Assembly (NCBI GenBank): GCA_000091205.1
Contig: AP006498.2
DNA length: 64,000 nt
DNA from: Cyanidioschyzon merolae
Lineage: Eukaryota
Direction: 5' to 3' (one strand)
Under the pieces are notes generated by a model. That model worked only from the letters and a program-made list of their open reading frames with translations. It ran no database searches and was not told where the DNA came from. Below are positions 1 to 64,000 of the stretch, one piece after another. Positions within the stretch are counted from its first letter, which is position 1, and each line of letters begins with the position of its first letter. The translations under genes were made by a program, and so were the position numbers.

Positions 1-1135
1 GGTGTACCGGATGCAAACGACTCGTCTATTGATACGTCAGCGTCAAATTCGCGTTTGTCAGAAGAATAGATGCCTGCAACTGGATTGACGCACATAGAGC
101 GAGCATACACGCAGAGGAGTTCAAAGACAGTCTCAGCTATGTCTTCCGTGACCCCTTTTGAATGAAGCTCTATGGCAGTTTCCAAGACCAGGAGCGAAGA
201 ATGTGGTCAGGAGAAGCCATGAGGAATGATTCGATGACGGGCGAGACGATGGACGATCCCGTCTTGCTGGTGACTTCTCGACGGGCGTCCGACTGAATCA
301 CCGCTAGAGCTCCTGTTATCGTCATGCTCGCCTGGCTCTTCTTTAAGAACAGCGGATTGCCCCTCTTTTTGTGTACTCACGTACACGCCGACCATTTCTC
401 CCGAATCAAGTCTCATTTAGTGACATGAACACCCGTGATTCCTATAAAACAGTCCCGTTACAGAATGAAATCGATTAAGTGCTGTTTTCAGGCACAATGG
501 TCTCGCATGGAAGCACGCTTGTCTCGCGGGCGACCCGGTTCTTGTCATCAACTTTGGTATCGTCGGAACGGAAACGTCACATCCAATGGCTTCTTTCGTT
601 GTACTTGGAATAGAAGTATACCAGGGGATGGATTTGCGAGGAGTCTATCATGATGATATAGTGAGAGCGGTTCTGTTTTGGATGCACGGCATTCAGGATC
701 AGGGTGACCACAAGGCTGGTTCATCCGCCCGCTGACCGTAGAATGACTGACTTGAACAGTTAAAGCCGGTTTTCGCAAGCTACAACTGTCAGTGTAAAGT
801 TTGTCAGTGAGCGTTCTCCAACTTTACGGGTACATTCATGTTGTTGCATACCTGCGAGAACTGCAAGCGAAAACACAAAGCGCGTACGAGATCGGGTCCT
901 TCCAGCGTACTCTGTTCTGAGGTCTGCGCGACAACGCTTTTGGATTGCGCGTTCGTTAGCACAAAGTGGACAGTGTTTCACTGCGGAAAACAGCTCGAGG
1001 ATTGGCCATACGATTTTCGCAAAGAACGATAACGTGCCGCTTGCCAGCACCAGCGGAATTACTTGTACATAAAAGCTTTTACAAGGCGAAACCGCTCACC
1101 GCAAATCGGCACCAAACATATCCTCAGGTTCGGCA

Positions 1136-4100
1136 GTGTTTCCGCTGCAACGTGACGCCGCCGCAATATCCATCAATTTCTACCCGTTTCCTCATAATCA
1201 TTCAGAGTCACGGCACCAGCAGCAGCTGCTGACGTTTGTGAGAACTGTCTATCTCCGGCCCGGAACCGGTTCCCTGCGGTCAGCTATGTCGTCGCTAGCC
1301 GGCAGCAGACCGCAAGCTCGTCGCTCGGACACGACGCAACCACGACAGCCACTGCACGAGACACCGGTGCGTTCGACGGTGTTCCAGAGCCTACTCGAGT
1401 GCGTGCCAGAGAGCACTTGGTCCGTGGAACTCGCCCGTCTTTGTGATGAGCTTTCCACAGAAGAACCTTGTGACCTGACAGGGCCTTTGGACCAGACAGA
1501 AGCAGCGGTTTCACCGCGCACGCAGGCTGAGCACAGCGAGCCGCGCTCCGCAGACCTCCACAGCTTCACCAGCGAGACGCTGGAAAGCTTCCTCACCAAG
1601 CTCAATACAAGCGTCAAAGTATTAGAAGACGACTGGCTATGCCCTGCGACGGAGCTCGGGGACTCGCTTCAAGTAGCCGCTGAGGCATTCCAGCGCCTTC
1701 GAGCGAACACAGCGCGATGGTTCCTCGGAAGCGCCGTTCCGGACCAGGCGCTCGGGTCTGCTGTACGAAGGTTGCTCCGCCTGTATGCAATTGCAAAACA
1801 GGCGCACGGATACTTTGAGCACCTCGGTGTGCTCAGCGAGGAAGCAGATACGCTTGATCGGGCGCTTGCAGAAGGCAGCATCGACTTGCGAAGCGCATGG
1901 GAGATTTGGGAACGGCTCCACCGGGAGAAAGAACTGCTCGCCGAAGAATTGGCGATTGAATGTGAGTTTTCAACGGTATCGTGCTCAGCGCCAACGAATG
2001 AAACGGAAAGTGAGCGGGAGCAGCTCCAAACGGTGCTGACACAAAGGTGCGAGAAGCGAATCGCAGCGAGGATACAGCAGGCGTGCCGCTGGCGGCTGCG
2101 AGATCTGGTCCCCAGCCTAGAGCAGCATCCGGAAGATATTCACGTGATTGTCGCGATTTTCAAGGAGGAACCTCAATTGCTCGCTCACCTGTTTCCCGAC
2201 GTGATCCGAGAGGCCATCAGCCGGCGAGCTGATCATCACGAGCGATCCATCGTTGGTGCAGCGTCGGAAGCGGAGCACGCTGCGGAGACCGGCGCTCCTG
2301 AGCGTTCGCCAGGCGCGCACTGGCTGCGGGAGGTGCTCGCTGACCTGGATGCAAGGAACACCTCGGAGCAGAATGCGAGCCCAGAACGGAGCGCGCCTAG
2401 CCGCGCAGAAGAATATGGCACCGCCGCCGCTGCCGTCGCATCGAAAGCGCAAACATCAGAGTCGGCAAGCAGGTTGTCTCTCGAGTCGGTCTCGCGGGAA
2501 CCGGAAGAGCCGCAATTCGTTGCTCGAATGCTTCAGCGATGCGAGCTCCTCATTGAAGACATACGGATCGTGCAGAAGCATGTCGCAGCGTTGGGGGAAC
2601 CAGCATTTCCGCTGGATCGCTGGTACGCCCTGGAAACGAACCAAATCATGAACGCAGTCTTCTGGGGCATCATTACTCGCGCAAGTCTGATCCCGAGCAG
2701 AGATATCCTGGACCTGCTGGGGTGGATTCATCGCTATCGCGACTTTCTCCAACAAACCTTTCCCATGCTTGACCCCGAGGGCTCTGCGTCGCCAGCCGGG
2801 GCACTGGTCTGGGATCGCACCCACCAGGAGACACTAGTGCGCGGCCTGGACATGCCCGCTGAGCGACTTATCGAAGGCTATGCGGCACGTGCACTCGAAA
2901 TGATGCGTCGATGGATTCGTAACTGTATCAAGGTGGACACCGAGGGTCCAGTCGATGTTCGTGATGACGATGGATCGCTTTACACGCAAGGCCCGTTGGA
3001 TGTCTTCCGCATCGTGAACGACGAAATGACCATCGTGCAGGAGCGCCTCGAGCTGGGCAACCCACGCTTTGTTCAATGCATCAGCGATGCGTGCTGTGCG
3101 GCTCTGCTCGATTACCGCACCTGGTCTCTGGATGCACTTGAAGGCACGGAATCAGAAGACGGCGCACTCGAGAGATTTTGCGCAACGGTGAATAACCATC
3201 GACGCTGCGAGTCGCTGGCGGCGCAGTTTGCAACGCGGTGTCACACGATCCTAAACCAGGCGGTTTACGGCCTCGGCGACTGGGAACGGGAAACGAGCGC
3301 GACGCCCCAGACACCGACACAGGTGCCTGGTCCGTCGCCAGGTACCGCTTGTGCTCGCGAGTCAGAGGCACTGAACGAGACGACCTATGTGCTGGCAGTG
3401 GACAACCTCGCCGCTCAGTTTGCAGTCTCAGCCGAGTTTGCAGCAACGCGCGTCTGCAACGTCATTTTCGAGGATATGGACGATGCCCCTGGTTTATGGC
3501 CAAGACTGTACACACCAGCGTGGATCTCGGGCGAAGAAGAGATCGCCAATAGCATTGTGGCTACTGTAGACGACTTTTTCCACGACATCGACACGTACCT
3601 GCGCGTGGAGGTTGATCGTGCGCTGGTCGGGAGCGAATGCGCCACCCGCGTTGCCGATCGCTACGCAGCGGCGCTGGCAAGCTACCTGGGTGCCACGGGG
3701 GCTGCGCCCGAGGTCGGCGACGCCCAGCGTGCATCGCCAGAGGCGCTGGATCCAGCGGGCGCCACCCCGCCGCTCCTTGGTCCAAGATCGCGCGATCGCA
3801 TCGCGCAGCGCATCGCTGGTGGAAGCTCCAGCCGCCTGCTCCAGGTGCGTGCCGCCGGCTCCGAGGATGCGCGTCAGGGCAGGCGATTTCGTGACGCGCA
3901 CCCAGTCGCCAACCTCGATCGGCGCATGGTCGAGCGACTGCGCAAAGACTACGGGATCCTGGCGGCGCACTTTTTACACGCACGTCGTGGCGGCTCGCAC
4001 GCACGAGTGGTGCGTGCACTCGCTGCGATCGACGCGATCGCTGATATGCTGGCGGCTGCATTCGCGAACAACGCGGATGCGGTTAGCGTACATTTCAGTC

Positions 4101-4300
4101 ATCTGTTGGATGCGCGACTGAGTCGACACACCTTGTACTTATGGCAGCCGAGTACCGTAGAGCGCTTGCTGGTTGCAGTCGCCGAGGCAACGGAACGGAC
4201 GAATGCGCTGGATACCTGGAAGGAGGCAGTAGCAGCGTGCAGGCGCGCGTGGAGTGCCCGTGAGCAGCGTGACTGGGGCGAGCAGCCAGTGAGCTCGTGA
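1136..4300 (+). CDS. Large helical tethering-complex subunit, Sec6/EXOC3-like (CATCHR family). The start codon is uncertain and the N-terminus is low-complexity.
   Basis: Single 1054-aa ORF. It has an N-terminal coiled-coil-like region followed by long helical-bundle sequence with Sec6-like stretches (WYALETNQIMNAVFWGII...LLGWIHRYRDFLQ; DDDGSLYTQGPLDVFRIVNDEM). Ser/Ala-rich inserts are present. The family assignment comes from motif memory, not from a search. Confidence 0.45.
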   Translation: MFPLQRDAAAISINFYPFPHNHSESRHQQQLLTFVRTVYLRPGTGSLRSAMSSLAGSRPQARRSDTTQPRQPLHETPVRSTVFQSLLECVPESTWSVELARLCDELSTEEPCDLTGPLDQTEAAVSPRTQAEHSEPRSADLHSFTSETLESFLTKLNTSVKVLEDDWLCPATELGDSLQVAAEAFQRLRANTARWFLGSAVPDQALGSAVRRLLRLYAIAKQAHGYFEHLGVLSEEADTLDRALAEGSIDLRSAWEIWERLHREKELLAEELAIECEFSTVSCSAPTNETESEREQLQTVLTQRCEKRIAARIQQACRWRLRDLVPSLEQHPEDIHVIVAIFKEEPQLLAHLFPDVIREAISRRADHHERSIVGAASEAEHAAETGAPERSPGAHWLREVLADLDARNTSEQNASPERSAPSRAEEYGTAAAAVASKAQTSESASRLSLESVSREPEEPQFVARMLQRCELLIEDIRIVQKHVAALGEPAFPLDRWYALETNQIMNAVFWGIITRASLIPSRDILDLLGWIHRYRDFLQQTFPMLDPEGSASPAGALVWDRTHQETLVRGLDMPAERLIEGYAARALEMMRRWIRNCIKVDTEGPVDVRDDDGSLYTQGPLDVFRIVNDEMTIVQERLELGNPRFVQCISDACCAALLDYRTWSLDALEGTESEDGALERFCATVNNHRRCESLAAQFATRCHTILNQAVYGLGDWERETSATPQTPTQVPGPSPGTACARESEALNETTYVLAVDNLAAQFAVSAEFAATRVCNVIFEDMDDAPGLWPRLYTPAWISGEEEIANSIVATVDDFFHDIDTYLRVEVDRALVGSECATRVADRYAAALASYLGATGAAPEVGDAQRASPEALDPAGATPPLLGPRSRDRIAQRIAGGSSSRLLQVRAAGSEDARQGRRFRDAHPVANLDRRMVERLRKDYGILAAHFLHARRGGSHARVVRALAAIDAIADMLAAAFANNADAVSVHFSHLLDARLSRHTLYLWQPSTVERLLVAVAEATERTNALDTWKEAVAACRRAWSAREQRDWGEQPVSS

Positions 4301-5083
4301 TGAAGGCAGCATCGGTGATAGACTAGTATTGCAGGTGTCAGACGAGCTGCACGTTTGCGAAGACTCTGCAGGAGATTCGTTTCGAGGAATCGAGCAGTGC
4401 AGCGATTTGTTGCGCAGGCATCCGACCGCATTGGCCGGAAGGGCAACGCGTTCGACAGAAAGGCCCCGTTCCCTGGTTTGGGTGCGTGGTAGCTCGGCAA
4501 AACGGTCCCGGTTGGGGTATGCGCTCCAGCTTCCGCACGATCAAGGTGCCTATTTTTGTTGTTCTTGTTGGTGCTACTTTTGTTGCACGCGCTATCGGCA
4601 ACAACTGTGTCGTGTCGGGTGCTTCGTAGCGCATCGCTTTCTCGACAGCTGCTGCTCATGCATGCTATTGCTGTCGAGGAGAAGGGCACGTTTTGGACAC
4701 ACACGTGGCAGGCAGCGAATCGAAGCGCTTCGCGATCGTTCGTGAACCTGCTGCTCGGCGGATTCAGAGAGCGCGGCATTGTGGAGCTCTTGCGCGGCGG
4801 GCACACGCATTACACGCCCGAATCCACGCACAAATGTGACGCATTGGTGGTTACACCCGAGACGACAGGGAACCCATCGCGACGAGCGCCGCACGCTCGA
4901 CATGAAGACGTGAATTATCGCTTAAAAATACGCCCCCAACAACATGCGATCAAAGAACATGCACGTAGCCGCTGTGTCATTTCCGTGACACGAAACGATC
5001 GTTGAACACATCGAATAGAACTAGGTAAGCGATTCATACCCGAAAACAAGATGAACGCTAGAAAATGTCATGTAGCGTTGCGA

Positions 5084-6388
5084 TCACGGGGCAGAGAGCC
5101 GCATGGATTCAGTACCTTGATCATTCGCATCGTTTGCGTTCGGAAAGCGGCCTTGTTCGTCGTCGACAGCCTGCTCACAGTCCTCTGCTTCTGAAAGGCT
5201 CTCATGATCCAACTCATCTTGGATTGCTCTCTGTGCCGCTCTGGTAATCATCATAATCAACAAAATCATCGAACCTATACTTAATAAACGTAGGAGATTT
5301 TTGGGGCCGCGGTGCCTAGCCAGTGCAGCATCGGCTTCAGTGACAACGTCTGCACCGTTCTGTTTCGCGGGGTTCGTCGACCAACGCAGCTGCGCGCCGA
5401 TCGTCACAAGCAAAATGATGCCAGGCAGAATGCCGAGAATTGTACCTAGACAAAAAGAGCCAATCTGCACCTGCGACACGCCCATAGCCATGGAAGATAA
5501 GGCGAACGGAAACAGCGGGCTCAGCCGCATGAGGGTCACGAAGCGTAACGCCTGACGTGATAGCGCCCGATTGACCGCTAAATACGTGTTGCGCCGTTCC
5601 GAATTCTCAATCAGGCGCTCCATTCTTTCGCGGAGATAATAGCGAGACGTGTACAGACAGAGCAGCGCAGCGGCCAGATGGCAGCACAGAGCAACCGCAA
5701 TCCCGCAGACGAGGCCGAAGAGCATACCCGCGCCGATCGCCATGAGCCAGGCAGGAAACTCAAGGGCGGCTAGTATGATATACATGGAAGCGTAACTAAC
5801 AAGTCGCAGTGGCCATGGAAGACCTCGCATCCAAGATACAGCCGCAGAAAACGCAAACGCGACCTGTTTGTGTAGCACGAGCAGCACGACGCCGAGCGCA
5901 AGCACCGCAGTTACCGCAGTGACGAGAACCCAGAGATTCGCTCTTCGCTCGCCGACACAGACGCTTGGATTGGTGCGCATATCGAGCACATCAGTGCTCG
6001 CCGAACAGCCCACGGAGACGTCGGTGTGATCGGCGACGTGACCTGAGGGCTGCGTGCGCTGCCGCCCCCGTACAGGAGCACGACTCGTTCTTGCTCCGAG
6101 TACCGCTCCTCGTCCAGAATCTTTGGGTTTCAGCAAGTCGCCAGCGAGCGCAAAATCGCTCCGAGAGAGCGAACGACTGCGAACGAGAACGCCAGCGCTT
6201 TCCAAACCCGGCTGCCGACTCACTTCGGTACCAGTGAGCGCCGACTGCGCAGATGTGCTCCGCGACCGCCGGTGTAAGACCGGCTCCGTTTCGACACTGG
6301 GTTTCATAGAAACATACGAGACAGTACCGCTCCACCCAAACAACCGGCGAAGAGGCGTATCGGTGCACACGCGCACACAGACGCACAC
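5084..6388 (-). CDS. TVP38/TMEM64 (SNARE-associated, DedA-superfamily) membrane protein. The N-terminal third is low-complexity and the true start may be internal.
   Basis: Several predicted TM helices. The sequence MRLSPLFPFALSSMAMGVSQVQIGSFCLGTILGILPGII matches the SNARE_assoc/TVP38 signature R-x-x-P-x-x-P...G. Confidence 0.55.
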   Translation of the reverse strand: MCVCVRVCTDTPLRRLFGWSGTVSYVSMKPSVETEPVLHRRSRSTSAQSALTGTEVSRQPGLESAGVLVRSRSLSRSDFALAGDLLKPKDSGRGAVLGARTSRAPVRGRQRTQPSGHVADHTDVSVGCSASTDVLDMRTNPSVCVGERRANLWVLVTAVTAVLALGVVLLVLHKQVAFAFSAAVSWMRGLPWPLRLVSYASMYIILAALEFPAWLMAIGAGMLFGLVCGIAVALCCHLAAALLCLYTSRYYLRERMERLIENSERRNTYLAVNRALSRQALRFVTLMRLSPLFPFALSSMAMGVSQVQIGSFCLGTILGILPGIILLVTIGAQLRWSTNPAKQNGADVVTEADAALARHRGPKNLLRLLSIGSMILLIMMITRAAQRAIQDELDHESLSEAEDCEQAVDDEQGRFPNANDANDQGTESMRLSAP

Positions 6389-6810
6389 CCACGTTCACGG
6401 AAACGGTTCCCACCGAATGCGATGCAACCCCCGACGCTGATGCGTCAGCAGGTCTGCGCGCGTGCCCTACCCCGGTTTTATCTCAGGGCGGCGGAGCGCG
6501 TCGATCACCGGCTGCCTGGTGCGCGAAGCTGCGGTATCGCCGCAGTCGCCGCCTTCAGTGTCGTCGGTAGGCGCCAGATGAGCACTTCTTGGTACACAGG
6601 AACGGCGGTTTGCAGAGGAGGCCCCGCTGAATGATTTTTTTTGATGGACCGGACGTTGACATGCACCATGGATCCCAGATTGTGGGATGGATACCGGTGA
6701 TCGAAAGAGCGTTCATCATGCTGCACTCTATGTTCCAGTTCCATTGGTCGTACGTTTTCTCCGATATACTGGTCGTTTCGTACGTTCTACATTGCACCGT
6801 GTGCAAGCAG

Positions 6811-6850
6811 TTCGCGCCTGCACCAGCGCCTGCACCAGCGCCTGCACCGT
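6811..6850. repeat. Short tandem 12-mer (GCGCCTGCACCA) x ~3.
   Basis: The sequence cctgcaccagcgcctgcaccagcgcctgcacc is visible directly. Confidence 0.7.
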
Positions 6851-7136
6851 TGGTACGGACGCAGCACGCAGGTGGTGGGTAAGCGTTGCCGCACGCTGGT
6901 GGGCATCGGCTCCACATGCGATGCCCCTGATGCGCAGTCGATAGTCCTCGTCAGTTTGTGCGGCAAAATTTGGATTTCCTTTTCGGGATCAGAGTCGTTA
7001 CCATAACGCGTGATCATAAGATGCGAGATAAGTATCGGTATCCAACGCTGCACTCCAGAACGTTGACGGTGCTGTAGGGTCGCCTGAACGAGGCACGGGA
7101 TCCCCGATTTTCGACGGTGTTGATCGCCGTCGAGCG

Positions 7137-10100
7137 ATGCGCTCCGATCCGAAACGTCGAGCACAGTGTCTGTGTGGCTTGCAGGGGGTCATGCGCAGGC
7201 CGCCAGCGACTTTTGTGGTGCCAAGTAGGGCGATCAGGAACACCGGAGAAAACGTAGAATATAGAAACAGCTTGAGCGTGGAAAATCTGGGAAAGCATCT
7301 ATGGAAAGAACGTCGGCAACGAAGGCGCTACGTGCCGCCGCTTCCAGACGCGAATCGGCACTCGAGGCAACGAGTGCCTGTTGCACCGGCACGCTGCCGG
7401 GGGTTGCTCCTGTGTTGTCAAGATTGCAGCGAGTATGAATTGAAGTCGTTCGTCGACAGAGACGAAGACGAGCACGGAACTGGTGGTGGACGCGGCGAGT
7501 CCAGCGGCTCGCGCTCGTCACCGAACTTTATATCGTGGCGACAAGTGGATCGAGCCCAGCTTACCCCGCTGTTTCGCCACTTTCTCTCGGTAAAGGATCG
7601 ATTTCCCGACGCAGTGATCCTTTACCAGTGCGGTGACTTTTTTGAGACATTCTTCGATGACGCGGTGGTTTTACATGAGAAACTTGAGCTTGCCCTTACT
7701 GGAAAGGACGCGGGAAAGGAGGTCGGTCGGGTGCCCATGGCCGGTGTCCCGCTATCCTCTCTGGACCGCTACTGTGCTGCGCTCCTGGAACATGGATATC
7801 ACGTCGCTGTCGTTGAGCAGGTGGAGCCAGCCAACGGGCGTTCTGGTGGTGATGGCGCTCTCGTGCGTCGCGAGGTTACCCGAATGCTGACCCCCGGCAC
7901 CGTTCTCGAGGAAGGCCTTCTGGATGCTCGCTCCAATAACTACCTCGTCGCGTTATGGGGCCAGCGCCTGACATCAGTACGGGGCGACGTGGATCGCCGA
8001 TCGCCCTCCAAATCCAGTAGATGTACAGCGGATGCTACCAATTGGTTGTTTGGCCTCGCATACCTGGACGTATCCACGGGTGATTTCGGATCGACCGCTG
8101 TCGAGAATGATGTGGAGGATCTTCAGGCGGAGCTCGGACGACTGCATCCCGCAGAGGTGCTGCTAACCGATGATATTTCTGAAGAGGTTTCCAGCTGCCT
8201 CGAGGGTGTTCTGGAGCGCACGTTCACCACGAATGGATGGAGAGCGTCGATCACCCGGAGGCCCCGCGCATTTTTTGATCTGGAATGTGCCCGGAAACGA
8301 ATCGAGGAGCGCTTTGGATCCCAGCTGGATAGCGTCTTTGATGAGAGGCAGCTCAAGAGTATCGTCCAAATTCGGGTGATCGGAGCGCTCCTCGCGCTTG
8401 TCAACGAAACCCTGGAGCGCGCCCAAGCACCCATCGCTTTTGCAATGCCCCAAACAGCAGCAAATGCAACACCATTGGAGCCTATTGTTTCGGGAAACCT
8501 GCTCACTCCATTGCAGCCACCAAGGCCCTACCAGATTCAAGGAAGCATGATGCTCGATGGAACAGCACTCCGCAATCTGGAAATCGTGCACCCGGCCCGG
8601 GACAGTCGCAGCCGCCGTGGCACACTGCTCTGGGCGATGGATGCAACGGTCACCGCTATGGGTGCCCGACTCTTGCGTCGCTGGCTCCTGCGACCGAGCC
8701 GGGACCTCGAAACCATCCGGTATCGACAGCAGCAGGTGCAGCGGTGGCAGCGCGACCATCTCCAGCGTGAACGCCTGCGTCGACTCCTGCGCGGTGTTGC
8801 CGATATAGAGCGCCTCGCGGGAAAAGTTGCCACCCGGAGAGCGAATCCCCGGGAACTTTATGCTCTCGCCGCATCTCTCTGCCGGTTGTCGACGCTTCTT
8901 TCCGAGGTTGAGGCGCGAATAGGCGCAGGCACTGGTTCTGCTGAAGCTCCCTGCTGGCCTGCAGCGGCGAGCAGCGCTACCAAGGATCTGATCAAACTCG
9001 CCCATCAAGTCGTATTCGATGCCTTTCTGACGCGGGATAAGGAAGAGGGTTCTCCGAGCGCCTCTGAAAGCGCTGTTGCTGGCAGCACGCTGCGAGGTCG
9101 CGAGCCACGCGGCGTTGCGCTTTCACCACCGCCGCCCTACGGAGTGCCAGTCCGTCTGCCGAGTGCTGCTGAAGATCGACCCATCTTTCGCAGCGGCTTC
9201 CACGCGGAACTGGATCTTTTGCGCGAACAAGCTGCAGGCGATCTCGCCTGGATCACTGCCTATGAAGCGCAGGAACGTGAACGCACCGGAATCGCAAGCT
9301 TGAGGGTCAGCTATCATAATGTCTTCGGATATTATATCCAGATCCCGAGTCGTTTCACGAACCCCTCGAATACATCTCAAAACGGCCGCTCGCAACCGAC
9401 TGCGCTGCCCACAAACTACGTGCGTCGACAGACGCTCAAATCCGTTGAGCGGTACGTCACACCCGAGCTTCGAGAACGGGAGCAACTGATCCTCGGTGCA
9501 CGAGCACGAGTCGCTGCGCTAGAGTGTCGCCTCTTTTACGACCTGCTCGAGCAATTCGGTGCTGCAATCGACACCATACGCAGCATGGCGTCGTGGGTGG
9601 CGGAGCTGGACGTACTGCTGGGTTTCGCTGAAATCGCCCTCGAACGCAACTATACCATGCCGGAGGTCGTGGATTCGTCAGACCCGGTAAGCGGTCGACT
9701 CGTGGACATCGAGGATGGGCGGCATCCGGTGGTCGAGTGCACGCTGCCGCCCAACGAGCGCTTTGTGCCCAACTCGCTGCGTATAGGTGACGGAACCGTT
9801 GATATGGTGCTCCTCATGGGCGCGAATGCCTCAGGCAAGAGCGTTTTCCTCCGCCAGGTCGCTCTGATTCAGATCATGGCCCAGTGTGGCTCGTTCGTGC
9901 CAGCGAAACGTGCTCGACTGGCGCTCACAGACCGCATTTTTACCAGAGTCGGAGCGGCCGATGACATCGCCGCCGCAAAGTCTACCTTTGTGATGGAGAT
10001 GGAGGAAACCGCCACCATTCTGCGCCACGTTACACCAAACTCACTTGTTCTTCTTGACGAGGTCGGACGGGGTACTTCAACCGCGGACGGTCTAGCGATT

Positions 10101-10550
10101 GCGCAGGCCGTGACCGAGTACCTGGTAAGCGAGGCAGTGCGAGCCCGGGGTATTTTCGCCACCCATTTCCATGAGCTGGCACAGCTCGAGCATGCCTTTT
10201 CCAATATAACCTGCTTTCACATGGCCGTGATTGAGCGCTACCCAACTGGAAACGTCGAGCCTGCTATCGTTTTTCTCCATCGCCTTGAACGGGGCGCCGC
10301 GAGTCGCTCCTTCGGGATCGAGGTTGCCCAGCAGTGTGGGCTTGTTGCGGCCATTGTACAACGTGCTCGTGAGCTCGTTCGGGATGACTCGTCAGCGAAC
10401 CACGAGCCGCCAAAGGGCCCGGGGACGGCCACGGAGGCTGCGCAGGCCAGCAACGTGAAAGTGCAGGTTCAGCGGATGCAGCCGAGACGATGGCGACCGC
10501 GAAACAAACCCAGCGATCTTGATGCTGGTTTCTGTGCAGCTCGGGTTTGA
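7137..10550 (+). CDS. Bacterial-type MutS1 DNA mismatch-repair ATPase with an R/S-rich N-terminal extension, probably organelle-targeted. There is no GIY-YIG tail.
   Basis: MutS domain I motif DAVILYQCGDFFETFFDDAVV...GVPLSSLDRYCAALLEHGYHVAVVEQ. The ATPase region LLMGANASGKSVFLRQVALIQIMAQCGSFVPA...RIFTRVGAADDIAAAKSTFVMEMEETATIL...LVLLDEVGRGTSTADGLAIAQAV...FATHFHEL is near-collinear with E. coli MutS. The first roughly 140 aa are basic and low-complexity, so the start codon is uncertain. Confidence 0.9.
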   Translation: MRSDPKRRAQCLCGLQGVMRRPPATFVVPSRAIRNTGENVEYRNSLSVENLGKHLWKERRQRRRYVPPLPDANRHSRQRVPVAPARCRGLLLCCQDCSEYELKSFVDRDEDEHGTGGGRGESSGSRSSPNFISWRQVDRAQLTPLFRHFLSVKDRFPDAVILYQCGDFFETFFDDAVVLHEKLELALTGKDAGKEVGRVPMAGVPLSSLDRYCAALLEHGYHVAVVEQVEPANGRSGGDGALVRREVTRMLTPGTVLEEGLLDARSNNYLVALWGQRLTSVRGDVDRRSPSKSSRCTADATNWLFGLAYLDVSTGDFGSTAVENDVEDLQAELGRLHPAEVLLTDDISEEVSSCLEGVLERTFTTNGWRASITRRPRAFFDLECARKRIEERFGSQLDSVFDERQLKSIVQIRVIGALLALVNETLERAQAPIAFAMPQTAANATPLEPIVSGNLLTPLQPPRPYQIQGSMMLDGTALRNLEIVHPARDSRSRRGTLLWAMDATVTAMGARLLRRWLLRPSRDLETIRYRQQQVQRWQRDHLQRERLRRLLRGVADIERLAGKVATRRANPRELYALAASLCRLSTLLSEVEARIGAGTGSAEAPCWPAAASSATKDLIKLAHQVVFDAFLTRDKEEGSPSASESAVAGSTLRGREPRGVALSPPPPYGVPVRLPSAAEDRPIFRSGFHAELDLLREQAAGDLAWITAYEAQERERTGIASLRVSYHNVFGYYIQIPSRFTNPSNTSQNGRSQPTALPTNYVRRQTLKSVERYVTPELREREQLILGARARVAALECRLFYDLLEQFGAAIDTIRSMASWVAELDVLLGFAEIALERNYTMPEVVDSSDPVSGRLVDIEDGRHPVVECTLPPNERFVPNSLRIGDGTVDMVLLMGANASGKSVFLRQVALIQIMAQCGSFVPAKRARLALTDRIFTRVGAADDIAAAKSTFVMEMEETATILRHVTPNSLVLLDEVGRGTSTADGLAIAQAVTEYLVSEAVRARGIFATHFHELAQLEHAFSNITCFHMAVIERYPTGNVEPAIVFLHRLERGAASRSFGIEVAQQCGLVAAIVQRARELVRDDSSANHEPPKGPGTATEAAQASNVKVQVQRMQPRRWRPRNKPSDLDAGFCAARV

Positions 10551-11140
10551 GATTGTCTGCTCGTGAACTAGGAGCATTCGAGGAATCGTGAAACCGAACC
10601 TTGATAGAGACACGTGTATGCGTGTGTGTTGCTCGACAACGGAGGTATGCATCGTTGCGTTGGTGCTTCAGTCCACTGCATCAAGTTGTTCCAAATGATA
10701 ACCCACGGAAGCGAGAGTCTGGGCGGAGCTTTTCATGAACGGCGTTCACCAAACTGGACCATGGATGCTCCCAGATATTCAAAGACGAGAATGAAGTGCG
10801 GAACGGGTACAATGCATGTGGGCTGGGGGCGACGCTGCGCACCGCACTGCGGACGCGCTTTCCAGCATACCACGGGAAGACGTGTAATCTCCATACGACT
10901 TCTGAAGGGATGTTTTTGAACGTTTGGAGTACGACGCAAGGAGCTCGCGGCTCCCATACCTGTGCCAGATTAGAATGCAACACTGAAGTGCTGGCTCTGT
11001 TCCAGCCTGTCGATTTTTTCGATCCCGAGGATAGATGTACAGTTTCGAGATTTCGAGTGGAGCGAACAGAGCTTACATGTCCACACGTCGTTCCGCACCG
11101 CTCGGTGTTTCATTCGGGAGGGTGAGTTGCTTCGAGCCTG

Positions 11141-11930
11141 TGACTCTGCTGGAATTCGTTACGTCACTGGAATCAAGATGATTCGCGACGCGTTCGAACG
11201 AGCGTTCATAGCATCATCGACACCATGATTCGATTCATGGGCGAATGCCCCGTACGCTTCTCCTGCCGTTTCGTATAGTATGCTCTAATGACGCATTCAT
11301 CAAGTTGTCGACCTTGCTGCTTCGAAGCATCCCGTAGGTTCAGCGATTCGAGCTGCTGGAATGAAGAGGGAAAACTCGATATCGAAATCTTATCGACTTG
11401 TGCATAGATTCCCAGATGCAGTTTTCACGTAGCGTCTTCGTTGAAATAACCGACTCGATCCGAACAACATATCCGCCTCGCTCTGCGGCCATCGTCGAAA
11501 CGGCATGCAGCAGCAGCAGCATGATACCCGTCGCTGTACATGCTATCAGAGGCTCCGGTCTCTTGTGTTCACATGGAAAAGCGTCTTCGACTCGAGTCAT
11601 CCGAGTGATTGCTTCCACAAGCTAGTCCCTCATCGCTTTGCACAAAGTGAGCGAAAACGAATCGTCATGTCTCGAGTTGTGCACCAGCCTGGATATTCCT
11701 TCCGATATTTGTTTCATCCTAGACAGCACCACTCTTCACAGATCCTTTTGTCGCACGCAAAAACCTGTTCTTGCGCTTGCAGCGTCCATCGTATTCGCTG
11801 AAGGGATCACCTCGAAGAAAACCGTGATCCTAGGGTACGCCACCAGGAGCGCAAACAGAGAAGGACGTCGAGAGGAGACTTTCTGTATCCGTCAAGGGGC
11901 GACGGCATATCCCGAGCGATGAGGCGAGCC
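11141..11930. repeat. Diverged, partial copy of a dispersed composite repeat. The A-part is at about 11141-11330 and the B-part at about 11665-11925.
   Basis: About 75 % identity to 19741-19920 (gctggaattcgt.acgtc...gattcgcgacg...agcatcatc...cctgcaagcctc...) and about 70 % to 20240-20495 (gcaccagcctggata...tttgtttcatcct.ga.agcac; gggtacg.cacc...ccgagcgatga.gcgagc). Confidence 0.65.
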
Positions 11931-12462
11931 CGCAAGCGCGCTGCAGCATGGCCTCGGCAGAAGCGCGCGTGCTGGACATGTGGGCAATACCTGGTCACGG
12001 GAAAGTGTCACCAACGCGCAAAGCGCACCGTTGCTGTATACAAGGAAGATAAAAATAGCGAACAGAGCCTAAATCACCAATACCGCATGTGCATCAAGCA
12101 CGTCGAGAATAGCCGGAAGCGGCGCACTCGAACACTGCCAGCAATATCCCTCGATTGCCGACATGAAAGGCGGAGCGAAAAAAAGAGACCTACATCTTTA
12201 AAGTCGGACACAGGAGAGAAGGCAAAACCAATCAGCCGTACAAAAATCCAACACGGGCTGGTGTTGATGGCCATGAAAAAAAAGTCCCAGACTTGAGTAT
12301 CCACCCGTACTCGACAACTTGTCCTATGTTGAATCTGACATGAGCGGTATTGCTCGCGCCGCCTGCGCTGCGAGAAACATTCAACCCGAAACGTCTCAGC
12401 TTCCGCTTCAGCCGTGGCGTCGCTGTTCGCTTGGAGCCGGATTATCGACGAGAAGCCCGAAC

Positions 12463-15285
12463 ATGTCTGTTTCTGATACGCTTAAAGACTTTGCGGAGGA
12501 TGCTCGAAGCGTTTTGAGGAGCCTTGGTACCAAGGTCGAGGATGACGGCATCAACCCACTGGTCGTTCTCGACAAGGCGCGGGTCGTCCAACAGGTACGC
12601 GTTTTCAACGAGACGCGCTTGCGACCAGATCGTTGCCTTCAAGTACTCACCCAGCTCATGTTCCTGGTAAACAGGGGTGAACGTCTGACTTCATCAGAAG
12701 CAACTGAGGTCTTTTTCGCCGCAACCAAGCTGTTTTCCTGTGATGACGCTGCGTTGCGGCGTATGACGTACCTGGCTATCAAGGCGCTCGCGCACACCGC
12801 AGAGGAAGTTATCATCGTCGTGAACTGCCTCACCAAAGATATAACATCAACTGTGGATACTCGAAGAGCGAACGCTTTACGAGTTTTATGTAAGATTATG
12901 GATGCGACGATGGTTGCGCAAGTGGAGCGTTATCTTCGCCAGGCGCTCGTGGATCGCAACCCGAACGTTGCCAGCGCTGCGTTGTTGAGTGCGGAGACGC
13001 TTCTCCGTGCGGGCAAAGCGGAAGCTGTCGTGCGTCGTTGGGTCAGCGAAGCTACGCAGGCCCTGAATCACCCCCACCCGATCGTGCAGTACCACGCCCT
13101 GTCGCTGTTGTACACGATGCGACACCGGGATCGACAAGCGGTATCCAAACTGGTGCAGGACGTAGCCCGGCAGGGCGCTCGTTCGCCTATGAGTGCGATG
13201 CTACTCTTACGATATATTGGTGAAATCCTGGAGACAGACACGCTGCTGGATGATGGTCTCAGGCAGCAGTACGTTGGTTTTTTGGAATCGATGCTTCGCC
13301 ATCGCAGCGAACTGGTGGTTGTCGAGGCTGCTCGAGTGCTCTTGGCAGTCTCTACGGTTGAAGAATCGACGCTGCAGACTGCAGCAAACGCGTTGCAGAT
13401 GCTCCTGATCTCGCCGAAGCCTGTCGTCCGGTACGCCGCCGCTCGAACGCTTTGCCAGGTCGCCTCGTTGAAGCCGGCTGCGGTTGCACCTCTGAACCGT
13501 GATATCGAGAGTCTCGTAGCGGATCCGAACCGGGCAGTCGCAACTGCAGCAGTAACAACGTTGCTACGGACCGGCACGGAAACTTCTATCGATCGCTTAC
13601 TGCAGTCCGTAAGTCGCTTTCTGCACGAACTCGGAGACGACTTCCGGGTGACCGTGATCCAGGCCATTCGGACGCTGACGCTCAAGTACCCGCACAAGCA
13701 CGTGGCACTGGTGCGTTTTCTTGGGGAGGCTCTGCGCAGCGAGGGAGGCCTTCGTTTCAAGCAGGCAACCGTGGATACGCTGCGGGAATTGATTGAAAGG
13801 ATTCCCGACTGTAGGAGTGAATGTCTCAGTCATTTCATAGAGCTCGTTGAGGACTGTGAATACCCGATGCTCTCTGTTCAGGTACTGCACATGCTGGGCG
13901 AGTGGGGTCCACAAGCTCCGACGCCCTCTAGTTATGTGCGAACGATCTACAACCGCATCATCCTGGAGAGCCCCATGGTGCGAGCAGCGGCGGTGTCCGC
14001 GCTGGCTCGCTTCGCATCAGTACCGGAGCTGGCTTCCTCGATTCGAATGCTGCTGCGCCAGTGCCTGTTGGATGCCGACGATGAGGTGCGAGATCGTGCA
14101 GCTTTTGCTCTGGAGCTCCTCGGTGATCACGTAGAGGCAGCCGAGTCGATTTCCGACGCCTCCTCGGACGCGGAATCTGTCACGGAATACAGGCGCTTGC
14201 AACCGGCACCGCTCGATGTGCCTCTGGAGAGCCTGGAGAAGGCGCTGGTCGAATACTTGGGGCACGATCTGTATCTGCACAGCGCGTTCGACGTGAATGC
14301 AGCGCGCTCTTTAGCCCTGAAGGCAACGCAGAGACCAGGCGCAGCAGCGACTGCATGTGAACGCCTGTCGAGCGCGACGACAGCAACAGCAGCAGCAACA
14401 GCAGTCGCTCCAACGGCAGCAGCGTGCACTGCTACCGATACCGAAGGCATCCAGCGGAGCGAGTTCCGTGGGGCGCTCCTGGCAAACGAAACACTCCATG
14501 CGCTCGGTTATAGAACGGCTCCGTTCAAGTCGTCTGCGACTTGCGCGCTGACGGATACCGACGCAGAATTCCTCGTCGTCGCCATGAAGCACGTTTATCC
14601 ACAGGGGCTCGTTCTACAGTTTCGAGTGCTGAATACCCTTGAGGATCAGATGTTGCAGGAGTGTAGCGTGGAGCTGGATACCAAAGAGCTCACAAGCTTG
14701 AAGATTCGCGAGAGCATTCCAGCGTCTCTCGTTCGCTACAATGAGCCTAGCTGGTGCTTTGTCATCCTGGAGAGCCCCGATCCCGACGCTGAGCTGCTTG
14801 TACCGGATTTCGGAGTGGTACCTGCGAAACTGGTCTACCGCGTTAGCGAAGTAGACCCCTTGACCCAGGAGCCGCTCGATGCGCAGGGTTTCCCCGATAC
14901 GTTTACCTTGGAAGAGCTCGAGCTGGAACTCAAGGACTATATCCAGCCGCTTGTGCTGACGGATTCCTTCGATAACGTCTGGTCTGAGATGGAGGCGTCG
15001 GCTGCGACGGTACGCGAGACCTACGTCCTGCCGCACGAGACGGTGGCGACAGCCGTCGAGGCCGTCGCCGACTATTTGGCTATGGCTCCCTGCGGAGACT
15101 CGCTGGCGGTATCCAGCAGCGCAACGCAACATGAACTCCTGCTTGCGGGGATCTTTCTCGGTGGATTCCGGCTCTTGATTCGTGCAAGTTTCTCCAAATC
15201 TCTTCCATCGGGCATACAGCTCGCACTCTCTGTGTGCTCTGAGAATGAGCGCGTCAGCGAACTCGTTGCGCTCTGTATTGCCTGA
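12463..15285 (+). CDS. COPG: Coatomer (COPI) gamma subunit.
   Basis: Near-collinear with human COPG1: VFNETRLRPDRCLQVLTQLMFLVNRGERLTSSEATEVFFAATKLFSCDDAALRRMTYLAIKALAHTAEEVIIVVNCLTKDITS, and the C-terminal appendage ...LLAGIFLGGFRLLIRA. The ORF opens at 12319; the start is placed at the Met that aligns with the COPG1 N-terminus (MSVSDTLKDF). There is a poly-Q/A insert in the linker. Confidence 0.9.
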   Translation: MSVSDTLKDFAEDARSVLRSLGTKVEDDGINPLVVLDKARVVQQVRVFNETRLRPDRCLQVLTQLMFLVNRGERLTSSEATEVFFAATKLFSCDDAALRRMTYLAIKALAHTAEEVIIVVNCLTKDITSTVDTRRANALRVLCKIMDATMVAQVERYLRQALVDRNPNVASAALLSAETLLRAGKAEAVVRRWVSEATQALNHPHPIVQYHALSLLYTMRHRDRQAVSKLVQDVARQGARSPMSAMLLLRYIGEILETDTLLDDGLRQQYVGFLESMLRHRSELVVVEAARVLLAVSTVEESTLQTAANALQMLLISPKPVVRYAAARTLCQVASLKPAAVAPLNRDIESLVADPNRAVATAAVTTLLRTGTETSIDRLLQSVSRFLHELGDDFRVTVIQAIRTLTLKYPHKHVALVRFLGEALRSEGGLRFKQATVDTLRELIERIPDCRSECLSHFIELVEDCEYPMLSVQVLHMLGEWGPQAPTPSSYVRTIYNRIILESPMVRAAAVSALARFASVPELASSIRMLLRQCLLDADDEVRDRAAFALELLGDHVEAAESISDASSDAESVTEYRRLQPAPLDVPLESLEKALVEYLGHDLYLHSAFDVNAARSLALKATQRPGAAATACERLSSATTATAAATAVAPTAAACTATDTEGIQRSEFRGALLANETLHALGYRTAPFKSSATCALTDTDAEFLVVAMKHVYPQGLVLQFRVLNTLEDQMLQECSVELDTKELTSLKIRESIPASLVRYNEPSWCFVILESPDPDAELLVPDFGVVPAKLVYRVSEVDPLTQEPLDAQGFPDTFTLEELELELKDYIQPLVLTDSFDNVWSEMEASAATVRETYVLPHETVATAVEAVADYLAMAPCGDSLAVSSSATQHELLLAGIFLGGFRLLIRASFSKSLPSGIQLALSVCSENERVSELVALCIA

Positions 15286-15759
15286 GGAAGCGTCCACGCA
15301 ACCGAGCCGTTGCCCGTAAACCGGCCGGAGATGATCGTTTCCAGCATCCATCTGCTCTTTTCGCGAGAACGCTGTCGTACGCAGAGCCCGTGAACGCTTT
15401 GCTTGCTGTACTGCCTGGAAATGCGTCCAGGGAAACGGGAGCGTGGGGAGAGACCGGCACCACTGTGTCGCTTCGTCAGTTAAAAACGTTTCTTTCATCG
15501 ATTTAGGGTGCAAGCTTCGAGCTCCGCAACGAGATGCACAGCAATGCGCGCTCAAAGTCGTGGCGTGGTTCCCGCACAGGGGCATCCAAGTGAACAGCTG
15601 CGGGACGAAAAGGCACGACTCGGGATGCCATACTCGACCTGGTATTCGGCTGGAGCACCTCAAGCGTAGCCAGCGTTGGACTCCCGAAAACCCCAGGGTT
15701 CCCGTCGTTTGAGCGCTGGCGACTAGACACCTTCGATGGACGCACGGAAAGGAGGCACG

Positions 15760-18605
15760 TTACCGCGGTGAGCGCGTTGATGTCGACGCTGCTTCTGAGG
15801 CGGCCCCGTTGGCTCCTTCGCCCGAATGCCTCTGATGCAGGGGATTCCCCACAGACCCGTGTTTCGATGCGGTACGTTCCCGCAGCCCGGTCGCCTTGTG
15901 TTTCCGTCGAGCGCAAGCGCGCCGTGCACGACCAACGGTTTCCACAGCATGCTGCGGGGCGTTGGTCACCATCGCGGCTAGTACGGCACCCGTCTGCGCT
16001 GCTAGCTCGGTAGCGAGTTGCGCTACCTGATCGGCCTCGTGTGGGAACGCCTGGTAGGCTGCAGCCACCACAGAGGGCAACGAGAATCCCGCAGTCAACG
16101 AAGCGATCATGAACGATCGGGCATCGATGGCAGCAGCTTGGACCTGCGGGGTGGACTGCCCCGAGACACCCCCGCTTATCGGTGCATCGCTTCCGTTCCG
16201 AATCGAATATACAGCAGCGGTTCGCTGAAGTCGCGGATCCAACGCACTTGCAAAGGCCACTGCAGCCGTCGACGCGGCACCTGTGGAGCTGTCTCTCGCA
16301 GCGCTGGTTGGTGCTTGGCTTGACGCCGCTGCCGCCGGCGTTGCGGCCCCGTCGCGGGTATCCATGGCATCGCTCGACACAGACCTGGTCGATGACGGCC
16401 TCGGGGGTATCGAGCCTGCCGCTCCGCTCCCGGAACCGGACGCTGTGGCGCTGCTCCTGTGGCGCTGCAGCCACGATTGGACCAGGTCGCTCGAGGACTC
16501 AAAATAGAGACCGCGCTGCTCCGCGTCGCACAAGAGTGCATCCCAGTCGGCGCTGTGCGCTCTGAGAGCGGCCGCATGACCCAGCACCACGAGAGATACT
16601 TTGGCCCGCGTCAAGGCCACATTCAGGCGACGAACATCTCCAACAAAGCCAATACCACTGCGATGTTGCGCGGTACGCACAGCCGAGAATATGATGACGT
16701 CCTTTTCCCGACCCTGGAATGCATCCACAGTATCGATTTCGATGGTGCAGGGCATCTGCTGCCCCGGCAGAATGAGGCCGCTCTGGTCGAGTGCCTGTTG
16801 GAGCAGACGCATCTGCGCTCGATACGGTGTCAAGATGCCAAGATGCCACACCCGATCGGATGCTTTCCAGTAGCGCTCATAGAGGATCTCCACAAGCTGC
16901 ATCGCAAACGCCGCCTCCTTGGGATTACTCAGCGACGCTGTCGTAGCGTCCCGCTCCTCTGTAGCCTCGGCGATATCTACGAAGCAGTACGGGCCCAGAA
17001 GCGGCGGCGGTGGCCCAGTCCGATGAAAAGCTGGCCGATAGAGCTCGCTGCGTACGCAATCGTCATTCTTGAGTTGATTTTGGTAGAACCAGCGTGTCGG
17101 AAACGTCGCAATCGCAGGATGCATACGATACTGGGTGTCAAGCAGGTGACCGGTCCAGCCGGCTTGCAGCAGACGTTCCATGAGCGATCGAGCGAGCGCC
17201 ACGCCTGCATCACCTCGACTGAAGACGGTTGCCGGGAGCTGTTGCGGGTCACCGGCTAGCACACAGCGTTCGCACCCGTACTGCAACGGAATCAGGGTAG
17301 CGAGCTCCGTTGCTTGTGCGGCCTCGTCGATGACGACAATGGGGAACGTGCTCGCGCGTGCTTGGAACGCACCATCCAGCGTGGAAACGCTCTCCCCGGA
17401 GCGCTCCGGTAGCGATCGCGCCTCGCTCGCTAGCGGTGCGTCCCGCAGCCACGACTTTATCAGGGCGGCACCGCTGAGCGTGCAGAGCACAATCTCGGCC
17501 TCTTCGAGGTATGTTCCGGCAATCCAAGCAATGCGCTGCTCGCGGCTGATCCGTTGATCCGGCCAGGTTGCCATGCGATAGCGTCGCTCGTCTCGTTGGA
17601 GGCGATCCAGGCGATCCCAGAGCCGCATCAGGCGACCTCGCGCCTCCAGGTCGTGCTGCGGTGGAGCGGGCGTCTCAAGTTGCCCCAGCAGCGCTCTGCA
17701 TTGTTGTTCCCAGTGTTGAATCCATTCTGCGGAATGTTTCGCACTTTCCAGCGCTTGCAGGAAGGCTTCTGCACGAGCCTCGGCAGTCACTGCTCGGGCT
17801 TTGGGATGAACTCGGGCTCCGGCTCCGATTCGAACGATATCAGGATAATAGGTGCGCAGTTTCCCATCGACGAATCCTTCGCGCATGATACGGACAACGA
17901 TTTCATCCACAGCAGCATTGGATTGTGCGGTGACAAGCAGGCGCGGTTTGCGTTGCAATGCAGCAGTATGACGAGCTGTGCGCAGAGCGCTGAGCTTCAC
18001 TGCTGCGGTTGCTGCAGCAGTGGTATTTCGAACCGAATCCAGTAACTGTTCCAGAATGGGTTTTGGTGTCGAGTCCGTCCCGGCAGTCGGCAACGTCGAT
18101 TGGTCGCATGAGGTCCTGGGACGTTCTTCTTCCTGTGCCGCTGGAGATCCAAGTGCGCTCAAGTACGCGTCATAATATTCCTGGTACTTGCTCATATGCA
18201 ACAAGTTCAGCAAAGAGAGCAAGGTTTTCGTTTTCCCGGTACCAGGCGGGCCATGAATCAACGCGAATCCTCTTTGACGGTGCACGGAGGCCCGCACCGC
18301 CTCGTACTGGGATCGATTGAGACCTCGCTGGTTCGAAATCACCGCGAGATATGCATCCAGTTCGGATCGCTGCGGCCCAGGGGCCAGCTCACGCTGCTGC
18401 TCCGCTGCAGCACCTGCCGGATCCAGTATCACAGGAGCCAGCTCCATCTCTGCGATACTGGAGAGCGCACCAAGCTCGCGTGCGTGGTTCAGCGTGCTCA
18501 TGAGACGTATTGCTGGCGTCGGCGGGGTACATGCGGCGTTTTCGGATCCTATGGCGCTGTTCAAGGGACCTGATGAGCAATCTGTGCGAGCTGTTTCCCA
18601 TTGAC

Positions 18606-18639
<34 letters not shown>

Positions 18640-19512
18640 AAGCCAGGCTTCGGCACGTGCACGTTGCATGCGTAGCATCAGCGGTGAGCCCGCCCGGTGC
18701 TGGACAATGCCCAGAAGAGGTTGTTGCCGAATCTCGCGTAGCTGAGCGCCCGTAAGGCGCTGGTCCTCACGCGTACACGGAAGCAACAGCAGAATATCAT
18801 GATCAAAAATGGTTTCTTTGCTCTGAATCTTAATGGGAACTTCCACTAGTGCACTTGATCCCGGTTCGTCGTGAGTTGAAACCGGCTCTGCTGATACCTT
18901 GGTGGCGCCTCGTGGCTCCACTGGAACTGGATCGCCTCGAGTGCTTACCAGCACCACGAGGCCAGACTTTTCTGGCGTCAGCGCTGCGGAGAGTGTCCGC
19001 AGAACACTATCAAACGCGTTGTAGAGCTCACTACATACCTCTATGTCGACGAGCTGCGTGAAGAAGGCGATGTACTCGTCGGGGTTCCGGAACGGAAGGT
19101 TCTCCGCCTCCGAGGACCTTTTGCAGGCACCAGCAACTGCGTTAACTGAAGTTAGAGAGTTTGGCCAATTTTTCGGTTCACTGGACAGAATCCGGTCCAA
19201 AGCCGCTCGCATACCGACATTGACGTTTGCAAACGGTGCACCGGTGGTACTGATAAACGCTGTAGGGAGTGTGTTTTGTTCGCGTAAACGATACCAGAAG
19301 AGTGATACAGTGTTGGCCACTGTGTCTGCGGTGTGGCCCGATGCGTTGGAGGGCGTGCGCGCGGGCGTGGCAGCTACAGGACTGTCGCCGAGCGGCATCT
19401 TGCATCTATATGCTTCACCGCGAGCGGCTCTCAAGCGTTCAGTTGGGAATTCCTGGTCCAGTGTGAACGTTCCTTCGAACCAGAAAAATGGTAAGGAAAC
19501 ATTCTCGGTCAT
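15760..19512 (-). CDS. Superfamily-1B Upf1-like helicase (Sen1/senataxin/MAA3-like) with a long low-complexity N-terminal region.
   Basis: Walker A FALIHGPPGTGKTKTL. VVIDEAAQATELATLIPLQYGCERCVLAGDPQQLPATV. TQYRMHPAIATF. TVDAFQGREKDVIIFSAVRT. RRLNVALTRAKVSLVVLG. These are the AAA_11/AAA_12 helicase motifs. Confidence 0.85.
18606..18638. repeat. (GCT)n trinucleotide run of about 10 units inside the helicase CDS, encoding a poly-Q tract on the gene strand.
   Basis: gctgctgctgctgctgctgctgctgctgct is visible directly. A similar CAG/CAA run lies at about 14375-14410 in COPG. Confidence 0.8.
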
Positions 19513-19572
19513 CCGCGGATGCAGGCTGCTACGGGTCCGGCGCTGTGCGGCAGCTGCGCTCGTACCAGCGTC

Positions 19573-20500
19573 AAATGGAATACCGACCTGCTCGCTCAGT
19601 TCGTGGCTTGCGCATCTCTTCTGAAATATTTGCCGATGTACAGCCTCGATACTACAAGTGCAGATATGTGGGCTTGCCGAATCATGCGTAGATTTCGGTT
19701 TCGTGGTCGTCTAGTCGCAGGAGCTCCCATGCTGCTCTGTCGCTGGAATTCGTGACGTCTCCGATACCAAGATCATCATTCGCGACGCCCTCGAGCAGTG
19801 CCGCTTAAACGAACCGATAGCATCATCCACTTCATACCTGCAAGCCTCCACTCGTCTCCTTTTCGTATATGTAGCACGCTAAAAATCGAGCATTCTTCAA
19901 GTTTTCGATGGATCCGTTCCAAGACACCACTCGTGGACGCAGCGAAGCGCGCGGTCGGATTGACGACGAAACCATCAATCGATGTCGTTCCTGGATGACC
20001 TGTTCACCAAATGATGCCAGGAGTTCACTGGGCTTCTCAAGTCAAATGATCGATTCCATCCAGAAGTCTATCCTTATCTTTTTGACGCCAAAGACGAAAC
20101 GGAATGCCACAGCACCGCCACGGTACCTCCCACGGGAGATGCTCTCGGAGGTTCCCGTCTCTTCGGTTTGGACGGGAAACGGTCTTGGATTCGGAGTTGG
20201 GTTATCGCACCGATGAAAGGGACGGTAGACGGATTGAAATTTCTCGACTCGGGCACCAGCCTGGATACTTTGACCGGTACTTGTTTCATCCTGGATAGCA
20301 CTGTGTTCTGCCAATCATCTATTCGGTACGAAAACGCACGCTTTCGTGTGCAGTGGACAGTGCACTCGCCGACGGGATCGTCCAGAAGAAGTCTGTTATC
20401 GTGGGGTACGGCACCGGTTGCGAAAACGGAGGACGGCATCGAGGTGCGCACGCTTTACCCGCCAGGGGCATGTACTACCGAGCGATGAAGCGAGCATTCT
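19573..20500. mobile_element. Dispersed composite repeat of about 0.9 kb, probably a non-autonomous TE. The A-part is 19573-19950 and the B-part about 20240-20495.
   Basis: The A-part is about 99 % identical to 36907-37284, with only 2 mismatches noted. The A- and B-parts have diverged homologues at 11141-11930, and an A fragment lies at 49925-50100. No TIRs or TSDs were evident by eye. Confidence 0.7.
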
Positions 20501-22578
20501 AGTGCCACGGGGCGGCGCTCAGAGCACCCGCTCTCGTGGACACACGAGAACACCAGACCACAGTCAAGTGTCACTGCTACCAAACGGCGCATCGAGGCTG
20601 CACTCAATGAAGAAGAAAATGGGAAACAAAACGTAGATCGAAATCTGCACGTGTGAATGAAATGCGTAGAAAAGAGCAACACGCAGCGAAAACGGGACGT
20701 TCATACTGCCATCAACATCCTTCGATCGCTGGCAAGGGTGCTGGTGGAAAAAAATGAGCCCGGCATCGCTCACGCCGGAGACCAGATAGATATAAAAAAG
20801 CAGTCGGAAGCAAAGCCCACAAAGTCTGATATTCCTAACGGTTGAAAGATATCGAAAATTTAGAGTGGACGACCAATTTCGTAGAGCCCGTTCCACTGTA
20901 TGCTGATATGGTGTGTGTGCGTGTGTCTGGGACGTGTCCAGATACTCGATGCACCACTAGAGGCGGCAATCGCCAGCCAGCAACTGCGTAACACGCGCAG
21001 AATGAATGAATCTGCGCAACGGCCAGCAGGGCAATTTGTGATGTAGCCGCCAAAATATCCGGGAAACGGATTGTAACGGTTTGGAGTGCTGTGAGTTCTT
21101 TCGAGGCACCGCGTTGCGTAAAAGAAAAAGTCGAGTTCGGGGATCCGTTTCGTTTGACTCTGAAGTTTCAAGCCGGTGATGTGCCGTGCTGCCTACACCG
21201 GTCACTGAGATGAGCATAGTGCTGGTTGGAGCGACTGCCCTATGGAGTTTCGAGTAGGCAATGGAGCGAAGCCTCAATTCAGCGCCCAGTTCCCACACGC
21301 TGGCCATTTCACTGACCCTATTCGAGTTTCTTGAGACACGGGTCAGAATTCAGAGAGAATTGCCTCTGGAGCACAGGGTGGTGGCAACGGATGGGACTTG
21401 TTGCGGCACAGCGCTCCCGAAACAGATCGCAAAACCAGGTGGTTTTCAAACCGACGCAGCAAGAGTGAGAAGCAAAGGTCTTTTGCAGGTACCGCTCGAC
21501 GCCGACCTGGGATGGATGAAACGTATTTTAATGCTTTCATAGTCACGTTGCATGAGATTGGGGAAGCGTACACCTTTCCCCTGACCGAGCGCTGCCGCTC
21601 ATACGAACGCTTGGAACTTTCGGTACCTGGAGATCTTCCAGGAGAAGCTGTCACTGCAATGGAAGGTTGCGAACATGGTCCCTATAATTGGAGAAGGTAT
21701 CTCGTACTCGAGACATATGTGTTTGCACTTGCGCGCCGCGTAGCAACAAGAAGCCGTGCATGCAAGGCCGGCACGTACACACATGAAGCGGGATCAAGCC
21801 GATGCGTGTCGGTCTCAGAGGTTTGGCGTTGATGCTTCATCGTACGTTGCCTGCCCCGATGCCGCACGAGCCCGCGCACAATTGAGCAACGGATCGTGAG
21901 ATGCTCTTGTGCTGCTCGATGGAGCTTGCTATCATCGATGCGCAGGTTTCCTGGAGTGCCTGGTATTGCCTCGATGCCACCGATCGAATAGCGGCTTGCT
22001 CAAAACGATTGGCTGCGTAGGCTGGTAACCAAATGGAACCCAGGGCGCCGCTGACCCGCGTTCGCCACATGCGATGCTCGCCACACCTGGTCACGAATCT
22101 GCAGTCGAATGGTGGTGTGTATGCGCTCGATGCTGGCTGGGGCGGCAACCGTGCCCCACGCCCAGGATGCATCCACCGCCCGAGACGCATCGGTGGGGAT
22201 CATTGCGGGTGCGCAGCGGCCTACCGCGCGATCGACGATCGGGATCTCGTGCCAGCGAGGCACGGGGCTGAAACATGGACGAAGTAGGACCTTGCGGACA
22301 AGGCGGACACGGGGGCGACACGCGTCGCGCGTGCGGTGTTGACGGCGGCGGTTTCCAGCGATGCATGTCGCGTCACAAACGCGCTCGTCTGACGCTGCCT
22401 TGGGCCACAGAATGCGGACTGCGCTGGGGCGTTTCCAACACGCGCTCTGAGGGCACTGTTGAAGCGTTGGTCGGAGTTTCGGGACGCTGACCAGCTACTG
22501 GTTCCGTATTCTGTGTGACGAGGGTCAAGTGCTCGCTCGTTGTCTCTATTGGCGAGTTAGCACGCACGAAACCTGGCC

Positions 22579-24891
22579 ATGAGGGCAGACACGGTCGCAT
22601 TCCTCGTTTGGAGCGGACTTGGTCCAAACTCGAGGCAGCCGCGTGCGTCGTCGTCGAGGTCACTGCTACGTCTGCAAGCAGGTGCCGCTAGCCACGAAAA
22701 CGAGCCGCCTGTTGGTAGTCGCGAGCAGAAGCAGTCGGCTTCTTTGAAGTACGAGGCTGCAAAAGAGTTACCAGCGGGCGCGAATGAAAACGCGTCCCCG
22801 CCCGCGAACCATAAAATCACGCCGACGAACGGGGTATCGCCGAGAATCTCTCTACAAGAGCTCACGGGGCGTACTGGTAGGCTACTGCGATCCCAACGTA
22901 ACGGGAGCGCCGGCGGAGCACCAGCGGCTTGCTGGGACCAGGGCGCCGCCAAGGTGCCGAGTGCACCAGCAGCAGCGGCGTGGCTCGCAAAGCGTCGCGC
23001 CATCTTACAGGAACCTGTCTCGGTTTCCGCGCTGGTCGAAGATGTCATCCCGGGGGGAGTCAGGCACAACGGCACGAATCAGGTCCGAAACCATGCTATG
23101 GACGAGAACGCGGCCTCTCGAGCCAACTGCAGCCAGCATGAAGCCCCGACCGCTGCCGCAGCGTATCGCGAGTCGCTTAGCGGGAGTGTCGTTGTCCAGA
23201 ACTCACCGTTCCGCGAAGTAGTGGTCATCTTTGGAAAGCGTCTCGTGCGTGACCAGATAACCTACGAATACGCTGTGCGTATTCTAACGCTCGTCCGGCA
23301 CATGGTTACAGGACGTATCAAACCTTCAGCAGTATGCTTTACCGGCGGCCGGGATCATCCCGATAGTTTGGTCAGCGAAGCCGTTGCCGGATACCTGTTC
23401 TTTCGCCATGTGTGCGAAGAATTTAGCATCAGCCTCGATTCAGTAGCGATTATCCTAGAGGAACAGCATCTGAACGCGCGAGATTGCATGTCGTCGATAC
23501 TTACCCAACTCGGGGAGCAACTCGTAGGCTCCCATTTTACCTTTGTGAGCAGCGACTACCACTTGATACGTATTCGAGAGGTAGAGGCGGCAGCTCCGAA
23601 CTTGTCGCTTTTGGCACCACTGCGCAAACTGCGCGGCACCGTGTCGTATGCATACACGACGTACCCGTTCGCGCTCTCGAAGAACGCAGCAGTAGCACTT
23701 GCTGGTCGGGCAATCGTCATCGCCGCTGAGCTGGGTATCATGATCGTGGCACTGCGCTCGTACATCGAGGAACGCGGCCTCTTCCAACGCGATGTATTCC
23801 GCCGCTTCCAGGAGGCCACCATCGAACTGGGAAATCTGTGCGAGAAATGCAGTGCAGCCCTGCAGGTACAGATCCCAACAGCGTCATCGACGACGGATGA
23901 TATTGTATTCACTCAAGATATCCGCCTGGTAGGAGAGGTGATCGAAAGTGCTTACTTTGAATTGCGCCAGGTTATCCGTGTGCTGGAGCAGTGGGTTTTG
24001 GAGAAAAGTCCGCTAAGCCGCATGGAGCTACAGAATATTTTGCAACAGATCACAATAGTTGAGCAGAGAATTAGGAGCTCCCTCGATCCAGACCGGCCGC
24101 TAACGGCAATGGAATGGAATCACCTGCCTCTGGTGTTCCTAGCACCAGTCCTTGGACCAGGATTCGAGCAACACAGTTTATCAGGGGATCCTGGAACGCA
24201 ACCTTGGATTCCTACATCACCAGCAGGAGCAACCCCAGCACCAACGACGGCGACGGTGACAAGCTCAGTGCATGGATCCACCATTGCACCCGCAACGGCA
24301 GCGTACGCGACATCACGAACCGAATCGGCGCTCTCGTCTGCACCAGCCGCCAATCGAAACGCAACGACAACGGACTCGTCATGGGAATCCTCGTCGTTCG
24401 TATCGCCTTCGTCGTCGATGACGACGTCCGCGGCGGTGGCAGCGGAACATGCAGCAGCAGCAGCAGCGTGGCATCTTCGGAAACCGTCCGCGTCGCCCCT
24501 GAACGGTGCTGGTGCTCGACTGCGCCACTTTGCGTCGATCGTCGCTGAAGCTTCGCAAGCCATCTTTCACGAAGTGCTTCGACCTGAAAACCACGAGGAA
24601 AAGGCACGACGTATTTCCGAGGAAAATCGACGACGGCGACGACAGGCTGCCGCTGAGTCGGGTCCCGGTCTGTCACCCGCGAAACTGCGTGCGCACCGCG
24701 AGTCCCACGCTGCATCCGGCACTGCGAATAGACGAAGTGCTCGTACGACTGCTGCATCAAGGCCTGCGAACGGGCACGTACCCAACGGAACCAGCGCATA
24801 CCATGAGCCTAAGCCGCCTGCTTCCGGTCGGGAAACGGACGCAGACACAACAACGTCGGACCGTTTCACGGACAAGCGCACGGCAACCTAG
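22579..24891 (+). CDS. DUF218 (YdcF-like) domain protein with long Ser/Ala/Thr-rich low-complexity flanks.
   Basis: Core VVVIFGKRLVRDQITYEYAVRILTLV...AVCFTGGRDHPDSLVSEAVAGYLFF...AIILEEQHLNARDCMSSIL...FTFVSSDYHLIRI fits the DUF218 pattern (GG...SEA..m...E..S.nT..N...VTs.yH). Confidence 0.5.
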   Translation: MRADTVAFLVWSGLGPNSRQPRASSSRSLLRLQAGAASHENEPPVGSREQKQSASLKYEAAKELPAGANENASPPANHKITPTNGVSPRISLQELTGRTGRLLRSQRNGSAGGAPAACWDQGAAKVPSAPAAAAWLAKRRAILQEPVSVSALVEDVIPGGVRHNGTNQVRNHAMDENAASRANCSQHEAPTAAAAYRESLSGSVVVQNSPFREVVVIFGKRLVRDQITYEYAVRILTLVRHMVTGRIKPSAVCFTGGRDHPDSLVSEAVAGYLFFRHVCEEFSISLDSVAIILEEQHLNARDCMSSILTQLGEQLVGSHFTFVSSDYHLIRIREVEAAAPNLSLLAPLRKLRGTVSYAYTTYPFALSKNAAVALAGRAIVIAAELGIMIVALRSYIEERGLFQRDVFRRFQEATIELGNLCEKCSAALQVQIPTASSTTDDIVFTQDIRLVGEVIESAYFELRQVIRVLEQWVLEKSPLSRMELQNILQQITIVEQRIRSSLDPDRPLTAMEWNHLPLVFLAPVLGPGFEQHSLSGDPGTQPWIPTSPAGATPAPTTATVTSSVHGSTIAPATAAYATSRTESALSSAPAANRNATTTDSSWESSSFVSPSSSMTTSAAVAAEHAAAAAAWHLRKPSASPLNGAGARLRHFASIVAEASQAIFHEVLRPENHEEKARRISEENRRRRRQAAAESGPGLSPAKLRAHRESHAASGTANRRSARTTAASRPANGHVPNGTSAYHEPKPPASGRETDADTTTSDRFTDKRTAT

Positions 24892-25001
24892 CGTGCTACC
24901 AAAGGCAAGTCGATAGCCGCCAGCCCCGCCCCTAGTCAGCAGGGCTTTGAACAGCGTGCACAGCGAACCCGCTTTCCCCAATTGTAACGAAAAAGTAGTT
25001 C

Positions 25002-25448
25002 CTAAGCAACTTTTTCCAGTTCACTCGCTTCGAAATGAGCGATAAACTTCTTACTACCCTCGAGCATGACCTGGATAGGTCGAGTCGCTGAGATCGGCAC
25101 CCCCTGGTACTCGTCAACGAACTTGGTTACGACTCCTTCGAGACCACGCACATCATGTGGTTGTCCCTTACTCATCGGCGTGTGGTACATAATCACAGAC
25201 TGCGTCACACGCACCCGGTCACCGACCTTGAAGTCGCCGCGACGTTCAGCGGATAGGCAGAGTCGCGGCGCCCGAGCAGCGGTGCGCCAAAGCTCCGTCC
25301 CTCGTCTACTAACTGGCATCCGTGCAAGCCGGTCTTTGTGCCACAGACAACTTGAGCTTGTCCGATCACGAGTTCGGGGTGCATAAGGTCCCGCTAGAAA
25401 ACAAGCACGCCGCATCATGAAGGTCGTTCGTATCCGCACTTGTTTCAA
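25002..25448 (-). CDS. FTRV: Ferredoxin-thioredoxin reductase variable (alpha) subunit with an N-terminal transit-peptide-like extension.
   Basis: C-terminal 75 aa KVGDRVRVTQSVIMYHTPMSKGQPHDVRGLEGVVTKFVDEYQGVPISATRPIQVMLEGSKKFIAHFEASELEKV match the plant FTRV core (VRVT..l.VYH.P......l.GmEGv......WkGk.ISAnLP.kV.....KF.AHL...E.E). The N-terminal roughly 70 aa are Arg/Ser-rich. Confidence 0.6.
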   Translation of the reverse strand: MKQVRIRTTFMMRRACFLAGPYAPRTRDRTSSSCLWHKDRLARMPVSRRGTELWRTAARAPRLCLSAERRGDFKVGDRVRVTQSVIMYHTPMSKGQPHDVRGLEGVVTKFVDEYQGVPISATRPIQVMLEGSKKFIAHFEASELEKVA

Positions 25449-26949
25449 GCGTCTGCCGCCCGGAAGGCGCTAGGTCGGCACTGACGCCGCTCATGGACGG
25501 CGCCCGGCGGAGGCGCACGCGATCCGCGCATCGCTGCGCGTGCTCAGAGAGGGGCGGTTTTGCACCCGCCGCTACGCATCGCTGCGCGACGTCCAGCAGC
25601 GAGCGCCGCGATCTCGCAGGATCGCGGCGTGCGAGCGTTGGCGCCTCGTCTTCGGCGATGCGTTGGAGAAAACGTTTCAGGTGAGCGCGGATCCCAGGCA
25701 GCGGCACGGGTATTGACACGCTGGTACGCGTTCATCAAACTGCATCCGACCTCCGCGTTCGATGACTCATGAATTTTTCGGATGTACTGATCGTTTCATA
25801 TGATCTATCGTGCGCCGAGTGCCTGCCTTGAGCACTCGTCTTGGCGCCTAAACCGCTGGAGCAGATTCATCACGGATGCAGAGCGGGTTTGTCGTACCGC
25901 TGAAGGTGTCGACTCGAGGCGTGGTGCCTCTGACACCGGAATCAGGATTCATTACGATTCTAGGAGCCAGCGTGCTGCGCAGACAGACCTACTGCCTGCG
26001 ACAGCGCGAATCGATAGACTAGGATATAACTGGAACATAGGCTACACCCAGACGCAGCATGCTCGCTCCTGGTCATAGGATGAGCTGCGTTTCGGACGAG
26101 TTGTTCAGGTCTCGCTACAGCGGTCGCCAATCTCGAGAGCATAAAGCAGAAGCTTACCAGAGTCGGCCGGCTCGTTGGGCCTTCCTCCAAGAAGATAAAC
26201 TTTCGAAAATAGAGAAAACGTCTCCCCGTTTTACGGTTTAGCATATAGGGGAAAGCAATTGTCATCAAGTCGGTAGTTAACAGGTAGTTTCTGCTTTTTT
26301 TGTATCGCACGGTCGATGAGCGGAACTGCGTATTTAGAAGGCATGAGATACGACGCGCCTCTCGCTGCTGGAAGGAAACGCGATCTTGATACTTCGCTTG
26401 TTGCTCTGACGGACAAGCTGTATGTGCGCTGATGTCGTAGCAAAGTCTAGCTTTTCAGTTCCATTGTGTTTCGACCCCCAAGTCTGTGTACTCAAGTGCT
26501 TTTTCGCGGTTTACCGCAGAATCGTTCGAACAGCGTTCTTTTTCAAAAACATAAAAAAGGAAAGTTCTGGAAATCAAAGTGGAGGATCCTGGGGACGCAG
26601 TATCGCCGGCTGCCAGAAAAACCAAAAAACAGTGCCGAGCAAAGACGAACAAGATAAGACCATGAAGCAAAAAGGGGTGGGGTGGTCCGACGTCAGGATC
26701 TGCGCGAACGACGACACAACGACGAGATGTTCGTGAAAGCGTGTCTTCTTGGCCATATCAAGGATCCGTACAAGCAAAAGTTGCAAGAGTCCACAAGAAA
26801 CCGTGTCGAGTCGCAATCGATGAGTGTTATATAGGCGTCGTCAGGAGAAATGCATTTAGTGAAGGACATAAATCGCGATGTGACGGATATCAAAACAGTC
26901 TAGGCTCCGGAGGATTTTTCAGCGAAAGCTTTATTCGTCACCTGATGGT

Positions 26950-28943
26950 TTGCACAGGGAAACGTCGAGGAGAAATGAGCATGTGCACGCTCTCCACGAA
27001 AATTACGCCCAATGCCGCTTGAAGGGTGCTCGATACAAGGCTGACTCGCGTATTTACGAACACGGGACGATGAAGCACCTCACGAACCTGGAGAATCGCG
27101 TGATCGTGAAACTCGAACGCTCCATGATACGCTCCATCTTTGCGCTGTACCCGGGCCTGTCTCGCAAAGGGATACGGGCCATCGTCGGTGGCATCACGAT
27201 CGATAGTAGGCATGAGTGGGAGATCGAATTTGTCGAAAAGAAGACATCACGCAGAAGAAAGAATGAAGGTTCTGTAATCCGTGCGGCTATTCAAGAGCAT
27301 CATGCGGTCTTGGGGCTAGTCGACCCAGCAGAAAAGGTATCAGGATCGAAAGAAGATGAAGAAAGATGGGATCACCTCATGCTGCGCTATTTCGTGTTTT
27401 TCGGACCGAGAACTCGAACGCAAGGCCGAAAATGAGCAGGGTGTGGATGCAAATGAAGCGTCGGATACGCGGAAGGCTGAGCTTCTGGAGAAGCGCTTCA
27501 ACGTCGTTCTGTTATGCGAGATCAAGTCACATTTTGTGACAGTCGACTCCAGAGCCCTTGACGGCATCATGCAGGAGATCAGTTCGGGGTTAGGTGTCAG
27601 CACGAACGAGGTTACGGGCGAAAACCGGGAAACTCACTGAAGGAGTATCATCGATTCCAAACTTCTCAAAACGAGCAAGAAAAAGGAATTTACGGGGATG
27701 TTCGAAAGCGATGGGGTATCCATATGTCGACACTATCGGCGCTTGAAGGCAGACCGTCCAGTTCGGCCCTCGGCTTCGTCCTCGGCGAACCATGAAGAAA
27801 ACAAGGAGGCGGATCCTGCGACGCAGGAGGTGGAGGAGAACGACTTTATGGTTGGCGCGGCGAAGCATAAAGATGGGATGGAGGCGGGTCCTTCGCCGCA
27901 GGACATAGAGGATACCGACTTGTCGCTGGCGCAGACCCCGGAAACACAAAGATCATAACCATCGCTGTGTCCACGCGTGCGGAAGATGGTAACGAGGGTA
28001 ACTTATGTCGGAGAGACATGCGTCTGTGGAGGTTCTCGAGAGCAAGAGACTAAAGAGAATCCGGTATAATGAATGCGAGGAAGAACATCGAGATGTGGAA
28101 TGCAGGAATGAAAGAGCACCTGGAAGCTATGAGCCAGGTGACGAGCCGCGGAGCGGACTTGAAATCTTTTCTGAAATCCATGGAGGTTCGCGTTGCTCAT
28201 TGGGAGGCGCTGTGAAAAGAATATACAAAACCCCGGTGGGCTCGTCTGCGTATGAATCTATACAGTGGAAGCAGCGGGCATTCGCGAATTTTTTCAATGA
28301 GTTGAGCGCCTTGAAAGAGGATGAAAGTCAGAGGCTCGTAGTAGCATACGGAGCAGGACGATGGAAGACTCAAAAAGGGACTACGCCAGCTCCAACGACG
28401 AGAATGTATAACGGGTGTGCAAGGAGTTTCGCTACGATACCTGTAGATGGATTCCGAACGTCGTCTACACACCATGAACTGGGCTGTACACTTCAGAGGG
28501 CAGAGGTGGAAAAGTGCCAGCGGAGCCCTGAGGCTATAAAAAAGTACGGACCGCTGACGGAAGAGCAAATGGAAAGGAGGGCGAAACTTCGAGGGCTACT
28601 CGCATGGGTTAGTACAACCAACGGGGCCAAGAAACGCATGGAGTCCGTGAATCGAGCCTCTAATGCCGCCATCAATATCAGACGATGTTCGGTGCTGGAT
28701 ACAGGACCCGCGGGGCTGACGCGATCCAGTTTTGCGGGGCAATCTCTCCGGCTCGAAGTGAACAGGGAGAAACTGATGCCAATAGCAGTGGGCTGGTCGA
28801 AAACGACAGGTATGCGTCTGCGCCTAGTTATTCATGTGCCTTACACATTCGTGGTGTATTTTCGTTCCATTGACCATGTACGATGTAAGTTCGCAGCACG
28901 GTGCCTTGTTCGTGGTGTCGCATTCCTGCATGGATCCGAATGA
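26950..28943 (+). mobile_element. Candidate decayed or intron-containing TnpB/Fanzor-like element. A frame-broken ORF series (26950-27435 frame 1; 27356-27958 frame 2 with a single in-frame TGA at 27638) precedes the 28005-28943 ORF.
   Basis: The block is compositionally AT-shifted relative to its neighbours. Consecutive same-strand ORFs sit in three frames. The C-terminal ORF carries TnpB/Fanzor RuvC-II/ZnF/RuvC-III-like motifs (see the CDS entry). Confidence 0.4.
28005..28943 (+). CDS. TnpB/Fanzor-like protein fragment or derivative (RuvC-II / zinc-finger / RuvC-III region), copy 1. Catalytic residues appear substituted.
   Basis: LVVAYGAGRWKTQKGTTPAPTTRMYNGCARSFATIPVDGFRTSSTHHELGC ... NRASNAAINIRRC. 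This matches the eukaryotic TnpB/Fanzor pattern GxGxF/W...KG..P.P...v..VdEyrTSk.C..C ...RDvNAA.NI. The E becomes G, the D becomes A, and both CxxC pairs are absent. The N-terminus has an NLS-like KRLKRIR. It is paralogous to 40965-41657. Confidence 0.5.
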   Translation: MSERHASVEVLESKRLKRIRYNECEEEHRDVECRNERAPGSYEPGDEPRSGLEIFSEIHGGSRCSLGGAVKRIYKTPVGSSAYESIQWKQRAFANFFNELSALKEDESQRLVVAYGAGRWKTQKGTTPAPTTRMYNGCARSFATIPVDGFRTSSTHHELGCTLQRAEVEKCQRSPEAIKKYGPLTEEQMERRAKLRGLLAWVSTTNGAKKRMESVNRASNAAINIRRCSVLDTGPAGLTRSSFAGQSLRLEVNREKLMPIAVGWSKTTGMRLRLVIHVPYTFVVYFRSIDHVRCKFAARCLVRGVAFLHGSE

Positions 28944-29397
28944 CCCCGGATGCACGATTGCAGCCTACAACCCGCGGTAGAGGCACCTCTATCCCCGTAG
29001 CTGCTTCGACGCTGCAGTGAGTGGAATTCAGTTTACTCGTCTGGGCTAGAGAGCTTGATCCAGTGGTCCTGCGAAAGCCGAGCTCACTGCACATGCTCGC
29101 TGAGATGGGGTATGCGTCGGTGCTGTCGCGATCGCTGTCTGGTAGCAGGCGTCCTCCATGGGGCGTTCACGGGTGTCTGAACGACGGGTCGGCACAAATG
29201 GGTAATGGAGGGAAATAGGTCACAGATGAACTTTATGGACAGCGACCACGTATGCAGCACTTTGCTTATGGCGTAACATCGATGAATTCAACGCGAACGC
29301 TTCCCATGGACTGCGAGCACGCACGCGGTGCTGTTGCGCCTTGCTTCCGCGCTGCACGCTCAGCCGGAGAGCGCTCCGTTGCTCGCCAGGCGTCAGC

Positions 29398-29421
29398 TTG
29401 TCTCTGTGTGTGTGTGTGTGT
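29398..29421. repeat. (TG)n dinucleotide microsatellite of about 9 units.
   Basis: tctctgtgtgtgtgtgtgtgtgttg is visible directly. Confidence 0.85.
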
Positions 29422-30018
29422 TGCAGCGATGCCAGCGGGTCTAGCGCCAAACAGGCACGTATGGGACGTTCCTGCCGCATGTCCATCCAGCGAGGCGTGG
29501 TCTTCGATCCGTTAGCGCCTGACCGGATACGAGAACGGGCGAGCGTGCATGCGTCTTGCTGGAATACCTGTCGCCGCTGCAAATACACCATTCCTGTGGA
29601 AAGCGTGCTCAGCCGATATCGCTACGATCAGGCCCCTAGCATGCAACTTGTGGTGGTACGCATGCTCTGGTGTGCGCGGCTCAAGCGTTGTCTTCTGGTC
29701 CCGTTCCCGATGCAAAAAACACCAGATAAAAGGATCGTTGATGCTGCCGCCATCTTGCACATACTGGCATGCCAGATGAACATGTCCCGTATCCGGATAA
29801 CTGCTCCGAGGTCCGCGCAGCACCTTTGAAGCACATACGAAGTTTTGATATGTGCAGCGTCTGCGATGGCGTTTTCTCTGGCCGGCTTCAGGACTCAGTT
29901 CAACTCGCGTGACCTTAGAAACACGCAGCATGTAGACGGCATTCACAAAGCTGCTCAGCGTGGCGGGACGTACATCGCGGCTTGTAGCGCAGCTACCCTT
30001 GGATGCGAGAGAGATCGC

Positions 30019-31029
30019 TCAAGTCTTCCGTTGCGGTTTTCTTCGCGATAGCGGATTCGGGCCCCGCGACTTGTTTCGTTTGAAAGCTTTCGTAATATTC
30101 GTTTTGGCGTCCATCCAGGGCAGCTTTGTTGTCCTCTTTGGACGTGAAACACGCGCCACGTTGGCCGAGTCCGGGAGCGCACGCGAAGCGTCGGGATTCG
30201 TGCCCAACTCGCCAGTACGCACCTGCAGCTCTGAAGCCGCTGCGGGTTCGTTCACCTTTGCAAGTGACAACCTATAACCAGACGCTGCCGGACTGCTGCT
30301 TTGTTGGAGCGCCCGCTGAGCCTCATGCGCAGCCGCTACCTCGGCCGGTGTCGCCGCGTACACTCGTTGATGTTGCTCGCGCGCCTCCTGAAGACAAGCC
30401 GTTGAGGGCGGCTCTATCTGGACGTGCAAGCCACCACTGAAAACAGCCAATTGGAGCAACATCGTACCAGCCGTCGCCTTCAAGCGCGATCGCAGAGTGC
30501 TATCCAGTGCCGCTACCGCAAAACGGCCTCGGGAGCGTGTCAGTCCCGCCTGCTGCGCAGTCTCGGGGCCACGCTCGACGCAGGCTTGAATGCAGTCCGC
30601 TTCAAAGTGTTCCTGACCAGGATCAAGCTCCTTGTGTTTCGGGTGTCCACATGGGAGGAGCTCCAGCTGACGAGCTAGCCAACTGACCCGTCGCCAGTGA
30701 TCGCCCACGCGTTTTTGCTCAGCAGACGAACGCTGGACCTCTGCGCCTCCACCTGTGGAGTGCGGAACCTTACCCGTCTGATTTTCTCTATCAGCAATCT
30801 TAATTTTCCTTGAAATCGCTCGCATCGTGCACGTAGTTACCAAGGTACGTACCTGGTTCTTCCCGAACACCCTTATAAACAGCGACGGAAGCGCTTTGCT
30901 CGAGCGGCGCTGCACCAGCTCCCCCAGGAACGCGCTGTCGAGGATCACCCGAAAAGGCGGGCGGTACCCAAACCGCGTCGCATAAAACTTGACATGCTTT
31001 TCCTGTCTCTTCTGTCGTTGTAAACGCAT
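30019..31029 (-). CDS. UTP23: rRNA-processing protein UTP23 (PIN-domain small-subunit processome component).
   Basis: N-terminus MRLQRQKRQEKHVKFYATRFGYRPPFRVILDSAFL aligns with human UTP23 MKITRQKHAKKHLGFFRNNFGVREPYQILLDGTF. C-terminal KSRGPNPLSRRKPQRK aligns with KKISGPNPLSCLKKKKK. Confidence 0.85.
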   Translation of the reverse strand: MRLQRQKRQEKHVKFYATRFGYRPPFRVILDSAFLGELVQRRSSKALPSLFIRVFGKNQVRTLVTTCTMRAISRKIKIADRENQTGKVPHSTGGGAEVQRSSAEQKRVGDHWRRVSWLARQLELLPCGHPKHKELDPGQEHFEADCIQACVERGPETAQQAGLTRSRGRFAVAALDSTLRSRLKATAGTMLLQLAVFSGGLHVQIEPPSTACLQEAREQHQRVYAATPAEVAAAHEAQRALQQSSSPAASGYRLSLAKVNEPAAASELQVRTGELGTNPDASRALPDSANVARVSRPKRTTKLPWMDAKTNITKAFKRNKSRGPNPLSRRKPQRKT

Positions 31030-31234
31030 TGCATCCTCAACGAGTCGCCGAAGTTAAACTGCTGTGCTGCACACCAAGCCGCCAGCCGGATACGTTGCCA
31101 CCGAGTTGCAGCGCCCGAGATGCGCCCGCTGTGGCGCTCGCACCTTGACCCTCAACCCAGTGGCGGTGCTTCTGGGAGACGGTTCCTATCAGTGAGTTTG
31201 TGCACCGGATAGCGACGTAGCAGAGCGTGCGATC
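31030..31234. promoter_or_regulatory. Short (about 205 bp) divergent intergenic region shared by UTP23 (-) and the DUF202 gene (+); presumptive bidirectional promoter.
   Basis: Head-to-head gene arrangement. No motif-level evidence. Confidence 0.3.
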
Positions 31235-32086
31235 ATGTCGGAGCAGACGCCTCTGCTCAGCCAACGTAGCCCAGAAGGCGTTCCGGAGGGTGCAGGTACA
31301 CGCGCGGCCCCTGGTCGAGCCGCCAGTGCCCAGATCACAGGCGGCCTCGACTACGACTTCGAGGAGGACGACCTTGAGGCAGGTTCCGACGACGAAAATC
31401 CCGAGCACGCCCAGCACATGTGGCCGAAGACCGGGCCGAACTCGACTGGATCGAGCTTCGTGGAACGCGCTGCCCAGACTGTAACGGACTTTGTACTGGG
31501 CGAGCGAAGTCGCACACCTATCGCAGGAACGAGTTCGACGCCACCGGAGCACAGCACGCAGCTTACTCGCGACACCGATGAAGACGATCGAAGAGACGAC
31601 GGTGACGCTGGAGCAAAGAAAAAGAAAAAGAAGAGTAAACGAAAAGAGCGCGACGTCGACGATATTGAAGCGTGTCCTTATGATACGATAGAGTCTGCAC
31701 GCAAGCCAGTCAAAGGGGACGACCTCAAGACGCATATGGCCAACGAGCGCACTTTTTTCAAGTGGCTCTTTACTGGCTTTCATATCGGAGCGATGGGAAC
31801 GTTTATTCTGAGCTTTTATTCTGACGATAGCGGTCGACCTGGAACCGGAAAGATCCTGCTCTGTCTAGCGATATGGATGGTTGCACTCGTCTATGTGATG
31901 TACGGATTGATCAACTTTTATCGACGTCGCCGTGCACTGCGCCAAGGTCTAGGCAAAGAGGAATGGGATAGTGGTGCTGGCCCTGCGTACGTAGTGGCTG
32001 GACTCGTTCTCGTCATTGGGAGTGTGTTAGTGTATTCGTTAGTGACCGGACAGGCACCGCGGCGATGGCAGCAAGCGCAAACCTGA
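31235..32086 (+). CDS. DUF202 (YidH-like) membrane protein with an acidic/basic low-complexity N-terminal half.
   Basis: MANERTFFKWLFTGFHIGAMG matches the DUF202 signature (aNERTfLaWlRT). Two further predicted TM helices lie downstream. Confidence 0.6.
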   Translation: MSEQTPLLSQRSPEGVPEGAGTRAAPGRAASAQITGGLDYDFEEDDLEAGSDDENPEHAQHMWPKTGPNSTGSSFVERAAQTVTDFVLGERSRTPIAGTSSTPPEHSTQLTRDTDEDDRRDDGDAGAKKKKKKSKRKERDVDDIEACPYDTIESARKPVKGDDLKTHMANERTFFKWLFTGFHIGAMGTFILSFYSDDSGRPGTGKILLCLAIWMVALVYVMYGLINFYRRRRALRQGLGKEEWDSGAGPAYVVAGLVLVIGSVLVYSLVTGQAPRRWQQAQT

Positions 32087-33230
32087 ATCGATGCCGTCAA
32101 ACCGAGCTGCTGGCTCTGCAGGGCACCGCACGGAAGACCAACGACTCTGAGAAAGATGCTGGAGTGCTCCAATGCCGTCGCTTGCGGCTGGTTTCGAAAC
32201 GAGCTTTCCACGCGGATCGAGGCGAGGTCTGCAGCGGGGCGGGATGCTCTTTTGCGGAAAGGATGTTACCGCAAGGGTTTTGAGGGCGTCGCTCCAGCCA
32301 GGATGCCGGCGGCAAGGGATGGGCGACGAAGGCCACTCGACCATTTTGGGTCGGTTATGAAGTTATGGATGTTGGGGTGCGCCTCGGAGGTATCCCTTTC
32401 CCGAGTGGACCTGGACGATTCTCACGTGAACGAGGCACGTTTTCCCTTGAGGGCTACTCCTGCGGCTGGAACGGAACTTGGATTCTGGATGAACCGTGGA
32501 CTTTTTCAAGCGATATGAAACGCATCGTCCCGGCTTGCAGATGATCGAGCTGCATACTTCTCGCTTGCCACCGTGCGACTCTACCTGAGGCCGATTCGAG
32601 CGAAAACAGCAGCACGCATACTCGACGCAGTGCGCTCTGCTTCGGTAGCTAGTCACTGGCTTCTTTTTATCTAACACGACCGGCTCATGCATAGGACTGA
32701 AAGTGACTGGAGCTGGAACGAAAACCGTACGATGGAGTGGATCTCCTGAGCACGTGCCTCCGAGTCCGTTGTGCATTGCTTTGCGTGCTGGCAAACGCCA
32801 CCAACAGTTGTCTTGCTGATCAGGCGCAAGAACCGTTGCGGTTGTCCGATTCATCAGCCGCCGGAGAGGTCAAAACTTTGTGGACAATCGCGAGCACTGG
32901 CGTCGGGACACACTGGAACACGGCTTGCGCACAGCAGCTAGCTCGACACCGGCAAACAGAACGCGTGTTTGCGACTGCCTCCTTCGATGCGGACAAGTGT
33001 CGTGGTGGTGCGTGGAAGCACCCACTGAGGCAAGCATTCGGTTGAATCCGCTGTTGTGAAACGCGAGTTTCTCTTCTGGTACTCTTTAAAATCGTGGGTA
33101 CACCTCGATGATGCCCGAGGCCATTCTGGTCCAGCAGACGCCGTCCAGTTCAGGTAATCGCTTTTTCTTGCGGATAACGACCGAGCGCGACACCCCGCAC
33201 ACCTGCGATACAAGTGCTTAGCGCAGGCGT

Positions 33231-34325
33231 TTAGAGAGTGTAGCTCACTTGTGCTGAACACTGTGGCAAATTCCTTTCAAAGACAAACAGCGATCGCTTT
33301 GCGCAGGCCACCTGGTACCCGTGGCCTATTCCGCGGAAACGGGGAGCCAGCGTCACCACCCGGCGCTTCCGCGCCTCAAGTAGTTTCCTACCGATGGCAT
33401 TGTAGATTGTGAGTGTGATCGCTGCGAGCGGTGCGAGGTACATGACTCGCGGAACGGAGCCTTTCATGAGCGTTGCCGGACCCTCCTCTGCAATGATGCG
33501 GCGGAAAGTTGGCAGAATGCCGCGATACGTGCCGTCAGCGCCTTGGGTCATCAGACGGGTCTTCACGACATCTACGGGTGTGAGCATTAAGGCCGCAGTT
33601 GCACCTCCTATTGCGGCTAGGACGAGGTTTTCTTGTCGGTTCGGAGCGCGTTTCTGAATCCGTTCGAAAAGGCGCGACTCTTGGAGGAAAAATAGAAAGG
33701 AAAGCGCGTTCCAAGGAACATCACGAGAAACCGTTGCCCAGTAACCACGATATAGGCCACCGAATCCTTCTTTCTGGAGAATGGTGGGCAGCGCGACCCC
33801 GATGTGAGGATATAGATCCGCCTGGATGCGCTGTTTGAGCACTTCTTGCGGCACTCGAATAAAGGATGCTGCGAAAGCGCCGGCAGCTCCGGAGACCAAA
33901 TCCACCACAACCTGTCGCCAGGCATGATTGCGACCAGAAGACGTAACTTTTGTTGACGCTTGTTTGGTATGCGAAGCTGGCGGCAGTAGCAGCTCGGTGA
34001 GGCGTTGTTTGCACCACTCGTACGCAACGAACTGCACGCCGCCCGCTGGCACCGCGAGAACAACCTGCGGTATCACGCCTTTGATAAACACCCGCGGTGA
34101 CCAGTCTCGACGAACACCCCGGGCCTGAAGTCGGGTACGCACCACATCTATTGGGTGCAGCAGGGTCTGCGCAACACCACGAGCCGAGGACCCTGCCAGC
34201 AACTTCTCCGTAAACGTTAGCTGCGAAAGCGCATCAACGCCAGTGGTCGTAGCAGCTCCGGCGCTGACTGCAATGACAGTTCCAGTTGTCTTCGTAAAGG
34301 CGTTTTTATTCTCTTTTGAACTCAT
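33231..34325 (-). CDS. Mitochondrial carrier family (SLC25) protein.
   Basis: Three-fold repeat bearing carrier signatures HPIDVVRTRLQ and TPVDVVKTRLMTQ, with six predicted TM segments. Confidence 0.85.
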   Translation of the reverse strand: MSSKENKNAFTKTTGTVIAVSAGAATTTGVDALSQLTFTEKLLAGSSARGVAQTLLHPIDVVRTRLQARGVRRDWSPRVFIKGVIPQVVLAVPAGGVQFVAYEWCKQRLTELLLPPASHTKQASTKVTSSGRNHAWRQVVVDLVSGAAGAFAASFIRVPQEVLKQRIQADLYPHIGVALPTILQKEGFGGLYRGYWATVSRDVPWNALSFLFFLQESRLFERIQKRAPNRQENLVLAAIGGATAALMLTPVDVVKTRLMTQGADGTYRGILPTFRRIIAEEGPATLMKGSVPRVMYLAPLAAITLTIYNAIGRKLLEARKRRVVTLAPRFRGIGHGYQVACAKRSLFVFERNLPQCSAQVSYTL

Positions 34326-34649
34326 GGACGTTGTGCGGTCGAGAGTGAGTTCTGGTGTTGCGTGCCGGAGCGAGGCACTGAATTGAACCTATATCGTTTC
34401 GTCCGGTTAGACGCTGAAGAGTACCCTACAGAGCCTCAGTTCAAGTGAATATCCGGTAATACCTAGTTAAAGAAGGCTCAATCGGTTCCAGTAGACACCT
34501 GTTCGAGAAGAGGGATACAATCCGAGCCAAAACTTACGTTCGTACACGTGTACCACAAGAGACTGTAAAACCGCCTTCGAGCCGATGCTCGTAGCGAGCG
34601 CCGCAGGCCACGGCAACCGTTCTGCGGATCGCAGCTGCTCGCGGCGATC

Positions 34650-35740
34650 ACCGGCAGCTCCGGATGGAGAATTTCTGATGAAAAGAAACGAAAAGTCGAT
34701 TATGTAGAATACAGAGGCTCCAAACCAGGGATTCCTCCCTCGTACAATCGTTTTGTTGGTTGAATAGAGCTCGGCAGCTCCGGATGGAGAATTTCTGATG
34801 AAAAGAAACGAAAAGTCGATTACGTAGAATACAGAGGCTCCAAACCAGGGATTCCTCGTCATGCAAATCGTTTTGTCGGTAGAATAGAGCTCGGCAGCTC
34901 CGAATGGAGAATTCCTGATGAAAAGAAACGAAAAGTCGATTACGTAGAATACAGAGGCTCCAAACCAGGGATTCCTCCTTCGTACAATCGTTTTGTTGGT
35001 TGAAAAGAGCTCGGCAGCTCCGGATGGAGAATTCCTGATGAAAAGAAACGAAAAGTCGATTATGTAGAATACAGAGGCTCCAGACCAGGGATTCCTCCTT
35101 CGTACAACCGTTTTGTTGGTTGAAAAGAGCTCGGCAGCTCCGGATGGAGAATTCCTGATGAAAAGAAACGAAAAGTCGATTACGTAGAATACAGAGGCTC
35201 CAAACCAGGGATTCCTCCTTCGTACAATCGTTTTGTTGGTTGAAAAGAGCTCGGCAGCTCCGGATGGAGAATTCCTGATGAAAAGAAACGAAAAGTCGAT
35301 TATGTAGAATACAGAGGCTCCAGACCAGGGATTCCTCCTTCGTACAATCGTTTTGTTGGTTGAAAAGAGCTCGGCAGCTCCGGATGGAGAATTCCTGATG
35401 AAAAGAAACGAAAAGTCGATTACGTAGAATACAGAGGCTCCAAACCAGGGATTCCTCCTTCGTACAACCGTTTTGTTGGTTGAAAAGAGCTCGGCAGCTC
35501 CGGATGGAGAATTCCTGATGAAAAGAAACGAAAAGTCGATTACGTAGAATACAGAGGCTCCAGACCAGGGATTCCTCCTTCGTACAATCGTTTTGTTGGT
35601 TGAAAAGAGCTCGGCAGCTCCGGATGGAGAATTCCTGATGAAAAGAAACGAAAAGTCGATTACGTAGAATACAGAGGCTCCAGACCAGGGATTCCTCCTT
35701 CGTACAACCGTTTTGTTGGTTGAATAGAGCTCGGCTGGTA
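34650..35740. repeat. Tandem satellite with a 120-bp unit and about 9 copies.
   Basis: The unit gctcggcagctccggatggagaattcctgatgaaaagaaacgaaaagtcgattacgtagaatacagaggctccaaaccagggattcctccttcgtacaatcgttttgttggttgaaaaga recurs with exact 120-bp periodicity (unit starts at 34769, 34889, 35009 ...). Copies differ by a few SNPs. Confidence 0.95.
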
Positions 35741-36906
35741 GTGGCCGAGGCTTGCGGGCGCCCTCACAATGCCAGCTTGGATTGACAATTCGCTGAGCTT
35801 GCCGCCGGTATCTTCAGTGCGCCCACCACTCGTGCATAAAGACGCGCCGGTACGCGGCTCTTTCACAGAGCGTTTGCTTGAGCCGACAACCGACAAGGTT
35901 CCGCATAGCCGCTCCGTCTCTGTGAGACAAACGCCGCAGCGGCGTCGCATAGAATGTTGCAGCGGGCGTTCAGGAAAGGCTCTGCACCCGGAAGATCCGC
36001 GATATGGTATTGACCTGACCATTAGTCTGGAGGCAAGTCTGATCTGTGCTTCGTGTAGCGTACATGGATGGAAGGCGGATTGCTGATCCATTTATCGGTT
36101 ACTAAAAGGCATCGAATATCCAGCCGGATTCTGGTGAGATGCATCGTCCTGGAACCTCCGCAGTGTTGAAGGTTTCGATGCGGCGAGCTCCACTGCTCGA
36201 ATGGAAATCGATTACGGGATCTCTTTGTCTAGACATGTCTCATACACGTTGACGTACATATGCAGTCTATATGCTCTAAAGTTCTCCCATTTTGTTGCGT
36301 GCTTTCGCGATCGACACGTCGGTACTCGTTGGCGCCATTTAAGGCACTAGTCGCACCGGAAGCGCGCATGTCGGCACGAGGGATCCCTGCGGTGGCACGG
36401 CACGAAAACGCCATCACTAGCACTCTGCAGCGTCCCACGTGAAGGCATCTGCATCGAGACGAAAAAAGCGAAAGTTTATTCAAAGGCGAGCGACTGAATC
36501 ATGACTAGAGCAGCTGGATGACAACTCTGTGGTGACAGATCTTCTGGAAGCGACCGTGTCACCGAGAGCCCATTCAAGGCATCCAAAGACAGGTGCAGGT
36601 GATATGCTGTCCAATGACTTGGCCGGCTTCGCGAGGACTCGTGCTCAAGGTTGCATTGCCCGCGCCGCGTTGCCGAGAAACGCTCACAGTCCACAGGATA
36701 CCGAGCGTAAAGCAGGACTTGAAACGGCGATTGTTCGCGACAGAAGATCACAGCCTTGGGTATCAAAAAGACCAATATCGCCGAACGGTATTGCAGAGGA
36801 TGTTCACGTGCGTCTGTTCGCCAGACGATGCCGTGGATGTTTGTGCGCAGCGACCCGCGCAAAATGACAGAAGCGTCAGGGAGCATCCACATTGGTGTCA
36901 GATTGA

Positions 36907-37284
36907 AATGGAATACCGACCTGCTCGCTCAGTTCGTGGCTTGCGCATCTCTTCTGAAATATTTGCCGATGTACAGCCTCGATACTACAAGTGCAGATAT
37001 ATGGGCTTGCCGAATCATGCGTAGATTTCGGTTTCGTGGTCGTCTAGTCGCAGGAGCTCCCATGCTGCTCTGTCGCTGGAATTCGTGACGTCTCCGATAC
37101 CAAGATCATCATTCGCGACGCCCTCGAGCAGTGCCGCTTAAAGGAACCGATAGCATCATCCACTTCATACCTGCAAGCCTCCACTCGTCTCCTTTTCGTA
37201 TATGTAGCACGCTAAAAATCGAGCATTCTTCAAGTTTTCGATGGATCCGTTCCAAGACACCACTCGTGGACGCAGCGAATCGCG
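36907..37284. mobile_element. Second near-identical copy of the A-part of the dispersed repeat, ending about 125 bp upstream of the XPD start codon.
   Basis: Two mismatches versus 19573-19950. Flanking sequences are unrelated. Confidence 0.8.
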
Positions 37285-37408
37285 CTTCATGCGGGACGTG
37301 CGGCTCACGCGGACTCTATGCTGCACACTTGGTCTTCATGCTGCGTCGTTTGTGCTTTTATGCACCAGCTCAACAAGGCTCTAAATAGAGACCTGCATTC
37401 TCTGCGGG

Positions 37409-39757
37409 ATGATCTTCAATGTAGAGAATGTCAAGGTTTACTTTCCCTACGACTACGTCTATCCTGAGCAGTACGCGTATATGCGCGAGTTGAAGCGTGC
37501 GCTCGACTCGAATGGGCACTGCATTCTTGAAATGCCGACCGGCACGGGAAAGACGGTGACCCTTTTATCGTTCATCACCTCGTACCAGCTTGCCCACAGA
37601 GAGGTTAGGAAGCTGATCTACTGCACGCGCACTGTTGGAGAACTGGAGAAAGTCCTATCTGAGCTGGAGGTCGTAATCAGGTACCGCGACGCGCAACTTG
37701 AAAAGGCAGGGAAACGCGACCAGGCTGCCGCGGTCTTGGCGGTAGGCCTCACAACTCGACGGAACCTGTGTTTGCAGTCGGCAGTCTCCAAGGCCGAGAG
37801 TCGCGAAGAGGCCGACTCGCTCTGCCGATCACTCACCGCGAGTTGGGTTCGGGAATCTCACTCGGCCGCAATCGCTCGTTTTGAGAAGAACCCCGACCTT
37901 GAAGACCTACCCACCACGCTATGCCAGTTCTACGAGGGCTATCGACGGGAAGGCAACGATGCGATCCTACCTTCGGGGATCTACACGCTCGAGAAGGTAC
38001 TCCAGATCGGTCGAGAGCGGGGCTGGTGCCCCTACTACACGGTTCGACATACCATGAATTTCGCCAATGTGATTGTGTACAATTATCAGTACCTGCTGGA
38101 TCCGAAGATTGCAGGCCTCATTTCGCGAGAACTCTCCCGTGAGTGTATCGTTGTTTTCGACGAGGCACACAATATCGATAATGTCTGCATCGATGCGCTG
38201 AGCGTGAGTCTTCGACTGGACGACCTGCGACGTGCTCAAGCAAACGTTGTAAGCTTGCGCAATCGGATCCAAGAAATTCGAACACATGACGAAAGGCGTC
38301 TCCTTGAGGAATACCGTCGCATCCTACAAGGCATTCGACGGCCCGCGGACGTGGACGCCTTCACAATCGAAGCCTCGCCCGTCATTCCAGAAGATGTTTT
38401 GCAGGAGACCATCCCGGGCAATATCCGACGAGGTGAACACTTTCTCTTGTTTCTGCTTCGATTGATCGATTTCTTCCGACAACGAATGCGATCGACGCAA
38501 GTGACCCAGGATACACCTCGGAATTTCCTCCATGCTCTGATGCCGTCAGTTCAGATCCCTGACTCGAAACCGTTGCGGTTTTGTTCGGATCGGCTTGCGT
38601 CACTGCTGCAAACGCTGGAAATCAGCAATGTTCGCGATTTTGTGTCGCTCCAAAAGCTTGCACACTTTGCAACGCTGCTTGGAACCTATTCGCAGGGCTT
38701 TTCCGTGATCATGGAACCGTACGATGAGCGCGCCCCGAACGTGCCGGATCCTGTCTTGCAATTGAGTTGTCTGGATGCCTCTATCGGGATGCGACCAATT
38801 TTCACCCGTTTCCAGTCGGTGATTCTGACCTCGGGAACGATCTCACCCCTGGATCTCTATGCGCGTATCCTGGGCTTCCGACCTGCGGTCGCACACTCGC
38901 TGAACATATCGCTGCACCGGGCGTCCATTTGTCCGATGGTGATCGCCCGCGGCTCCGACCAGATCGCGATCAGCAGCAAATACGATAGCCGCAGAGATCC
39001 GAGCGTCATTCGCAACTATGGTGCGCTACTGGTCGAGCTGGCCAGCGTCGTACCAGATGGCGTCGTTGGATTTTTCACGAGTTACATTTATCTGGAAAGC
39101 GTCGTGCAGATGTGGCACCAGATGGGAATTATTCAAAAGTTGCTAGAGCACAAGCTCGTCTTCATCGAGACGCCGGACATTTTTGAGAGTTCGGTTGCGC
39201 TGGAGAACTACCGACGAGCTTGTGATAGCGGCCGAGGAGCGATCTTTCTCTGCGTTGCTCGGGGAAAAGTTGCTGAAGGAATCGATTTTGACCGACACTA
39301 TGGGCGCTGCGTCGTCATAATCGGCGTGCCGTTCCAGTACACAGAAAGTCGTGTCCTGCGCGCTCGGCTGGAGTTTCTTCGCGAGCACCTGCAGATACGC
39401 GAGGGTGACTTTTTAACGTTTGACGCGATGCGACAGGCTGCGCAATGCATGGGACGGGTTATCCGTTCTAAAGTGGATTACGGACTCATGATTCTGGCAG
39501 ATCGTCGCTATAATCGGGCGCAGAATCGGAGCAAACTGCCGCTATGGATTCAGAGCCATCTCGATGAGGGCAAAGTGGACCTCAGCACCGACATGGCGTT
39601 GGGTATCATTCAAGAGTTTCTGATCCGAATGGCGCAGCCGCTGGATCGGAAGGAAATGATCGGGACAACGCTGCTTCGTGAGATCGATCTGCAGGCGCCT
39701 GGGGACACCAGTTTTTCGGAGACCGCATCGCCAATAGCGCTCATGGGATCCGCTTGA
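37409..39757 (+). CDS. XPD: TFIIH helicase XPD/ERCC2 (Rad3). The complete gene is a single ORF.
   Basis: MIFNVENVKVYFPYDYVYPEQYAYMRELKRALDSNGHCILEMPTGTGKTVTLLSFI is almost identical to the XPD N-terminus. DEAH box VVFDEAHNIDN. C-terminal HD2 motifs GAIFLCVARGKVAEGIDF...RCVVIIGVPF. Confidence 0.95.
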   Translation: MIFNVENVKVYFPYDYVYPEQYAYMRELKRALDSNGHCILEMPTGTGKTVTLLSFITSYQLAHREVRKLIYCTRTVGELEKVLSELEVVIRYRDAQLEKAGKRDQAAAVLAVGLTTRRNLCLQSAVSKAESREEADSLCRSLTASWVRESHSAAIARFEKNPDLEDLPTTLCQFYEGYRREGNDAILPSGIYTLEKVLQIGRERGWCPYYTVRHTMNFANVIVYNYQYLLDPKIAGLISRELSRECIVVFDEAHNIDNVCIDALSVSLRLDDLRRAQANVVSLRNRIQEIRTHDERRLLEEYRRILQGIRRPADVDAFTIEASPVIPEDVLQETIPGNIRRGEHFLLFLLRLIDFFRQRMRSTQVTQDTPRNFLHALMPSVQIPDSKPLRFCSDRLASLLQTLEISNVRDFVSLQKLAHFATLLGTYSQGFSVIMEPYDERAPNVPDPVLQLSCLDASIGMRPIFTRFQSVILTSGTISPLDLYARILGFRPAVAHSLNISLHRASICPMVIARGSDQIAISSKYDSRRDPSVIRNYGALLVELASVVPDGVVGFFTSYIYLESVVQMWHQMGIIQKLLEHKLVFIETPDIFESSVALENYRRACDSGRGAIFLCVARGKVAEGIDFDRHYGRCVVIIGVPFQYTESRVLRARLEFLREHLQIREGDFLTFDAMRQAAQCMGRVIRSKVDYGLMILADRRYNRAQNRSKLPLWIQSHLDEGKVDLSTDMALGIIQEFLIRMAQPLDRKEMIGTTLLREIDLQAPGDTSFSETASPIALMGSA

Positions 39758-40208
39758 TACGAGGCTGTGTACACGCGACGACTGCGGCGACCTCGCTGCG
39801 AAAAGGGCGTCACTGGGGTGCTCGTGTATATCGCTCCTGCCAGTCAACCGAGTGCAATCGTTTGGAGCGATTTGCTCGTAAGCCTAAGCGGCAGAGTCGC
39901 CAGCACTTACCGGGCATGCGGTATGAGATGGGTCAGCACCCTGGCTACGGCAGTTGATCCTAGCACATGTTCACTGCTTCCACCACCTGGGAACTAGCTT
40001 CAGACACGGTGTAGAGCGGTGGCTCCGGCACCGAAGTCTACAGTGGTCACAGTGTCTGCAGGCGTCGTGGGTTAAACTCGGAGCCGTGCGTTCCGCAGAA
40101 CGCCTGCAACATCATGCACTTTTTGCATGTACTTGTGTGTTTCTCGCAGTTACTCCATAAAAGGAATCTATCCTTTAGATTGGAGAGAGGTCGCTGAAAG
40201 ACTGTAGG

Positions 40209-40436
40209 ATGTCGCTGCCCGCATGCGAACAAGCGGCCTGGCATTTAAATGTGCGTCATTCTACGGTCAGCAGGTGGATGAAGTACGCTTCATGTAGTCA
40301 TGAGCGAGAATGTCGTGCACCCAAAATGGATCCTATGAAACTCTACGTAAAAGAATGTGTCCTGCATGTGCGTGGCAGGCAGCAGCAAGGCGCGCATGCG
40401 CTCAAGTTCGGGCTGCCCACGGAGGAGGTAATGTAA
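40209..40436 (+). other. Small ORF with a MerR/IS607-TnpA-like helix-turn-helix, about 530 bp upstream of TnpB-like copy 2.
   Basis: EQAAWHLNVRHSTVSRWMKYAS resembles the A..lgVs.sTvrRW.k HTH. No intact serine-recombinase catalytic motif was seen. This is weak evidence. Confidence 0.2.
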
Positions 40437-40964
40437 AGGTACTTGAGGAATCGAAGATGCGTACGTAGGGCAGGCGAGGCTCAGTCCCAACGTTTTCCCA
40501 GAGCGTCTGAATCCCATAAAACGGATATCCAGTATCTCAACAACATCTGTGTCACTTTGGCGGGTGAAGAAGAAAGCTAGCAAGATGGAGAAGGAGAAGG
40601 AATTTTCAGAAAAGTGAACAACGAGGGACAGGAAGGAAGATTTGTTTGAGCGGGAAGAACAGCCTGGAACCGGTGTCAAGAACCCTCTACTGAATCAAAG
40701 ATATTGGGAGCATCCTCCGAAACGTGAGGTGCATGGCATCATTGCGAGCCGTTGAGCTGCTCACTCGAGGAAGGCTCGTCCGGCTTCCCGCGCCTCGGCA
40801 CACCTCGTCAACCAACTGTTCGCATGCGTTGCGGACGTAGGGCTGCCAGCTTTACACATTTCTCCGGAATTTTCTCATCAAGTTTTCGTGCGTCAAGTGA
40901 CGCTCGGGACAGAAGATGCAAAACGACCTGATTCTCCAGAGGTCGGTATCATCGAGTTCCGAGC

Positions 40965-41657
40965 ATGATGAACGCCACGAGGCACACCAACAAGTGGGAT
41001 GATGGCGTCAGGACTCATCTCGATGCACTGAAAACCGAATCGAGGAGAGCCGTACGCTCTGTACGCTTCATTCAGAGCGTAAATGAGCGACCAAATGCCG
41101 CATGCGTACGATGCTTGGCAGGAGTTCATGAGATCGTGCTGGGTGGCGATCGGTTGCGGTTGCTCGATGGCAAGGAACATGCATTCGTTGTCTTATTCAA
41201 TAAGCTGGAAAAGGAAGTCCCCGAAAATTTGCGTCGTTCAGTGACAGACTATAGCTCTGGACGTGCGGTGACGCTCAGGGGCTGCACTCTTGCTCCTTTG
41301 ACCAGAGTGTACCAAGAGTGGAGGAATCGATTCCGCAAGATTTCCATCGATGCGTTCAGGACGCCATACACGCACCACGAGCACTTGTGCATGCTGGAAG
41401 AGGAAGAGAAGAAGCGAACAGTGAAACAGAGCTGGATGCACGAGATTGCGAAGGGCACGCTGATCGAGCATCAGATGGCGATGCAGTTGAAGATGAGAGG
41501 CTTGCTATGGTGTGATTCGACCAGAGACCATGCGCACAAGCGCCTTCTCCCGCGATACTTGAACGCCTCGATCAGTATTCGGAAATGTCTCGTACTTTTG
41601 GAGCTTTCGGCGGATTGGTTTCGAGCGATTTTTTCGAGAAAACTGTTTCGTACTTAA
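40965..41657 (+). CDS. TnpB/Fanzor-like protein fragment or derivative, copy 2, a diverged paralogue of 28005-28943.
   Basis: Collinear with copy 1 over about 230 aa: AFVVLFNKLEKEV...SGRAVTLRGCTLAPLTRVYQEW...ISIDAFRTPYTHHEHLC...MRGLLWCDSTRDHAHKRLLPRYLNASISIRKC. The E-equivalent is A and the D-equivalent is Y. Confidence 0.45.
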   Translation: MMNATRHTNKWDDGVRTHLDALKTESRRAVRSVRFIQSVNERPNAACVRCLAGVHEIVLGGDRLRLLDGKEHAFVVLFNKLEKEVPENLRRSVTDYSSGRAVTLRGCTLAPLTRVYQEWRNRFRKISIDAFRTPYTHHEHLCMLEEEEKKRTVKQSWMHEIAKGTLIEHQMAMQLKMRGLLWCDSTRDHAHKRLLPRYLNASISIRKCLVLLELSADWFRAIFSRKLFRT

Positions 41658-41875
41658 TGTTCGTATTCTGCTGAAACACTGGCATCTTCCACTGCAAAAA
41701 CATCAGTATCTAGAAAAAAGGTGCCGGATTCTTGCTTGCAGCAAGGTAATCGCATACCACGAGTCAACGGTCCCGCAAAGCTGGAGCGCCATATTTATCT
41801 ATACATCGGGAACGATCTCCCTGAGCAACGATTACATCATGATGGTATCCCATGATTCGATACCACTGGGTATAC

Positions 41876-42844
41876 TCAGAGGAGACACGGGACCAGCGCT
41901 GGACGTTTCTGAACAAATTCCACGAGCGGATAACGTCGCCTGAGGCATTCCTTGCTGAGCACCGCTGTATGGCCCAGATTGGTGGCCACGAAAAGCATCA
42001 CCATGCCAGGCAGGGCGGCGCATAGCCCCACGCACCCCGAAACGACCAGATAGCCGATCAGAATGCCATAGATCAGTATTTCAGCGAGATAATGGGGGCA
42101 CGTACTCCAGCGAAATAACCCCCGCGTCACAATCGCGTACTTCGGAGAACACGACACAGCGTCGTGTACAGCGTAGTGAGAGCGTGGGCGCTTGTGCGCC
42201 TTGCGAACTCGAGCAAGCTCGTAGTGTGCCCAGAATTGCGCAAAGTTGGCGGCACTGAAACAGATGAGAAGCAACGTGAGCGGTATTGTGCTTTGCTTCC
42301 GCATGTGCAGCGCCGGCAGCAGATCTAGATCACTCAGGCACTGGCCATGATGATGACAGCAGCTCCGACCCCACACCCAGAGTATCGGCAGAGATACGTA
42401 AAAAGATAGCCCGGCGGCAGTAAGGACGAGCGGAAGTTTTTGTTCGGTGAAGCTATGGATAAAATAGCTCTCACCGAGACGTCGCAGGGTGTGCACTTGG
42501 AACAGGGTCGCTACCCAACCATACGCAGTTGCGCAGCTACAGCTGACCTGTTCTCTTCGCGCACTATATCGACAGAGGTTCGCAAGTCGTGTGTGGTAGA
42601 GCAAAGCGCCGTTCCAGATGAAGGCTACCAAGTAAAATGCGCGGAAAGTCTGCGCACGAGAAAGCGTGCCCCAACGCCTTTGCGTTTTCCGTTGGTCCAG
42701 GGTATCGTCTTCGCTGTGCCGTAGGCCGCCATACCGGGTCCACGCGTCAAGTCGCGTACTCCAGATTTTGCCAACTGTCAGCGACAGCGCACACGCCCAA
42801 TACACAAGAAGACTGACACCTACAGCGCTGCAGATCATACGCAA
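41876..42844 (-). CDS. Polyprenol reductase / 3-oxo-5-alpha-steroid 4-dehydrogenase family (SRD5A3/DFG10-like).
   Basis: The C-terminal VTRGLFRWSTCPHYLAEILIYGILIG matches the Steroid_dh signature (G.y..vs.PnY.gE...w.G). Multi-TM. Confidence 0.7.
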   Translation of the reverse strand: MRMICSAVGVSLLVYWACALSLTVGKIWSTRLDAWTRYGGLRHSEDDTLDQRKTQRRWGTLSRAQTFRAFYLVAFIWNGALLYHTRLANLCRYSARREQVSCSCATAYGWVATLFQVHTLRRLGESYFIHSFTEQKLPLVLTAAGLSFYVSLPILWVWGRSCCHHHGQCLSDLDLLPALHMRKQSTIPLTLLLICFSAANFAQFWAHYELARVRKAHKRPRSHYAVHDAVSCSPKYAIVTRGLFRWSTCPHYLAEILIYGILIGYLVVSGCVGLCAALPGMVMLFVATNLGHTAVLSKECLRRRYPLVEFVQKRPALVPCLL

Positions 42845-43050
42845 TCCGCGTCACTGGTTACTTCGACGTTCCAGCGTCTCAGTGTCCGTCTACTTGCCTA
42901 CCTACCTGCCTAGCTCCCAGTGAGCTCTCCTTCCAATACCTCATCATCGCCCGGAGAAGCGACTTGCAGTCATTGCGGCGGCCGCGTCGGCACCCCAGAT
43001 CGCGCAGTGTAGCGTAGGCCATCGGTTGCGCTCGAGCTATTGCCGCGGAC

Positions 43051-43830
43051 TTGACACGGGCTCACGTTCGTTTATGGATGGAGGGAGAGTACCGACTAAC
43101 GCGCAGCTATGCAGTCGTTGACATAACAGCGCAAGTGGATGACTCCGCTATTTTAGAACCTTTCGCGTGCGTGATGGCGCGTGCACGGATCGGGCCTCGG
43201 ACCCGCGTCGGTGCTCACTCCGTTGTTGGCGTTGGCGTTTCCGTCGGCGCTGACTGCTGCATCTACCACCACGTAACGTTGCTGAACTGCGATATCGGTG
43301 ACCGGTGTGTGATTCATAGCGGGGTAGCTATCGGTCAGGACGGATTTGGTTTCGAAGTTGACCAACAGACCGGCAAAGTCCGGAAAAAGCCCCAAGAACT
43401 CAGTGTGCGCATCGGTAACGAAGTTGAGATCGGGGCCAATACGTGCATTGATCGGGGCAGCTGGCGTGACACGTTGATTGAGGATGCCGTTAAAATCGAT
43501 AACCTTGTTCAGATTGGTCACAACGTTCAAGTTGGCGCAAATACATTTATTTGCGGGCAAGCCGGTGTTGCGGGGAGCACCAAAATCGGTCGGTACTGCC
43601 GCTTCGGAGGACGCAGCGGAGCCGTTGATCACCTCGAAATCGGTGACCATGTCGATGTGGCCGCGAATAGCGTGCTCACGCGCAATGCACCGGGTCATGC
43701 TGTGTACGCTGGCTTCCCGGCAATGCCAATGCGAGAGTGGCGTCATCAACAGGTGACCCTGCGGAGACTGAGTCGTGCGGGCAAACGACAAGTCGATGTC
43801 TCTGCCGATGATCCAGAGTTCCCTAAATAG
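43051..43830 (+). CDS. lpxD: UDP-3-O-(3-hydroxyacyl)glucosamine N-acyltransferase LpxD (left-handed beta-helix). It lacks the usual N-terminal domain, so the start or upstream exon is uncertain.
   Basis: Hexapeptide repeats. KIGRYCRFGGRSGAVDHLEIGDHVDVAANSVLTRNAPGHAVYAGFPAMPMREWRHQQVTL aligns with E. coli LpxD [59 protein letters not shown]. Confidence 0.8.
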   Translation: MTRAHVRLWMEGEYRLTRSYAVVDITAQVDDSAILEPFACVMARARIGPRTRVGAHSVVGVGVSVGADCCIYHHVTLLNCDIGDRCVIHSGVAIGQDGFGFEVDQQTGKVRKKPQELSVRIGNEVEIGANTCIDRGSWRDTLIEDAVKIDNLVQIGHNVQVGANTFICGQAGVAGSTKIGRYCRFGGRSGAVDHLEIGDHVDVAANSVLTRNAPGHAVYAGFPAMPMREWRHQQVTLRRLSRAGKRQVDVSADDPEFPK

Positions 43831-43888
43831 TCCTCTGTTTGTAAGTGAATGCGAAATTCCTAGCCTGAAAATGTTCTCATCGAATTGT

Positions 43889-45010
43889 CTATGTCTGTAC
43901 GTTCGTACAGTGGTGCTGGCTCGATCCATCCTCATTCCTTCCGGGCAGAGGCGATTCTCCGCAGCCTAGCGGCAAGCGCACGGCAAGCGCCGCTGGAGAA
44001 CCGCCACGACGTCTCGAGCGAATGACATCGCCTGAGTATTGAGCCATCCAAGCGACACGAGACTGGAGAACGGATGCACGGGGTGCTTGTGGACACTCTG
44101 GCACCTGGCCGCCGCTTTCCAGTCGATAAGGTAACGACCAATGCCAGACGTCGTCCGCAAAAACGACAACGTCGCCCGGGCTGAGCATAAGTAGTGACGC
44201 CTGCGATGCCGCCACTGGCGCCTCTGCACTTGTCATCAGCGCCTTGCAGAGCGCTTCAGTCACGAAAGCGCTCGGCCGACTCGCCGAGCCGCCCAAACGC
44301 TCCAGGAACGCCAGAAACGCAGCTTCGTGCGTGCGTGGCACCATGCACAGCGCACCGTTTAAGCGAGACACCGTCCCAGAGACTGGCGCCCAGACCGCAA
44401 CAGTGCCTACCACTGACGCAAACTTGTCCTCAACATCGTAATCTCGGTCTCGATGAATATCGAACGCTGAGTAAATAGTTTGTGTGGGCGGCTTGCAAAT
44501 AAACTGCTCATTGTAGAGAAACACCTCCGTTAGCGCCGTGTAGCCGAAGCAACAGGCGAGCGCCTCAGCGGCCAGAGCCGCCAGTCGCCTCGACACGCTG
44601 AGCACCTCGGTGGAGTCTGCATTCGGATTCAAACGGAAGTTCGTGATATAATCAGCGGCGCTGATGGTGCTCGCTGGCAAGGCTTCATAGCACGCGATAA
44701 CACCGCCGTGCCCGGCAACGCCAGTGTGCGTCACACTATCCGCTTCATACTGAAGCGTAAACAGCGCCTCCTCTCCAAGCGCTTGCACTGTGCTCGGTTC
44801 CAGAAACCCTCTCAGGACGACAAACCCCTGATCTTTTAATAATTCGCGTTCAAACGCCGCCGCAAGTCCTGGGAGAAACGACGAAGAGGCGCTTCGCATA
44901 TGCTGCTCAGCAGCGCTGGCGTGCGAGTAAAGCGGAACAGCCGCGGGATGCAACTTAACGCAGCCGCTGTCTACGGGGCTACGCACGTTGCGGAGAGCGC
45001 GAGTGGACAA
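43889..45010 (-). CDS. Phytanoyl-CoA dioxygenase (PhyH)-like 2OG-Fe(II) oxygenase.
   Basis: Overall PhyH-like layout, with a putative HxD in FDIHRDRD. This is a weak assignment. Confidence 0.35.
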   Translation of the reverse strand: MSTRALRNVRSPVDSGCVKLHPAAVPLYSHASAAEQHMRSASSSFLPGLAAAFERELLKDQGFVVLRGFLEPSTVQALGEEALFTLQYEADSVTHTGVAGHGGVIACYEALPASTISAADYITNFRLNPNADSTEVLSVSRRLAALAAEALACCFGYTALTEVFLYNEQFICKPPTQTIYSAFDIHRDRDYDVEDKFASVVGTVAVWAPVSGTVSRLNGALCMVPRTHEAAFLAFLERLGGSASRPSAFVTEALCKALMTSAEAPVAASQASLLMLSPGDVVVFADDVWHWSLPYRLESGGQVPECPQAPRASVLQSRVAWMAQYSGDVIRSRRRGGSPAALAVRLPLGCGESPLPGRNEDGSSQHHCTNVQT

Positions 45011-45193
45011 AAGCCCTCATAGCAGCAGGCACACTAAACGAATCCGATTCAACGACAGGGTTGGGTGTCGTGCTGATCAACGTTTAACGGCGTGAGGGAG
45101 CATGCAACTTTGAAAGCGGGCGAGGCTGCTTGTATTCAGAGCTGACACGCTGCGTTTTGCCACTACAACCAAGCGAAGCGACCAGGACGCCTG

Positions 45194-46570
45194 TTGTTTG
45201 CAGAAAGTACACCCGTCGGTTCCGTCGAGCGCTGGTGTCGCGCCAAGAGCGGTTCGTCGTGCACCAGAGACGCAGCTCGCAGCGAGAGTGCCTCGGGGCG
45301 GACTCTGCAGTGCACGGTGCCTCGGCACCGCTGCCGACGTGCAACACTGGAAGCACACGCACCAGGCGTTGGCGCTCGGGTTTCTGCCATGACAGCTGAT
45401 AACGCTTGCACGGGCCGCGAGCCCAGCGACTCAAGACAGGAACGCGATTCGCAAGCGCGGGCGAGTCGGCCTCGTATGCAAGGTCGCTTCACGGACCGAG
45501 AACTGGAACAACTCGAAGACGGCTTACGAGCGGTCTGCACAGAGCTGGGGCTCCCAGCAACCCCGCAACAGTTCAGTGAGCTGGCGACGCGACCCCGTGC
45601 AGTTCGCAGAGCATGTGCGCACCAGCTTCCCGGTTCAGAGGTTCTGCTTCGCAACTGGGGTGGCATCTGGAAGCGCGTCGCGACTTTTGTGCCTGGTCGC
45701 AGCTGGCGTCAGGTCTACGATACGGCACGCCGCCGCTACGCTGGAAATAACTACCTCGGTGATTGGACCGAAGAACAACTGGCTCTGTTGGAGCGTGCTG
45801 TTGAACAGCACGGTCCCTGTTGGTCCAAAGTCGCAGAGGAGGTGGGCCGCTTCGCTTCCTCATGCCGGGACAAGTGGCGGCAGTCGTTTGAGAGCAGAGG
45901 CCGCCTGCGAGGCCGATGGTCCCCTGACGAGCGCCGTCGACTCCTTGAAGCGATGCGCAAATACGGTGAAGCGCCCGCTGCCGCGTCGGAGTTTGGGAAT
46001 GTAACGACCCGTCCGGATCAACTCGATGGCACAACAGATCCACGAACGATGGACGTTCTCGAAGGAAACGGCAAACCAGCGGTTTCCCGGAAACGAGGCC
46101 GCAGCAGTGCATACACCGAGTCCGAAGGATTCTGGACGCGAATCGCTATCTATGTAGGTACTCGTTCGGAGTTCCAGTGCCGTTGCGAATGGCAGCGCCA
46201 TATGGATCCACGTCGCATTAGCCGTCGGGGAAGCGCACACCGTGCCGCTTCTTTGAATCTGCAGTTTCTCGGCGTTCTGGAAAAGTTCGTTACTCCAGAT
46301 GGAACGCGACGGGTGCCGCGTGATGTCTCGGAGATTAAGTGGGGTGAAGTGCACCCCGACCTGAACGCTTATCGCTGCTACCTCTGGTGGCGACAGCTGC
46401 TTCAGCGATTCTATCCAGAGTCACCGTTGCTCTCCAATGATATGCAAGCCCGCAGAAATGCCTCGCTACTGGAGACCATCCGTGAAGTGCGCTTGCGTAT
46501 CCTACAGCATTACCCAGAATCAGCAGAAGCTGGAGAAGTTCGCGCCGTGGACACCTTGGAGCGAGCCTAG
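45194..46570 (+). CDS. Myb/SANT-repeat DNA-binding protein (Reb1/DMTF1/SNAPC4-like). The start codon is uncertain.
   Basis: At least 3 tandem Myb-like repeats: W..v.....Y.GNNYLGDWTEEQLALLERAVEQHGPCWSKVAEEVGR...CRDKWRQ; GRWSPDERRRLLEAMRKYGE; WTRIAIYVGTRSEFQCRCEWQRHMDP. Confidence 0.7.
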   Translation: MFAESTPVGSVERWCRAKSGSSCTRDAARSESASGRTLQCTVPRHRCRRATLEAHAPGVGARVSAMTADNACTGREPSDSRQERDSQARASRPRMQGRFTDRELEQLEDGLRAVCTELGLPATPQQFSELATRPRAVRRACAHQLPGSEVLLRNWGGIWKRVATFVPGRSWRQVYDTARRRYAGNNYLGDWTEEQLALLERAVEQHGPCWSKVAEEVGRFASSCRDKWRQSFESRGRLRGRWSPDERRRLLEAMRKYGEAPAAASEFGNVTTRPDQLDGTTDPRTMDVLEGNGKPAVSRKRGRSSAYTESEGFWTRIAIYVGTRSEFQCRCEWQRHMDPRRISRRGSAHRAASLNLQFLGVLEKFVTPDGTRRVPRDVSEIKWGEVHPDLNAYRCYLWWRQLLQRFYPESPLLSNDMQARRNASLLETIREVRLRILQHYPESAEAGEVRAVDTLERA

Positions 46571-46973
46571 CCAGTGCGTGGCGCTCTGGCACGCGCGATA
46601 AACGCACCTAGTCATTGAGCAAACGCCCCGGAGCATTTAAATCGCCTTTTATCTTGTCTACAACTTTCAACCGAGATGGACGTACTTTCCCGACACTCGT
46701 GCATGCTGGATCCCTCAGCGACTTTGGGGCAACGCTCACGCCGACTGCCACGTTTGCAACCTGGCACCGCGTGCGTGCTCAAGGCACATGCGCGCCGGTA
46801 CCCGCAGCCTTTCCCGGGTAGCGAATCCGCTTCGCTGCCTCCACCGGCGGTGATTCTCGAATGCTACGCATGAAACCAGTCTGGGTTGCTGTGCACTATG
46901 CGTTCAAGTTACGCAACGTCTGCAGTGGGATACGAAAATAGTAGTACCTGCATGCATGCATGCAGCTGCTTGT

Positions 46974-47948
46974 TCACTGTGCCTTGTGCCGCGAATCAGC
47001 TGCCCATTTCTGTACGAGCTTGTCCATCTCAATGCCCACCATCGCATCGCCCAAGTCTTCGCTCACTTCCGCCAAAATCTTGGGATCATTGTAGTTGGCC
47101 ACCGCCTTCACAATCGCACGTGCGCGTTTCTCTGGATCTGCACTTTTGAAGATGCCGCTGCCGACGAAGACGCCGTCCATGCCGAGTTGCATCATAAGCG
47201 CGGCATCCGCGGGCGTTGCGACGCCACCAGCTGCGAACTGGACCACGGGCAACCGGCCCATTTCTTTTGTACGTTTCACCAGGGCATAGCTTGCCCCAAT
47301 CTCTTTGGCGTACGTGAAGAGCTCGTCATCATCCATGGTTTGCAACCGGCGAATTTCGCCCACGACCTGCCGCGCATGGCGAACCGCTTCGACTACGTTT
47401 CCGGTACCGGCCTCGCCCTTCGTGCGAATGAAAGCCGCACCCTCCTGAATTCGACGGAGAGCCTCGCCGAGATTGCGGCATCCGCAGACGAACGGCACAC
47501 GGAACTTGTGCTTGTTGATGTGATGCAGGTCATCGGCGGGGGTTAGCACCTCGCTCTCGTCGATGTAATCCACTCCTAAAGCTTCGAGGATCTGGGCCTC
47601 CACGAAATGCCCAATGCGTGCCTTAGCCATGACCGGGATAGACACTGCTGCTTTGATTCGTTTGATCAGGCCGGGGTCGCTCATGCGCGCAACTTGTCCC
47701 TGTGCCCGAATGTCCGCCGGAATGCGTTCGAGCGCCATGACTGCACAAGCACCGGCGTTCTCTGCGATTCGTGCCTGCTCTGGGGTCACAACATCCATGA
47801 TGACACCACCTTTGAGCATCTGCGCCAACCCGACCTTCACTGCGAAGGTGCTGGCGTGGACGTCACCGTTCAGGTGCGACCACTCGGAGCCGCCATTCAC
47901 AGCCCGTTCGGTCTCTGCGAAAGAGGCACCGTCGACGTGAGAATTCAT
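46974..47948 (-). CDS. PDX1: Pyridoxal 5'-phosphate synthase subunit PDX1/PdxS/SNZ.
   Basis: [45 protein letters not shown]...[42 protein letters not shown]...[35 protein letters not shown] is a canonical PdxS sequence. The ORF extends to 48101; the start is set at the internal Met (MNSHVDG...) to match PdxS length. Confidence 0.9.
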
Positions 47949-49924
47949 TGCGATAAGCTCGTTGAACAGAAGAGACTTGTTTCTTGAAACGAATTGCGTA
48001 TGCGTCACGCACTTTGCGTGATCGTTGCAGCGTAAATTTTTAGCGTCAGACTTGTAACGTACGCTTCCGTTGGCAGCGTCAACCGGAACGTCGAATTCCA
48101 ACGAGAACGACTCCGTTCGATAACCAGCGCACTTTCGTCTTGAATGAGGTTACCTGTCCTTCACGAAATGAAGACGAAGCTGTTCAGTACGCCAGTCGCG
48201 CTGGACGTCCTCGAACTGACTGCGTTTTGCTGCGGTCTGTGAACACCAGATGCACGCGTCACCCACAAACACACACGAAGAGTGATGTTCAGGTCAAGCG
48301 CCGCTGGTACAGTGATCGATGCGCGGACGCCGTCATGCCCCGCCGTGTCGCCGTTTTTCGGGTGATCCGCGGATGGCGTCGCTGGAGGGTATGTCCGTCT
48401 ATATATGTCGCATTTGTTTTGTTTCATCGAACGTAGACACAGCGGAGACCAGCGATCCCCGATTGCGGGATGCGCTCCGGCATTCGGGAAAGCATCCATC
48501 ATGCTTCACACTACGTTCAAGTTCCTCTACCGATACGTTCCCCTCGAGGGTACTGGTTATTGCTCAAGTTCTATCGTGCGCCGAGTGTGTGCCTCGGGCG
48601 CCCGCGTTCGCGTCCATAGCGCCAGTGCGGATACAAGGTGACGACAGAAAAGCTTTTCCGTACGGGGATCGGATGATGGCATCGCATGCCATGGCAGAGC
48701 ATCGCTCGGGTCGCTGATGGGCATTCTCAATGCTGGAGATCCATTATGGTGGAGCTAGAACTTTGGCAGGTCCGTCGTTCAATTCCAATCTGGAGGCTGG
48801 TAAAGCGCTCACTGGGTCTAGGGAGAGCGCGATGAAGCATATGCGTCGGAGGCTAGCGAAGTGGATGGAATCCCCGTGTAAGACGAGTCTCTCCCTAGCG
48901 TGCGAGCAATGCGGTCAAGCGCGTCGCCATATGCCTCTGGAATCCACTTGCCGCAGAGCGTGGGACGTGAATCTGGCGTGGATTTCGTGAAAATCACCGG
49001 AAAACCGGATGCAATGATGTATCTAGAGTTTTGCCCTGATCTGCACCACCTGCATGACGCGTACAGGTGCGCACCGATCTCAGCGTTCACATGCGAGGCG
49101 GGCTACGTGCTGCGCATCCTGCAAACAGGGCAGAGGTGCAGCGAGAAGTCGCTGCTTGTGGTCTTTTGTCGCTGATGGGATAACGCATGTGCAACATGCT
49201 TGCTTGACGCGTCGCTTTCCGTGCAGCACGCAAATCGAACGAGCTCTACTTGGCATCGCATTCACGTACATACGTGGTCCGTACCGAGCGGTGGAAACGT
49301 GGAATGTCTCTGTTTCATGATGCTGCTCAATACAGCGATGCGCTGCCTCGGATCCTTGAGAAGCACCTGGGCACTCGACGCACTTGCGGCATCGCCATAT
49401 CACCTCCAGACAAGTATGTGATGTTCTGGAAGCATGTTTTCGGGTTGTGACGGGCGCAAAGTCATGGTCATGGGACGCAACAGGCACATCTTTTCCGCAA
49501 TTTGCGTGATATCATTGAAGAAGAAATCATAAGGAAAACGAGTCTGTTGGGCGCTGACGAGGCGTGGTGCTCGCGGCCCCAGCGACAGTGGCTTGGGACT
49601 CGTTTAGGGTAGTCTTGCATCCAAGCCAGTCACTTGTTTTCGCAAGTTTCAGATATATCATGAAATGTCGAGAAACTTGCTCCAGCACTGCGTGAAGCGT
49701 CGCACACCGGCCGCACGAAAAGCATCCGCTCTGGACGTTAGCCCTGCGGGCTATGCCCGTGTCTGATAAAAATTAGAAGCTGAAACGCTCGCCCTCCCCT
49801 GTCTTGCCATTTTTTCGAACTTTATTTTAGATCTTCACACTCGACATTCCAAGACCAGTAATTCGAGCTTACCGTGCTCGTACGTAATTTTAAGTGTTCT
49901 CGGTCGTGGTTTCCAAGTGGCCCC

Positions 49925-50100
49925 TCGCCGCGGTGCCGCTGGGATTCGTTGCGTCATCCGAATCAAGATGATTCGCGACGCGTTCGAACCAGGGTCCGTA
50001 AACTAAGTGATATCATCATCCAGTCCATGCCTGCAAGCCTCTACGCTGCTCCTTTCCTCGTGTATAGCATCGCCACATAAAGTATTCTTCATTGTTTCAA
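49925..50100. repeat. Diverged fragment of the A-part of the dispersed repeat, inside a 4.3-kb gene-poor AT-shifted interval.
   Basis: gctgggattcgttgcgtcatccgaatcaagatgattcgcgacgcgttcgaacc...atcatcatccagtccatgcctgcaagcctctacgctgctcctttcctcgtgtatagcatcgc is similar to the 11141 and 19741 copies. Confidence 0.6.
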
Positions 50101-52398
50101 TGCTTCTTTTCCAGGGTAACTCGTGTGCGCAGAAATTCGCGTCGCTGGATTGAAATGCGAAAAAGTACTCGAGGTCGAGCCTTATCATCTTGTTCACAGG
50201 CTGATGCCGAGCGTTTAATGAATTTGCCACGTCAAGTAATCGATTCCGATCGAAAGACGGATGGTCCTCTCCTGGTGGCTGCCAACGAAAGAGAATTCCA
50301 CCATAGAAGCACGATGCTTCTTACAGAACATGCCCCTATAGGCGCCCGTCTCTTCTGTTTATATGGATAAGGGTCTTGGGCTCGTAGATAAGTCCCGGCA
50401 GCGATCGCTTTGAGTGGAGCGTGCGTCACCGCTTTGAATGAAAGGAGTGTATACCGGGCGGAATTTCTCGACTTGTTCTGTAGCCTGGATTTTTCGTTCG
50501 ATGCTTATTTCATGAAAGACAGCATCGTGCACCAAAAATCCCGTGTCAAATGGAACAACATGTGTTTGTGTATGCAGCGGACAGCGTACTCGCCCAGTGA
50601 ATAGCCTAGAAAAAAATCCGTGATCCTAAGCGACGGCGTCGGGCGAGGAAACAGAAGAGTGCATCGAAAGGAGCCTTCTGCACCCTTCGAGGGCATGCAC
50701 TGAGTGATGAAACATGTATCCCCATGGCATAATATGCGCCCGCGGAAGAAAGCGTTTGGTTATAGACGTGGCGGAGCAGCCGAACACAGCCCGGTGTCAC
50801 CGCTCCGAAGCGCGCACCGATGCAGCATACAAAGAAGATGAAAAGGGTAAACTATACGTGGATCGCAACTTCCGCCTGTACATCAAATGCAGCGGCAACA
50901 GCCGAAAGCAATAAAATCGGTGCTTCAACGTAGCTATCAACATTTCTTCGACCGCTGACCACGGTGTTGAAACAGAAAAAGCGTTCAGCATATTCAAAGC
51001 CCGAGACCAGAGACGGGAAACCGGAGCAGTCCCAAAAAAGCATGCAAAGGCTGGTGTTGATGTCTGTTGGAAGAGACCAAAACTTGAACGTGTTCGAGCG
51101 TGTCAGTGTACCTATTGCATTTTCTTCGAACATGAGCGTAGCGCACACCCTGTGGCGCATGCGCCATACCCAGATCCGCTCCGAGTAGACGGACGTCGAG
51201 GCGCTGCACAGTCACTCTGGCTTCAGAAGCAGCGGCAGTGGAGGAGCTTTTACCACCACAGCGAGAACCTGCGATAGGCTCGGCACCCGAAAGACCACCA
51301 AACTGATTGAACCTCTATTTTTAGATGAGAATCCGTTCTTAAATGGATACAGCATCACGGTATTCCAAGCAGAGCTGTTGAATGGTGCCTGGCGATCGTC
51401 AGCAGTCGCGTACTCGGTAGCATCCGCTTCGATGCATCCGTCCTTCTCCATCAAAAACAGCGCGGATGGAGCCGGCCGGACTACGGAGAATGGATCGAAC
51501 TAGTATCTGTTCTTGCGAGTGAAAACTAATATCCACGCGTAGACACCTCGCAGGCTTTTTCGACCTGCCCCCAGGTATCGGTTTCGGCGTCTCCCTGAAC
51601 ACTTCATGCAGCAGAGGCCGGCCCACAAAGTCAGATCACGTCAGCTCCGCAGGTCTCGTCTTCAGCGCTAGACGTCGTCTGATATTGATGACGGTGTACA
51701 AGTCTCGGTTCACGAAGTCCATGCATGCATTGCCGCTGGTTGACCGCCTCAGTGTAAGGATTCCTCAAACTCTTGCCCTCTGCGCCTCTGCAGTCTCGTC
51801 ATCGTTCCGTCGGCCAAAAACGTTTCCTCGCTTGTCTTCCTTCTTTTTCTTCGACATTTGCTCTTCTTCGCTCGATGGTAAAGGACAAGAGGATTTTTTC
51901 GTTTCTTTTCGGGTACCCGGCAACACCGAGCCTCAAGGATCCGCGATTTTGCATGTCCATACCTTTCCCTTGGTCTTTTCATTTCTTCAAAATGAACGCA
52001 CTTCCAACGCTTCTGCTATAGACCGCAAAAAAAAGCACTTGAATCCACGCACCTGGGGAATGCAACACAGTTGAGCTGAAATACTAGAGAAATCGCAGCG
52101 TTGCGCCACCAGCGGATCCCGTACTCACTGAACGGAGGCCTATCTAGTCAGCAACTCGTCGATTGTCCAGGCTTCTGGACTGAGGTAATAAACGCTTCGA
52201 AGGTAGACGCGCTGAACGCTCCTCAGGTTCCGGAAACAGAGCCGGCGTTCTGGCGAGACACTGGGACTCACTGAGCCCACTTGCGCTCAGGGAAGCCGCC
52301 TCGTGAACAGACGTTCCATAGGGGACAACCTGGTGCGCACAAGGACGCACCTGGTGTCGCGTCTGGTTGTCGACGTTTTCGCGTAAGGAACTGAGGTC

Positions 52399-54729
52399 AT
52401 GAACCACGAGAGCGTCGTTCAAGAACGTGAATGCGACCCTCCCGAACAGATTTCTCGCGACCGAGCCAACGCAGTGGGCAGCGAAGGCGGCGTGCGATGG
52501 CTCCCAACCTGGTTCCAGAGCTTTGGACGAAGCGGTCGAAACGCTGCCAGAGCTTCACCAACAAGTGACTTTATCGGCACAGCGGATGCAAACTGTAGCG
52601 CTGCAACCTGGTTTTATGTGTACTTCATGAGCATCGCGACAGTTTTGGGGACAGGTGTGCTCGGACTTCCGGTTTCGCTCTATCGCTGTGGTATAGCTCC
52701 GTTTCTGGTGTTCTTCACAGTGACAGTGGTTGCAGAAGCCTGCGCTGTCGTCGTAGCGGTTGAGCTTCTGCAAAGAACTCAGGCGAGCCTGGCACTCGAG
52801 CGTCGAACCCACACAGACCACGCTCAGGACGGATTTCGCAGGTATCATGGTACGCAGTATCGAGCGGGCGGCTCGCCTGAGAACGATCACATGCCTCCCT
52901 CTTCCACGATACCGAAGCACCGTCTCGAGCACGATCGTATGGAGTACTACGACACAACGGAGGAGACTCGAAGTCGCAGCACGTCGACAGTGTCGCAGGA
53001 GCTCTCCGCGGCCCGCAGGGCTAGCCCCACTGACCAGACGATCTTGACACTATCGCCGGCTGTCGAGCGAAACGCTGCATATCCACCGTATGCGACAGTG
53101 CGCGCCCTCGAGCCAGACCGGACGGGTGCACTGGCCTCGTCGCCAAACCGCTCCGAAGAGGCCGTCGATACAGCGCCGTGCAATAGAGATACGCAGCACA
53201 CAACACCTTCGCTCTCCGCCATGGCGCTAGCGTTCCTTCAGAAACGTTGGCTTCGACTGCTGTTTCAGGCGGCTGTTTATCTCCATTTTATTTCCATTAT
53301 GATATCGTACGGACTTGCGGGGCCGCAAGCGTATGTTGCACTCTTTCGACCGTCGCTGAGACGTTTGTCCAAACAGACGCTCATGAACGCATTCATTGCA
53401 CCGAGGTGGTCGATCGCACTCTTCTGTGCAGTTGGTACCGCGTTGCTTATTTTCTGCCTGGGTGCAGTATTGCCGGTGCTAACGATCGCGACGGGAATCA
53501 AAGCTACACTTTTGGTGGTCATCGTGCTCGTGGTGGGCGTTTTTGGAGCAGAGATCGCAAATCCCTGGCGCAACCAATGGAGCGCTTTTCTGGAGCCGTT
53601 CCTCATGGGAACTGTCGCGCTGGGAGGTCTCACCACGGTCATGCCGGTAACGTACGCTCGTCTGGGCGAGCAGCCAAGCGCAAGCGGAGTGCGTCGTTAT
53701 CGCGCTGCAGTGATTGCCGGCCTCATCACCTGCTATTTTCTCAATATCGTCTGGTGCGTATCGGTCTTGGCTGTTGTGCCTCAGGCCACTCCGGATGCTC
53801 CATCGCAGGGTAGCGAGGGAGTGGTCGTTTCCCTCGAGGCTGCGAACGCGCTCGGCGAGATCAGTACGGTGCCATTGATTGCAGCTCTGGAGCAGCATCG
53901 GGCACAGGCAGCGCCAGCGGTTGCGGTCCTCGTGAATATTTTCATCACAGTGTCGATTACGGTTTCGTTCCTGGTGATCGGCTCTGGTCTGCGCCACATG
54001 ATTGACGGAGTGGTGGCGTCCTGGGCGCGCATGCCTGGTGCCTTCCATCAAACTGCTGAGCAAGGCGCAAAGAACCAAACGCTGAACGAGGACGGCGTAT
54101 TGGAAAGTCAAACCTTGTCGACGTTTGCGGGGGACGGCCCGGCTGCTGTTGCCGGCGTCCGGTTTGTTTCTGAGAAGCCCGCACGGGTTTCGGAAGAGGC
54201 AACCAGTGTGGGAGCACATCTCCCATCGCAGCACGGCAAGTCCTGGGAACATGACTCATTTCCAGTGGAATCTGGCGACGGAGACCAGGGACAATGGGGG
54301 TCGCCGACGGTTCCGCACTCGAGCGCACCGCTGAATCGCGTCGTAGATAACATGGTTGACGGTAGCGTCTCCAGCAGCGCGGGTATCGCGTCCAATGGAC
54401 AACGGACGCGACCCGGCGCCAAAACGCTGCGTTATGCGCTCTATGTGCTTTTCTATGGCTTCATCGCTTTAGTCGCGGTGATGAACCCACGCGGCTTCCT
54501 GGCAGTCATGGAAGGGTTCGCCTCCCTAGGACTTAATCTAGCCTGTGGTTTTTTCATAGCGCTCATGCTCTTCTTCGCGCGAAACCAGCCACAGCGAAAC
54601 ATTCCAGCACCGCTGGATCCGTCTTTGCTGCAATGGATCTGTTTCCTTTGTTTCGGATTCTTCGGGCTTGCCTCGGCGCTGGATGCGGCCTGGTGGCTGC
54701 CGCGACGTCTCCTCGCGGCCTTATTTTGA
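52399..54729 (+). CDS. Multi-pass membrane protein of the amino-acid transporter (Aa_trans/APC-like) class, with a large hydrophilic insert.
   Basis: YVYFMSIATVLGTGVLGLPVSL resembles the N-terminal Aa_trans motif. There are roughly 10-11 predicted TM helices. Inserts are low-complexity. Confidence 0.45.
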   Translation: MNHESVVQERECDPPEQISRDRANAVGSEGGVRWLPTWFQSFGRSGRNAARASPTSDFIGTADANCSAATWFYVYFMSIATVLGTGVLGLPVSLYRCGIAPFLVFFTVTVVAEACAVVVAVELLQRTQASLALERRTHTDHAQDGFRRYHGTQYRAGGSPENDHMPPSSTIPKHRLEHDRMEYYDTTEETRSRSTSTVSQELSAARRASPTDQTILTLSPAVERNAAYPPYATVRALEPDRTGALASSPNRSEEAVDTAPCNRDTQHTTPSLSAMALAFLQKRWLRLLFQAAVYLHFISIMISYGLAGPQAYVALFRPSLRRLSKQTLMNAFIAPRWSIALFCAVGTALLIFCLGAVLPVLTIATGIKATLLVVIVLVVGVFGAEIANPWRNQWSAFLEPFLMGTVALGGLTTVMPVTYARLGEQPSASGVRRYRAAVIAGLITCYFLNIVWCVSVLAVVPQATPDAPSQGSEGVVVSLEAANALGEISTVPLIAALEQHRAQAAPAVAVLVNIFITVSITVSFLVIGSGLRHMIDGVVASWARMPGAFHQTAEQGAKNQTLNEDGVLESQTLSTFAGDGPAAVAGVRFVSEKPARVSEEATSVGAHLPSQHGKSWEHDSFPVESGDGDQGQWGSPTVPHSSAPLNRVVDNMVDGSVSSSAGIASNGQRTRPGAKTLRYALYVLFYGFIALVAVMNPRGFLAVMEGFASLGLNLACGFFIALMLFFARNQPQRNIPAPLDPSLLQWICFLCFGFFGLASALDAAWWLPRRLLAALF

Positions 54730-55748
54730 CTCGAGCCCGCACCTGAGTGTCTCCGTATCCCACGCCTTGCGTAAAAGAGTCACCACAGCAGGTAGTGGTA
54801 GTGGTGGTGGATATCGAACTCGGAGAATGTTATCCGCCGTTGGCAGGGGTGCGCTGGTAGCCGCCCCAAGAACGCATACTTCAACAACTCGTTGGACTAC
54901 ATCGAGCGTAGCGCATAAACAGCGCGCCTGTCAGCCTCCAAGAGTAACGTATGACAACGCTGCTCCAGAGCGGCTGCCTGCACGGTTCCGAAACTGCCCT
55001 GCAAACCTGTCTGTTTTTCTTCCACGGCGTCCCGCAACGCCTGCATCCGCGCCTTGCCGATGACACTGTATGCGGCAGGTCCCTGTTCCGGCCTGTACCG
55101 TGAAACGCCTGACGTGTCCAGTGGATGCGTGCGGATGGCGGACGCCTACCGCGATGCGTGGCGCTGCGTGAAACGCGTGACGTGTCCAGTGGATGCGTGC
55201 GGATGGCGGACGCCTGCCGCGATGCGCATCTCATGAGCTTTCGGATGGCTGTTGTGGATTAGGGATTCCGGTATGCAGACCGCATGTAGCGCTTTTGCAT
55301 GACGGGTCATTGGGAAAAGCGTAGATTGACCGAAGAAACGCTTCATAATTCGCGGAAGGTCGAGCGCCGTCTGCGACAAGGCGTGTCGCGCACCTGTAGG
55401 CACGCCGATAGCCAGGGCCTGACAGAGACGCACGTACCGAGACGGCCGCTCGGGAACGGTACATCCACAGGATAGCGACAGACACCAGTTTCGTGGTACA
55501 AGGCAGCCTTTCATTCGCATGGTCCGCAGTCATCGGGGTCACCAGGAACGTTCGCAGCTGAAGAAAAGATTAGCGCGCACCACGCACCACCACGCTTAGG
55601 AAATCTGCACAGTTTCGCACAGGAGAAGAAAGAAGACGCACAGGCGCAATGACGTTCGCGAGTGATTCGATTTTAGGAACATCTGATGGATACTAGAATA
55701 CCAGGGCCGAATCTATGACGTTAAGAAAGGTTCCAGCAAAACCAAGCC

Positions 55749-57149
55749 TCAACGATCACGCAGAACATGCGCGCCCACATGCACTGCCGCACCGAGAAAG
55801 ATGGTTATGAAGAGAATGGGCGCACCCCAGACCCCGGGAGCAGATTCTTCTTGATCGACCCCGGAAACCGGGATGGTGCTGGGTTCACGTGCAGTTGTAT
55901 CGATGGCAGCGTCAACAGCTTCTGTGATGATGGTCTGACCTTGGAGCTCGACAACAAGTCGATGAAGGCGCGAAACCAAAGGCATCATGCGAGCAGCTGC
56001 TTGCCACAACACTGGCGGCATTGACGCCTTGGATACGGTTGCGTCCTCTAAAGAAGCGGTTGATTCGAGGCCCAGAGACATGATCGAAGTATCTCCAACG
56101 TGCCAGCTTCGAATTTGCTCCAGGGCATCAATGAGTCCGGATTGGACATGGCGTGGTACGGCCTGCGCACCTGCATGATACATAAGATTGAGAAGCAGCC
56201 GCAATGCTTCCCGAAGAATCTTCACGATGAGCACCAAATGCACCAGTGATGACGCGTAATGGACCTCTCGCTGAGACTCCTCGAAGACGCCACTCAGCTC
56301 TGCGACGCGATCCCGGACACAGAGGTAGAACTGATCGATCTGACGCTGAAGCACCATCTGTGTAAGCGCACCAGCAACTGCGATATTACCTAGTGCTCCC
56401 AGTGCATAATATAGCGAGTAGAGCTGATCATCGTTACGAGCAGACGGATCCGATGTAGCCGGAAGCGGATGTCGGAGCACCGCGGATGCAGTTGTCACGG
56501 CCTCGCAGAGCAGTTCGAGAAGACGCGATCGCGCCGCCAGCGCCTCTCTTCCAGCATCAACCGTTGACAGATCGAAAATGAATCCGCATAAAAGACGGGG
56601 AATCCGCTCGTTTTTTCCCGACCAGGACTCAAATAAAGTCTCGACAAGTGCAATGATGCACGGGCGCGCTCGCAGTAGTCCCAGTGCAGCTGTCGACGGG
56701 GTTGTCGGCGCTCGCGAGACCTGCTCTTCGGGGACGGCTGCGTTGTACGCCCCAGCTTGGTTCGCGCCAATCTGGACACTGAGTTCGAGCAGTTGCGTGA
56801 GCGATGCCTGCACGAGTTTCTCGTCGTCAGGGAAGATGCTCAAGACACTCAACAGTACAAAGGTGTTCCGCGGGAGGGCGTCTATCGCCTCCCAGACCAC
56901 GAGTTTTTCCGCAGGTGTCTGGCCTTGTTTTGCCAGACATGCTGCATCGTCATCAACCTTACGTTCACCAAGCGCCTGCTGGGTATCCGTAAGTGGTGCC
57001 AGCGCTTGGTCTGTAAACACTTTCGATGGAAAGGCGCGCCCCAGTTCTGACGAGGCCGCCGACGCTGCCTGACCAGAGAGGTTCTCCTTATTTTCGGATT
57101 CCGACATCGACCACGTGAGCTCGGTATTCGACCAGTGCTTTCCGTTCAC
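55749..57149 (-). CDS. Hypothetical helical protein with a C-terminal transmembrane segment; no recognisable family.
   Basis: 466-aa ORF with non-repetitive codon-like composition. The C-terminus APILFITIFLGAAVHVGAHVL is hydrophobic. No recognisable motifs. Confidence 0.35.
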   Translation of the reverse strand: MNGKHWSNTELTWSMSESENKENLSGQAASAASSELGRAFPSKVFTDQALAPLTDTQQALGERKVDDDAACLAKQGQTPAEKLVVWEAIDALPRNTFVLLSVLSIFPDDEKLVQASLTQLLELSVQIGANQAGAYNAAVPEEQVSRAPTTPSTAALGLLRARPCIIALVETLFESWSGKNERIPRLLCGFIFDLSTVDAGREALAARSRLLELLCEAVTTASAVLRHPLPATSDPSARNDDQLYSLYYALGALGNIAVAGALTQMVLQRQIDQFYLCVRDRVAELSGVFEESQREVHYASSLVHLVLIVKILREALRLLLNLMYHAGAQAVPRHVQSGLIDALEQIRSWHVGDTSIMSLGLESTASLEDATVSKASMPPVLWQAAARMMPLVSRLHRLVVELQGQTIITEAVDAAIDTTAREPSTIPVSGVDQEESAPGVWGAPILFITIFLGAAVHVGAHVLRDR

Positions 57150-57912
57150 AGTAGCTAGATGGTTTCAAAGACACCGCAGCGACCGGCGTGCACCAAAACG
57201 GCAACGTTCGCAGACTCCGCAGCGCTTGCGTTGAACCAGCCGTCCGGTGAGATTGGAACGTCCGGGAAATCAAATATGCTGCGGTGCGCAACGCACGAGA
57301 CGCCGTGCGGCGGGGACACGGCGACGCGCATTTGAGAACGAAAATCTGGATATAAGTGTTCCAAGATTGACAAAGAGGACTAGGGCATCGCATGGTGTCC
57401 CCGGGATTCTGCCACGGAACGGGAATCTGGAAATTCGAGCCTCTGCCCCGACGAGGGCGCGCACGACAACCGGATCGAGTCGTTCGTGGCGTGTTGTAAA
57501 AAGGAAGTGCCTTTCGGAATCGCAACAACGCAGCTGCAGATGTGACGCTGCGCTGCCTGCCGCAAGTCGCCGCAACGTCGACGCCAGCGCGTACATGTTC
57601 ATGTTTCACGTAAGAGCTTCACCGCGAACGAGGCACAAGCGTGTCGTCGCTCGTCCGACAGGAGCAGTTCACGTATCAGCAGGGGCGCAGCATATTGCCC
57701 AATTTATTGGAACCATGGGGCGAATGTGCGGCGTCGGAACGTGCCCTGAGTCTTGTCCGTTGCCGTCGCCTTTCTATTCATCTGGTGCGCTCACACAGGT
57801 TCACACCAGAGTCCTTGGACCGTATGCCTATGCAATATTTAACGAATCGAGTTTCATCTATTCGTGTGCTGCTGCAGGTTGGCGATGACCCTTGGCTGCC
57901 CGCTGACGCGTC

Positions 57913-59925
57913 TCATACGAGGCCGAAGAGGCCTCCACCGCCCGACGCATACATCATTGGACGCACATCTGCGGGGTGTTCTGCTGCCTCAAACGGCACG
58001 ATCTCTGGTTTCATGTCAGGTTTCAGGCGAATGAAGGCACCGCGGTTCCCCATTTGATCGCAATAGTTTGGTGCAGAGAAGATCGTGATTAGGCGGCCGT
58101 CTGCTTCGACCTCGTATCCGTCATCTTTCATTTCGTGGCTACGGATCAGGAGCTCCAACTGATTGTCGTCAAGAAACCGCTTGGTAACATCAGGCCCGAA
58201 CGCGACACCAACGCCTCGCTTGCTGGGACCCCAGCCATGCTCCTTCTGCGGGTCACTCCAAAGCAGCTCCGCGAACAGACCAGTGCTCGGCGGTTCAACA
58301 AATCGATCCAGCCGGAGCAGATCGTCCAGCTTCACTCCGTTGCGGGAAAAGAGGCCCCCGTGCACGACCAGCGCCCGTTTTTGATTCGCACCCTCGATCA
58401 GATAGCCTAGCGGAAGCGCTTGAAAAAGTTCTTCGAAAAGCTCAAAAAAATGCTCGGAGTATTTGTGGCGGACCTCACCCTCGAATCCATAGATCTTGTT
58501 CATATTTCGCGACTCGTGGTTACCTCGAGTAAGGTGCATGCACCGTGGATCATACACCATAAACGCTAGTAAAGTCGTTACGACCTCCACGCTCCAGGAA
58601 CCCCGATCTACAAAGTCGCCATTGAACAGATATGGATTCTCTGCACTCGGTAGCCCGTTCAATTCGAAAATGCGGACCAGATCGAAGAACTGACCGTGCG
58701 TATCGCCGCATACCGTGAGCTGCGGCACAACATGCACCGGCGAGCTCGTTACAAACGAGTTGCTATCGGCGGCAGCTGGCGGAATAGGCCGTGTGAACGA
58801 GTCTCGGTGTTGCTGCGCATTCGTTGCCGACGCGTCAGTGCTCCCATCGTGGGAGTCTAGTTTGAGCTTCACGATGTTCGGGTAGCCGCGCAGCAGATCG
58901 TAGGCCGCACCAATGATCTGTAAGAGATACTTGCGATGCAGACGCTTCTGCGCTCGGAAGTGTCCCAAGAGGTCAGAACAGAACCGCTGCGTGACGGAGC
59001 CGTCACCCGCAGCAATGCGACCGGAATTGCTCTCATGCGTCGCTACTAGACGCGGGCCATCGTAGGAATCCTCAACCACAATGCCTGATACGTCGATATT
59101 GCGGCACAGCGACGCCGGCGTGTCGCGAGAGCTGTCGATGGCTGCTGAGAACGCTTCTTCACGAAGGCGCCGCTCACACTCGCGAATCTTCAAACGCACG
59201 TCTTTATCGGTTGGTGCAGCCGCAGCCGCTTTCCGGAAGTCCGCCAAAGCTAGCTTGTACTTACCAAGGGCAAAGTACGCTGCACCTCTTCGATAGAACG
59301 CTTTAGGGTACGGCTTCTTCGCCAGCTTTATTGCCAAGCCGGCATCTTTGATGGCGAATCCGTGTGCTTCAACTTTCAGGTGTGTAAACGCACGATTCGC
59401 GAAGAGAACAACGAGCAGAAAGCGGAGCGTCTCAGCCGGGCTGCTCTCATCTGCAGATTTCGCGGCGGAGCTGCCGTTCACCTGACCGTTTGCTGTAGCG
59501 CTGTCAGTGGGCTCTGCGTGCTCGTTTTCGTACAGCCCTTCGCTCAACAGTGCTACTGCTTGCGACTCGGACTCGCAGCTGAGAGCCTCTGTTGTGATAA
59601 CTCGAATTGCCTCGGTATACAGTTGAGCTGCGTGCTGGAAGCGGCAACCCTTGAACGCTTCGTTTGCATCCTCCTTTAACTTGTTTACTTTTTCAAGAAT
59701 CTCCGGGAGTCGGTCTTCCAACCTATTCAGATCCTCAGTGCCTCGCATCTTCGGACAGAAGTCCACCGCTCTGCGTGAAAACAAACGAATAGCGCTATGT
59801 CTGCCTAGCTGAACAAGCAGCGGGTCCCGCGTCGCCGCGTCTCGCCCAACCGATTGGCAGCGAATCACACTGTCCCTGCTGTGTAGACGAGATCCCTGAA
59901 ACGCTGACACATTTAGGCTTATCAT
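57913..59925 (-). CDS. PP5: Serine/threonine protein phosphatase 5 (TPR + PPP catalytic domain), with an insert between the two domains.
   Basis: TPR repeats ANRAFTHLKVEAHGFAIKDAGLAIKLAKKPYPKAFYRRGAAYFALGKYKLALADFRKA. Catalytic motifs VCGDTHGQFFDL, GDFVDRGSWSVE, LTRGNHESRNMNKIYGFEGE. The C-terminal tail is PP5-like. Confidence 0.9.
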   Translation of the reverse strand: MISLNVSAFQGSRLHSRDSVIRCQSVGRDAATRDPLLVQLGRHSAIRLFSRRAVDFCPKMRGTEDLNRLEDRLPEILEKVNKLKEDANEAFKGCRFQHAAQLYTEAIRVITTEALSCESESQAVALLSEGLYENEHAEPTDSATANGQVNGSSAAKSADESSPAETLRFLLVVLFANRAFTHLKVEAHGFAIKDAGLAIKLAKKPYPKAFYRRGAAYFALGKYKLALADFRKAAAAAPTDKDVRLKIRECERRLREEAFSAAIDSSRDTPASLCRNIDVSGIVVEDSYDGPRLVATHESNSGRIAAGDGSVTQRFCSDLLGHFRAQKRLHRKYLLQIIGAAYDLLRGYPNIVKLKLDSHDGSTDASATNAQQHRDSFTRPIPPAAADSNSFVTSSPVHVVPQLTVCGDTHGQFFDLVRIFELNGLPSAENPYLFNGDFVDRGSWSVEVVTTLLAFMVYDPRCMHLTRGNHESRNMNKIYGFEGEVRHKYSEHFFELFEELFQALPLGYLIEGANQKRALVVHGGLFSRNGVKLDDLLRLDRFVEPPSTGLFAELLWSDPQKEHGWGPSKRGVGVAFGPDVTKRFLDDNQLELLIRSHEMKDDGYEVEADGRLITIFSAPNYCDQMGNRGAFIRLKPDMKPEIVPFEAAEHPADVRPMMYASGGGGLFGLV

Positions 59926-60798
59926 GCCCGCGCTGGAAGCAGGAGCGCAGCGAACTCCTTGAAAATAAGCATTCGATAGGAGCGGGTTATGTCGACAGCG
60001 TTTACGCTGCTGGTAAACAGGGAAAATGCATCAGTCCCTCCGCGGACATTTGTAGGTTCAGGAACCCTCGGACAAGTGTCTCCGTACTCGACAGCTGGCT
60101 CTTGGCAAGACTCGTCTGGTCGGGCTCGACGTGGATGACGGAAGTGCGCAGCTCTGCTCCAGCACAAGAGACGGTTTGGGCGTAGCGTCGCGAGCAAGGT
60201 CGTCGTCTGCCGCCGAGCGTGTACACGTGAAGATGTGCTGTCGCAGGAGACAGCGCGTGCTCTGTCTGTTCGGCGACTGGGGTGCGCAGCGGCGTTGTAT
60301 GTTCCAGCAAAAGCAGCACAGGAGCACGGAAACTGCTGCTTCATTCTTGGTAGCGAGCGAGTCTCTGATAGGCCAGACAAGAAACACGAGCACGTGCACC
60401 TGCCGCAACGGCCGTCAGGTCGCGGAAGGCGATATTCCTTCACTGGCGTTGCGCATGGCCAAGTAGAGGATGCTTCACAGCCGCAACCGAAGCCGCAGTC
60501 GCGCTCCAGCATCGCTCACGGGTGAGCGCGCCCTACGAAAAGACTGCAACGCTGCAGCAGACCACCGAATCATTGTCCGGAATAACCGCTTCATACATTA
60601 GAATACTGGCCTGAGTGATGCCCACCGAACCTTCCCTCCTCATTTCGAACGACGTGCTTCAAGTTCAGGCCTGATTCAAAAAATTTCACGACCAGTACAA
60701 ACAAATGTGTGTGCTCCTGCATACTTTAAGATAGCATGGACGCTACCAGTGGCATTACATAAGCGGCGTTGTCCATAACGCAAAACGAAAGGGCGCAA

Positions 60799-61890
60799 CT
60801 AGCTCACTCTCGAAATTTGAGAGGAAGCCGGCTCTCTCGGCAATACACTTACGTTATAGCGGCAGCCGAACTGACCACCAGACTCGCCCGTTTCAAGGCA
60901 ATGCCGATAACCCGGATCAAAAGCCCAATCTTTTGGAGACAAATCACTTCGACCGAACGGATGCATGTTCTTGCACTTTTCCCACAAGTAAAGTGGGCAG
61001 TCCCATTTAAGAGCCACATAGTGCGGATTCCACGCATTTGCCCGATCTTGTATGACCTTCTTTGATCGGTCGCCACCGCCGTTGTAATAAATAACCGTAC
61101 CGGAAATGTAATCCGGCGAGTCCGCTGGACCGTGATGGAAGGTATTACGGACACGTACTGGAAAGAGGCGGCAGGGTGTGCCGCTTTCGTGAATCTTCCG
61201 TATTCGAATACTAAACTCATTGTCTTCGTAATACGCAGGAAAAATGTTTTCATCGAAGAAGCCGGCAATCTGCGCCGTTCTTCGTGAGACAACCAGCGCA
61301 GACCATAGCATTTTTCTCACGTTGCGCAACTTTGTGGGCCCCAGACAAAACTCCGGATTCTGTACAACTCTCTGCGCTTCCACGGAAACATTTCCTAGGG
61401 AACCGGGTGGCATCATGATGTCGTTGTTCAGAAGCAGCGCCCACGGCACCTTCGCTACATCAAGCATATAGCGCATGCACGTATTCCAGATGCCAACATT
61501 ACCGATGCGTTGTTTCTTGCGAATTATTGTACAAAATGGGTAGTCCTGACGTATCGTCTGTTCCAGTTCCAAGATAGAGGGATCTTCTCCAGCGAGAACG
61601 ACGACTACGTGCTTCACAGGCTCGTCGATGCTTGCTAAGAGACGAGTTGTGAAGCCGTGGTGCTCGAACTCTGCGCCAAAACATAGCATAGGAGCCCTAG
61701 CCGCGGGTTCTGCTCGTGCCTGCAGCTGCTTCGGACCAGCAATGAACGCTTTTCCGCTTCGCACCGAAAAAAAGAACGACTGGCGCCAAATAGTTAGCAC
61801 CGCGGAAAACCCCACTAGGCACGAACAGAATATGACGAGAAGCCGTCGTACGGACTTCCTCCCTGTCATTGCGATAGCGCTGTATTTCAA
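60799..61890 (-). CDS. Putative type-II membrane glycosyltransferase-like protein.
   Basis: N-terminal signal-anchor LLVIFCSCLVGFSAVLTIW. Luminal domain with FDENIFPAYYEDNEFSIRI, reminiscent of GT-A Dxx/acidic motifs. No confident family assignment. Confidence 0.3.
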   Translation of the reverse strand: MKYSAIAMTGRKSVRRLLVIFCSCLVGFSAVLTIWRQSFFFSVRSGKAFIAGPKQLQARAEPAARAPMLCFGAEFEHHGFTTRLLASIDEPVKHVVVVLAGEDPSILELEQTIRQDYPFCTIIRKKQRIGNVGIWNTCMRYMLDVAKVPWALLLNNDIMMPPGSLGNVSVEAQRVVQNPEFCLGPTKLRNVRKMLWSALVVSRRTAQIAGFFDENIFPAYYEDNEFSIRIRKIHESGTPCRLFPVRVRNTFHHGPADSPDYISGTVIYYNGGGDRSKKVIQDRANAWNPHYVALKWDCPLYLWEKCKNMHPFGRSDLSPKDWAFDPGYRHCLETGESGGQFGCRYNVSVLPREPASSQISRVS

Positions 61891-64000
61891 GTTGAATCCC
61901 GCGCAGGGTTTGTTTCAGTAATCCTTAGATTGTGGAAGCTTGCGGGGCGCTTCTGCCCAGAAAACAGAATTTTCCAGGAAGAAGAATTTTTCTCTTGAAC
62001 ACGGCCACACTGTCTGTGCCGCGGTTTCGCGACGCGCACGTGCATCTCTCGCGCCGCATTATTGGTGCATCTGACAGCGGATCGGCGGGGATTGTTTGCC
62101 GCGCCCTGAGCTGGACGAGCGCTGGAAGAGTCGAAATTTTGCAATGCGGTGATGGCGGGAGTGCGGTTGCGGCGTTTCGGGCGCATTTGCCACAGCGGCA
62201 TCGCGAGAGAATCGTCGAAGAGCTCCGAGCCCATGAGGGACGCATGAGACGGTGGAGGGTGTTTCGATTGTAAGACGCTACACGAAGATTCTACGAGCGT
62301 ATGGTTACGCAAAGCAGGGAGCGTTGCTGTTTTCTAGGGTCGTACGATCTAACGTTACACGCCCTAAGGGATACACGGCAGCAATTGATTGGATAAACAA
62401 GTTGTATTGGTACACTGCGTGACTCTGGTCTCGCGTTATGCACAACGTTCCCTAAGATATATCCGTGTTGATAACGTCTACCACAGATACTTTCACCCTG
62501 CGAGCACAGCAGCGTGCAGAGGCCTGATGGAGTGAACCTTTCGGGTGCGATGCACGGGACACAGTGCCTCACCGCTGCGTTACGACGGCCGGCTCTTAGC
62601 TGAAAGAGGAAGCTCGAGTTCCTTCTCTGCGAACGCCGTATTGGAAGCACCGCGGGACGAACGATACTTGCACAAAACACTGTATGGACAAGAGCACCGC
62701 AGGCGGACTACACTGGCTCCGAGCGCTCGGCTGGAGGCGAGCTCGTGGTTCTTCCGAGTGCTGCGTCGCGGCGAGAGGCCTCCAGAAGCGACGCGCGCTC
62801 GCAGCGACGACTGCCTCGAGCTGATGCCCGCCAGATAGTTGCCAGCCCAGTCAGCCTCCGGGCGAGCAAAGCGGCAGCTACGCATCCAGGGTCGGAGGGT
62901 GCGTCTGCTGTAGGCTCGGTACCGAGAGGAACGACGCCCATATCAGAAAAAATGGAACGGGACGACGAACTCTGGTGAACACAGAAAAGTTTGTGTGTCT
63001 TCTTATTGCCAACAAAAACATCTTTTGCAGGCTTTTCTAAGACTGTTTCCTCTTTCTCTGTTGTCTCTGGTTTTAACTGGGCCGCTCTCTGCTTTCCCTG
63101 CAGCACGGTTTTCAGGAATTGTTGGGTGATGATGGTAGCGTTCCAGGTCACTATTTCCCCGCATCCGAGTGTTTTCTACGCATTTGACGTGGAGCCGGAA
63201 GTTGCGATGTATGCTTCGCCTTCCATGTTATTCTTTTTTCTGAACAGTCACCGTGGGCGATGCCCATCAGCGACATTTGACTTTGCTCAGGTGATCCCAT
63301 ACGTCCACCATGCTTCCTCGTCCTCCAAGTGCAGCCCTGTCGCGCATAAACGCTTGCTTTATCGCTCCGTGCGTGCCCCTTTCTGGCACACCAGGTCCCG
63401 ATCGATGCATTCCTCCGTTTCCGCGCCCGGTACCATATCCCATTATCAAGCGCTTCTTCGGTGCGATCTCCTCGGCGAGTGCGCTGTTCGTTGCATGCAG
63501 ATGCGCATGCTATCCCAGCCGATAGACGATAATTCGAAAGCGACATTCTCCATGATGAAACAAGTACCGGAAGGAAAATCAAGACTGGAGACGGTCTAGA
63601 AAATTTCGACCGGTCTACGCTTCCTTCACGGAAAGCGGTGACGCACTATCAACTGCAAGCGATCGCTGCGATGATTCAAGTCCAAGATCAAGGGCCTTTT
63701 CCATGGAAAGACAAGATACAGGAGCCCCTGGGTGCACATCCCACGAGAGGTATTACGCTGCTGTCGAGTGCCGCACGTTTAAAACCCTCAAAGAGAGGAG
63801 GATTCGGCTTTCAAACAGAATAGATTACTTGACCTGACAAGTTCAGTAAACGCTCGGCATGAGCTTGTGAACAAGTCGCCAAAGGACAGCGTCGAGATTA
63901 TGTGCTGTCGCCAGTTCAGCATCCCGCAGTACTGCCTCAACAATTTGCCGTGAGACCAAAGGAATCGAAAGCTTGAAGAATGCTTGATTTGAGCATGCTA

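Follow-up and report, generated by a model that had tools for sequence, protein, structure and literature searches.

A class of MutS proteins in Archaeplastida has been named 'chloroplastic MSH1' (Hofstatter and Lahr, 2021; PMC7884376) or 'cyanobacterial-like MutS1' (Sloan et al., 2024; PMC12292046). In these two papers, the red-algal members are traced to plastid gene transfer, and red algae are the only group reported to have kept a cyanobacterial-like mutL as well. The red-algal standalone form, as described by Sloan et al., is encoded in the nucleus, has a cyanobacterial affinity, MutS domains I to V, the Phe-X-Glu motif and the ATPase, and carries a targeting-like N-terminal extension and no fused nuclease. 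All of these traits recur in the Cyanidioschyzon merolae protein studied here, which is a member of this group with no essential difference from it. The DPD1-MutS1 fusions of Viridiplantae share the same cyanobacterial-like MutS1 core but have a DEDDh/RNase_T exonuclease domain, of which there is none in the N-terminal extension of the C. merolae protein. Plant MSH1 is likewise a nuclear-encoded, organelle-directed (putatively so for the C. merolae protein) MutS homologue with a mismatch-recognition domain. However, a C-terminal GIY-YIG endonuclease, absent from the C. merolae protein, is fused to its MutS portion, and Sloan et al. assign it to a different MutS lineage, horizontally acquired, possibly from a nucleocytovirus. 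In C. merolae, no orthologue of MSH1 was detected (PMC10487979). The mitochondrial MSH1 of fungi and animals is also a bacterial-type MutS1 made from a nuclear gene and imported into an organelle, as the C. merolae protein putatively is, but its source is given as alphaproteobacterial rather than cyanobacterial (PMC7884376 and PMC12292046).

The control of mutation rate in organelle genomes is an open question, on which the survival of a bacterial-type MutS-MutL pair in red-algal plastids bears. According to Sloan et al., these MutS1 proteins have been investigated in no study, and the moss Physcomitrium is proposed as the organism in which native MutS1 function could be studied most readily. 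C. merolae is haploid, amenable to genetics and part of a group that reportedly keeps MutL as well; it would also be a practical system for testing plastid MutS1. Our literature search found no localisation or functional study of C. merolae MutS or MutL and no match to the accession numbers of the MutS1 protein; Moriyama and Sato (2014) mention neither MutS nor a clamp.

The gene lies in a 64,000-nt stretch of C. merolae DNA (the window), where a single unbroken reading frame encodes 1137 residues plus a stop. The initial annotation took this frame for a real gene, and it is: it is uninterrupted and encodes an intact five-domain MutS. Two gene models were considered:

7137..10550, + strand: maximal open reading frame, cyanobacterial-type MutS1 (ORF, Pfam, NCBIfam and pairwise scores)
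7191..10550, + strand: coding sequence as in GenBank, starting at the second ATG (M19), 1119 aa (exact-sequence look-up)

In an exact-sequence look-up, the 1119-aa product from the second ATG (nt 7191) was identical to BAM81713.1/XP_005537749.1 of C. merolae 10D, a protein encoded on a 908,485-bp contig, whereas the 1137-aa product from the first ATG (7137) had no identical record. Thus, the annotated start is M19. The GenBank name of the record is "DNA mismatch repair protein MutS, chloroplast precursor", so that the gene was already annotated as such, and its class was already published (Hofstatter and Lahr, 2021; Sloan et al., 2024). When a 99%-identical strain was used for comparison, dN/dS was 0.41, from only 22 substitutions, a number that carries little information on constraint and is too small to judge whether codons 1-18 are coding.

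The domains and motifs that define the family are as follows:

7563..7913, + strand: MutS domain I (mismatch recognition), aa 143-259 (Pfam)
7638..7646, + strand: Phe-X-Glu mismatch-binding motif, F168-F169-E170 (alignment to E. coli F36-Y37-E38)
8040..8420, + strand: MutS domain II (connector), aa 302-428 (Pfam)
8565..9629, + strand: MutS domain III (core/levers), aa 477-831, with domain IV inside it (Pfam)
9195..9506, + strand: MutS domain IV (clamp), aa 687-790 (Pfam)
9810..10379, + strand: MutS domain V (ABC ATPase plus helix-turn-helix), aa 892-1081 (Pfam)
9819..9842, + strand: Walker A / P-loop, G895-A-N-A-S-G-K901-S902 (E. coli comparison, alignment)
10056..10061, + strand: Walker B, D974-E975, E. 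coli D693-E694 (E. coli comparison, alignment)

All five Pfam models (PF01624, PF05188, PF05192, PF05190 and PF00488) matched in order and far above their gathering scores. The Phe-X-Glu motif was invariant in 11 of 11 aligned sequences, and F168, E170, K901, S902, D974, E975, S949-T950-F951 and H1010 did not vary across the Cyanidiales and cyanobacteria in this alignment. The five domains, F-X-E, Walker A and B and the helix-turn-helix are shared with bacterial MutS, both that of E. coli (PDB 1E3M, 7AI6) and those of cyanobacteria. The protein passed the NCBIfam MutS1 equivalog models NF003810 (799.3 bits; cut-off, 480) and TIGR01070 (704.4 bits; cut-off, 641.7), and failed the MutS2 model (165 bits; cut-off, 400). 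Apart from the shared MutS domains, the protein has nothing that would fit a diverged nuclear MSH2-6 protein of eukaryotes. Pairwise scores, however, were 435 bits to E. coli MutS and 403 to T. aquaticus MutS, against 267, 215 and 168 to human MSH3, MSH6 and MSH2, which confirms the earlier claim that E. coli MutS resembles the protein more closely than MSH2-6 do. Moreover, the nearest relatives outside the Cyanidiales clade were all bacterial among the matches listed, with cyanobacteria on top. Together with the equivalog scores, this refutes an MSH2-6 identity, to which we give practically no probability. The Pfam, NCBIfam and pairwise results agree with one another and with the bacterial-type assignment made at first: the protein is a bacterial-type MutS1 and is intact, with five domains, Phe-X-Glu and Walker A and B kept. 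As judged from its conserved residues, it would bind mismatches and form an ATP-dependent sliding clamp as a homodimer.

No Pfam domain other than MutS I to V was found in the whole protein at E≤0.01. At E≤1, Pfam returned nothing for either end of the protein (N-terminal 142 aa and C-terminal 66 aa) or for the small reading frames that follow the stop codon, up to the next gene. Neither GIY-YIG nor any other nuclease domain was thus detected by Pfam in the protein, its C-terminal 66 aa or the small downstream frames, in agreement with the initial annotation, which had noted the lack of GIY-YIG.

As to where the protein comes from and in which organelle it acts, the initial annotation had left both the organelle and the choice between an endosymbiont and horizontal acquisition open. 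Among the best 120 matches, all named ones outside the Cyanidiales were cyanobacterial (37-42% identity, 590-645 bits), and the best five matches in GTDB genomes were cyanobacteria. Identity to cyanobacterial MutS was about 40% over 84% of the length of the C. merolae protein. The best non-red representatives in a library clustered at 50% scored at most 536 bits; the top matches in this library were taxonomically uninformative, and they were placed by a distance tree instead. In a neighbour-joining tree, which has no eukaryotic MSH outgroups and no Gloeomargarita, the Cyanidiales grouped with the Cyanobacteria and split from 23 other bacterial lineages, including Bacillota, Chloroflexota, Acidobacteriota, Bacteroidota and Proteobacteria, in 200 of 200 bootstraps. 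The Cyanidiales clade was sister to the sampled cyanobacteria and not nested inside them. Orthologues in this clade come from Cyanidioschyzon, Cyanidiococcus and Cyanidium, with one further sequence. In the distance tree of the library matches, a protein with an RNase_T domain and MutS I to V (P0244) adjoined the Cyanidiales clade. The cyanobacterial affinity favours the endosymbiont and narrows the origin to plastid endosymbiotic gene transfer, and makes the plastid the most likely compartment of the protein. We consider it likely that this nuclear MutS1 gene is of cyanobacterial origin and was passed on by the plastid ancestor through endosymbiotic gene transfer, and that its product is imported into the plastid for mismatch repair.

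A bacterial-type gene could be explained without an endosymbiont if it had recently been acquired from some non-cyanobacterial bacterium, a route suggested for many genes of the Cyanidiales, or if the assembly were contaminated by bacterial DNA. Horizontal transfer is well known in the Cyanidiales, Galdieria has a separate, alphaproteobacterial-like MutS1 that is considered a transfer candidate (PMC12292046), and the red-algal clade is not nested among the sampled cyanobacteria. Against these readings stand the invariable grouping with Cyanobacteria, the spread of orthologues and the position alongside the Cyanidiales proteins of P0244, an exonuclease-MutS1 fusion of the DPD1-type architecture of Viridiplantae. 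In addition, the gene shares its contig with neighbours of the usual eukaryotic nuclear kind (genes for exocyst Sec6, coatomer gamma, an Upf1-like helicase, XPD, a mitochondrial carrier and PP5), the GC content of the contig is uniform (0.51-0.61) and the protein has a eukaryote-type leader. We regard recent transfer or contamination as very improbable. These flanking housekeeping genes and the exact match to a C. merolae 10D protein also bear out that the gene is nuclear. No MutL gene was found within the window.

The leader is the part of the protein that may direct it to an organelle:

7137..7562, + strand: N-terminal extension, aa 1-142, putative organelle transit peptide plus linker (composition, alignment, Pfam, AlphaFold)

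The only Met residues before the Phe-X-Glu motif are M1 and M19, the next being residue 201; the extension must therefore be translated, and is not the untranslated stretch that would have spoken against the initial annotation. That annotation had called the first 140 or so residues Arg/Ser-rich. This holds for Arg, which makes up 16% of residues 1-142 as compared to 10% of the remainder, with a net charge of +11. It holds less well for Ser, which rises only modestly, from 6.5% to 9.2%, and residues 109-142 are acidic and Gly/Ser-rich, not basic. About 30-35 of the roughly 140 residues align weakly to the short N-terminal lead-in of cyanobacterial MutS, which leaves a eukaryote-specific extension of about 85-105 aa; this extra leader, and the location of the gene in the nucleus, set the protein apart from bacterial MutS. 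The extension is poorly conserved in sequence among the Cyanidiales orthologues, yet all of them have extensions of 67-130 aa. It is predicted to be disordered, with a pLDDT of about 24 and no predicted secondary structure, in an AlphaFold model built from the 11-sequence alignment; this model is mediocre (mean pLDDT, 55.7) and was used only for the disorder of the leader, loops and tail.

The extension may be a transit peptide to the plastid stroma. Read from M19, the N-terminus is MRRPPATFVVPS, with a Phe near its start, and red-algal and glaucophyte-type transit peptides require a Phe near the N-terminus (PMC2222254). As a sign of plastid targeting, the Phe of the M19 form is weak evidence; it is absent in the long Cyanidiococcus gene model. 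Mitochondrial presequences, too, are typically rich in Arg, net positive and poor in acidic residues, as are the leader as a whole and, for the acidic residues, its first 60 aa. The protein could thus be destined for mitochondria, or for both organelles, and act in the repair of mitochondrial DNA instead of, or besides, plastid DNA. Sloan et al. (PMC12292046) found the TargetP predictions for MutS1 of Archaeplastida to be mixed, some mitochondrial and some plastid, and the POP polymerase of C. merolae is dual-targeted (PMC10877234). Against mitochondrial import stand the cyanobacterial origin, the chloroplast label in GenBank and the N-terminal Phe, although dual targeting is still compatible with these. 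On balance, import into mitochondria, alone or in addition, seems unlikely.

If the protein is imported into the plastid, as we favour, the following sequence of events can be proposed. The extension would take the protein into the stroma, where a MutS1 homodimer would scan plastid DNA, with F168 and E170 contacting mismatches or small loops. Exchange of ADP for ATP would convert MutS1 into a sliding clamp, which would recruit the cyanobacterial-type MutL that, according to the literature, is retained in red algae. The endonuclease activity of MutL would then nick the error-containing strand, leading to excision and resynthesis. Heteroduplex rejection during plastid recombination is an equally plausible related activity.

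Two features of the protein bear on how such a pathway might operate:

10383..10547, + strand: C-terminal tail, aa 1083-1137, without a domain (GIY-YIG included) or a beta-clamp-type Q[LM]x[LIM]F motif (alignment, motif count, Pfam)
9033..9158, + strand: insertion in domain III, about aa 633-674 (alignment, AlphaFold)

The C-terminal beta-clamp-binding pentapeptide is common, but not universal, in bacterial MutS, and is accessory rather than defining. Of 115 cyanobacterial homologues, 98 had a beta-clamp-type Q[LM]x[LIM]F motif (QLDIF) within their final 40 aa, but none of the six Cyanidiales-clade proteins examined had one there. The C. merolae protein also lacks the conserved cyanobacterial 'IEKHSKIAVGLRK' tail; its own tail ends in RRWRP(R/K)N...D.G...V, an ending common only to the Cyanidiococcus-like orthologues. 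Because the cyanobacterial motif is missing, the coupling of the protein to the replisome and its strand discrimination are probably unlike those of the bacterial ancestor. Possibly, red-algal plastids have a complete MutS-MutL pathway that is uncoupled from the bacterial beta-clamp, with the MutS1 of the Cyanidiales having lost the clamp peptide and gained lineage-specific disordered loops and a new basic tail. We put this forward tentatively, as the odds are somewhat against it; if true, strand discrimination and activation of the MutL endonuclease would proceed via a mechanism not yet described. In the parts of Sloan et al. covered here, neither the loss of the QLDIF-type motif nor disordered insertions specific to the Cyanidiales were found to be mentioned.

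The missing motif, which links bacterial MutS to the replisome, would also fit a protein that, instead of correcting mismatches after replication, mainly polices recombination by rejecting heteroduplexes between copies or repeats of the plastid genome, a role put forward for other organellar MutS proteins. Recombination control is raised as a possibility for plant MutS1 by Sloan et al. (PMC12292046). However, conservation is strict in domain I and the Phe-X-Glu motif, and the specific retention of a cyanobacterial-type MutL reported for red algae (PMC7884376 and PMC12292046) fits a complete MutS-MutL pathway. Recombination as the main role is therefore rather doubtful, although the two roles are not mutually exclusive, and mismatch repair in the plastid is the reading that we prefer.

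Loops that bacterial MutS does not have occur in the C. merolae protein at about aa 280-300, 430-463, 633-674 and 741-755. The insertion at about aa 633-674 is present in C. merolae, Cyanidiococcus, Cyanidium and the sequence P0003, and absent in P0005 and in cyanobacterial MutS; residues 633-662 are predicted by AlphaFold to be disordered (pLDDT <50). Finally, reading frames on the minus strand overlap the gene, for instance one of 281 aa at 8163-9008; we took them for by-products of high GC in a conserved coding region.

The MutS open reading frame is uninterrupted, and all five MutS domains were detected in it in canonical order, with Pfam E-values ranging from 1.8e-15 to 4.8e-70. Its features, with residues numbered from the first ATG and motifs placed by alignment with E. 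coli MutS, are:

7137..10550, + strand: single MutS open reading frame, 1137 aa (ORF listing)
aa 143-259: MutS domain I (Pfam)
aa 302-428: MutS domain II (Pfam)
aa 477-831: MutS domain III, which encloses domain IV (Pfam)
aa 687-790: MutS domain IV (Pfam)
aa 892-1081: MutS domain V (Pfam)
G895-ANAS-G900-K901-S902: P-loop (alignment)
S949-T950-F951: S-T-F signature (alignment)
D974-E975: Walker B (alignment)
H1010: conserved His (alignment)

The protein passed the cut-offs of two bacterial MutS1 equivalog models, NF003810 (799 bits; cut-off, 480) and TIGR01070 (704 bits; cut-off, 641.7), and did not pass that of the MutS2 model (165 bits; cut-off, 400). Among all PDB sequences, the top matches were MutS of E. 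coli (435 bits) and T. aquaticus (403 bits) and the bacterial MutS 5X9W (387 bits), with human MSH3, MSH6 and MSH2 scoring lower, at 267, 215 and 168 bits. Thus, the protein is of the bacterial type and not of the MSH2-6 type, as the initial annotation had proposed. In a HMMER alignment, T11 of E. coli MutS pairs with T143, so that F168-F169-E170 matches the mismatch-binding residues F36-Y37-E38. This triplet, the P-loop, Walker B, the S-T-F signature and H1010 were unchanged in all 11 aligned sequences from Cyanidiales and cyanobacteria, and no sign of decay or repurposing was seen among the key residues in this alignment.

The exact 1137-residue product was absent from a collection of 15 billion proteins. 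The product read from the second ATG (M19; nt 7191; 1119 aa), however, is identical to BAM81713.1 / XP_005537749.1 / UniRef100_M1VJZ3, the record of which is placed on a 908,485-bp contig; GenBank thus already lists the gene, as a MutS chloroplast precursor of C. merolae 10D. The longer form was confined to metagenomes and Logan assemblies, in which genes had been called in prokaryote style. There is, therefore, a discrepancy over 7137-7190, GenBank using the second ATG (7191) and the metagenome and Logan calls the first (7137). For the Cyanidiococcus orthologue, too, models of two lengths (1025 and 1112 aa) are deposited. Elsewhere in the window we found genes for exocyst Sec6, a VTT-domain protein, coatomer gamma, an Upf1-like helicase, a mitochondrial carrier, XPD/Rad3, a Myb protein, PDX1 and a PP5 phosphatase. 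The window otherwise resembles typical eukaryotic nuclear DNA, with no obvious introns, an even GC content (0.51-0.61) and no tRNAs found in the 64 kb. These eukaryotic neighbours, the uniform GC and the lack of tRNAs show that the gene is nuclear-encoded, as first suggested, and exclude contamination of the assembly.

Residues 1-142 precede the conserved "TPLFRHF" that starts domain I, and the reading frame is closed by a stop 36 codons before M1. M1 and M19 are the only Met codons ahead of residue 201, and F168 and E170 are upstream of M201; if mismatch binding is to work, translation must therefore start at M1 or M19 and take in the extension. Unless translation starts at a non-AUG codon or an intron has been missed, this argues against an untranslated extension. 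Cyanobacterial MutS has about 30-35 residues before the same point of domain I in the alignment, which leaves about 85-105 aa as specific to the eukaryotic proteins. The extension had been described as Arg/Ser-rich; this holds for Arg (16% in aa 1-142 vs 10% in the remainder) but only weakly for Ser (9% vs 6.5%). Its net charge is +11, with 20% Arg and 8% acidic residues in aa 19-78, and aa 109-142 are acidic and Gly/Ser-rich. No Pfam match was found in the extension, even at E<=1, and in the AlphaFold model, which is mediocre overall (mean pLDDT 55.7) and is used for this region solely to show disorder, it has no secondary structure and a pLDDT of about 24. All the orthologues are extended, by 67-130 aa, and the extensions are mutually unalignable. 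Such a lack of alignment is what transit peptides would show. The protein read from M19 opens with MRRPPATFVVPS. Glaucophytes, and by inference red algae, need a Phe near the N-terminus of the transit peptide for import into the plastid (PMC2222254), and the early Phe of the M19 form is at most suggestive of a plastid transit peptide. An early Phe is also present in the Cyanidium protein and in the homologues P0003 and P0005, and is absent from the long Cyanidiococcus model. Possibly, MutS1 is instead targeted to mitochondria, or to both organelles.

Orthologues from Cyanidiococcus yangmingshanensis and Cyanidium caldarium share 67% and 53% identity with the protein, respectively. Past the Cyanidiales, the named proteins among the top 120 database matches were, without exception, cyanobacterial MutS (Leptolyngbya, Thermoleptolyngbya, Phormidesmis, Pantanalinema and Synechococcales, for example), with scores of 590-645 bits and 37-42% identity across some 84% of the query. 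When one genome per GTDB species was scanned by pattern, ranks 1-5 were also cyanobacteria (Pleurocapsa, Oscillatoriaceae, Microcoleus, Dolichospermum and Anabaena), followed by Gemmatimonadota, Desulfuromonadales, Clostridia, Chloroflexota, Acidobacteriota and others. We aligned 28 translated named GTDB loci, eight named cyanobacterial proteins and five Cyanidiales-clade proteins with MAFFT and built a Kimura-distance neighbour-joining tree (804 columns with <=10% gaps; 200 bootstraps). In this tree, built with neither Gloeomargarita nor MSH outgroups and with a taxon choice biased by the search pattern, Cyanidiales and Cyanobacteria split from all 23 other lineages in 200/200 bootstraps. Each of the two groups was itself monophyletic in 200/200, so the red algal clade is the sister of the sampled cyanobacteria, outside rather than nested within them. 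The lone melainabacterial sequence joined the two in only 40/200 bootstraps. Adding the best representatives of an exhaustive 50%-cluster search left these groupings unchanged, and the tree agrees with published maximum-likelihood trees (PMC7884376; PMC12292046).

P0244, a homologue of 1307 aa that adjoins the Cyanidiales clade, carries an RNase_T (DEDDh exonuclease) domain ahead of MutS I-V, the DPD1-MutS1 architecture described for Viridiplantae (PMC12292046); its placement in the distance tree fits a single origin of Archaeplastida MutS1 from the plastid. Another homologue, P0179 (1269 aa), is a bacterial-type MutS1 with an intein in domain V (Intein_splicing and a LAGLIDADG_3 homing endonuclease), and clusters with Chloroflexota sequences. 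The cyanobacterial affinity in the database matches, the GTDB scan and the tree favours the endosymbiont-derived origin that had been one option at the outset. We conclude that C. merolae has an intact nuclear gene for a MutS1 of cyanobacterial type, in which the mismatch and ATPase residues are conserved and the basic leader is necessarily translated. The interpretation is thereby supported, and sharpened to a cyanobacterial origin and, probably, a plastid location.

Domain V is followed by a tail of 55 aa. No Pfam match of note was found in it or in the small ORFs downstream of the stop codon, up to the coatomer gene, in agreement with the reported lack of GIY-YIG. The protein thus differs from plant MSH1, which carries GIY-YIG, from Viridiplantae MutS1 with its RNase_T/DPD1 domain and from Cyanophora MutS1 with its Mrr-like domain. 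Among the 115 non-Cyanidiales matches (P0006-P0120; the named ones all cyanobacterial), 98 have Q[LM]x[LIM]F within the last 40 residues, as QLDIF in 59 and QLNIF in 15. In the alignment, its position is equivalent to the clamp-binding site QMSLL (812-816) of E. coli MutS, and we take it, by the QL[SD]LF consensus, to be a beta-clamp-binding motif. All six MutS1 proteins of the Cyanidiales clade lack it (the C. merolae tail being 10383-10547). Instead, the Cyanidioschyzon and Cyanidiococcus-like proteins end in a common new basic tail, RRWRP(R/K)N...D.G...V. The alignment also revealed four Cyanidiales-specific loops, near aa 280-300, 430-463, 633-674 and 741-755; all but the last are predicted to be disordered in the AlphaFold model. 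Together with the reported use of the PolI-type polymerases POP and rgPolA by the organelles of C. merolae (PMC10877234), these observations suggest that a plastid MutS1 may no longer be tethered to the beta-clamp.

Red algae, alone among Archaeplastida, also keep a cyanobacterial-like MutL (PMC7884376; PMC12292046). We infer that MutS1 would be imported into the plastid, where a homodimer could sense mismatches or small loops via F168/E170 and convert to an ATP-bound sliding clamp. It would then recruit MutL, whose endonuclease would nick the strand for excision and resynthesis. Plausibly, MutS1 also, or instead, rejects heteroduplexes during recombination.

This class of MutS was reported as "chloroplastic MSH1" (Hofstatter & Lahr, 2021; PMC7884376), and the lack of plant-type MSH1 in C. 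merolae is also published (PMC10487979). In an in-depth analysis, Sloan et al. (2024; PMC12292046) found MutS1 in multiple red algae, attributed it to plastid endosymbiotic gene transfer and described its function as uncharacterised. The initial observation is correct, and already known. Where Sloan et al. write "clamp", they mean the clamp domain of MutS/MSH or the sliding clamps of MSH proteins and not the beta-clamp of the replisome, and in the sections covered neither the loss of the motif nor the lineage-specific loops are raised. What remains of value is experimental work on C. merolae MutS1 and, as a minor point, the clamp-motif observation.

Other features of the window were as follows:

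6814-6848: 12-bp repeat GCGCCTGCACCA, 2.9 copies, some 300 bp before the start codon of MutS
15760-19512, - strand: Upf1-like SF1 helicase (AAA_11/AAA_12)
33231-34325, - strand: mitochondrial-carrier gene
34652-35735: nine 120-bp units in tandem, 96% identity, intergenic
37409-39757, + strand: XPD/Rad3-type helicase (DEAD_2, HBB, Helicase_C_2)
22579-24891, 28005-28943, 30019-31029, 41876-42844, 52399-54729, 55749-57149 and 60799-61890: seven ORFs of 312-776 aa with no Pfam match at E<=1e-5

Both helicase genes are ordinary nuclear genes unconnected to MutS, and the seven ORFs may encode lineage-specific C. merolae proteins. The 120-bp array, flanked by the carrier and XPD genes, is unusual given the compact C. 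merolae genome. The 12-bp repeat is one unit shorter in the 99%-identical strain L001 (Logan run SRR29605751).

Follow-up and report, generated by a model that had tools for sequence, protein, structure and literature searches.

Composite elements that unite a mariner-type transposase with a Fanzor1 nuclease are documented, and PUl-1, PUl-2, and PGv-1 (mariner/Tc1 plus Fanzor1, about 3.3–3.6 kb) are the ones that concern us here (Bao & Jurka 2013; PMC3627910). Such elements consist of a terminal inverted repeat (TIR), a DDE transposase with an N-terminal helix-turn-helix (HTH), a Fanzor1 gene on the same strand, and a second TIR. The same study describes CMe-1A, a Fanzor1 family of the alga Cyanidioschyzon merolae with a 3,169-bp consensus (PMC3627910), which appears to correspond to TE-N2_CMe of an earlier paper (PMC1955436). 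That paper also lists eight class II elements with weak similarity to bacterial transposases, at E values from 0.071 to 6e-7 (Nozaki et al. 2007; PMC1955436). P-MITE reports no MITEs for C. merolae (PMC3964958). Published accounts of the transposons of this alga amount to a single Fanzor family, which lacks TIRs, and eight class II elements, with MITEs absent.

A second kind of described system is excision, integration, and copy-number change mediated by direct repeats, be it of the Campbell type, through extrachromosomal circular DNA (eccDNA), or by unequal sister-chromatid exchange. In C. merolae, homologous DNA is recombined efficiently, gene conversion occurs, and tandem multicopy arrays are tolerated (PMC3764038). 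The locus described here bears a likeness to both kinds of system.

We analyzed a window of 64,000 nucleotides, which exact-sequence look-ups place on chromosome 16 of C. merolae strain 10D. It holds five members of one repeat family, four of about 1.36 kb and one that is 3'-truncated (Table 1). The first-pass annotation had recognized older copies near 11.1 and 49.9 kb, and these (C1 and C3) are indeed present. The old copies are 63–66% identical to one another and 75–77% identical to the family consensus (74.7% for C1, 77.1% for C2, and 77.2% for C3). Its conserved core was real as well: the window contains four occurrences of the 22-mer ATSATTCGCGACGCSYTCGARC, where none would be expected (none in 100 shuffles). 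Its division of the unit into separate A- and B-parts spanning about 0.9 kb, on the other hand, did not hold, as the homology runs continuously over about 1.36 kb. A fifth member, C4 on the minus strand, had been overlooked; it keeps its right TIR, and its 5' third lies beyond the window end. Several members sit close to genes. The right end of C1 is separated by 123 bp from the coatomer-gamma ATG downstream of it, the left end of C2 is found 50 bp upstream of the ATG of a Sen1-like helicase, and the XPD ATG follows about 122 bp after the end of the truncated member C2'.

Table 1. Repeat members, the near-identical pair (H), and associated genes and elements, in window positions.
Feature	Position	Strand	Size	Remarks
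CMe-1A fragments	6653-6804; 48447-48663; 51613-52086			Mapped with the published consensus
Member C1	10963..12340	+	1,378 bp	Full length, TIR to TIR; nhmmer, model positions 2-1354
Sen1-like helicase (BAM81715.1)	ATG 19512	-		Left flank (L)
Member C2	19563..20908	+	1,346 bp	Full length; nhmmer and TIR location
Left H	19573..19952	+	380 bp	Element bases 11-390 of C2
Block between the H copies	19953..37285		17,333 bp	Includes the rest of C2 and the right H
DUF218 protein	22579-24891			In block; Pfam
Ferredoxin-thioredoxin reductase variable chain (FeThRed_A)	25002-25448	-		In block; Pfam
CMe-1A copy	25666-28821			In block; 81-83% identical to the published consensus
Fcf1-like CMP061C (BAM81718.1)	30019-31029	-		In block
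DUF202 protein	31235-32086			In block; Pfam
Mitochondrial carrier (Mito_carr)	33231-34325	-		In block; Pfam
120-bp tandem array	34532-35791			In block
Member C2'	36896..37287	+		3'-truncated, model positions 2-388 only; nhmmer
Right H	36906..37285	+	380 bp	Within C2'
XPD (BAM81721.1)	ATG 37409			Right flank (R)
Member C3	49760..51132	+	1,373 bp	Full length; nhmmer
Member C4	62941..64000	-		Cut by the window end, right TIR at 62941-62958; self-comparison and nhmmer

C2 and C2' stand in direct orientation, 17.3 kb apart, and share a tract (H) that is 99.2% identical between them, with three differences at offsets 96, 238, and 375. The pair had been noted before as two 378-bp segments of about 99% identity with two mismatches; its near-identity stands, whereas its length and the number of mismatches needed correction. 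Self-comparison of the window confirmed the repeat, and the flanks of the two segments are indeed unrelated. The first reading had missed the 17.3-kb structural polymorphism that the two copies enclose.

The junctions around H were followed in contigs assembled from hot-spring metagenomes, which we treated as population samples and which are 99.2–99.8% identical to the window where collinear. With L for the helicase side, R for the XPD side, Y for the sequence after the left H, and X for the sequence before the right H, four junction types are all present across independent assemblies. The empty site, L-H-R, has one H and lacks the block, and it was found in five samples, on contigs L004 (3300005573), L005 (ERZ27247228, MEGAHIT k141), L009 (3300050389), L100 (3300050379), and L101 (3300050378). 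In this form, the short, divergent intergenic region between Sen1 and XPD consists mostly of the relic. The reference-like left junction, L-H-Y, is carried by L040 and L104 and the reference-like right junction, X-H-R, by L042. The fourth type, X-H-Y, is the junction of a circle or a tandem and is present in L065 and in Ga0078972_1010819. The latter, rebuilt from loci L014 and L089, measures 16,742 bp, and its two ends overlap exactly over 121 bp, so that it constitutes a closed cycle. It stems from the same sample (3300005573) as the empty-site contig L004. Occupied site, empty site, and circular or tandem junction, which together characterize an excisable element, are thus all found in the assemblies.

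Single-nucleotide differences within H are linked to the flanks. Offset 375 reads G beside Y and T beside R without exception, and offsets 44, 79, and 96 largely follow the L or X flank. Moreover, a single exchange in offsets 97–192 converts the empty-site and loop haplotypes, L004 and L014, into the haplotypes of the integrated form, L045 and L042, so that the two pairs are exact reciprocal recombinants.

These assembly findings point to a transposon relic as the site of homologous recombination. We propose that the H tract serves as a crossover site, at which reciprocal homologous recombination would interconvert two states. The first would be the integrated arrangement known from the reference strain 10D; the second would combine a helicase-H-XPD empty site with a closed, H-containing product of 17 kb, which could be either a circle or a head-to-tail array. 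Since recombination is efficient in C. merolae, such a mechanism is plausible there. As in direct-repeat-mediated excision and integration, all four junctions occur, and the likeness to the Campbell type extends to a block enclosed by 380-bp direct repeats, to SNPs that segregate by flank, and to arrangements that are reciprocal. Unlike in site-specific excision, there is neither a recombinase nor an att site, and the homology is provided by a transposon relic. Unlike in mobile elements, the block holds ordinary single-copy cellular genes.

The strongest rival explains both the empty site and the loop as assembly artefacts: all natural genomes would be reference-like, and the assemblers would have crossed over within H. 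We take this explanation seriously because a misresolved repeat would give the same pair of contigs; a wrongly resolved repeat with two ways in and two ways out yields exactly L-H-R plus a cycle closed by X-H-Y. Sample 3300005573 has two versions of H that do not differ over stretches of 96 and 111 nt, and contigs L102, L103, and L033 break in or near H, both of which would suit such an error. However, L-H-R recurs in five independent assemblies, among them a MEGAHIT k141 contig of 22 kb that crosses H without a gap, and the 121-bp overlap implies k = 121, which exceeds the longest stretch common to the two H versions (111 nt). In addition, the 22-mer scan of sample 3300005573 returned no L-H-Y or X-H-R contig, and the L-H-R haplotypes carry SNPs of their own that are common to several samples. 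On balance, an artefact seems unlikely to us, and we consider the polymorphism probably real. According to the metagenome assemblies, then, the 10D arrangement is not the sole one in nature.

What recombination at H would mean for the genes in the block deserves attention. Four of them were looked up; for three, the cluster at 90% identity holds a single NCBI entry, and the cluster of the fourth, the thioredoxin-reductase chain, is without one. Exact-sequence look-ups of the window's mitochondrial carrier and DUF218 protein gave no record. Because the block genes are apparently single-copy in 10D, a plain deletion would take the only copies and might not be viable. A more far-reaching reading is that part of the natural C. 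merolae population keeps the block off chromosome 16, as a stably inherited circle or an amplified array that moves in and out of the Sen1-XPD region through H. We put this forward tentatively, as something possible that we would not yet bet on. The genes of the block include CMP061C, a mitochondrial carrier of the SAM type, and the ferredoxin-thioredoxin reductase variable chain. If this reading is true, an alga whose nuclear genome is regarded as among the simplest and most static would harbor a natural episome or eccDNA that carries genes. A literature search turned up no relevant account of circular or extrachromosomal DNA in Cyanidioschyzon. Should the closed 17-kb form be a real circle, it would be an unusual natural episome and a possible lead for vector design in C. 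merolae. As a marker of a recombination-active site in a model organism, the 380-bp relic pair is a more useful result than the repeat family itself.

The block consists of cellular genes and dead transposon relics; among the ORFs of at least 120 aa that were scanned there, none encodes an integrase, a Rep protein, or a partition function, and recombinase, replication, and maintenance functions of its own were not found. A search with Pfam gave no significant match for two Fanzor-like ORFs of the window, at 28005-28943 and 40965-41657, the first of which was identified through the published CMe-1 sequence. We also considered the H pair as the LTR-like ends of a 17-kb retroelement and rejected this idea, as the content is cellular genes with neither reverse transcriptase nor integrase.

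We now turn to the relic in which the recombination would take place. The repeat is a dispersed family, as the first-pass annotation had suspected, and a segmental duplication confined to this locus is refuted: the 22-mer scan of the metagenome contigs produced 71 loci, a profile search over these gave 65 matches, and at least 13 distinct full-length members of the same alga lie on different contigs, next to assorted truncated ones. A scan of viral contigs with the core 22-mer gave no matches. The family also has defined termini. When 14 members were aligned with 1.5 kb of flank, conservation was 60–80% across about 1.4 kb and fell to background on either side, with sharp edges. At these edges lie TIRs of 18 bp that had gone unseen before, with the consensus TGTCAGATnAAAATGGAA at the left end (13 members) and TGTCAGAATAAAATGGAA, reverse-complemented, at the right end (12 members). 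Within the window, C2 begins with 10 bp (TACCAGCGTC) that match the TIR poorly, and C2' has a good left TIR (TGTCAGATTGAAATGGAA, starting with TGTCAGATTG).

Target-site duplications (TSDs) had not been evident earlier, and alignments anchored at both ends likewise reveal no consistent one. The hallmark of Tc1/mariner elements is a TA target site. No TA flanks the TIRs here; the dinucleotide next to the TIR is in most cases YG at the left end and TG at the right end. In these very old copies, decay or a misplaced terminus could conceivably account for the missing TA, and since none is seen, we argue membership of the superfamily from two features, namely the transposase relic and the TIRs.

Those relics emerge from a majority consensus of 1,363 bp, built from the 14 diverged copies, in which one stop remains. 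No member has a long ORF, and the open frames differ between copies. The first-pass annotation had seen no coding capacity, but in the consensus Pfam finds significant remnants of both a transposase and a Fanzor. Frame 0 holds the transposase, which starts with MYSLDIRS and runs via FVAIDETAF to CFIMDNIAFHKS. It matches DDE_3 (PF13358; E 3e-10, 40.5 bits, cutoff 28.6), with weak HTH matches ahead of that domain, and it aligns from Met1 with an intact transposase of 307 aa (P0010; E 1e-26). What is left corresponds to the N-terminal 235 aa and ends soon after the second catalytic Asp. DETAF and DNIAFHK are the first two catalytic Asp motifs, and the third catalytic residue, a Glu, is deleted.

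The Fanzor relic occupies frame 2 and reads ILYRMEQRALACAADSV...KKPVIVGYGTGRGNGGGHRGEPSVPVKGMY...VVDIWEHLTTVKCHRCEG...RNFRLCMKCV...NRDFNAAINILRLL. It matches PF07282 (Cas12f1-like_TNB, formerly OrfB_Zn_ribbon; E 1e-7, 32.2 bits, cutoff 26.3) and shares 50% identity with residues 521–670 of a Fanzor-like protein of 682 aa (P0007; E 1e-48). A comparison with solved structures gave no match, even at E 10. The relic comprises the C-terminal ~155 aa, including the RuvC-II Glu, the Zn ribbon, and the RuvC-III Asp, and bears the C-terminal signature of Fanzor1, a [TS][TS]-x-x-C4 zinc ribbon followed by RD (NRDFNAAINIL). The RuvC-I Asp and the entire N-terminal two thirds are absent. In all 14 members, both relics are interrupted by stops or frame changes (C1 is an example in the window, with stops or frameshifts in either relic), so the family is dead. 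The copies are relics of a Fanzor gene and not intact Fanzor genes.

From this anatomy we infer a parent of about 3.3 kb with the order TIR, DDE_3 transposase, Fanzor1 (TnpB-like) nuclease, and TIR. A single internal deletion would have cut off the transposase just past the second catalytic Asp, fused it to the final ~155 residues of the Fanzor, and left a unit of 1.36 kb with both 18-bp TIRs and neither enzyme. As the relics lie in different frames and one stop remains in the consensus, the exact deletion junction is approximate. The same junction is present in all copies, which argues that the deleted form is what amplified, with the transposase presumably supplied in trans. After their spread, the copies decayed, gathering stops and frameshifts throughout. 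An autonomous parent was not recovered in C. merolae itself, and the best intact transposase from elsewhere reaches no more than 30% identity. An intact gene pair of this kind can be seen on an ENA contig of 3,273 bp, where the P0010 gene (110-1033) is followed on the same strand, 92 bp further on, by the gene for a PF07282 protein of 636 aa (1126-3036).

The layout of the inferred parent is that of the PUl-type elements, and the zinc finger ([TS][TS]-x-x-C4) and RD motif of their Fanzor1 are found in the relic (TTVKCHRC...CMKC...NRDFNAAINI). Unlike those elements, the C. merolae family is known solely as the 1.36-kb deletion derivative, with both enzymes incomplete and no TA TSD seen, and its TIR is unrelated to the terminal sequence of PUl-1 given in the supplementary file of Bao and Jurka (PMC3627910). 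CMe-1A is closer in location, as it occupies the same genome and also consists of decayed Fanzor1-type coding sequence; it differs in being about 3.2 kb long, reportedly without TIRs, and in having no transposase, whereas the present family carries TIRs together with a relic of DDE_3. The DNA that both share amounts to 29 nt at the RuvC-III motif, and their Fanzor relics are 26% identical, so we regard them as distinct. The repeat had been suggested to represent the mobilizable ends of the Fanzor-type element nearby. That element is CMe-1A, and the suggestion fails on the same 29-nt motif.

The eight class II elements of Nozaki et al. (PMC1955436) show the weak similarity to bacterial transposases that a DDE_3 (IS630-like) relic would give, and they may be some copies of the present family. 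Their description mentions no TIRs, Fanzor part, or internal deletion, and their number (eight) differs from the full-length and truncated members counted here. The family enlarges a very small inventory by a second lineage of Fanzor1 and by a mariner-type element with TIRs, and it provides a clear case of a transposase-Fanzor composite that spread after internal deletion. It therefore matters for annotation and for transposon history; its mechanism is not new.

The family is, in short, a DNA transposon of the Tc1/mariner-IS630 superfamily that is non-autonomous and has long been dead. Among the identities first proposed, the non-autonomous element is the one that survives, as both ends are kept and no enzyme is intact, and the family turns out to be of a kind already known, both more specific and more ordinary than had been proposed. 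MITEs are generally shorter than 800 bp, have no coding remnants, carry TIRs and a TSD, and reach a high copy number. A unit of 1.36 kb that consists almost wholly of coding-sequence relics is not MITE-like. SINEs have a Pol III promoter (a head derived from tRNA, 7SL, or 5S RNA) and a 3' tail, and they lack TIRs. Here there is no tRNA-like sequence, in agreement with the earlier remark that tRNA A/B boxes are missing (a tRNA scan of the whole window came back empty, without any tRNA gene), there is no Rfam match, and TIRs are present.

A small ncRNA family had been offered as a further option, and one could equally imagine that a functional Fanzor guide (omega) RNA was kept at the 3' end. Guide RNAs of TnpB and Fanzor are encoded around the 3' end of the nuclease ORF. 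The unit retains this end of the Fanzor ORF and, between it and the right TIR, about 190 bp more, and in the alignment the 3' region belongs to the better conserved stretches. Nevertheless, Rfam, applied to the whole window at the gathering threshold, is silent, and for the 3' ~225 nt of 13 decayed members RNAalifold predicts no common structure (0 pairs, energy 0). The conservation along the unit tracks the coding relics, and an intact Fanzor of the same lineage was not seen in the alga. We consider a structured RNA family or a functional guide RNA very improbable.

Why, then, are C2 and C2' nearly identical over H when other copies are so diverged? The identity begins right after the 10 poor TIR bases of C2 and extends as far as base 390, where C2' is truncated. 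We think that the two members were homogenized over these 380 bp by ectopic gene conversion or recombination, C2 being full length and C2' 3'-truncated. The earlier wording, recent transposition or gene conversion, left both options open, of which gene conversion or recombination fits and transposition does not, given the missing termini and the age of the family. Transposition of a still-active short element could appeal to the 99.2% identity within unrelated flanks and to the good TIR at the start of the right copy. It would, however, carry a whole terminus, and there is no source of transposase: the identity of the left copy starts 10 bp inside the element, the other end is internal (base 390) with no right TIR, and not one of the 14 members has an intact transposase. 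All other pairs of copies are about 35% diverged, and further near-identical copies are absent among the 71 metagenome loci. We hardly credit this explanation, and rate it slightly below a structured RNA. Gene conversion or recombination remains the preferred origin of the pair, and the account as a whole, that is, a dead mariner-Fanzor derivative with a homogenized and recombining pair, appears to us to be well founded and quite likely correct.

Least probable of all is a domesticated, still functional chimera of transposase and Fanzor, which the fusion architecture common to all copies and the ORFs of 250–280 aa called on some of them (P0001, P0002) might suggest, but which is contradicted by breaks in both relics in 14 of 14 members, by open frames that vary from copy to copy, by a transposase part without its catalytic Glu, and by a Fanzor part without the RuvC-I Asp and the N-terminal two thirds. 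A protein-coding gene family was rejected too, as every copy examined carries stops or frame changes. Finally, C2' had been named as a possible contributor of promoter sequence to XPD; at its position upstream of that gene, it is a plausible candidate for such a role.

Besides the 380-bp near-identical direct repeat (H) and the 17.3-kb block between its two copies, the window holds several further repeats and Fanzor-related sequences. Their positions, together with that of the helicase gene flanking the repeat pair on the left, are collected in the table.

Further features of the window
Feature	Position	Strand	Remarks
Sen1-like helicase	15760-19512	minus	carries a poly-Q run
CMe-1A (published C. 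merolae Fanzor1 element)	25666-28821		near-full-length, decayed; 81-83% identical to the CMe-1A consensus
CMe-1A fragments (three)	6653-6804, 48447-48663, 51613-52086 (minus strand)
Tandem array, 120-bp unit	34532-35791		~10.5 copies, 92-94% identity; within the 17.3-kb block
230-aa ORF	40965-41657		shares 36% identity with the C-terminal portion of the CMe-1-like ORF 28005-28943
60-bp direct duplication	55099-55158 and 55167-55226		97% identity, 68-bp spacing
Weak inverted repeat	676-860 and 40141-40326		about 68% over 189 bp

Metagenome contigs break or diverge at several places in and around the block. Some stop at the 120-bp array and others contain it in collapsed form, and its copy number therefore probably differs between strains. 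Several contigs have their breakpoint at the 5' end of the CMe-1A copy (about 25.6-25.8 kb). One contig (L022, Ga0506597_000385; locus 5374-6736) runs along the window leftwards between 34516 and 29411, departs from it at a (CA)n run (29411), and then enters a gene for ribosomal protein S2, which the window lacks; the contig is either chimeric or represents a third arrangement of the region. To the right of the block, seven contigs from different samples begin at 37323-37355, that is, 38-70 bp beyond the repeat end (37285) and not at the repeat boundary itself, and no repeat or simple sequence accounts for these starts.

As for the Fanzor-like sequences, the CMe-1A copy spanning 51.6-52.1 kb has lost an internal part of the element. 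The 230-aa ORF, which has no match in Pfam, is probably a further decayed Fanzor-like relic. Among the relatives recovered with usable DNA, the closest intact Fanzor-like protein is P0004 (610 aa). Its gene adjoins that of the RNA polymerase II subunit Rpb2 (L095-L099; JGI 3300031394 and related samples). The samples that yielded these contigs are quite unlike one another. Immediately upstream lies an unannotated ORF of 222-234 aa.

The weak inverted repeat belongs to neither the mariner-Fanzor relic family nor CMe-1A. Finally, the called products of the Sen1-like helicase range from 1209 to 1250 aa across strains.

Follow-up and report, generated by a model that had tools for sequence, protein, structure and literature searches.

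The locus described here is a near full-length (~3.2 kb) copy of CMe-1A, a transposable-element family that carries a Fanzor1 gene, and it shows extensive mutational decay. Positions 25661 to ~28880 (plus strand) of the window, the 64,000-nucleotide stretch of DNA that was analysed, are almost certainly one old, inactivated insertion of this element. The window is part of chromosome 16 of Cyanidioschyzon merolae 10D; in a protein search the flanking proteins XPD (BAM81721.1) and CMP061C (BAM81718.1) match that strain exactly. CMe-1A was described in 2013 as a Fanzor1 element of the C. merolae genome (Bao & Jurka, Mob DNA 4:12; PMC3627910), with a consensus of 3169 bp, ~150 copies that are ~80% identical to the consensus, no terminal inverted repeats (TIRs) and a single-exon Fanzor1 protein of 734 aa named CMe-1 (Additional file 1 of the same paper). 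Over consensus positions 5-3093, which align collinearly with window positions 25666-28829, identity is 79.9% when gaps are counted, and the BLAST segments give 81-83%; this degree of divergence is typical of the family. The window copy agrees with CMe-1A in species and family, in the TE-N2_CMe-like 5' 635 bp, in the lack of TIRs and in the single-exon ORF layout, but differs from the consensus in being dead, in one extra acidic repeat unit and in a variant 3' tail.

An earlier note, made from the sequence alone, had reported an AT-shifted block at 26950-28943, consistent with a foreign or mobile origin. The GC content is indeed 0.48-0.53 across 26-29 kb versus 0.57-0.59 in the flanks, and this shift is due to the composition of CMe-1A itself (52.3% GC in the consensus, 51.5% in the window copy and 56.0% in the remaining window). 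The Fanzor-like nature of the block is likewise borne out, but its start is not, because the element begins at ~25661, 1.3 kb further upstream. The locus was also called notable, a claim that fails since it belongs to a family already known from C. merolae in ~150 copies.

The element can be divided into several parts, all on the plus strand. Its 5' module (25661..26297) aligns to consensus 5-636 and is equivalent to consensus 1-635, which also exists as a separate element, TE-N2_CMe (PMC3627910); comparison of 80 other copies indicates that this module is swappable at consensus ~650, and the alternative 5' module motif was not found in the window. Consensus alignment places the core 5' untranslated leader (consensus 636-905) at 26298..26566, followed by the coding remnant (26567..28829). 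A variant 3' tail (28830..28880) then stands where CMe-1A normally has its last ~76 bp, including the ancestral stop and the terminal hairpin; consensus 3094-3169, the CMe-1A 3' terminus, was not found in the window. Similarity of this tail to an independent locus (L021/L038) runs to ~28880, ending in ...CATTGAC, which marks the probable right end of the window copy. For CMe-1A in general, a TT/TTTG preference in the 3' flank is putative. A 3' truncation at consensus ~3093 was considered and rejected, as L021/L038 carry the same variant tail. We take the tail as a subfamily variant or a rearrangement, with membership of CMe-1A kept. No inverted repeats pairing the two termini of the window copy were detected.

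Codon-aware alignment and tblastn identify 26567..28829 as the remnant of the 734-codon CMe-1 coding sequence, in which 521 of 735 residues are identical once the frame is corrected. The start codon is lost (ATG to CTG at 26567), and five stops interrupt the ancestral frame, at codons 88, 111, 357 (27638-27640), 470 (28051-28053) and 524 (28213-28215). Alignment to the consensus reveals 11 indels and a frame path from 3 through 1, 2 and 1 back to 3, which the tblastn segments matching CMe-1 trace at 26685-26936 (frame 3), 26959-27402 (frame 1), 27395-27934 (frame 2), 27919-28269 (frame 1) and 28269-28826 (frame 3). The indel table includes a 74-bp insertion (27846..27919) that adds one extra acidic repeat unit of ~25 aa; being one base short of a full unit, it shifts the frame. 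The translation across it, ...NHEENKEADPATQEVEENDFMV|GAAKHKDGMEAGPSPQDIEDTDL, matches a repeat unit whose number varies among homologues; TRF did not report this repeat.

The three catalytic carboxylates of the family consensus (D431/E603/D672) are no longer intact. The true RuvC-I motif, GADPGNTKIITIA (GADPGNTK), was located at 27928..27966 by alignment to the consensus and to DPGr in PpFz1 and SpuFz1. It keeps Asp431 (27934-27936, GAC) in frame 1, outside the longest ORF of the element, a 312-aa ORF at 28005..28943 (ORF312), in a different reading frame that lies upstream of this ORF and overlaps it. The string FVTVDSRALDG, previously suggested as RuvC-I, is not that motif; it aligns ~100 residues upstream of GADPGNTK, ahead of the RuvC domain. 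In RuvC-II (28437..28463) the family consensus IPVDEFRTS has become IPVDGFRTS through Glu603 to Gly (28449-28451, GAG to GGA), and in RuvC-III (28647..28679) VNRDFNAAINI has become VNRASNAAINI through Asp672 to Ala (28656-28658, GAC to GCC). Alignment thereby confirms the two substitutions that had been noticed from the letters alone, and the window copy, in which D431 stands in a different frame and residues 603 and 672 are Gly and Ala, is a dead derivative of a Fanzor1 member. The published Fanzor1 motif is D-X-[TS][TS]-X-X-[C4 ZnF]-X-RD, with the C4 finger between RuvC-II and RuvC-III (PMC3627910). The zinc-finger cysteines are missing from the window copy, as the earlier note observed, but not through its decay: the CMe-1 consensus and 42 diverse clade members have 0-3 Cys and no CxxC pairs between RuvC-II and RuvC-III, and the loss is clade-wide and ancestral. 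A literature search on Fanzor in Cyanidiophyceae and on Fanzor1 proteins lacking the zinc finger returned nothing useful.

The assignment to Fanzor1 rests on profile, HMM and fold comparisons. An independent Fanzor1 HMM, built without any CMe-type sequence, matches eight stop-to-stop segments of 26658-28940 collinearly, from HMM position 14 to 606 of 647. Its score is 117 bits for the ORF312 segment by itself, 447 bits for the frame-corrected window copy and 633 bits for the CMe-1A consensus. Single-sequence ORF searches of Pfam, NCBIfam and PDB sequences returned nothing relevant and a shallow profile of 17 close relatives found no match in the PDB; a diverse 42-member profile was needed before matches appeared, and these were 9CF0 (3e-20), 8GKH (1.2e-12) and 9CER (1e-8) with no others. 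In Pfam and NCBIfam no match above threshold was obtained for the ORF, the CMe-1 family or distant relatives, OrfB_IS605 PF01385 and PF07282 included. The window ORFs and close relatives gave no Pfam match at all, and PF07282 appeared only sub-threshold, at the right position, on 5 of 10 distant relatives (13-19 bits, cut-off 26.3). Close relatives carry a precomputed PF26935.1 tag, which was not reproduced in our Pfam search, made with a Pfam copy that lacks this accession.

For the fold, an AF2 model was made of P0028, an intact relative of the broken window copy, with a core pLDDT of 85-95. Foldseek with this model retrieved SpuFz, PpFz and GtFz as its top seven matches (E 4e-11 to 7.5e-7), followed by Cas12 variants and TnpB (8H1J, E=1.8e-3), and the comparison proposed in the earlier note thus reaches both SpuFz1 and ISDra2 TnpB. 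The model predicts a WED-REC-RuvC-NUC Fanzor/TnpB fold for the CMe-1 family. Ancestral CMe-1 resembles SpuFz1 (8GKH), PpFz1 (9CF0) and GtFz1 (9CER) in this fold and in the RuvC D...E...D motifs (DPG, DEFRTS, NRD-NAA), at only 13-18% sequence identity; it differs in lacking both the CCCC zinc finger common to SpuFz1 and TnpB (PMC10432273, Extended Data Fig. 10 legend) and the 30-nt inverted repeats borne by SpuFz1 elements. Homology to TnpB (ISDra2, 8H1J) and to OrfB_IS605/Cas12f1-like_TNB (PF07282) is distant and concerns the RuvC core, and compared with prokaryotic TnpB the CMe-1 proteins are ~2x longer, eukaryotic and without an associated TnpA. The Fanzor resemblance of the locus is far beyond chance.

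The probability that the ORF comes from a conserved family of host genes without relation to TnpB/Fanzor, its motifs resembling theirs by coincidence, is practically negligible. The failure of the single sequence in Pfam, NCBIfam and the PDB, and of the shallow family profile in the PDB, would fit such an origin, but the deep profile and the fold search match solved Fanzor1 structures specifically, the published CMe-1A consensus matches, and Cyanidioschyzon contigs from metagenomes contain >350 copies, scattered and for the most part broken, which is the pattern of a transposable element. The earlier note had placed the ORF in the Fanzor/TnpB superfamily and named a missing profile match, or a host gene family, as evidence against this; Fanzor1 profile, HMM and fold matches were found instead, and the call was right, the class being Fanzor1. 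Only slightly less far-fetched is an intact, spliced Fanzor gene with the three upstream ORFs and ORF312 as its exons. These ORFs do exist on the same strand (26950-27435 and 27356-27640/27698-27958, the latter two in one frame and split by the TGA at 27638-27640), and the pieces are collinear and in Fanzor1 order. However, CMe-1 was published as the product of one exon (Additional file 1, PMC3627910), relatives such as P0047 and P0028 have an uninterrupted frame across these junctions, and the changes of frame in the window copy fall at indels of 1-2 bp against the consensus, without any stretch of DNA in between; in addition, in-frame stops lie within conserved blocks (27638, 28051, 28213) and the start codon is CTG. 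Of the two origins that had been offered for these ORFs, frameshifted remains is the one that holds, and spliced N-terminal exons is not.

ORF312 itself, with LVVAYGAGRW..KGTTPAPTTRMY, PVDGFRTSSTHHELGC and NRASNAAINI, is present as quoted earlier, and translation, tblastn and HMM comparison together resolve it into three parts. Residues 1-88 (28005-28268) are out of frame with respect to the ancestral protein, residues 89-274 (28269-28826) correspond to the ancestral region from RuvC-II to the C-terminus, and the final ~39 residues (28827-28943) come from a shifted frame or from readthrough past the ancestral stop; the HMM match within the ORF is restricted to residues 90-246. The KRLKRIR string taken for a nuclear localization signal sits in the first 88 codons and is an out-of-frame translation. 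Domestication of ORF312, in which the host would have retained a catalytically dead piece of Fanzor (RuvC-II/III and the NUC region), for instance to regulate through RNA or DNA binding or to repress active CMe-1 copies, is very unlikely. Its length, the fact that both substituted residues are precisely the catalytic ones, the open frame that it retains, at 99% amino-acid identity, in a second strain and a slight substitution deficit in its homologous part all speak for this reading. Against it, neither the first 88 nor the last ~39 residues derive from ancestral protein sequence; RuvC-I, WED and REC lie in other frames interrupted by stops; other decayed copies bear other, random catalytic substitutions; the truncated architecture is found in no homologue except the orthologous locus; and no annotated proteome, that of C. 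merolae included, lists the ORF.

The comparison between the two strains bears on the same question. At the orthologous locus, divergence is 0.75-1.95% in the element, 1.12% in intergenic DNA and 0.2% in the CMP061C CDS; the 99% protein identity of ORF312 is uninformative because the strains differ by just 0.75% in DNA here. Of the changes in ORF312, 3 are synonymous and 4 non-synonymous, with an even distribution over codon positions, again at odds with domestication. The homologous part of ORF312 has 2 differences in 561 bp, where the intergenic rate would give ~6 (Poisson p ~0.05), a weak, non-significant hint of constraint. On these substitution patterns the window copy appears to evolve neutrally between the two strains. 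The 5' TE-N2 module shows 27% divergence between the strains, which could be a biological module replacement, or an assembly chimera as the metagenomic contig ends inside that repeat. The idea that ORF312 is expressed as a trans-dominant inhibitor or omega-RNA sponge restraining the few intact CMe-1 copies deserves as little credence as domestication; if true, it would make ORF312 a transposon-derived repressor. ORF312 is a chance survivor, composed of an out-of-frame N-terminus, an ancestral RuvC-II/III segment and a readthrough tail. With the start lost, 11 indels, five stops and what appears to be neutral change between strains, the nuclease-dead, possibly domesticated derivative entertained in the earlier note gives way to its other suggestion, a decaying Fanzor transposon, with which the consensus match, the catalogue of lesions, the HMM and the fold all agree.

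The ancestral element encoded the single-exon, 734-aa Fanzor1 protein CMe-1, which by homology with solved and assayed Fanzor1 enzymes would be a RuvC endonuclease in the TnpB/Cas12 lineage that uses an omega-RNA as guide. Its guide would be a non-coding RNA transcribed from the right end of the element; the enzyme may cut DNA beside a short target-adjacent motif, and this cutting may favour retention or spread of the element. The scheme is carried over from SpuFz1, GtFz1 and PpFz1 (PMC10432273, PMC11423790), which have a CCCC zinc finger, whereas CMe-1 does not. The window copy can no longer act in this way: its start is mutated, its frame is broken ~10 times, five stops interrupt it, only one of its three catalytic carboxylates is left and the usual right-end module is gone. 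A permissive Rfam search of 25.0-29.6 kb gave no match. Per-sequence folding showed a 3'-terminal hairpin of at least 6 bp, in two registers, in 24 of 51 family copies, and the window copy lacks the terminus that carries it. RNAalifold on the family 3' ends found no shared structure, just an invariant 3-bp stem with no covariation; compensatory changes seen by eye in these hairpins, read as a single consensus structure, are unsupported by it. The family-level terminal hairpin is thus only a lead towards an omega-RNA.

By itself the locus is of little importance: it is ordinary genomic debris, one of ~150 decayed copies, and is better treated as a repeat or pseudogene to be masked than followed as a domesticated nuclease. 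The CMe-1 family is of modest value as context. Among 80 other (environmental) copies, ORFs of at least 650 aa occur in only 3, and substitutions at catalytic sites are sporadic and different in each copy. The CMe-1 clade of Fanzor1 comprises 1,568 cluster representatives from red and green algae; it has lost the canonical zinc finger, yet purifying selection acted on it during its spread. Cyanidioschyzon populations of hot springs still contain a few copies that are nearly intact, such as L009 (722 aa, with D/E/D), and it is these, not the window locus, that are candidates for thermo-acid-tolerant RNA-guided nuclease activity.

ORF calling recovered the 312-aa ORF (ORF312, 28005-28943, +) with the motifs quoted in the earlier note, and upstream of it three same-strand ORFs (26950-27435, 27356-27640 and 27698-27958), of which the last two are in the same frame with a TGA at 27638-27640 between them. 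An exact-sequence look-up found ORF312 in none of the proteomes in the collection; the gene CMP061C (30019-31029) and XPD (37409-39757; BAM81721.1) match C. merolae 10D entries exactly and assign the window to chromosome 16. The ORFs lie in an insertion of the Fanzor1 element CMe-1A that has lost its coding capacity as well as two catalytic residues. CMe-1A is the single Fanzor1 family entered for C. merolae by Bao and Jurka in the 2013 paper that defined Fanzor; the family consensus measures 3169 bp and is matched at ~80% identity by each of about 150 copies, and the element has no terminal inverted repeats (TIRs), target site duplications that could not be determined, a 734-aa single-exon protein (CMe-1), and, at its 5' end, 635 bp whose sequence is also that of the separate element TE-N2_CMe (PMC3627910). 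DNA and protein consensus sequences were taken from the supplements of that paper. Window 25666-28829 is collinear with consensus positions 5-3093 at 79.9% identity, gaps counted, which places the start of the element ~1.3 kb upstream of that given in the earlier note; a check for TIRs was negative for the window copy. The reported AT-richness of the block holds (GC 0.48-0.53 against 0.57-0.59 in the flanks) and is the element's own composition: GC is 52.3% in the CMe-1A consensus, 51.5% in the window copy and 56.0% in the remainder of the window. The locus is a pseudogene, and its transposon family was already known, having first been described from this very genome.

In a codon-aware alignment to the consensus, the remnant of the 734-codon CMe-1 CDS begins at window 26567 (+), where the start codon is now CTG. 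It carries 11 indels, one of which is a 74-bp insertion after 27845 representing one additional unit, one base short, of an acidic ~25-aa repeat whose copy number differs between relatives. The homologous frames follow the order 3>1>2>1>3, and the frame-corrected product, 71% identical to CMe-1, contains stops at ancestral codons 88, 111, 357, 470 and 524. RuvC-I (GADPGNTK, 27928-27966, +, frame 1) retains Asp431 and is followed by frame-1 stops at 28051 and 28213. The inferred catalytic substitutions are confirmed as Glu603 to Gly in RuvC-II (28449-28451, +) and Asp672 to Ala in RuvC-III (28656-28658, +), and E603G and D672A are found only here and at L001, the orthologous locus of a metagenomic strain. 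On the same strand, ORF312 consists of an out-of-frame translation relative to the ancestor (residues 1-88, 28005-28268), an ancestral segment from RuvC-II to the C-terminus (residues 89-274), and ~39 last residues that are frameshifted or past the ancestral stop. The NLS-like KRLKRIR falls in the out-of-frame residues and is therefore an artefact. FVTVDSRALDG, suggested to be RuvC-I, aligns with CMe-1 residues ~321-331 and corresponds in profile alignments to the conserved 'hFitiDt' block of PpFz1 and SpuFz1, ~100 residues before the DPG motif of RuvC-I.

Membership of the CMe-1 family in Fanzor1, correctly recognized from motifs alone, is established by profile and fold comparison. Single sequences or a shallow family profile gave no match in Pfam, NCBIfam or PDB; an exhaustive profile search collected 1,568 cluster representatives (E<=1e-3), many of 600-700 aa. 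The profile of A3, a diverse 42-member alignment of the CMe-1 clade, matched in PDB solved Fanzor1 chains only (PpFz1 9CF0, 3e-20; SpuFz1 8GKH, 1.2e-12; GtFz1 9CER, 1e-8), in alignments spanning the DPG, DEFRTS and NRD-NAA motifs. With an HMM rebuilt without CMe-type sequences, the published CMe-1 protein reached 633 bits and the window copy, after frame correction, 447 bits; eight stop-to-stop window segments match this HMM collinearly over positions 14-606 of 647. For structural comparison, an AlphaFold2 model of the intact relative P0028 (mean pLDDT 75.5, core 85-95) had SpuFz, PpFz and GtFz as its best seven Foldseek matches (E 4e-11 to 7.5e-7), followed by Cas12 variants and ISDra2 TnpB 8H1J (1.8e-3). 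The Pfam test proposed earlier gave only sub-threshold PF07282 matches, at the expected C-terminal position in five of ten distant relatives; eight related proteins (P0040, P0045, P0047, P0048, P0054, P0075, P0078 and P0080) carry the precomputed tag PF26935.1, which the local Pfam search did not reproduce. The copy in the window derives from this family and is dead.

The missing CxxC...CxxC cysteines are real, but they characterize the clade as a whole and do not result from decay of the window copy. Between RuvC-II and RuvC-III, 0-3 Cys occur in the CMe-1 consensus and in every one of the 42 diverse clade members, with DEFRT and NRD kept throughout. Whereas a CCCC zinc finger is common to SpuFz1 and TnpB (PMC10432273), the CMe-1 clade keeps the D/E/D triad and lacks the canonical finger; the corresponding region is still confidently folded in the AlphaFold2 model. 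The clade includes the green algae Tetrabaena socialis (PNH08370.1) and Haematococcus lacustris (KAJ9522957.1).

Between the window and L001, divergence is 1.95% in the CDS remnant, 0.75% in ORF312, 1.12% in intergenic DNA and 0.2% in the CDS of CMP061C. The changes in ORF312 comprise three synonymous and four non-synonymous, distributed 2/2/3 over codon positions. With strain divergence this low and even, the 99% identity of ORF312 to its L001 counterpart P0001 reflects recent common ancestry, not constraint, and the locus evolves neutrally. Relative to the consensus, the window copy diverges by 13.8% at first, 13.5% at second and 21.1% at third codon positions and by 21.3% in non-coding DNA; these values combine divergence under selection in the master lineage with neutral decay that came later. 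The proposal that ORF312 is a nuclease-dead, domesticated Fanzor, to which the paired catalytic substitutions had pointed, is consequently very improbable: substitutions are neutral, both ends of the ORF are non-ancestral, and its architecture is found in no relative. Even less credible is a spliced gene with the upstream ORFs as N-terminal exons, since the frame changes fall at 1-2 bp indels and stops lie within conserved blocks. Membership in an unrelated host family is refuted by the A3 matches in PDB, the CMe-free HMM scores and the Foldseek hits. The other reading in the earlier note, a decaying Fanzor transposon, is borne out by the lost start, the 11 indels and the five stops. By homology to assayed Fanzor1 enzymes, ancestral CMe-1 would have been a RuvC nuclease guided by an omega-RNA in the service of its element; the window copy is inert.

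The search for further copies yielded 355 confirmed relatives on metagenome contigs, 80 of which were kept. An ORF of at least 650 aa is present in 3/80, the longest ORF is 100-500 aa in most, and catalytic motifs are variously altered (VDKF, VGEF, VDDF, VHEF, VYEF and NRAF), making the window copy typical. Over the copies, codon position 1 is 87.5% identical to the consensus, position 2 90.1% and position 3 81.0%, compared with 78-83% for non-coding DNA, indicating selection on the CMe-1 protein during family spread, in agreement with the argument of Bao and Jurka. The long ORFs, in environmental copies L009, L006 and L050, measure 722, 747 and 654 aa; L009 (match ~1774-5659) keeps GADPGNTN, IPVDEFRTS and FVNRDFNAA, with D/E/D. 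Judged from these sequences, activity of the family may persist in some Cyanidioschyzon populations of hot springs.

The SpuFz1 omega-RNA lies downstream of the ORF and crosses the right end, with 14-15 nt of flank as guide (PMC10432273). Most CMe-1 copies have their right end at consensus 3137-3169. Of 51 distinct copies, 24 carry a hairpin of at least 6 bp next to the terminus, in two registers five substitutions apart, CGUUUUUC-UUUU-GAAAGGCG and CGUUCGA-CUU-UCGAACG; the flank after the end starts with TT in ~35/51 and with TTTG in 18. RNAalifold on the 3' termini gave neither a common structure nor covariation. The hairpin is only a lead; it may represent a candidate for the 3' stem or terminator of an omega-RNA, or else a transposition signal. 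The window copy lacks the usual terminus, which explains why no omega-RNA had been seen by eye; it has from consensus ~3093 to window ~28880 a variant tail common to L021 and L038, and no Rfam match. At the other end, the Fanzor core begins at consensus ~650, where interchangeable 5' modules are joined (junction ~646-690 in L002-L081, the 80 other copies): TE-N2_CMe-like and direct in 19 copies including the window copy, TE-N2_CMe-like and inverted in four (L046, L047, L056 and L066), and unrelated, with the palindrome GGACACGTGTCC, in ~15. Such an arrangement hints either at a composite nature of CMe-1A or at repeated insertion or recombination at this one junction. The TE-N2-like module at window 25780-26380 differs by ~27% from L001 (109-~710), the rest of the 8 kb being ~99% identical; either an exchange occurred in one strain or the L001 contig, which ends inside the repeat, is chimeric.

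Further relics are present in the window. A second, far more divergent Fanzor1-like relic (40630-41654, +) lies between XPD and a steroid-reductase-like gene (41876-42844, -). It is ~35% identical in amino acids to CMe-1 or any other relative found, its sole match at 99% being the orthologous P0214; it has an internal deletion (HMM positions 59-113, then 393-592) and reads IDAFRTP at RuvC-II and PRYLNAS at RuvC-III. As Bao and Jurka list only one C. merolae Fanzor1 family, it may be what is left of an older lineage missing from their list. At 51535-52086 (-), a CMe-1A fragment with an internal deletion joins consensus 788-969 to 2809-3088 at 66-77% identity, and its similarity ends at ~3088, as in the main copy. 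Solo fragments at 6653-6940 (+) and 48447-48663 (+) match only the first 230-280 bp of the consensus (the TE-N2_CMe module), with 68-75% identity; both probably represent TE-N2_CMe itself, which is a separate, non-autonomous element.
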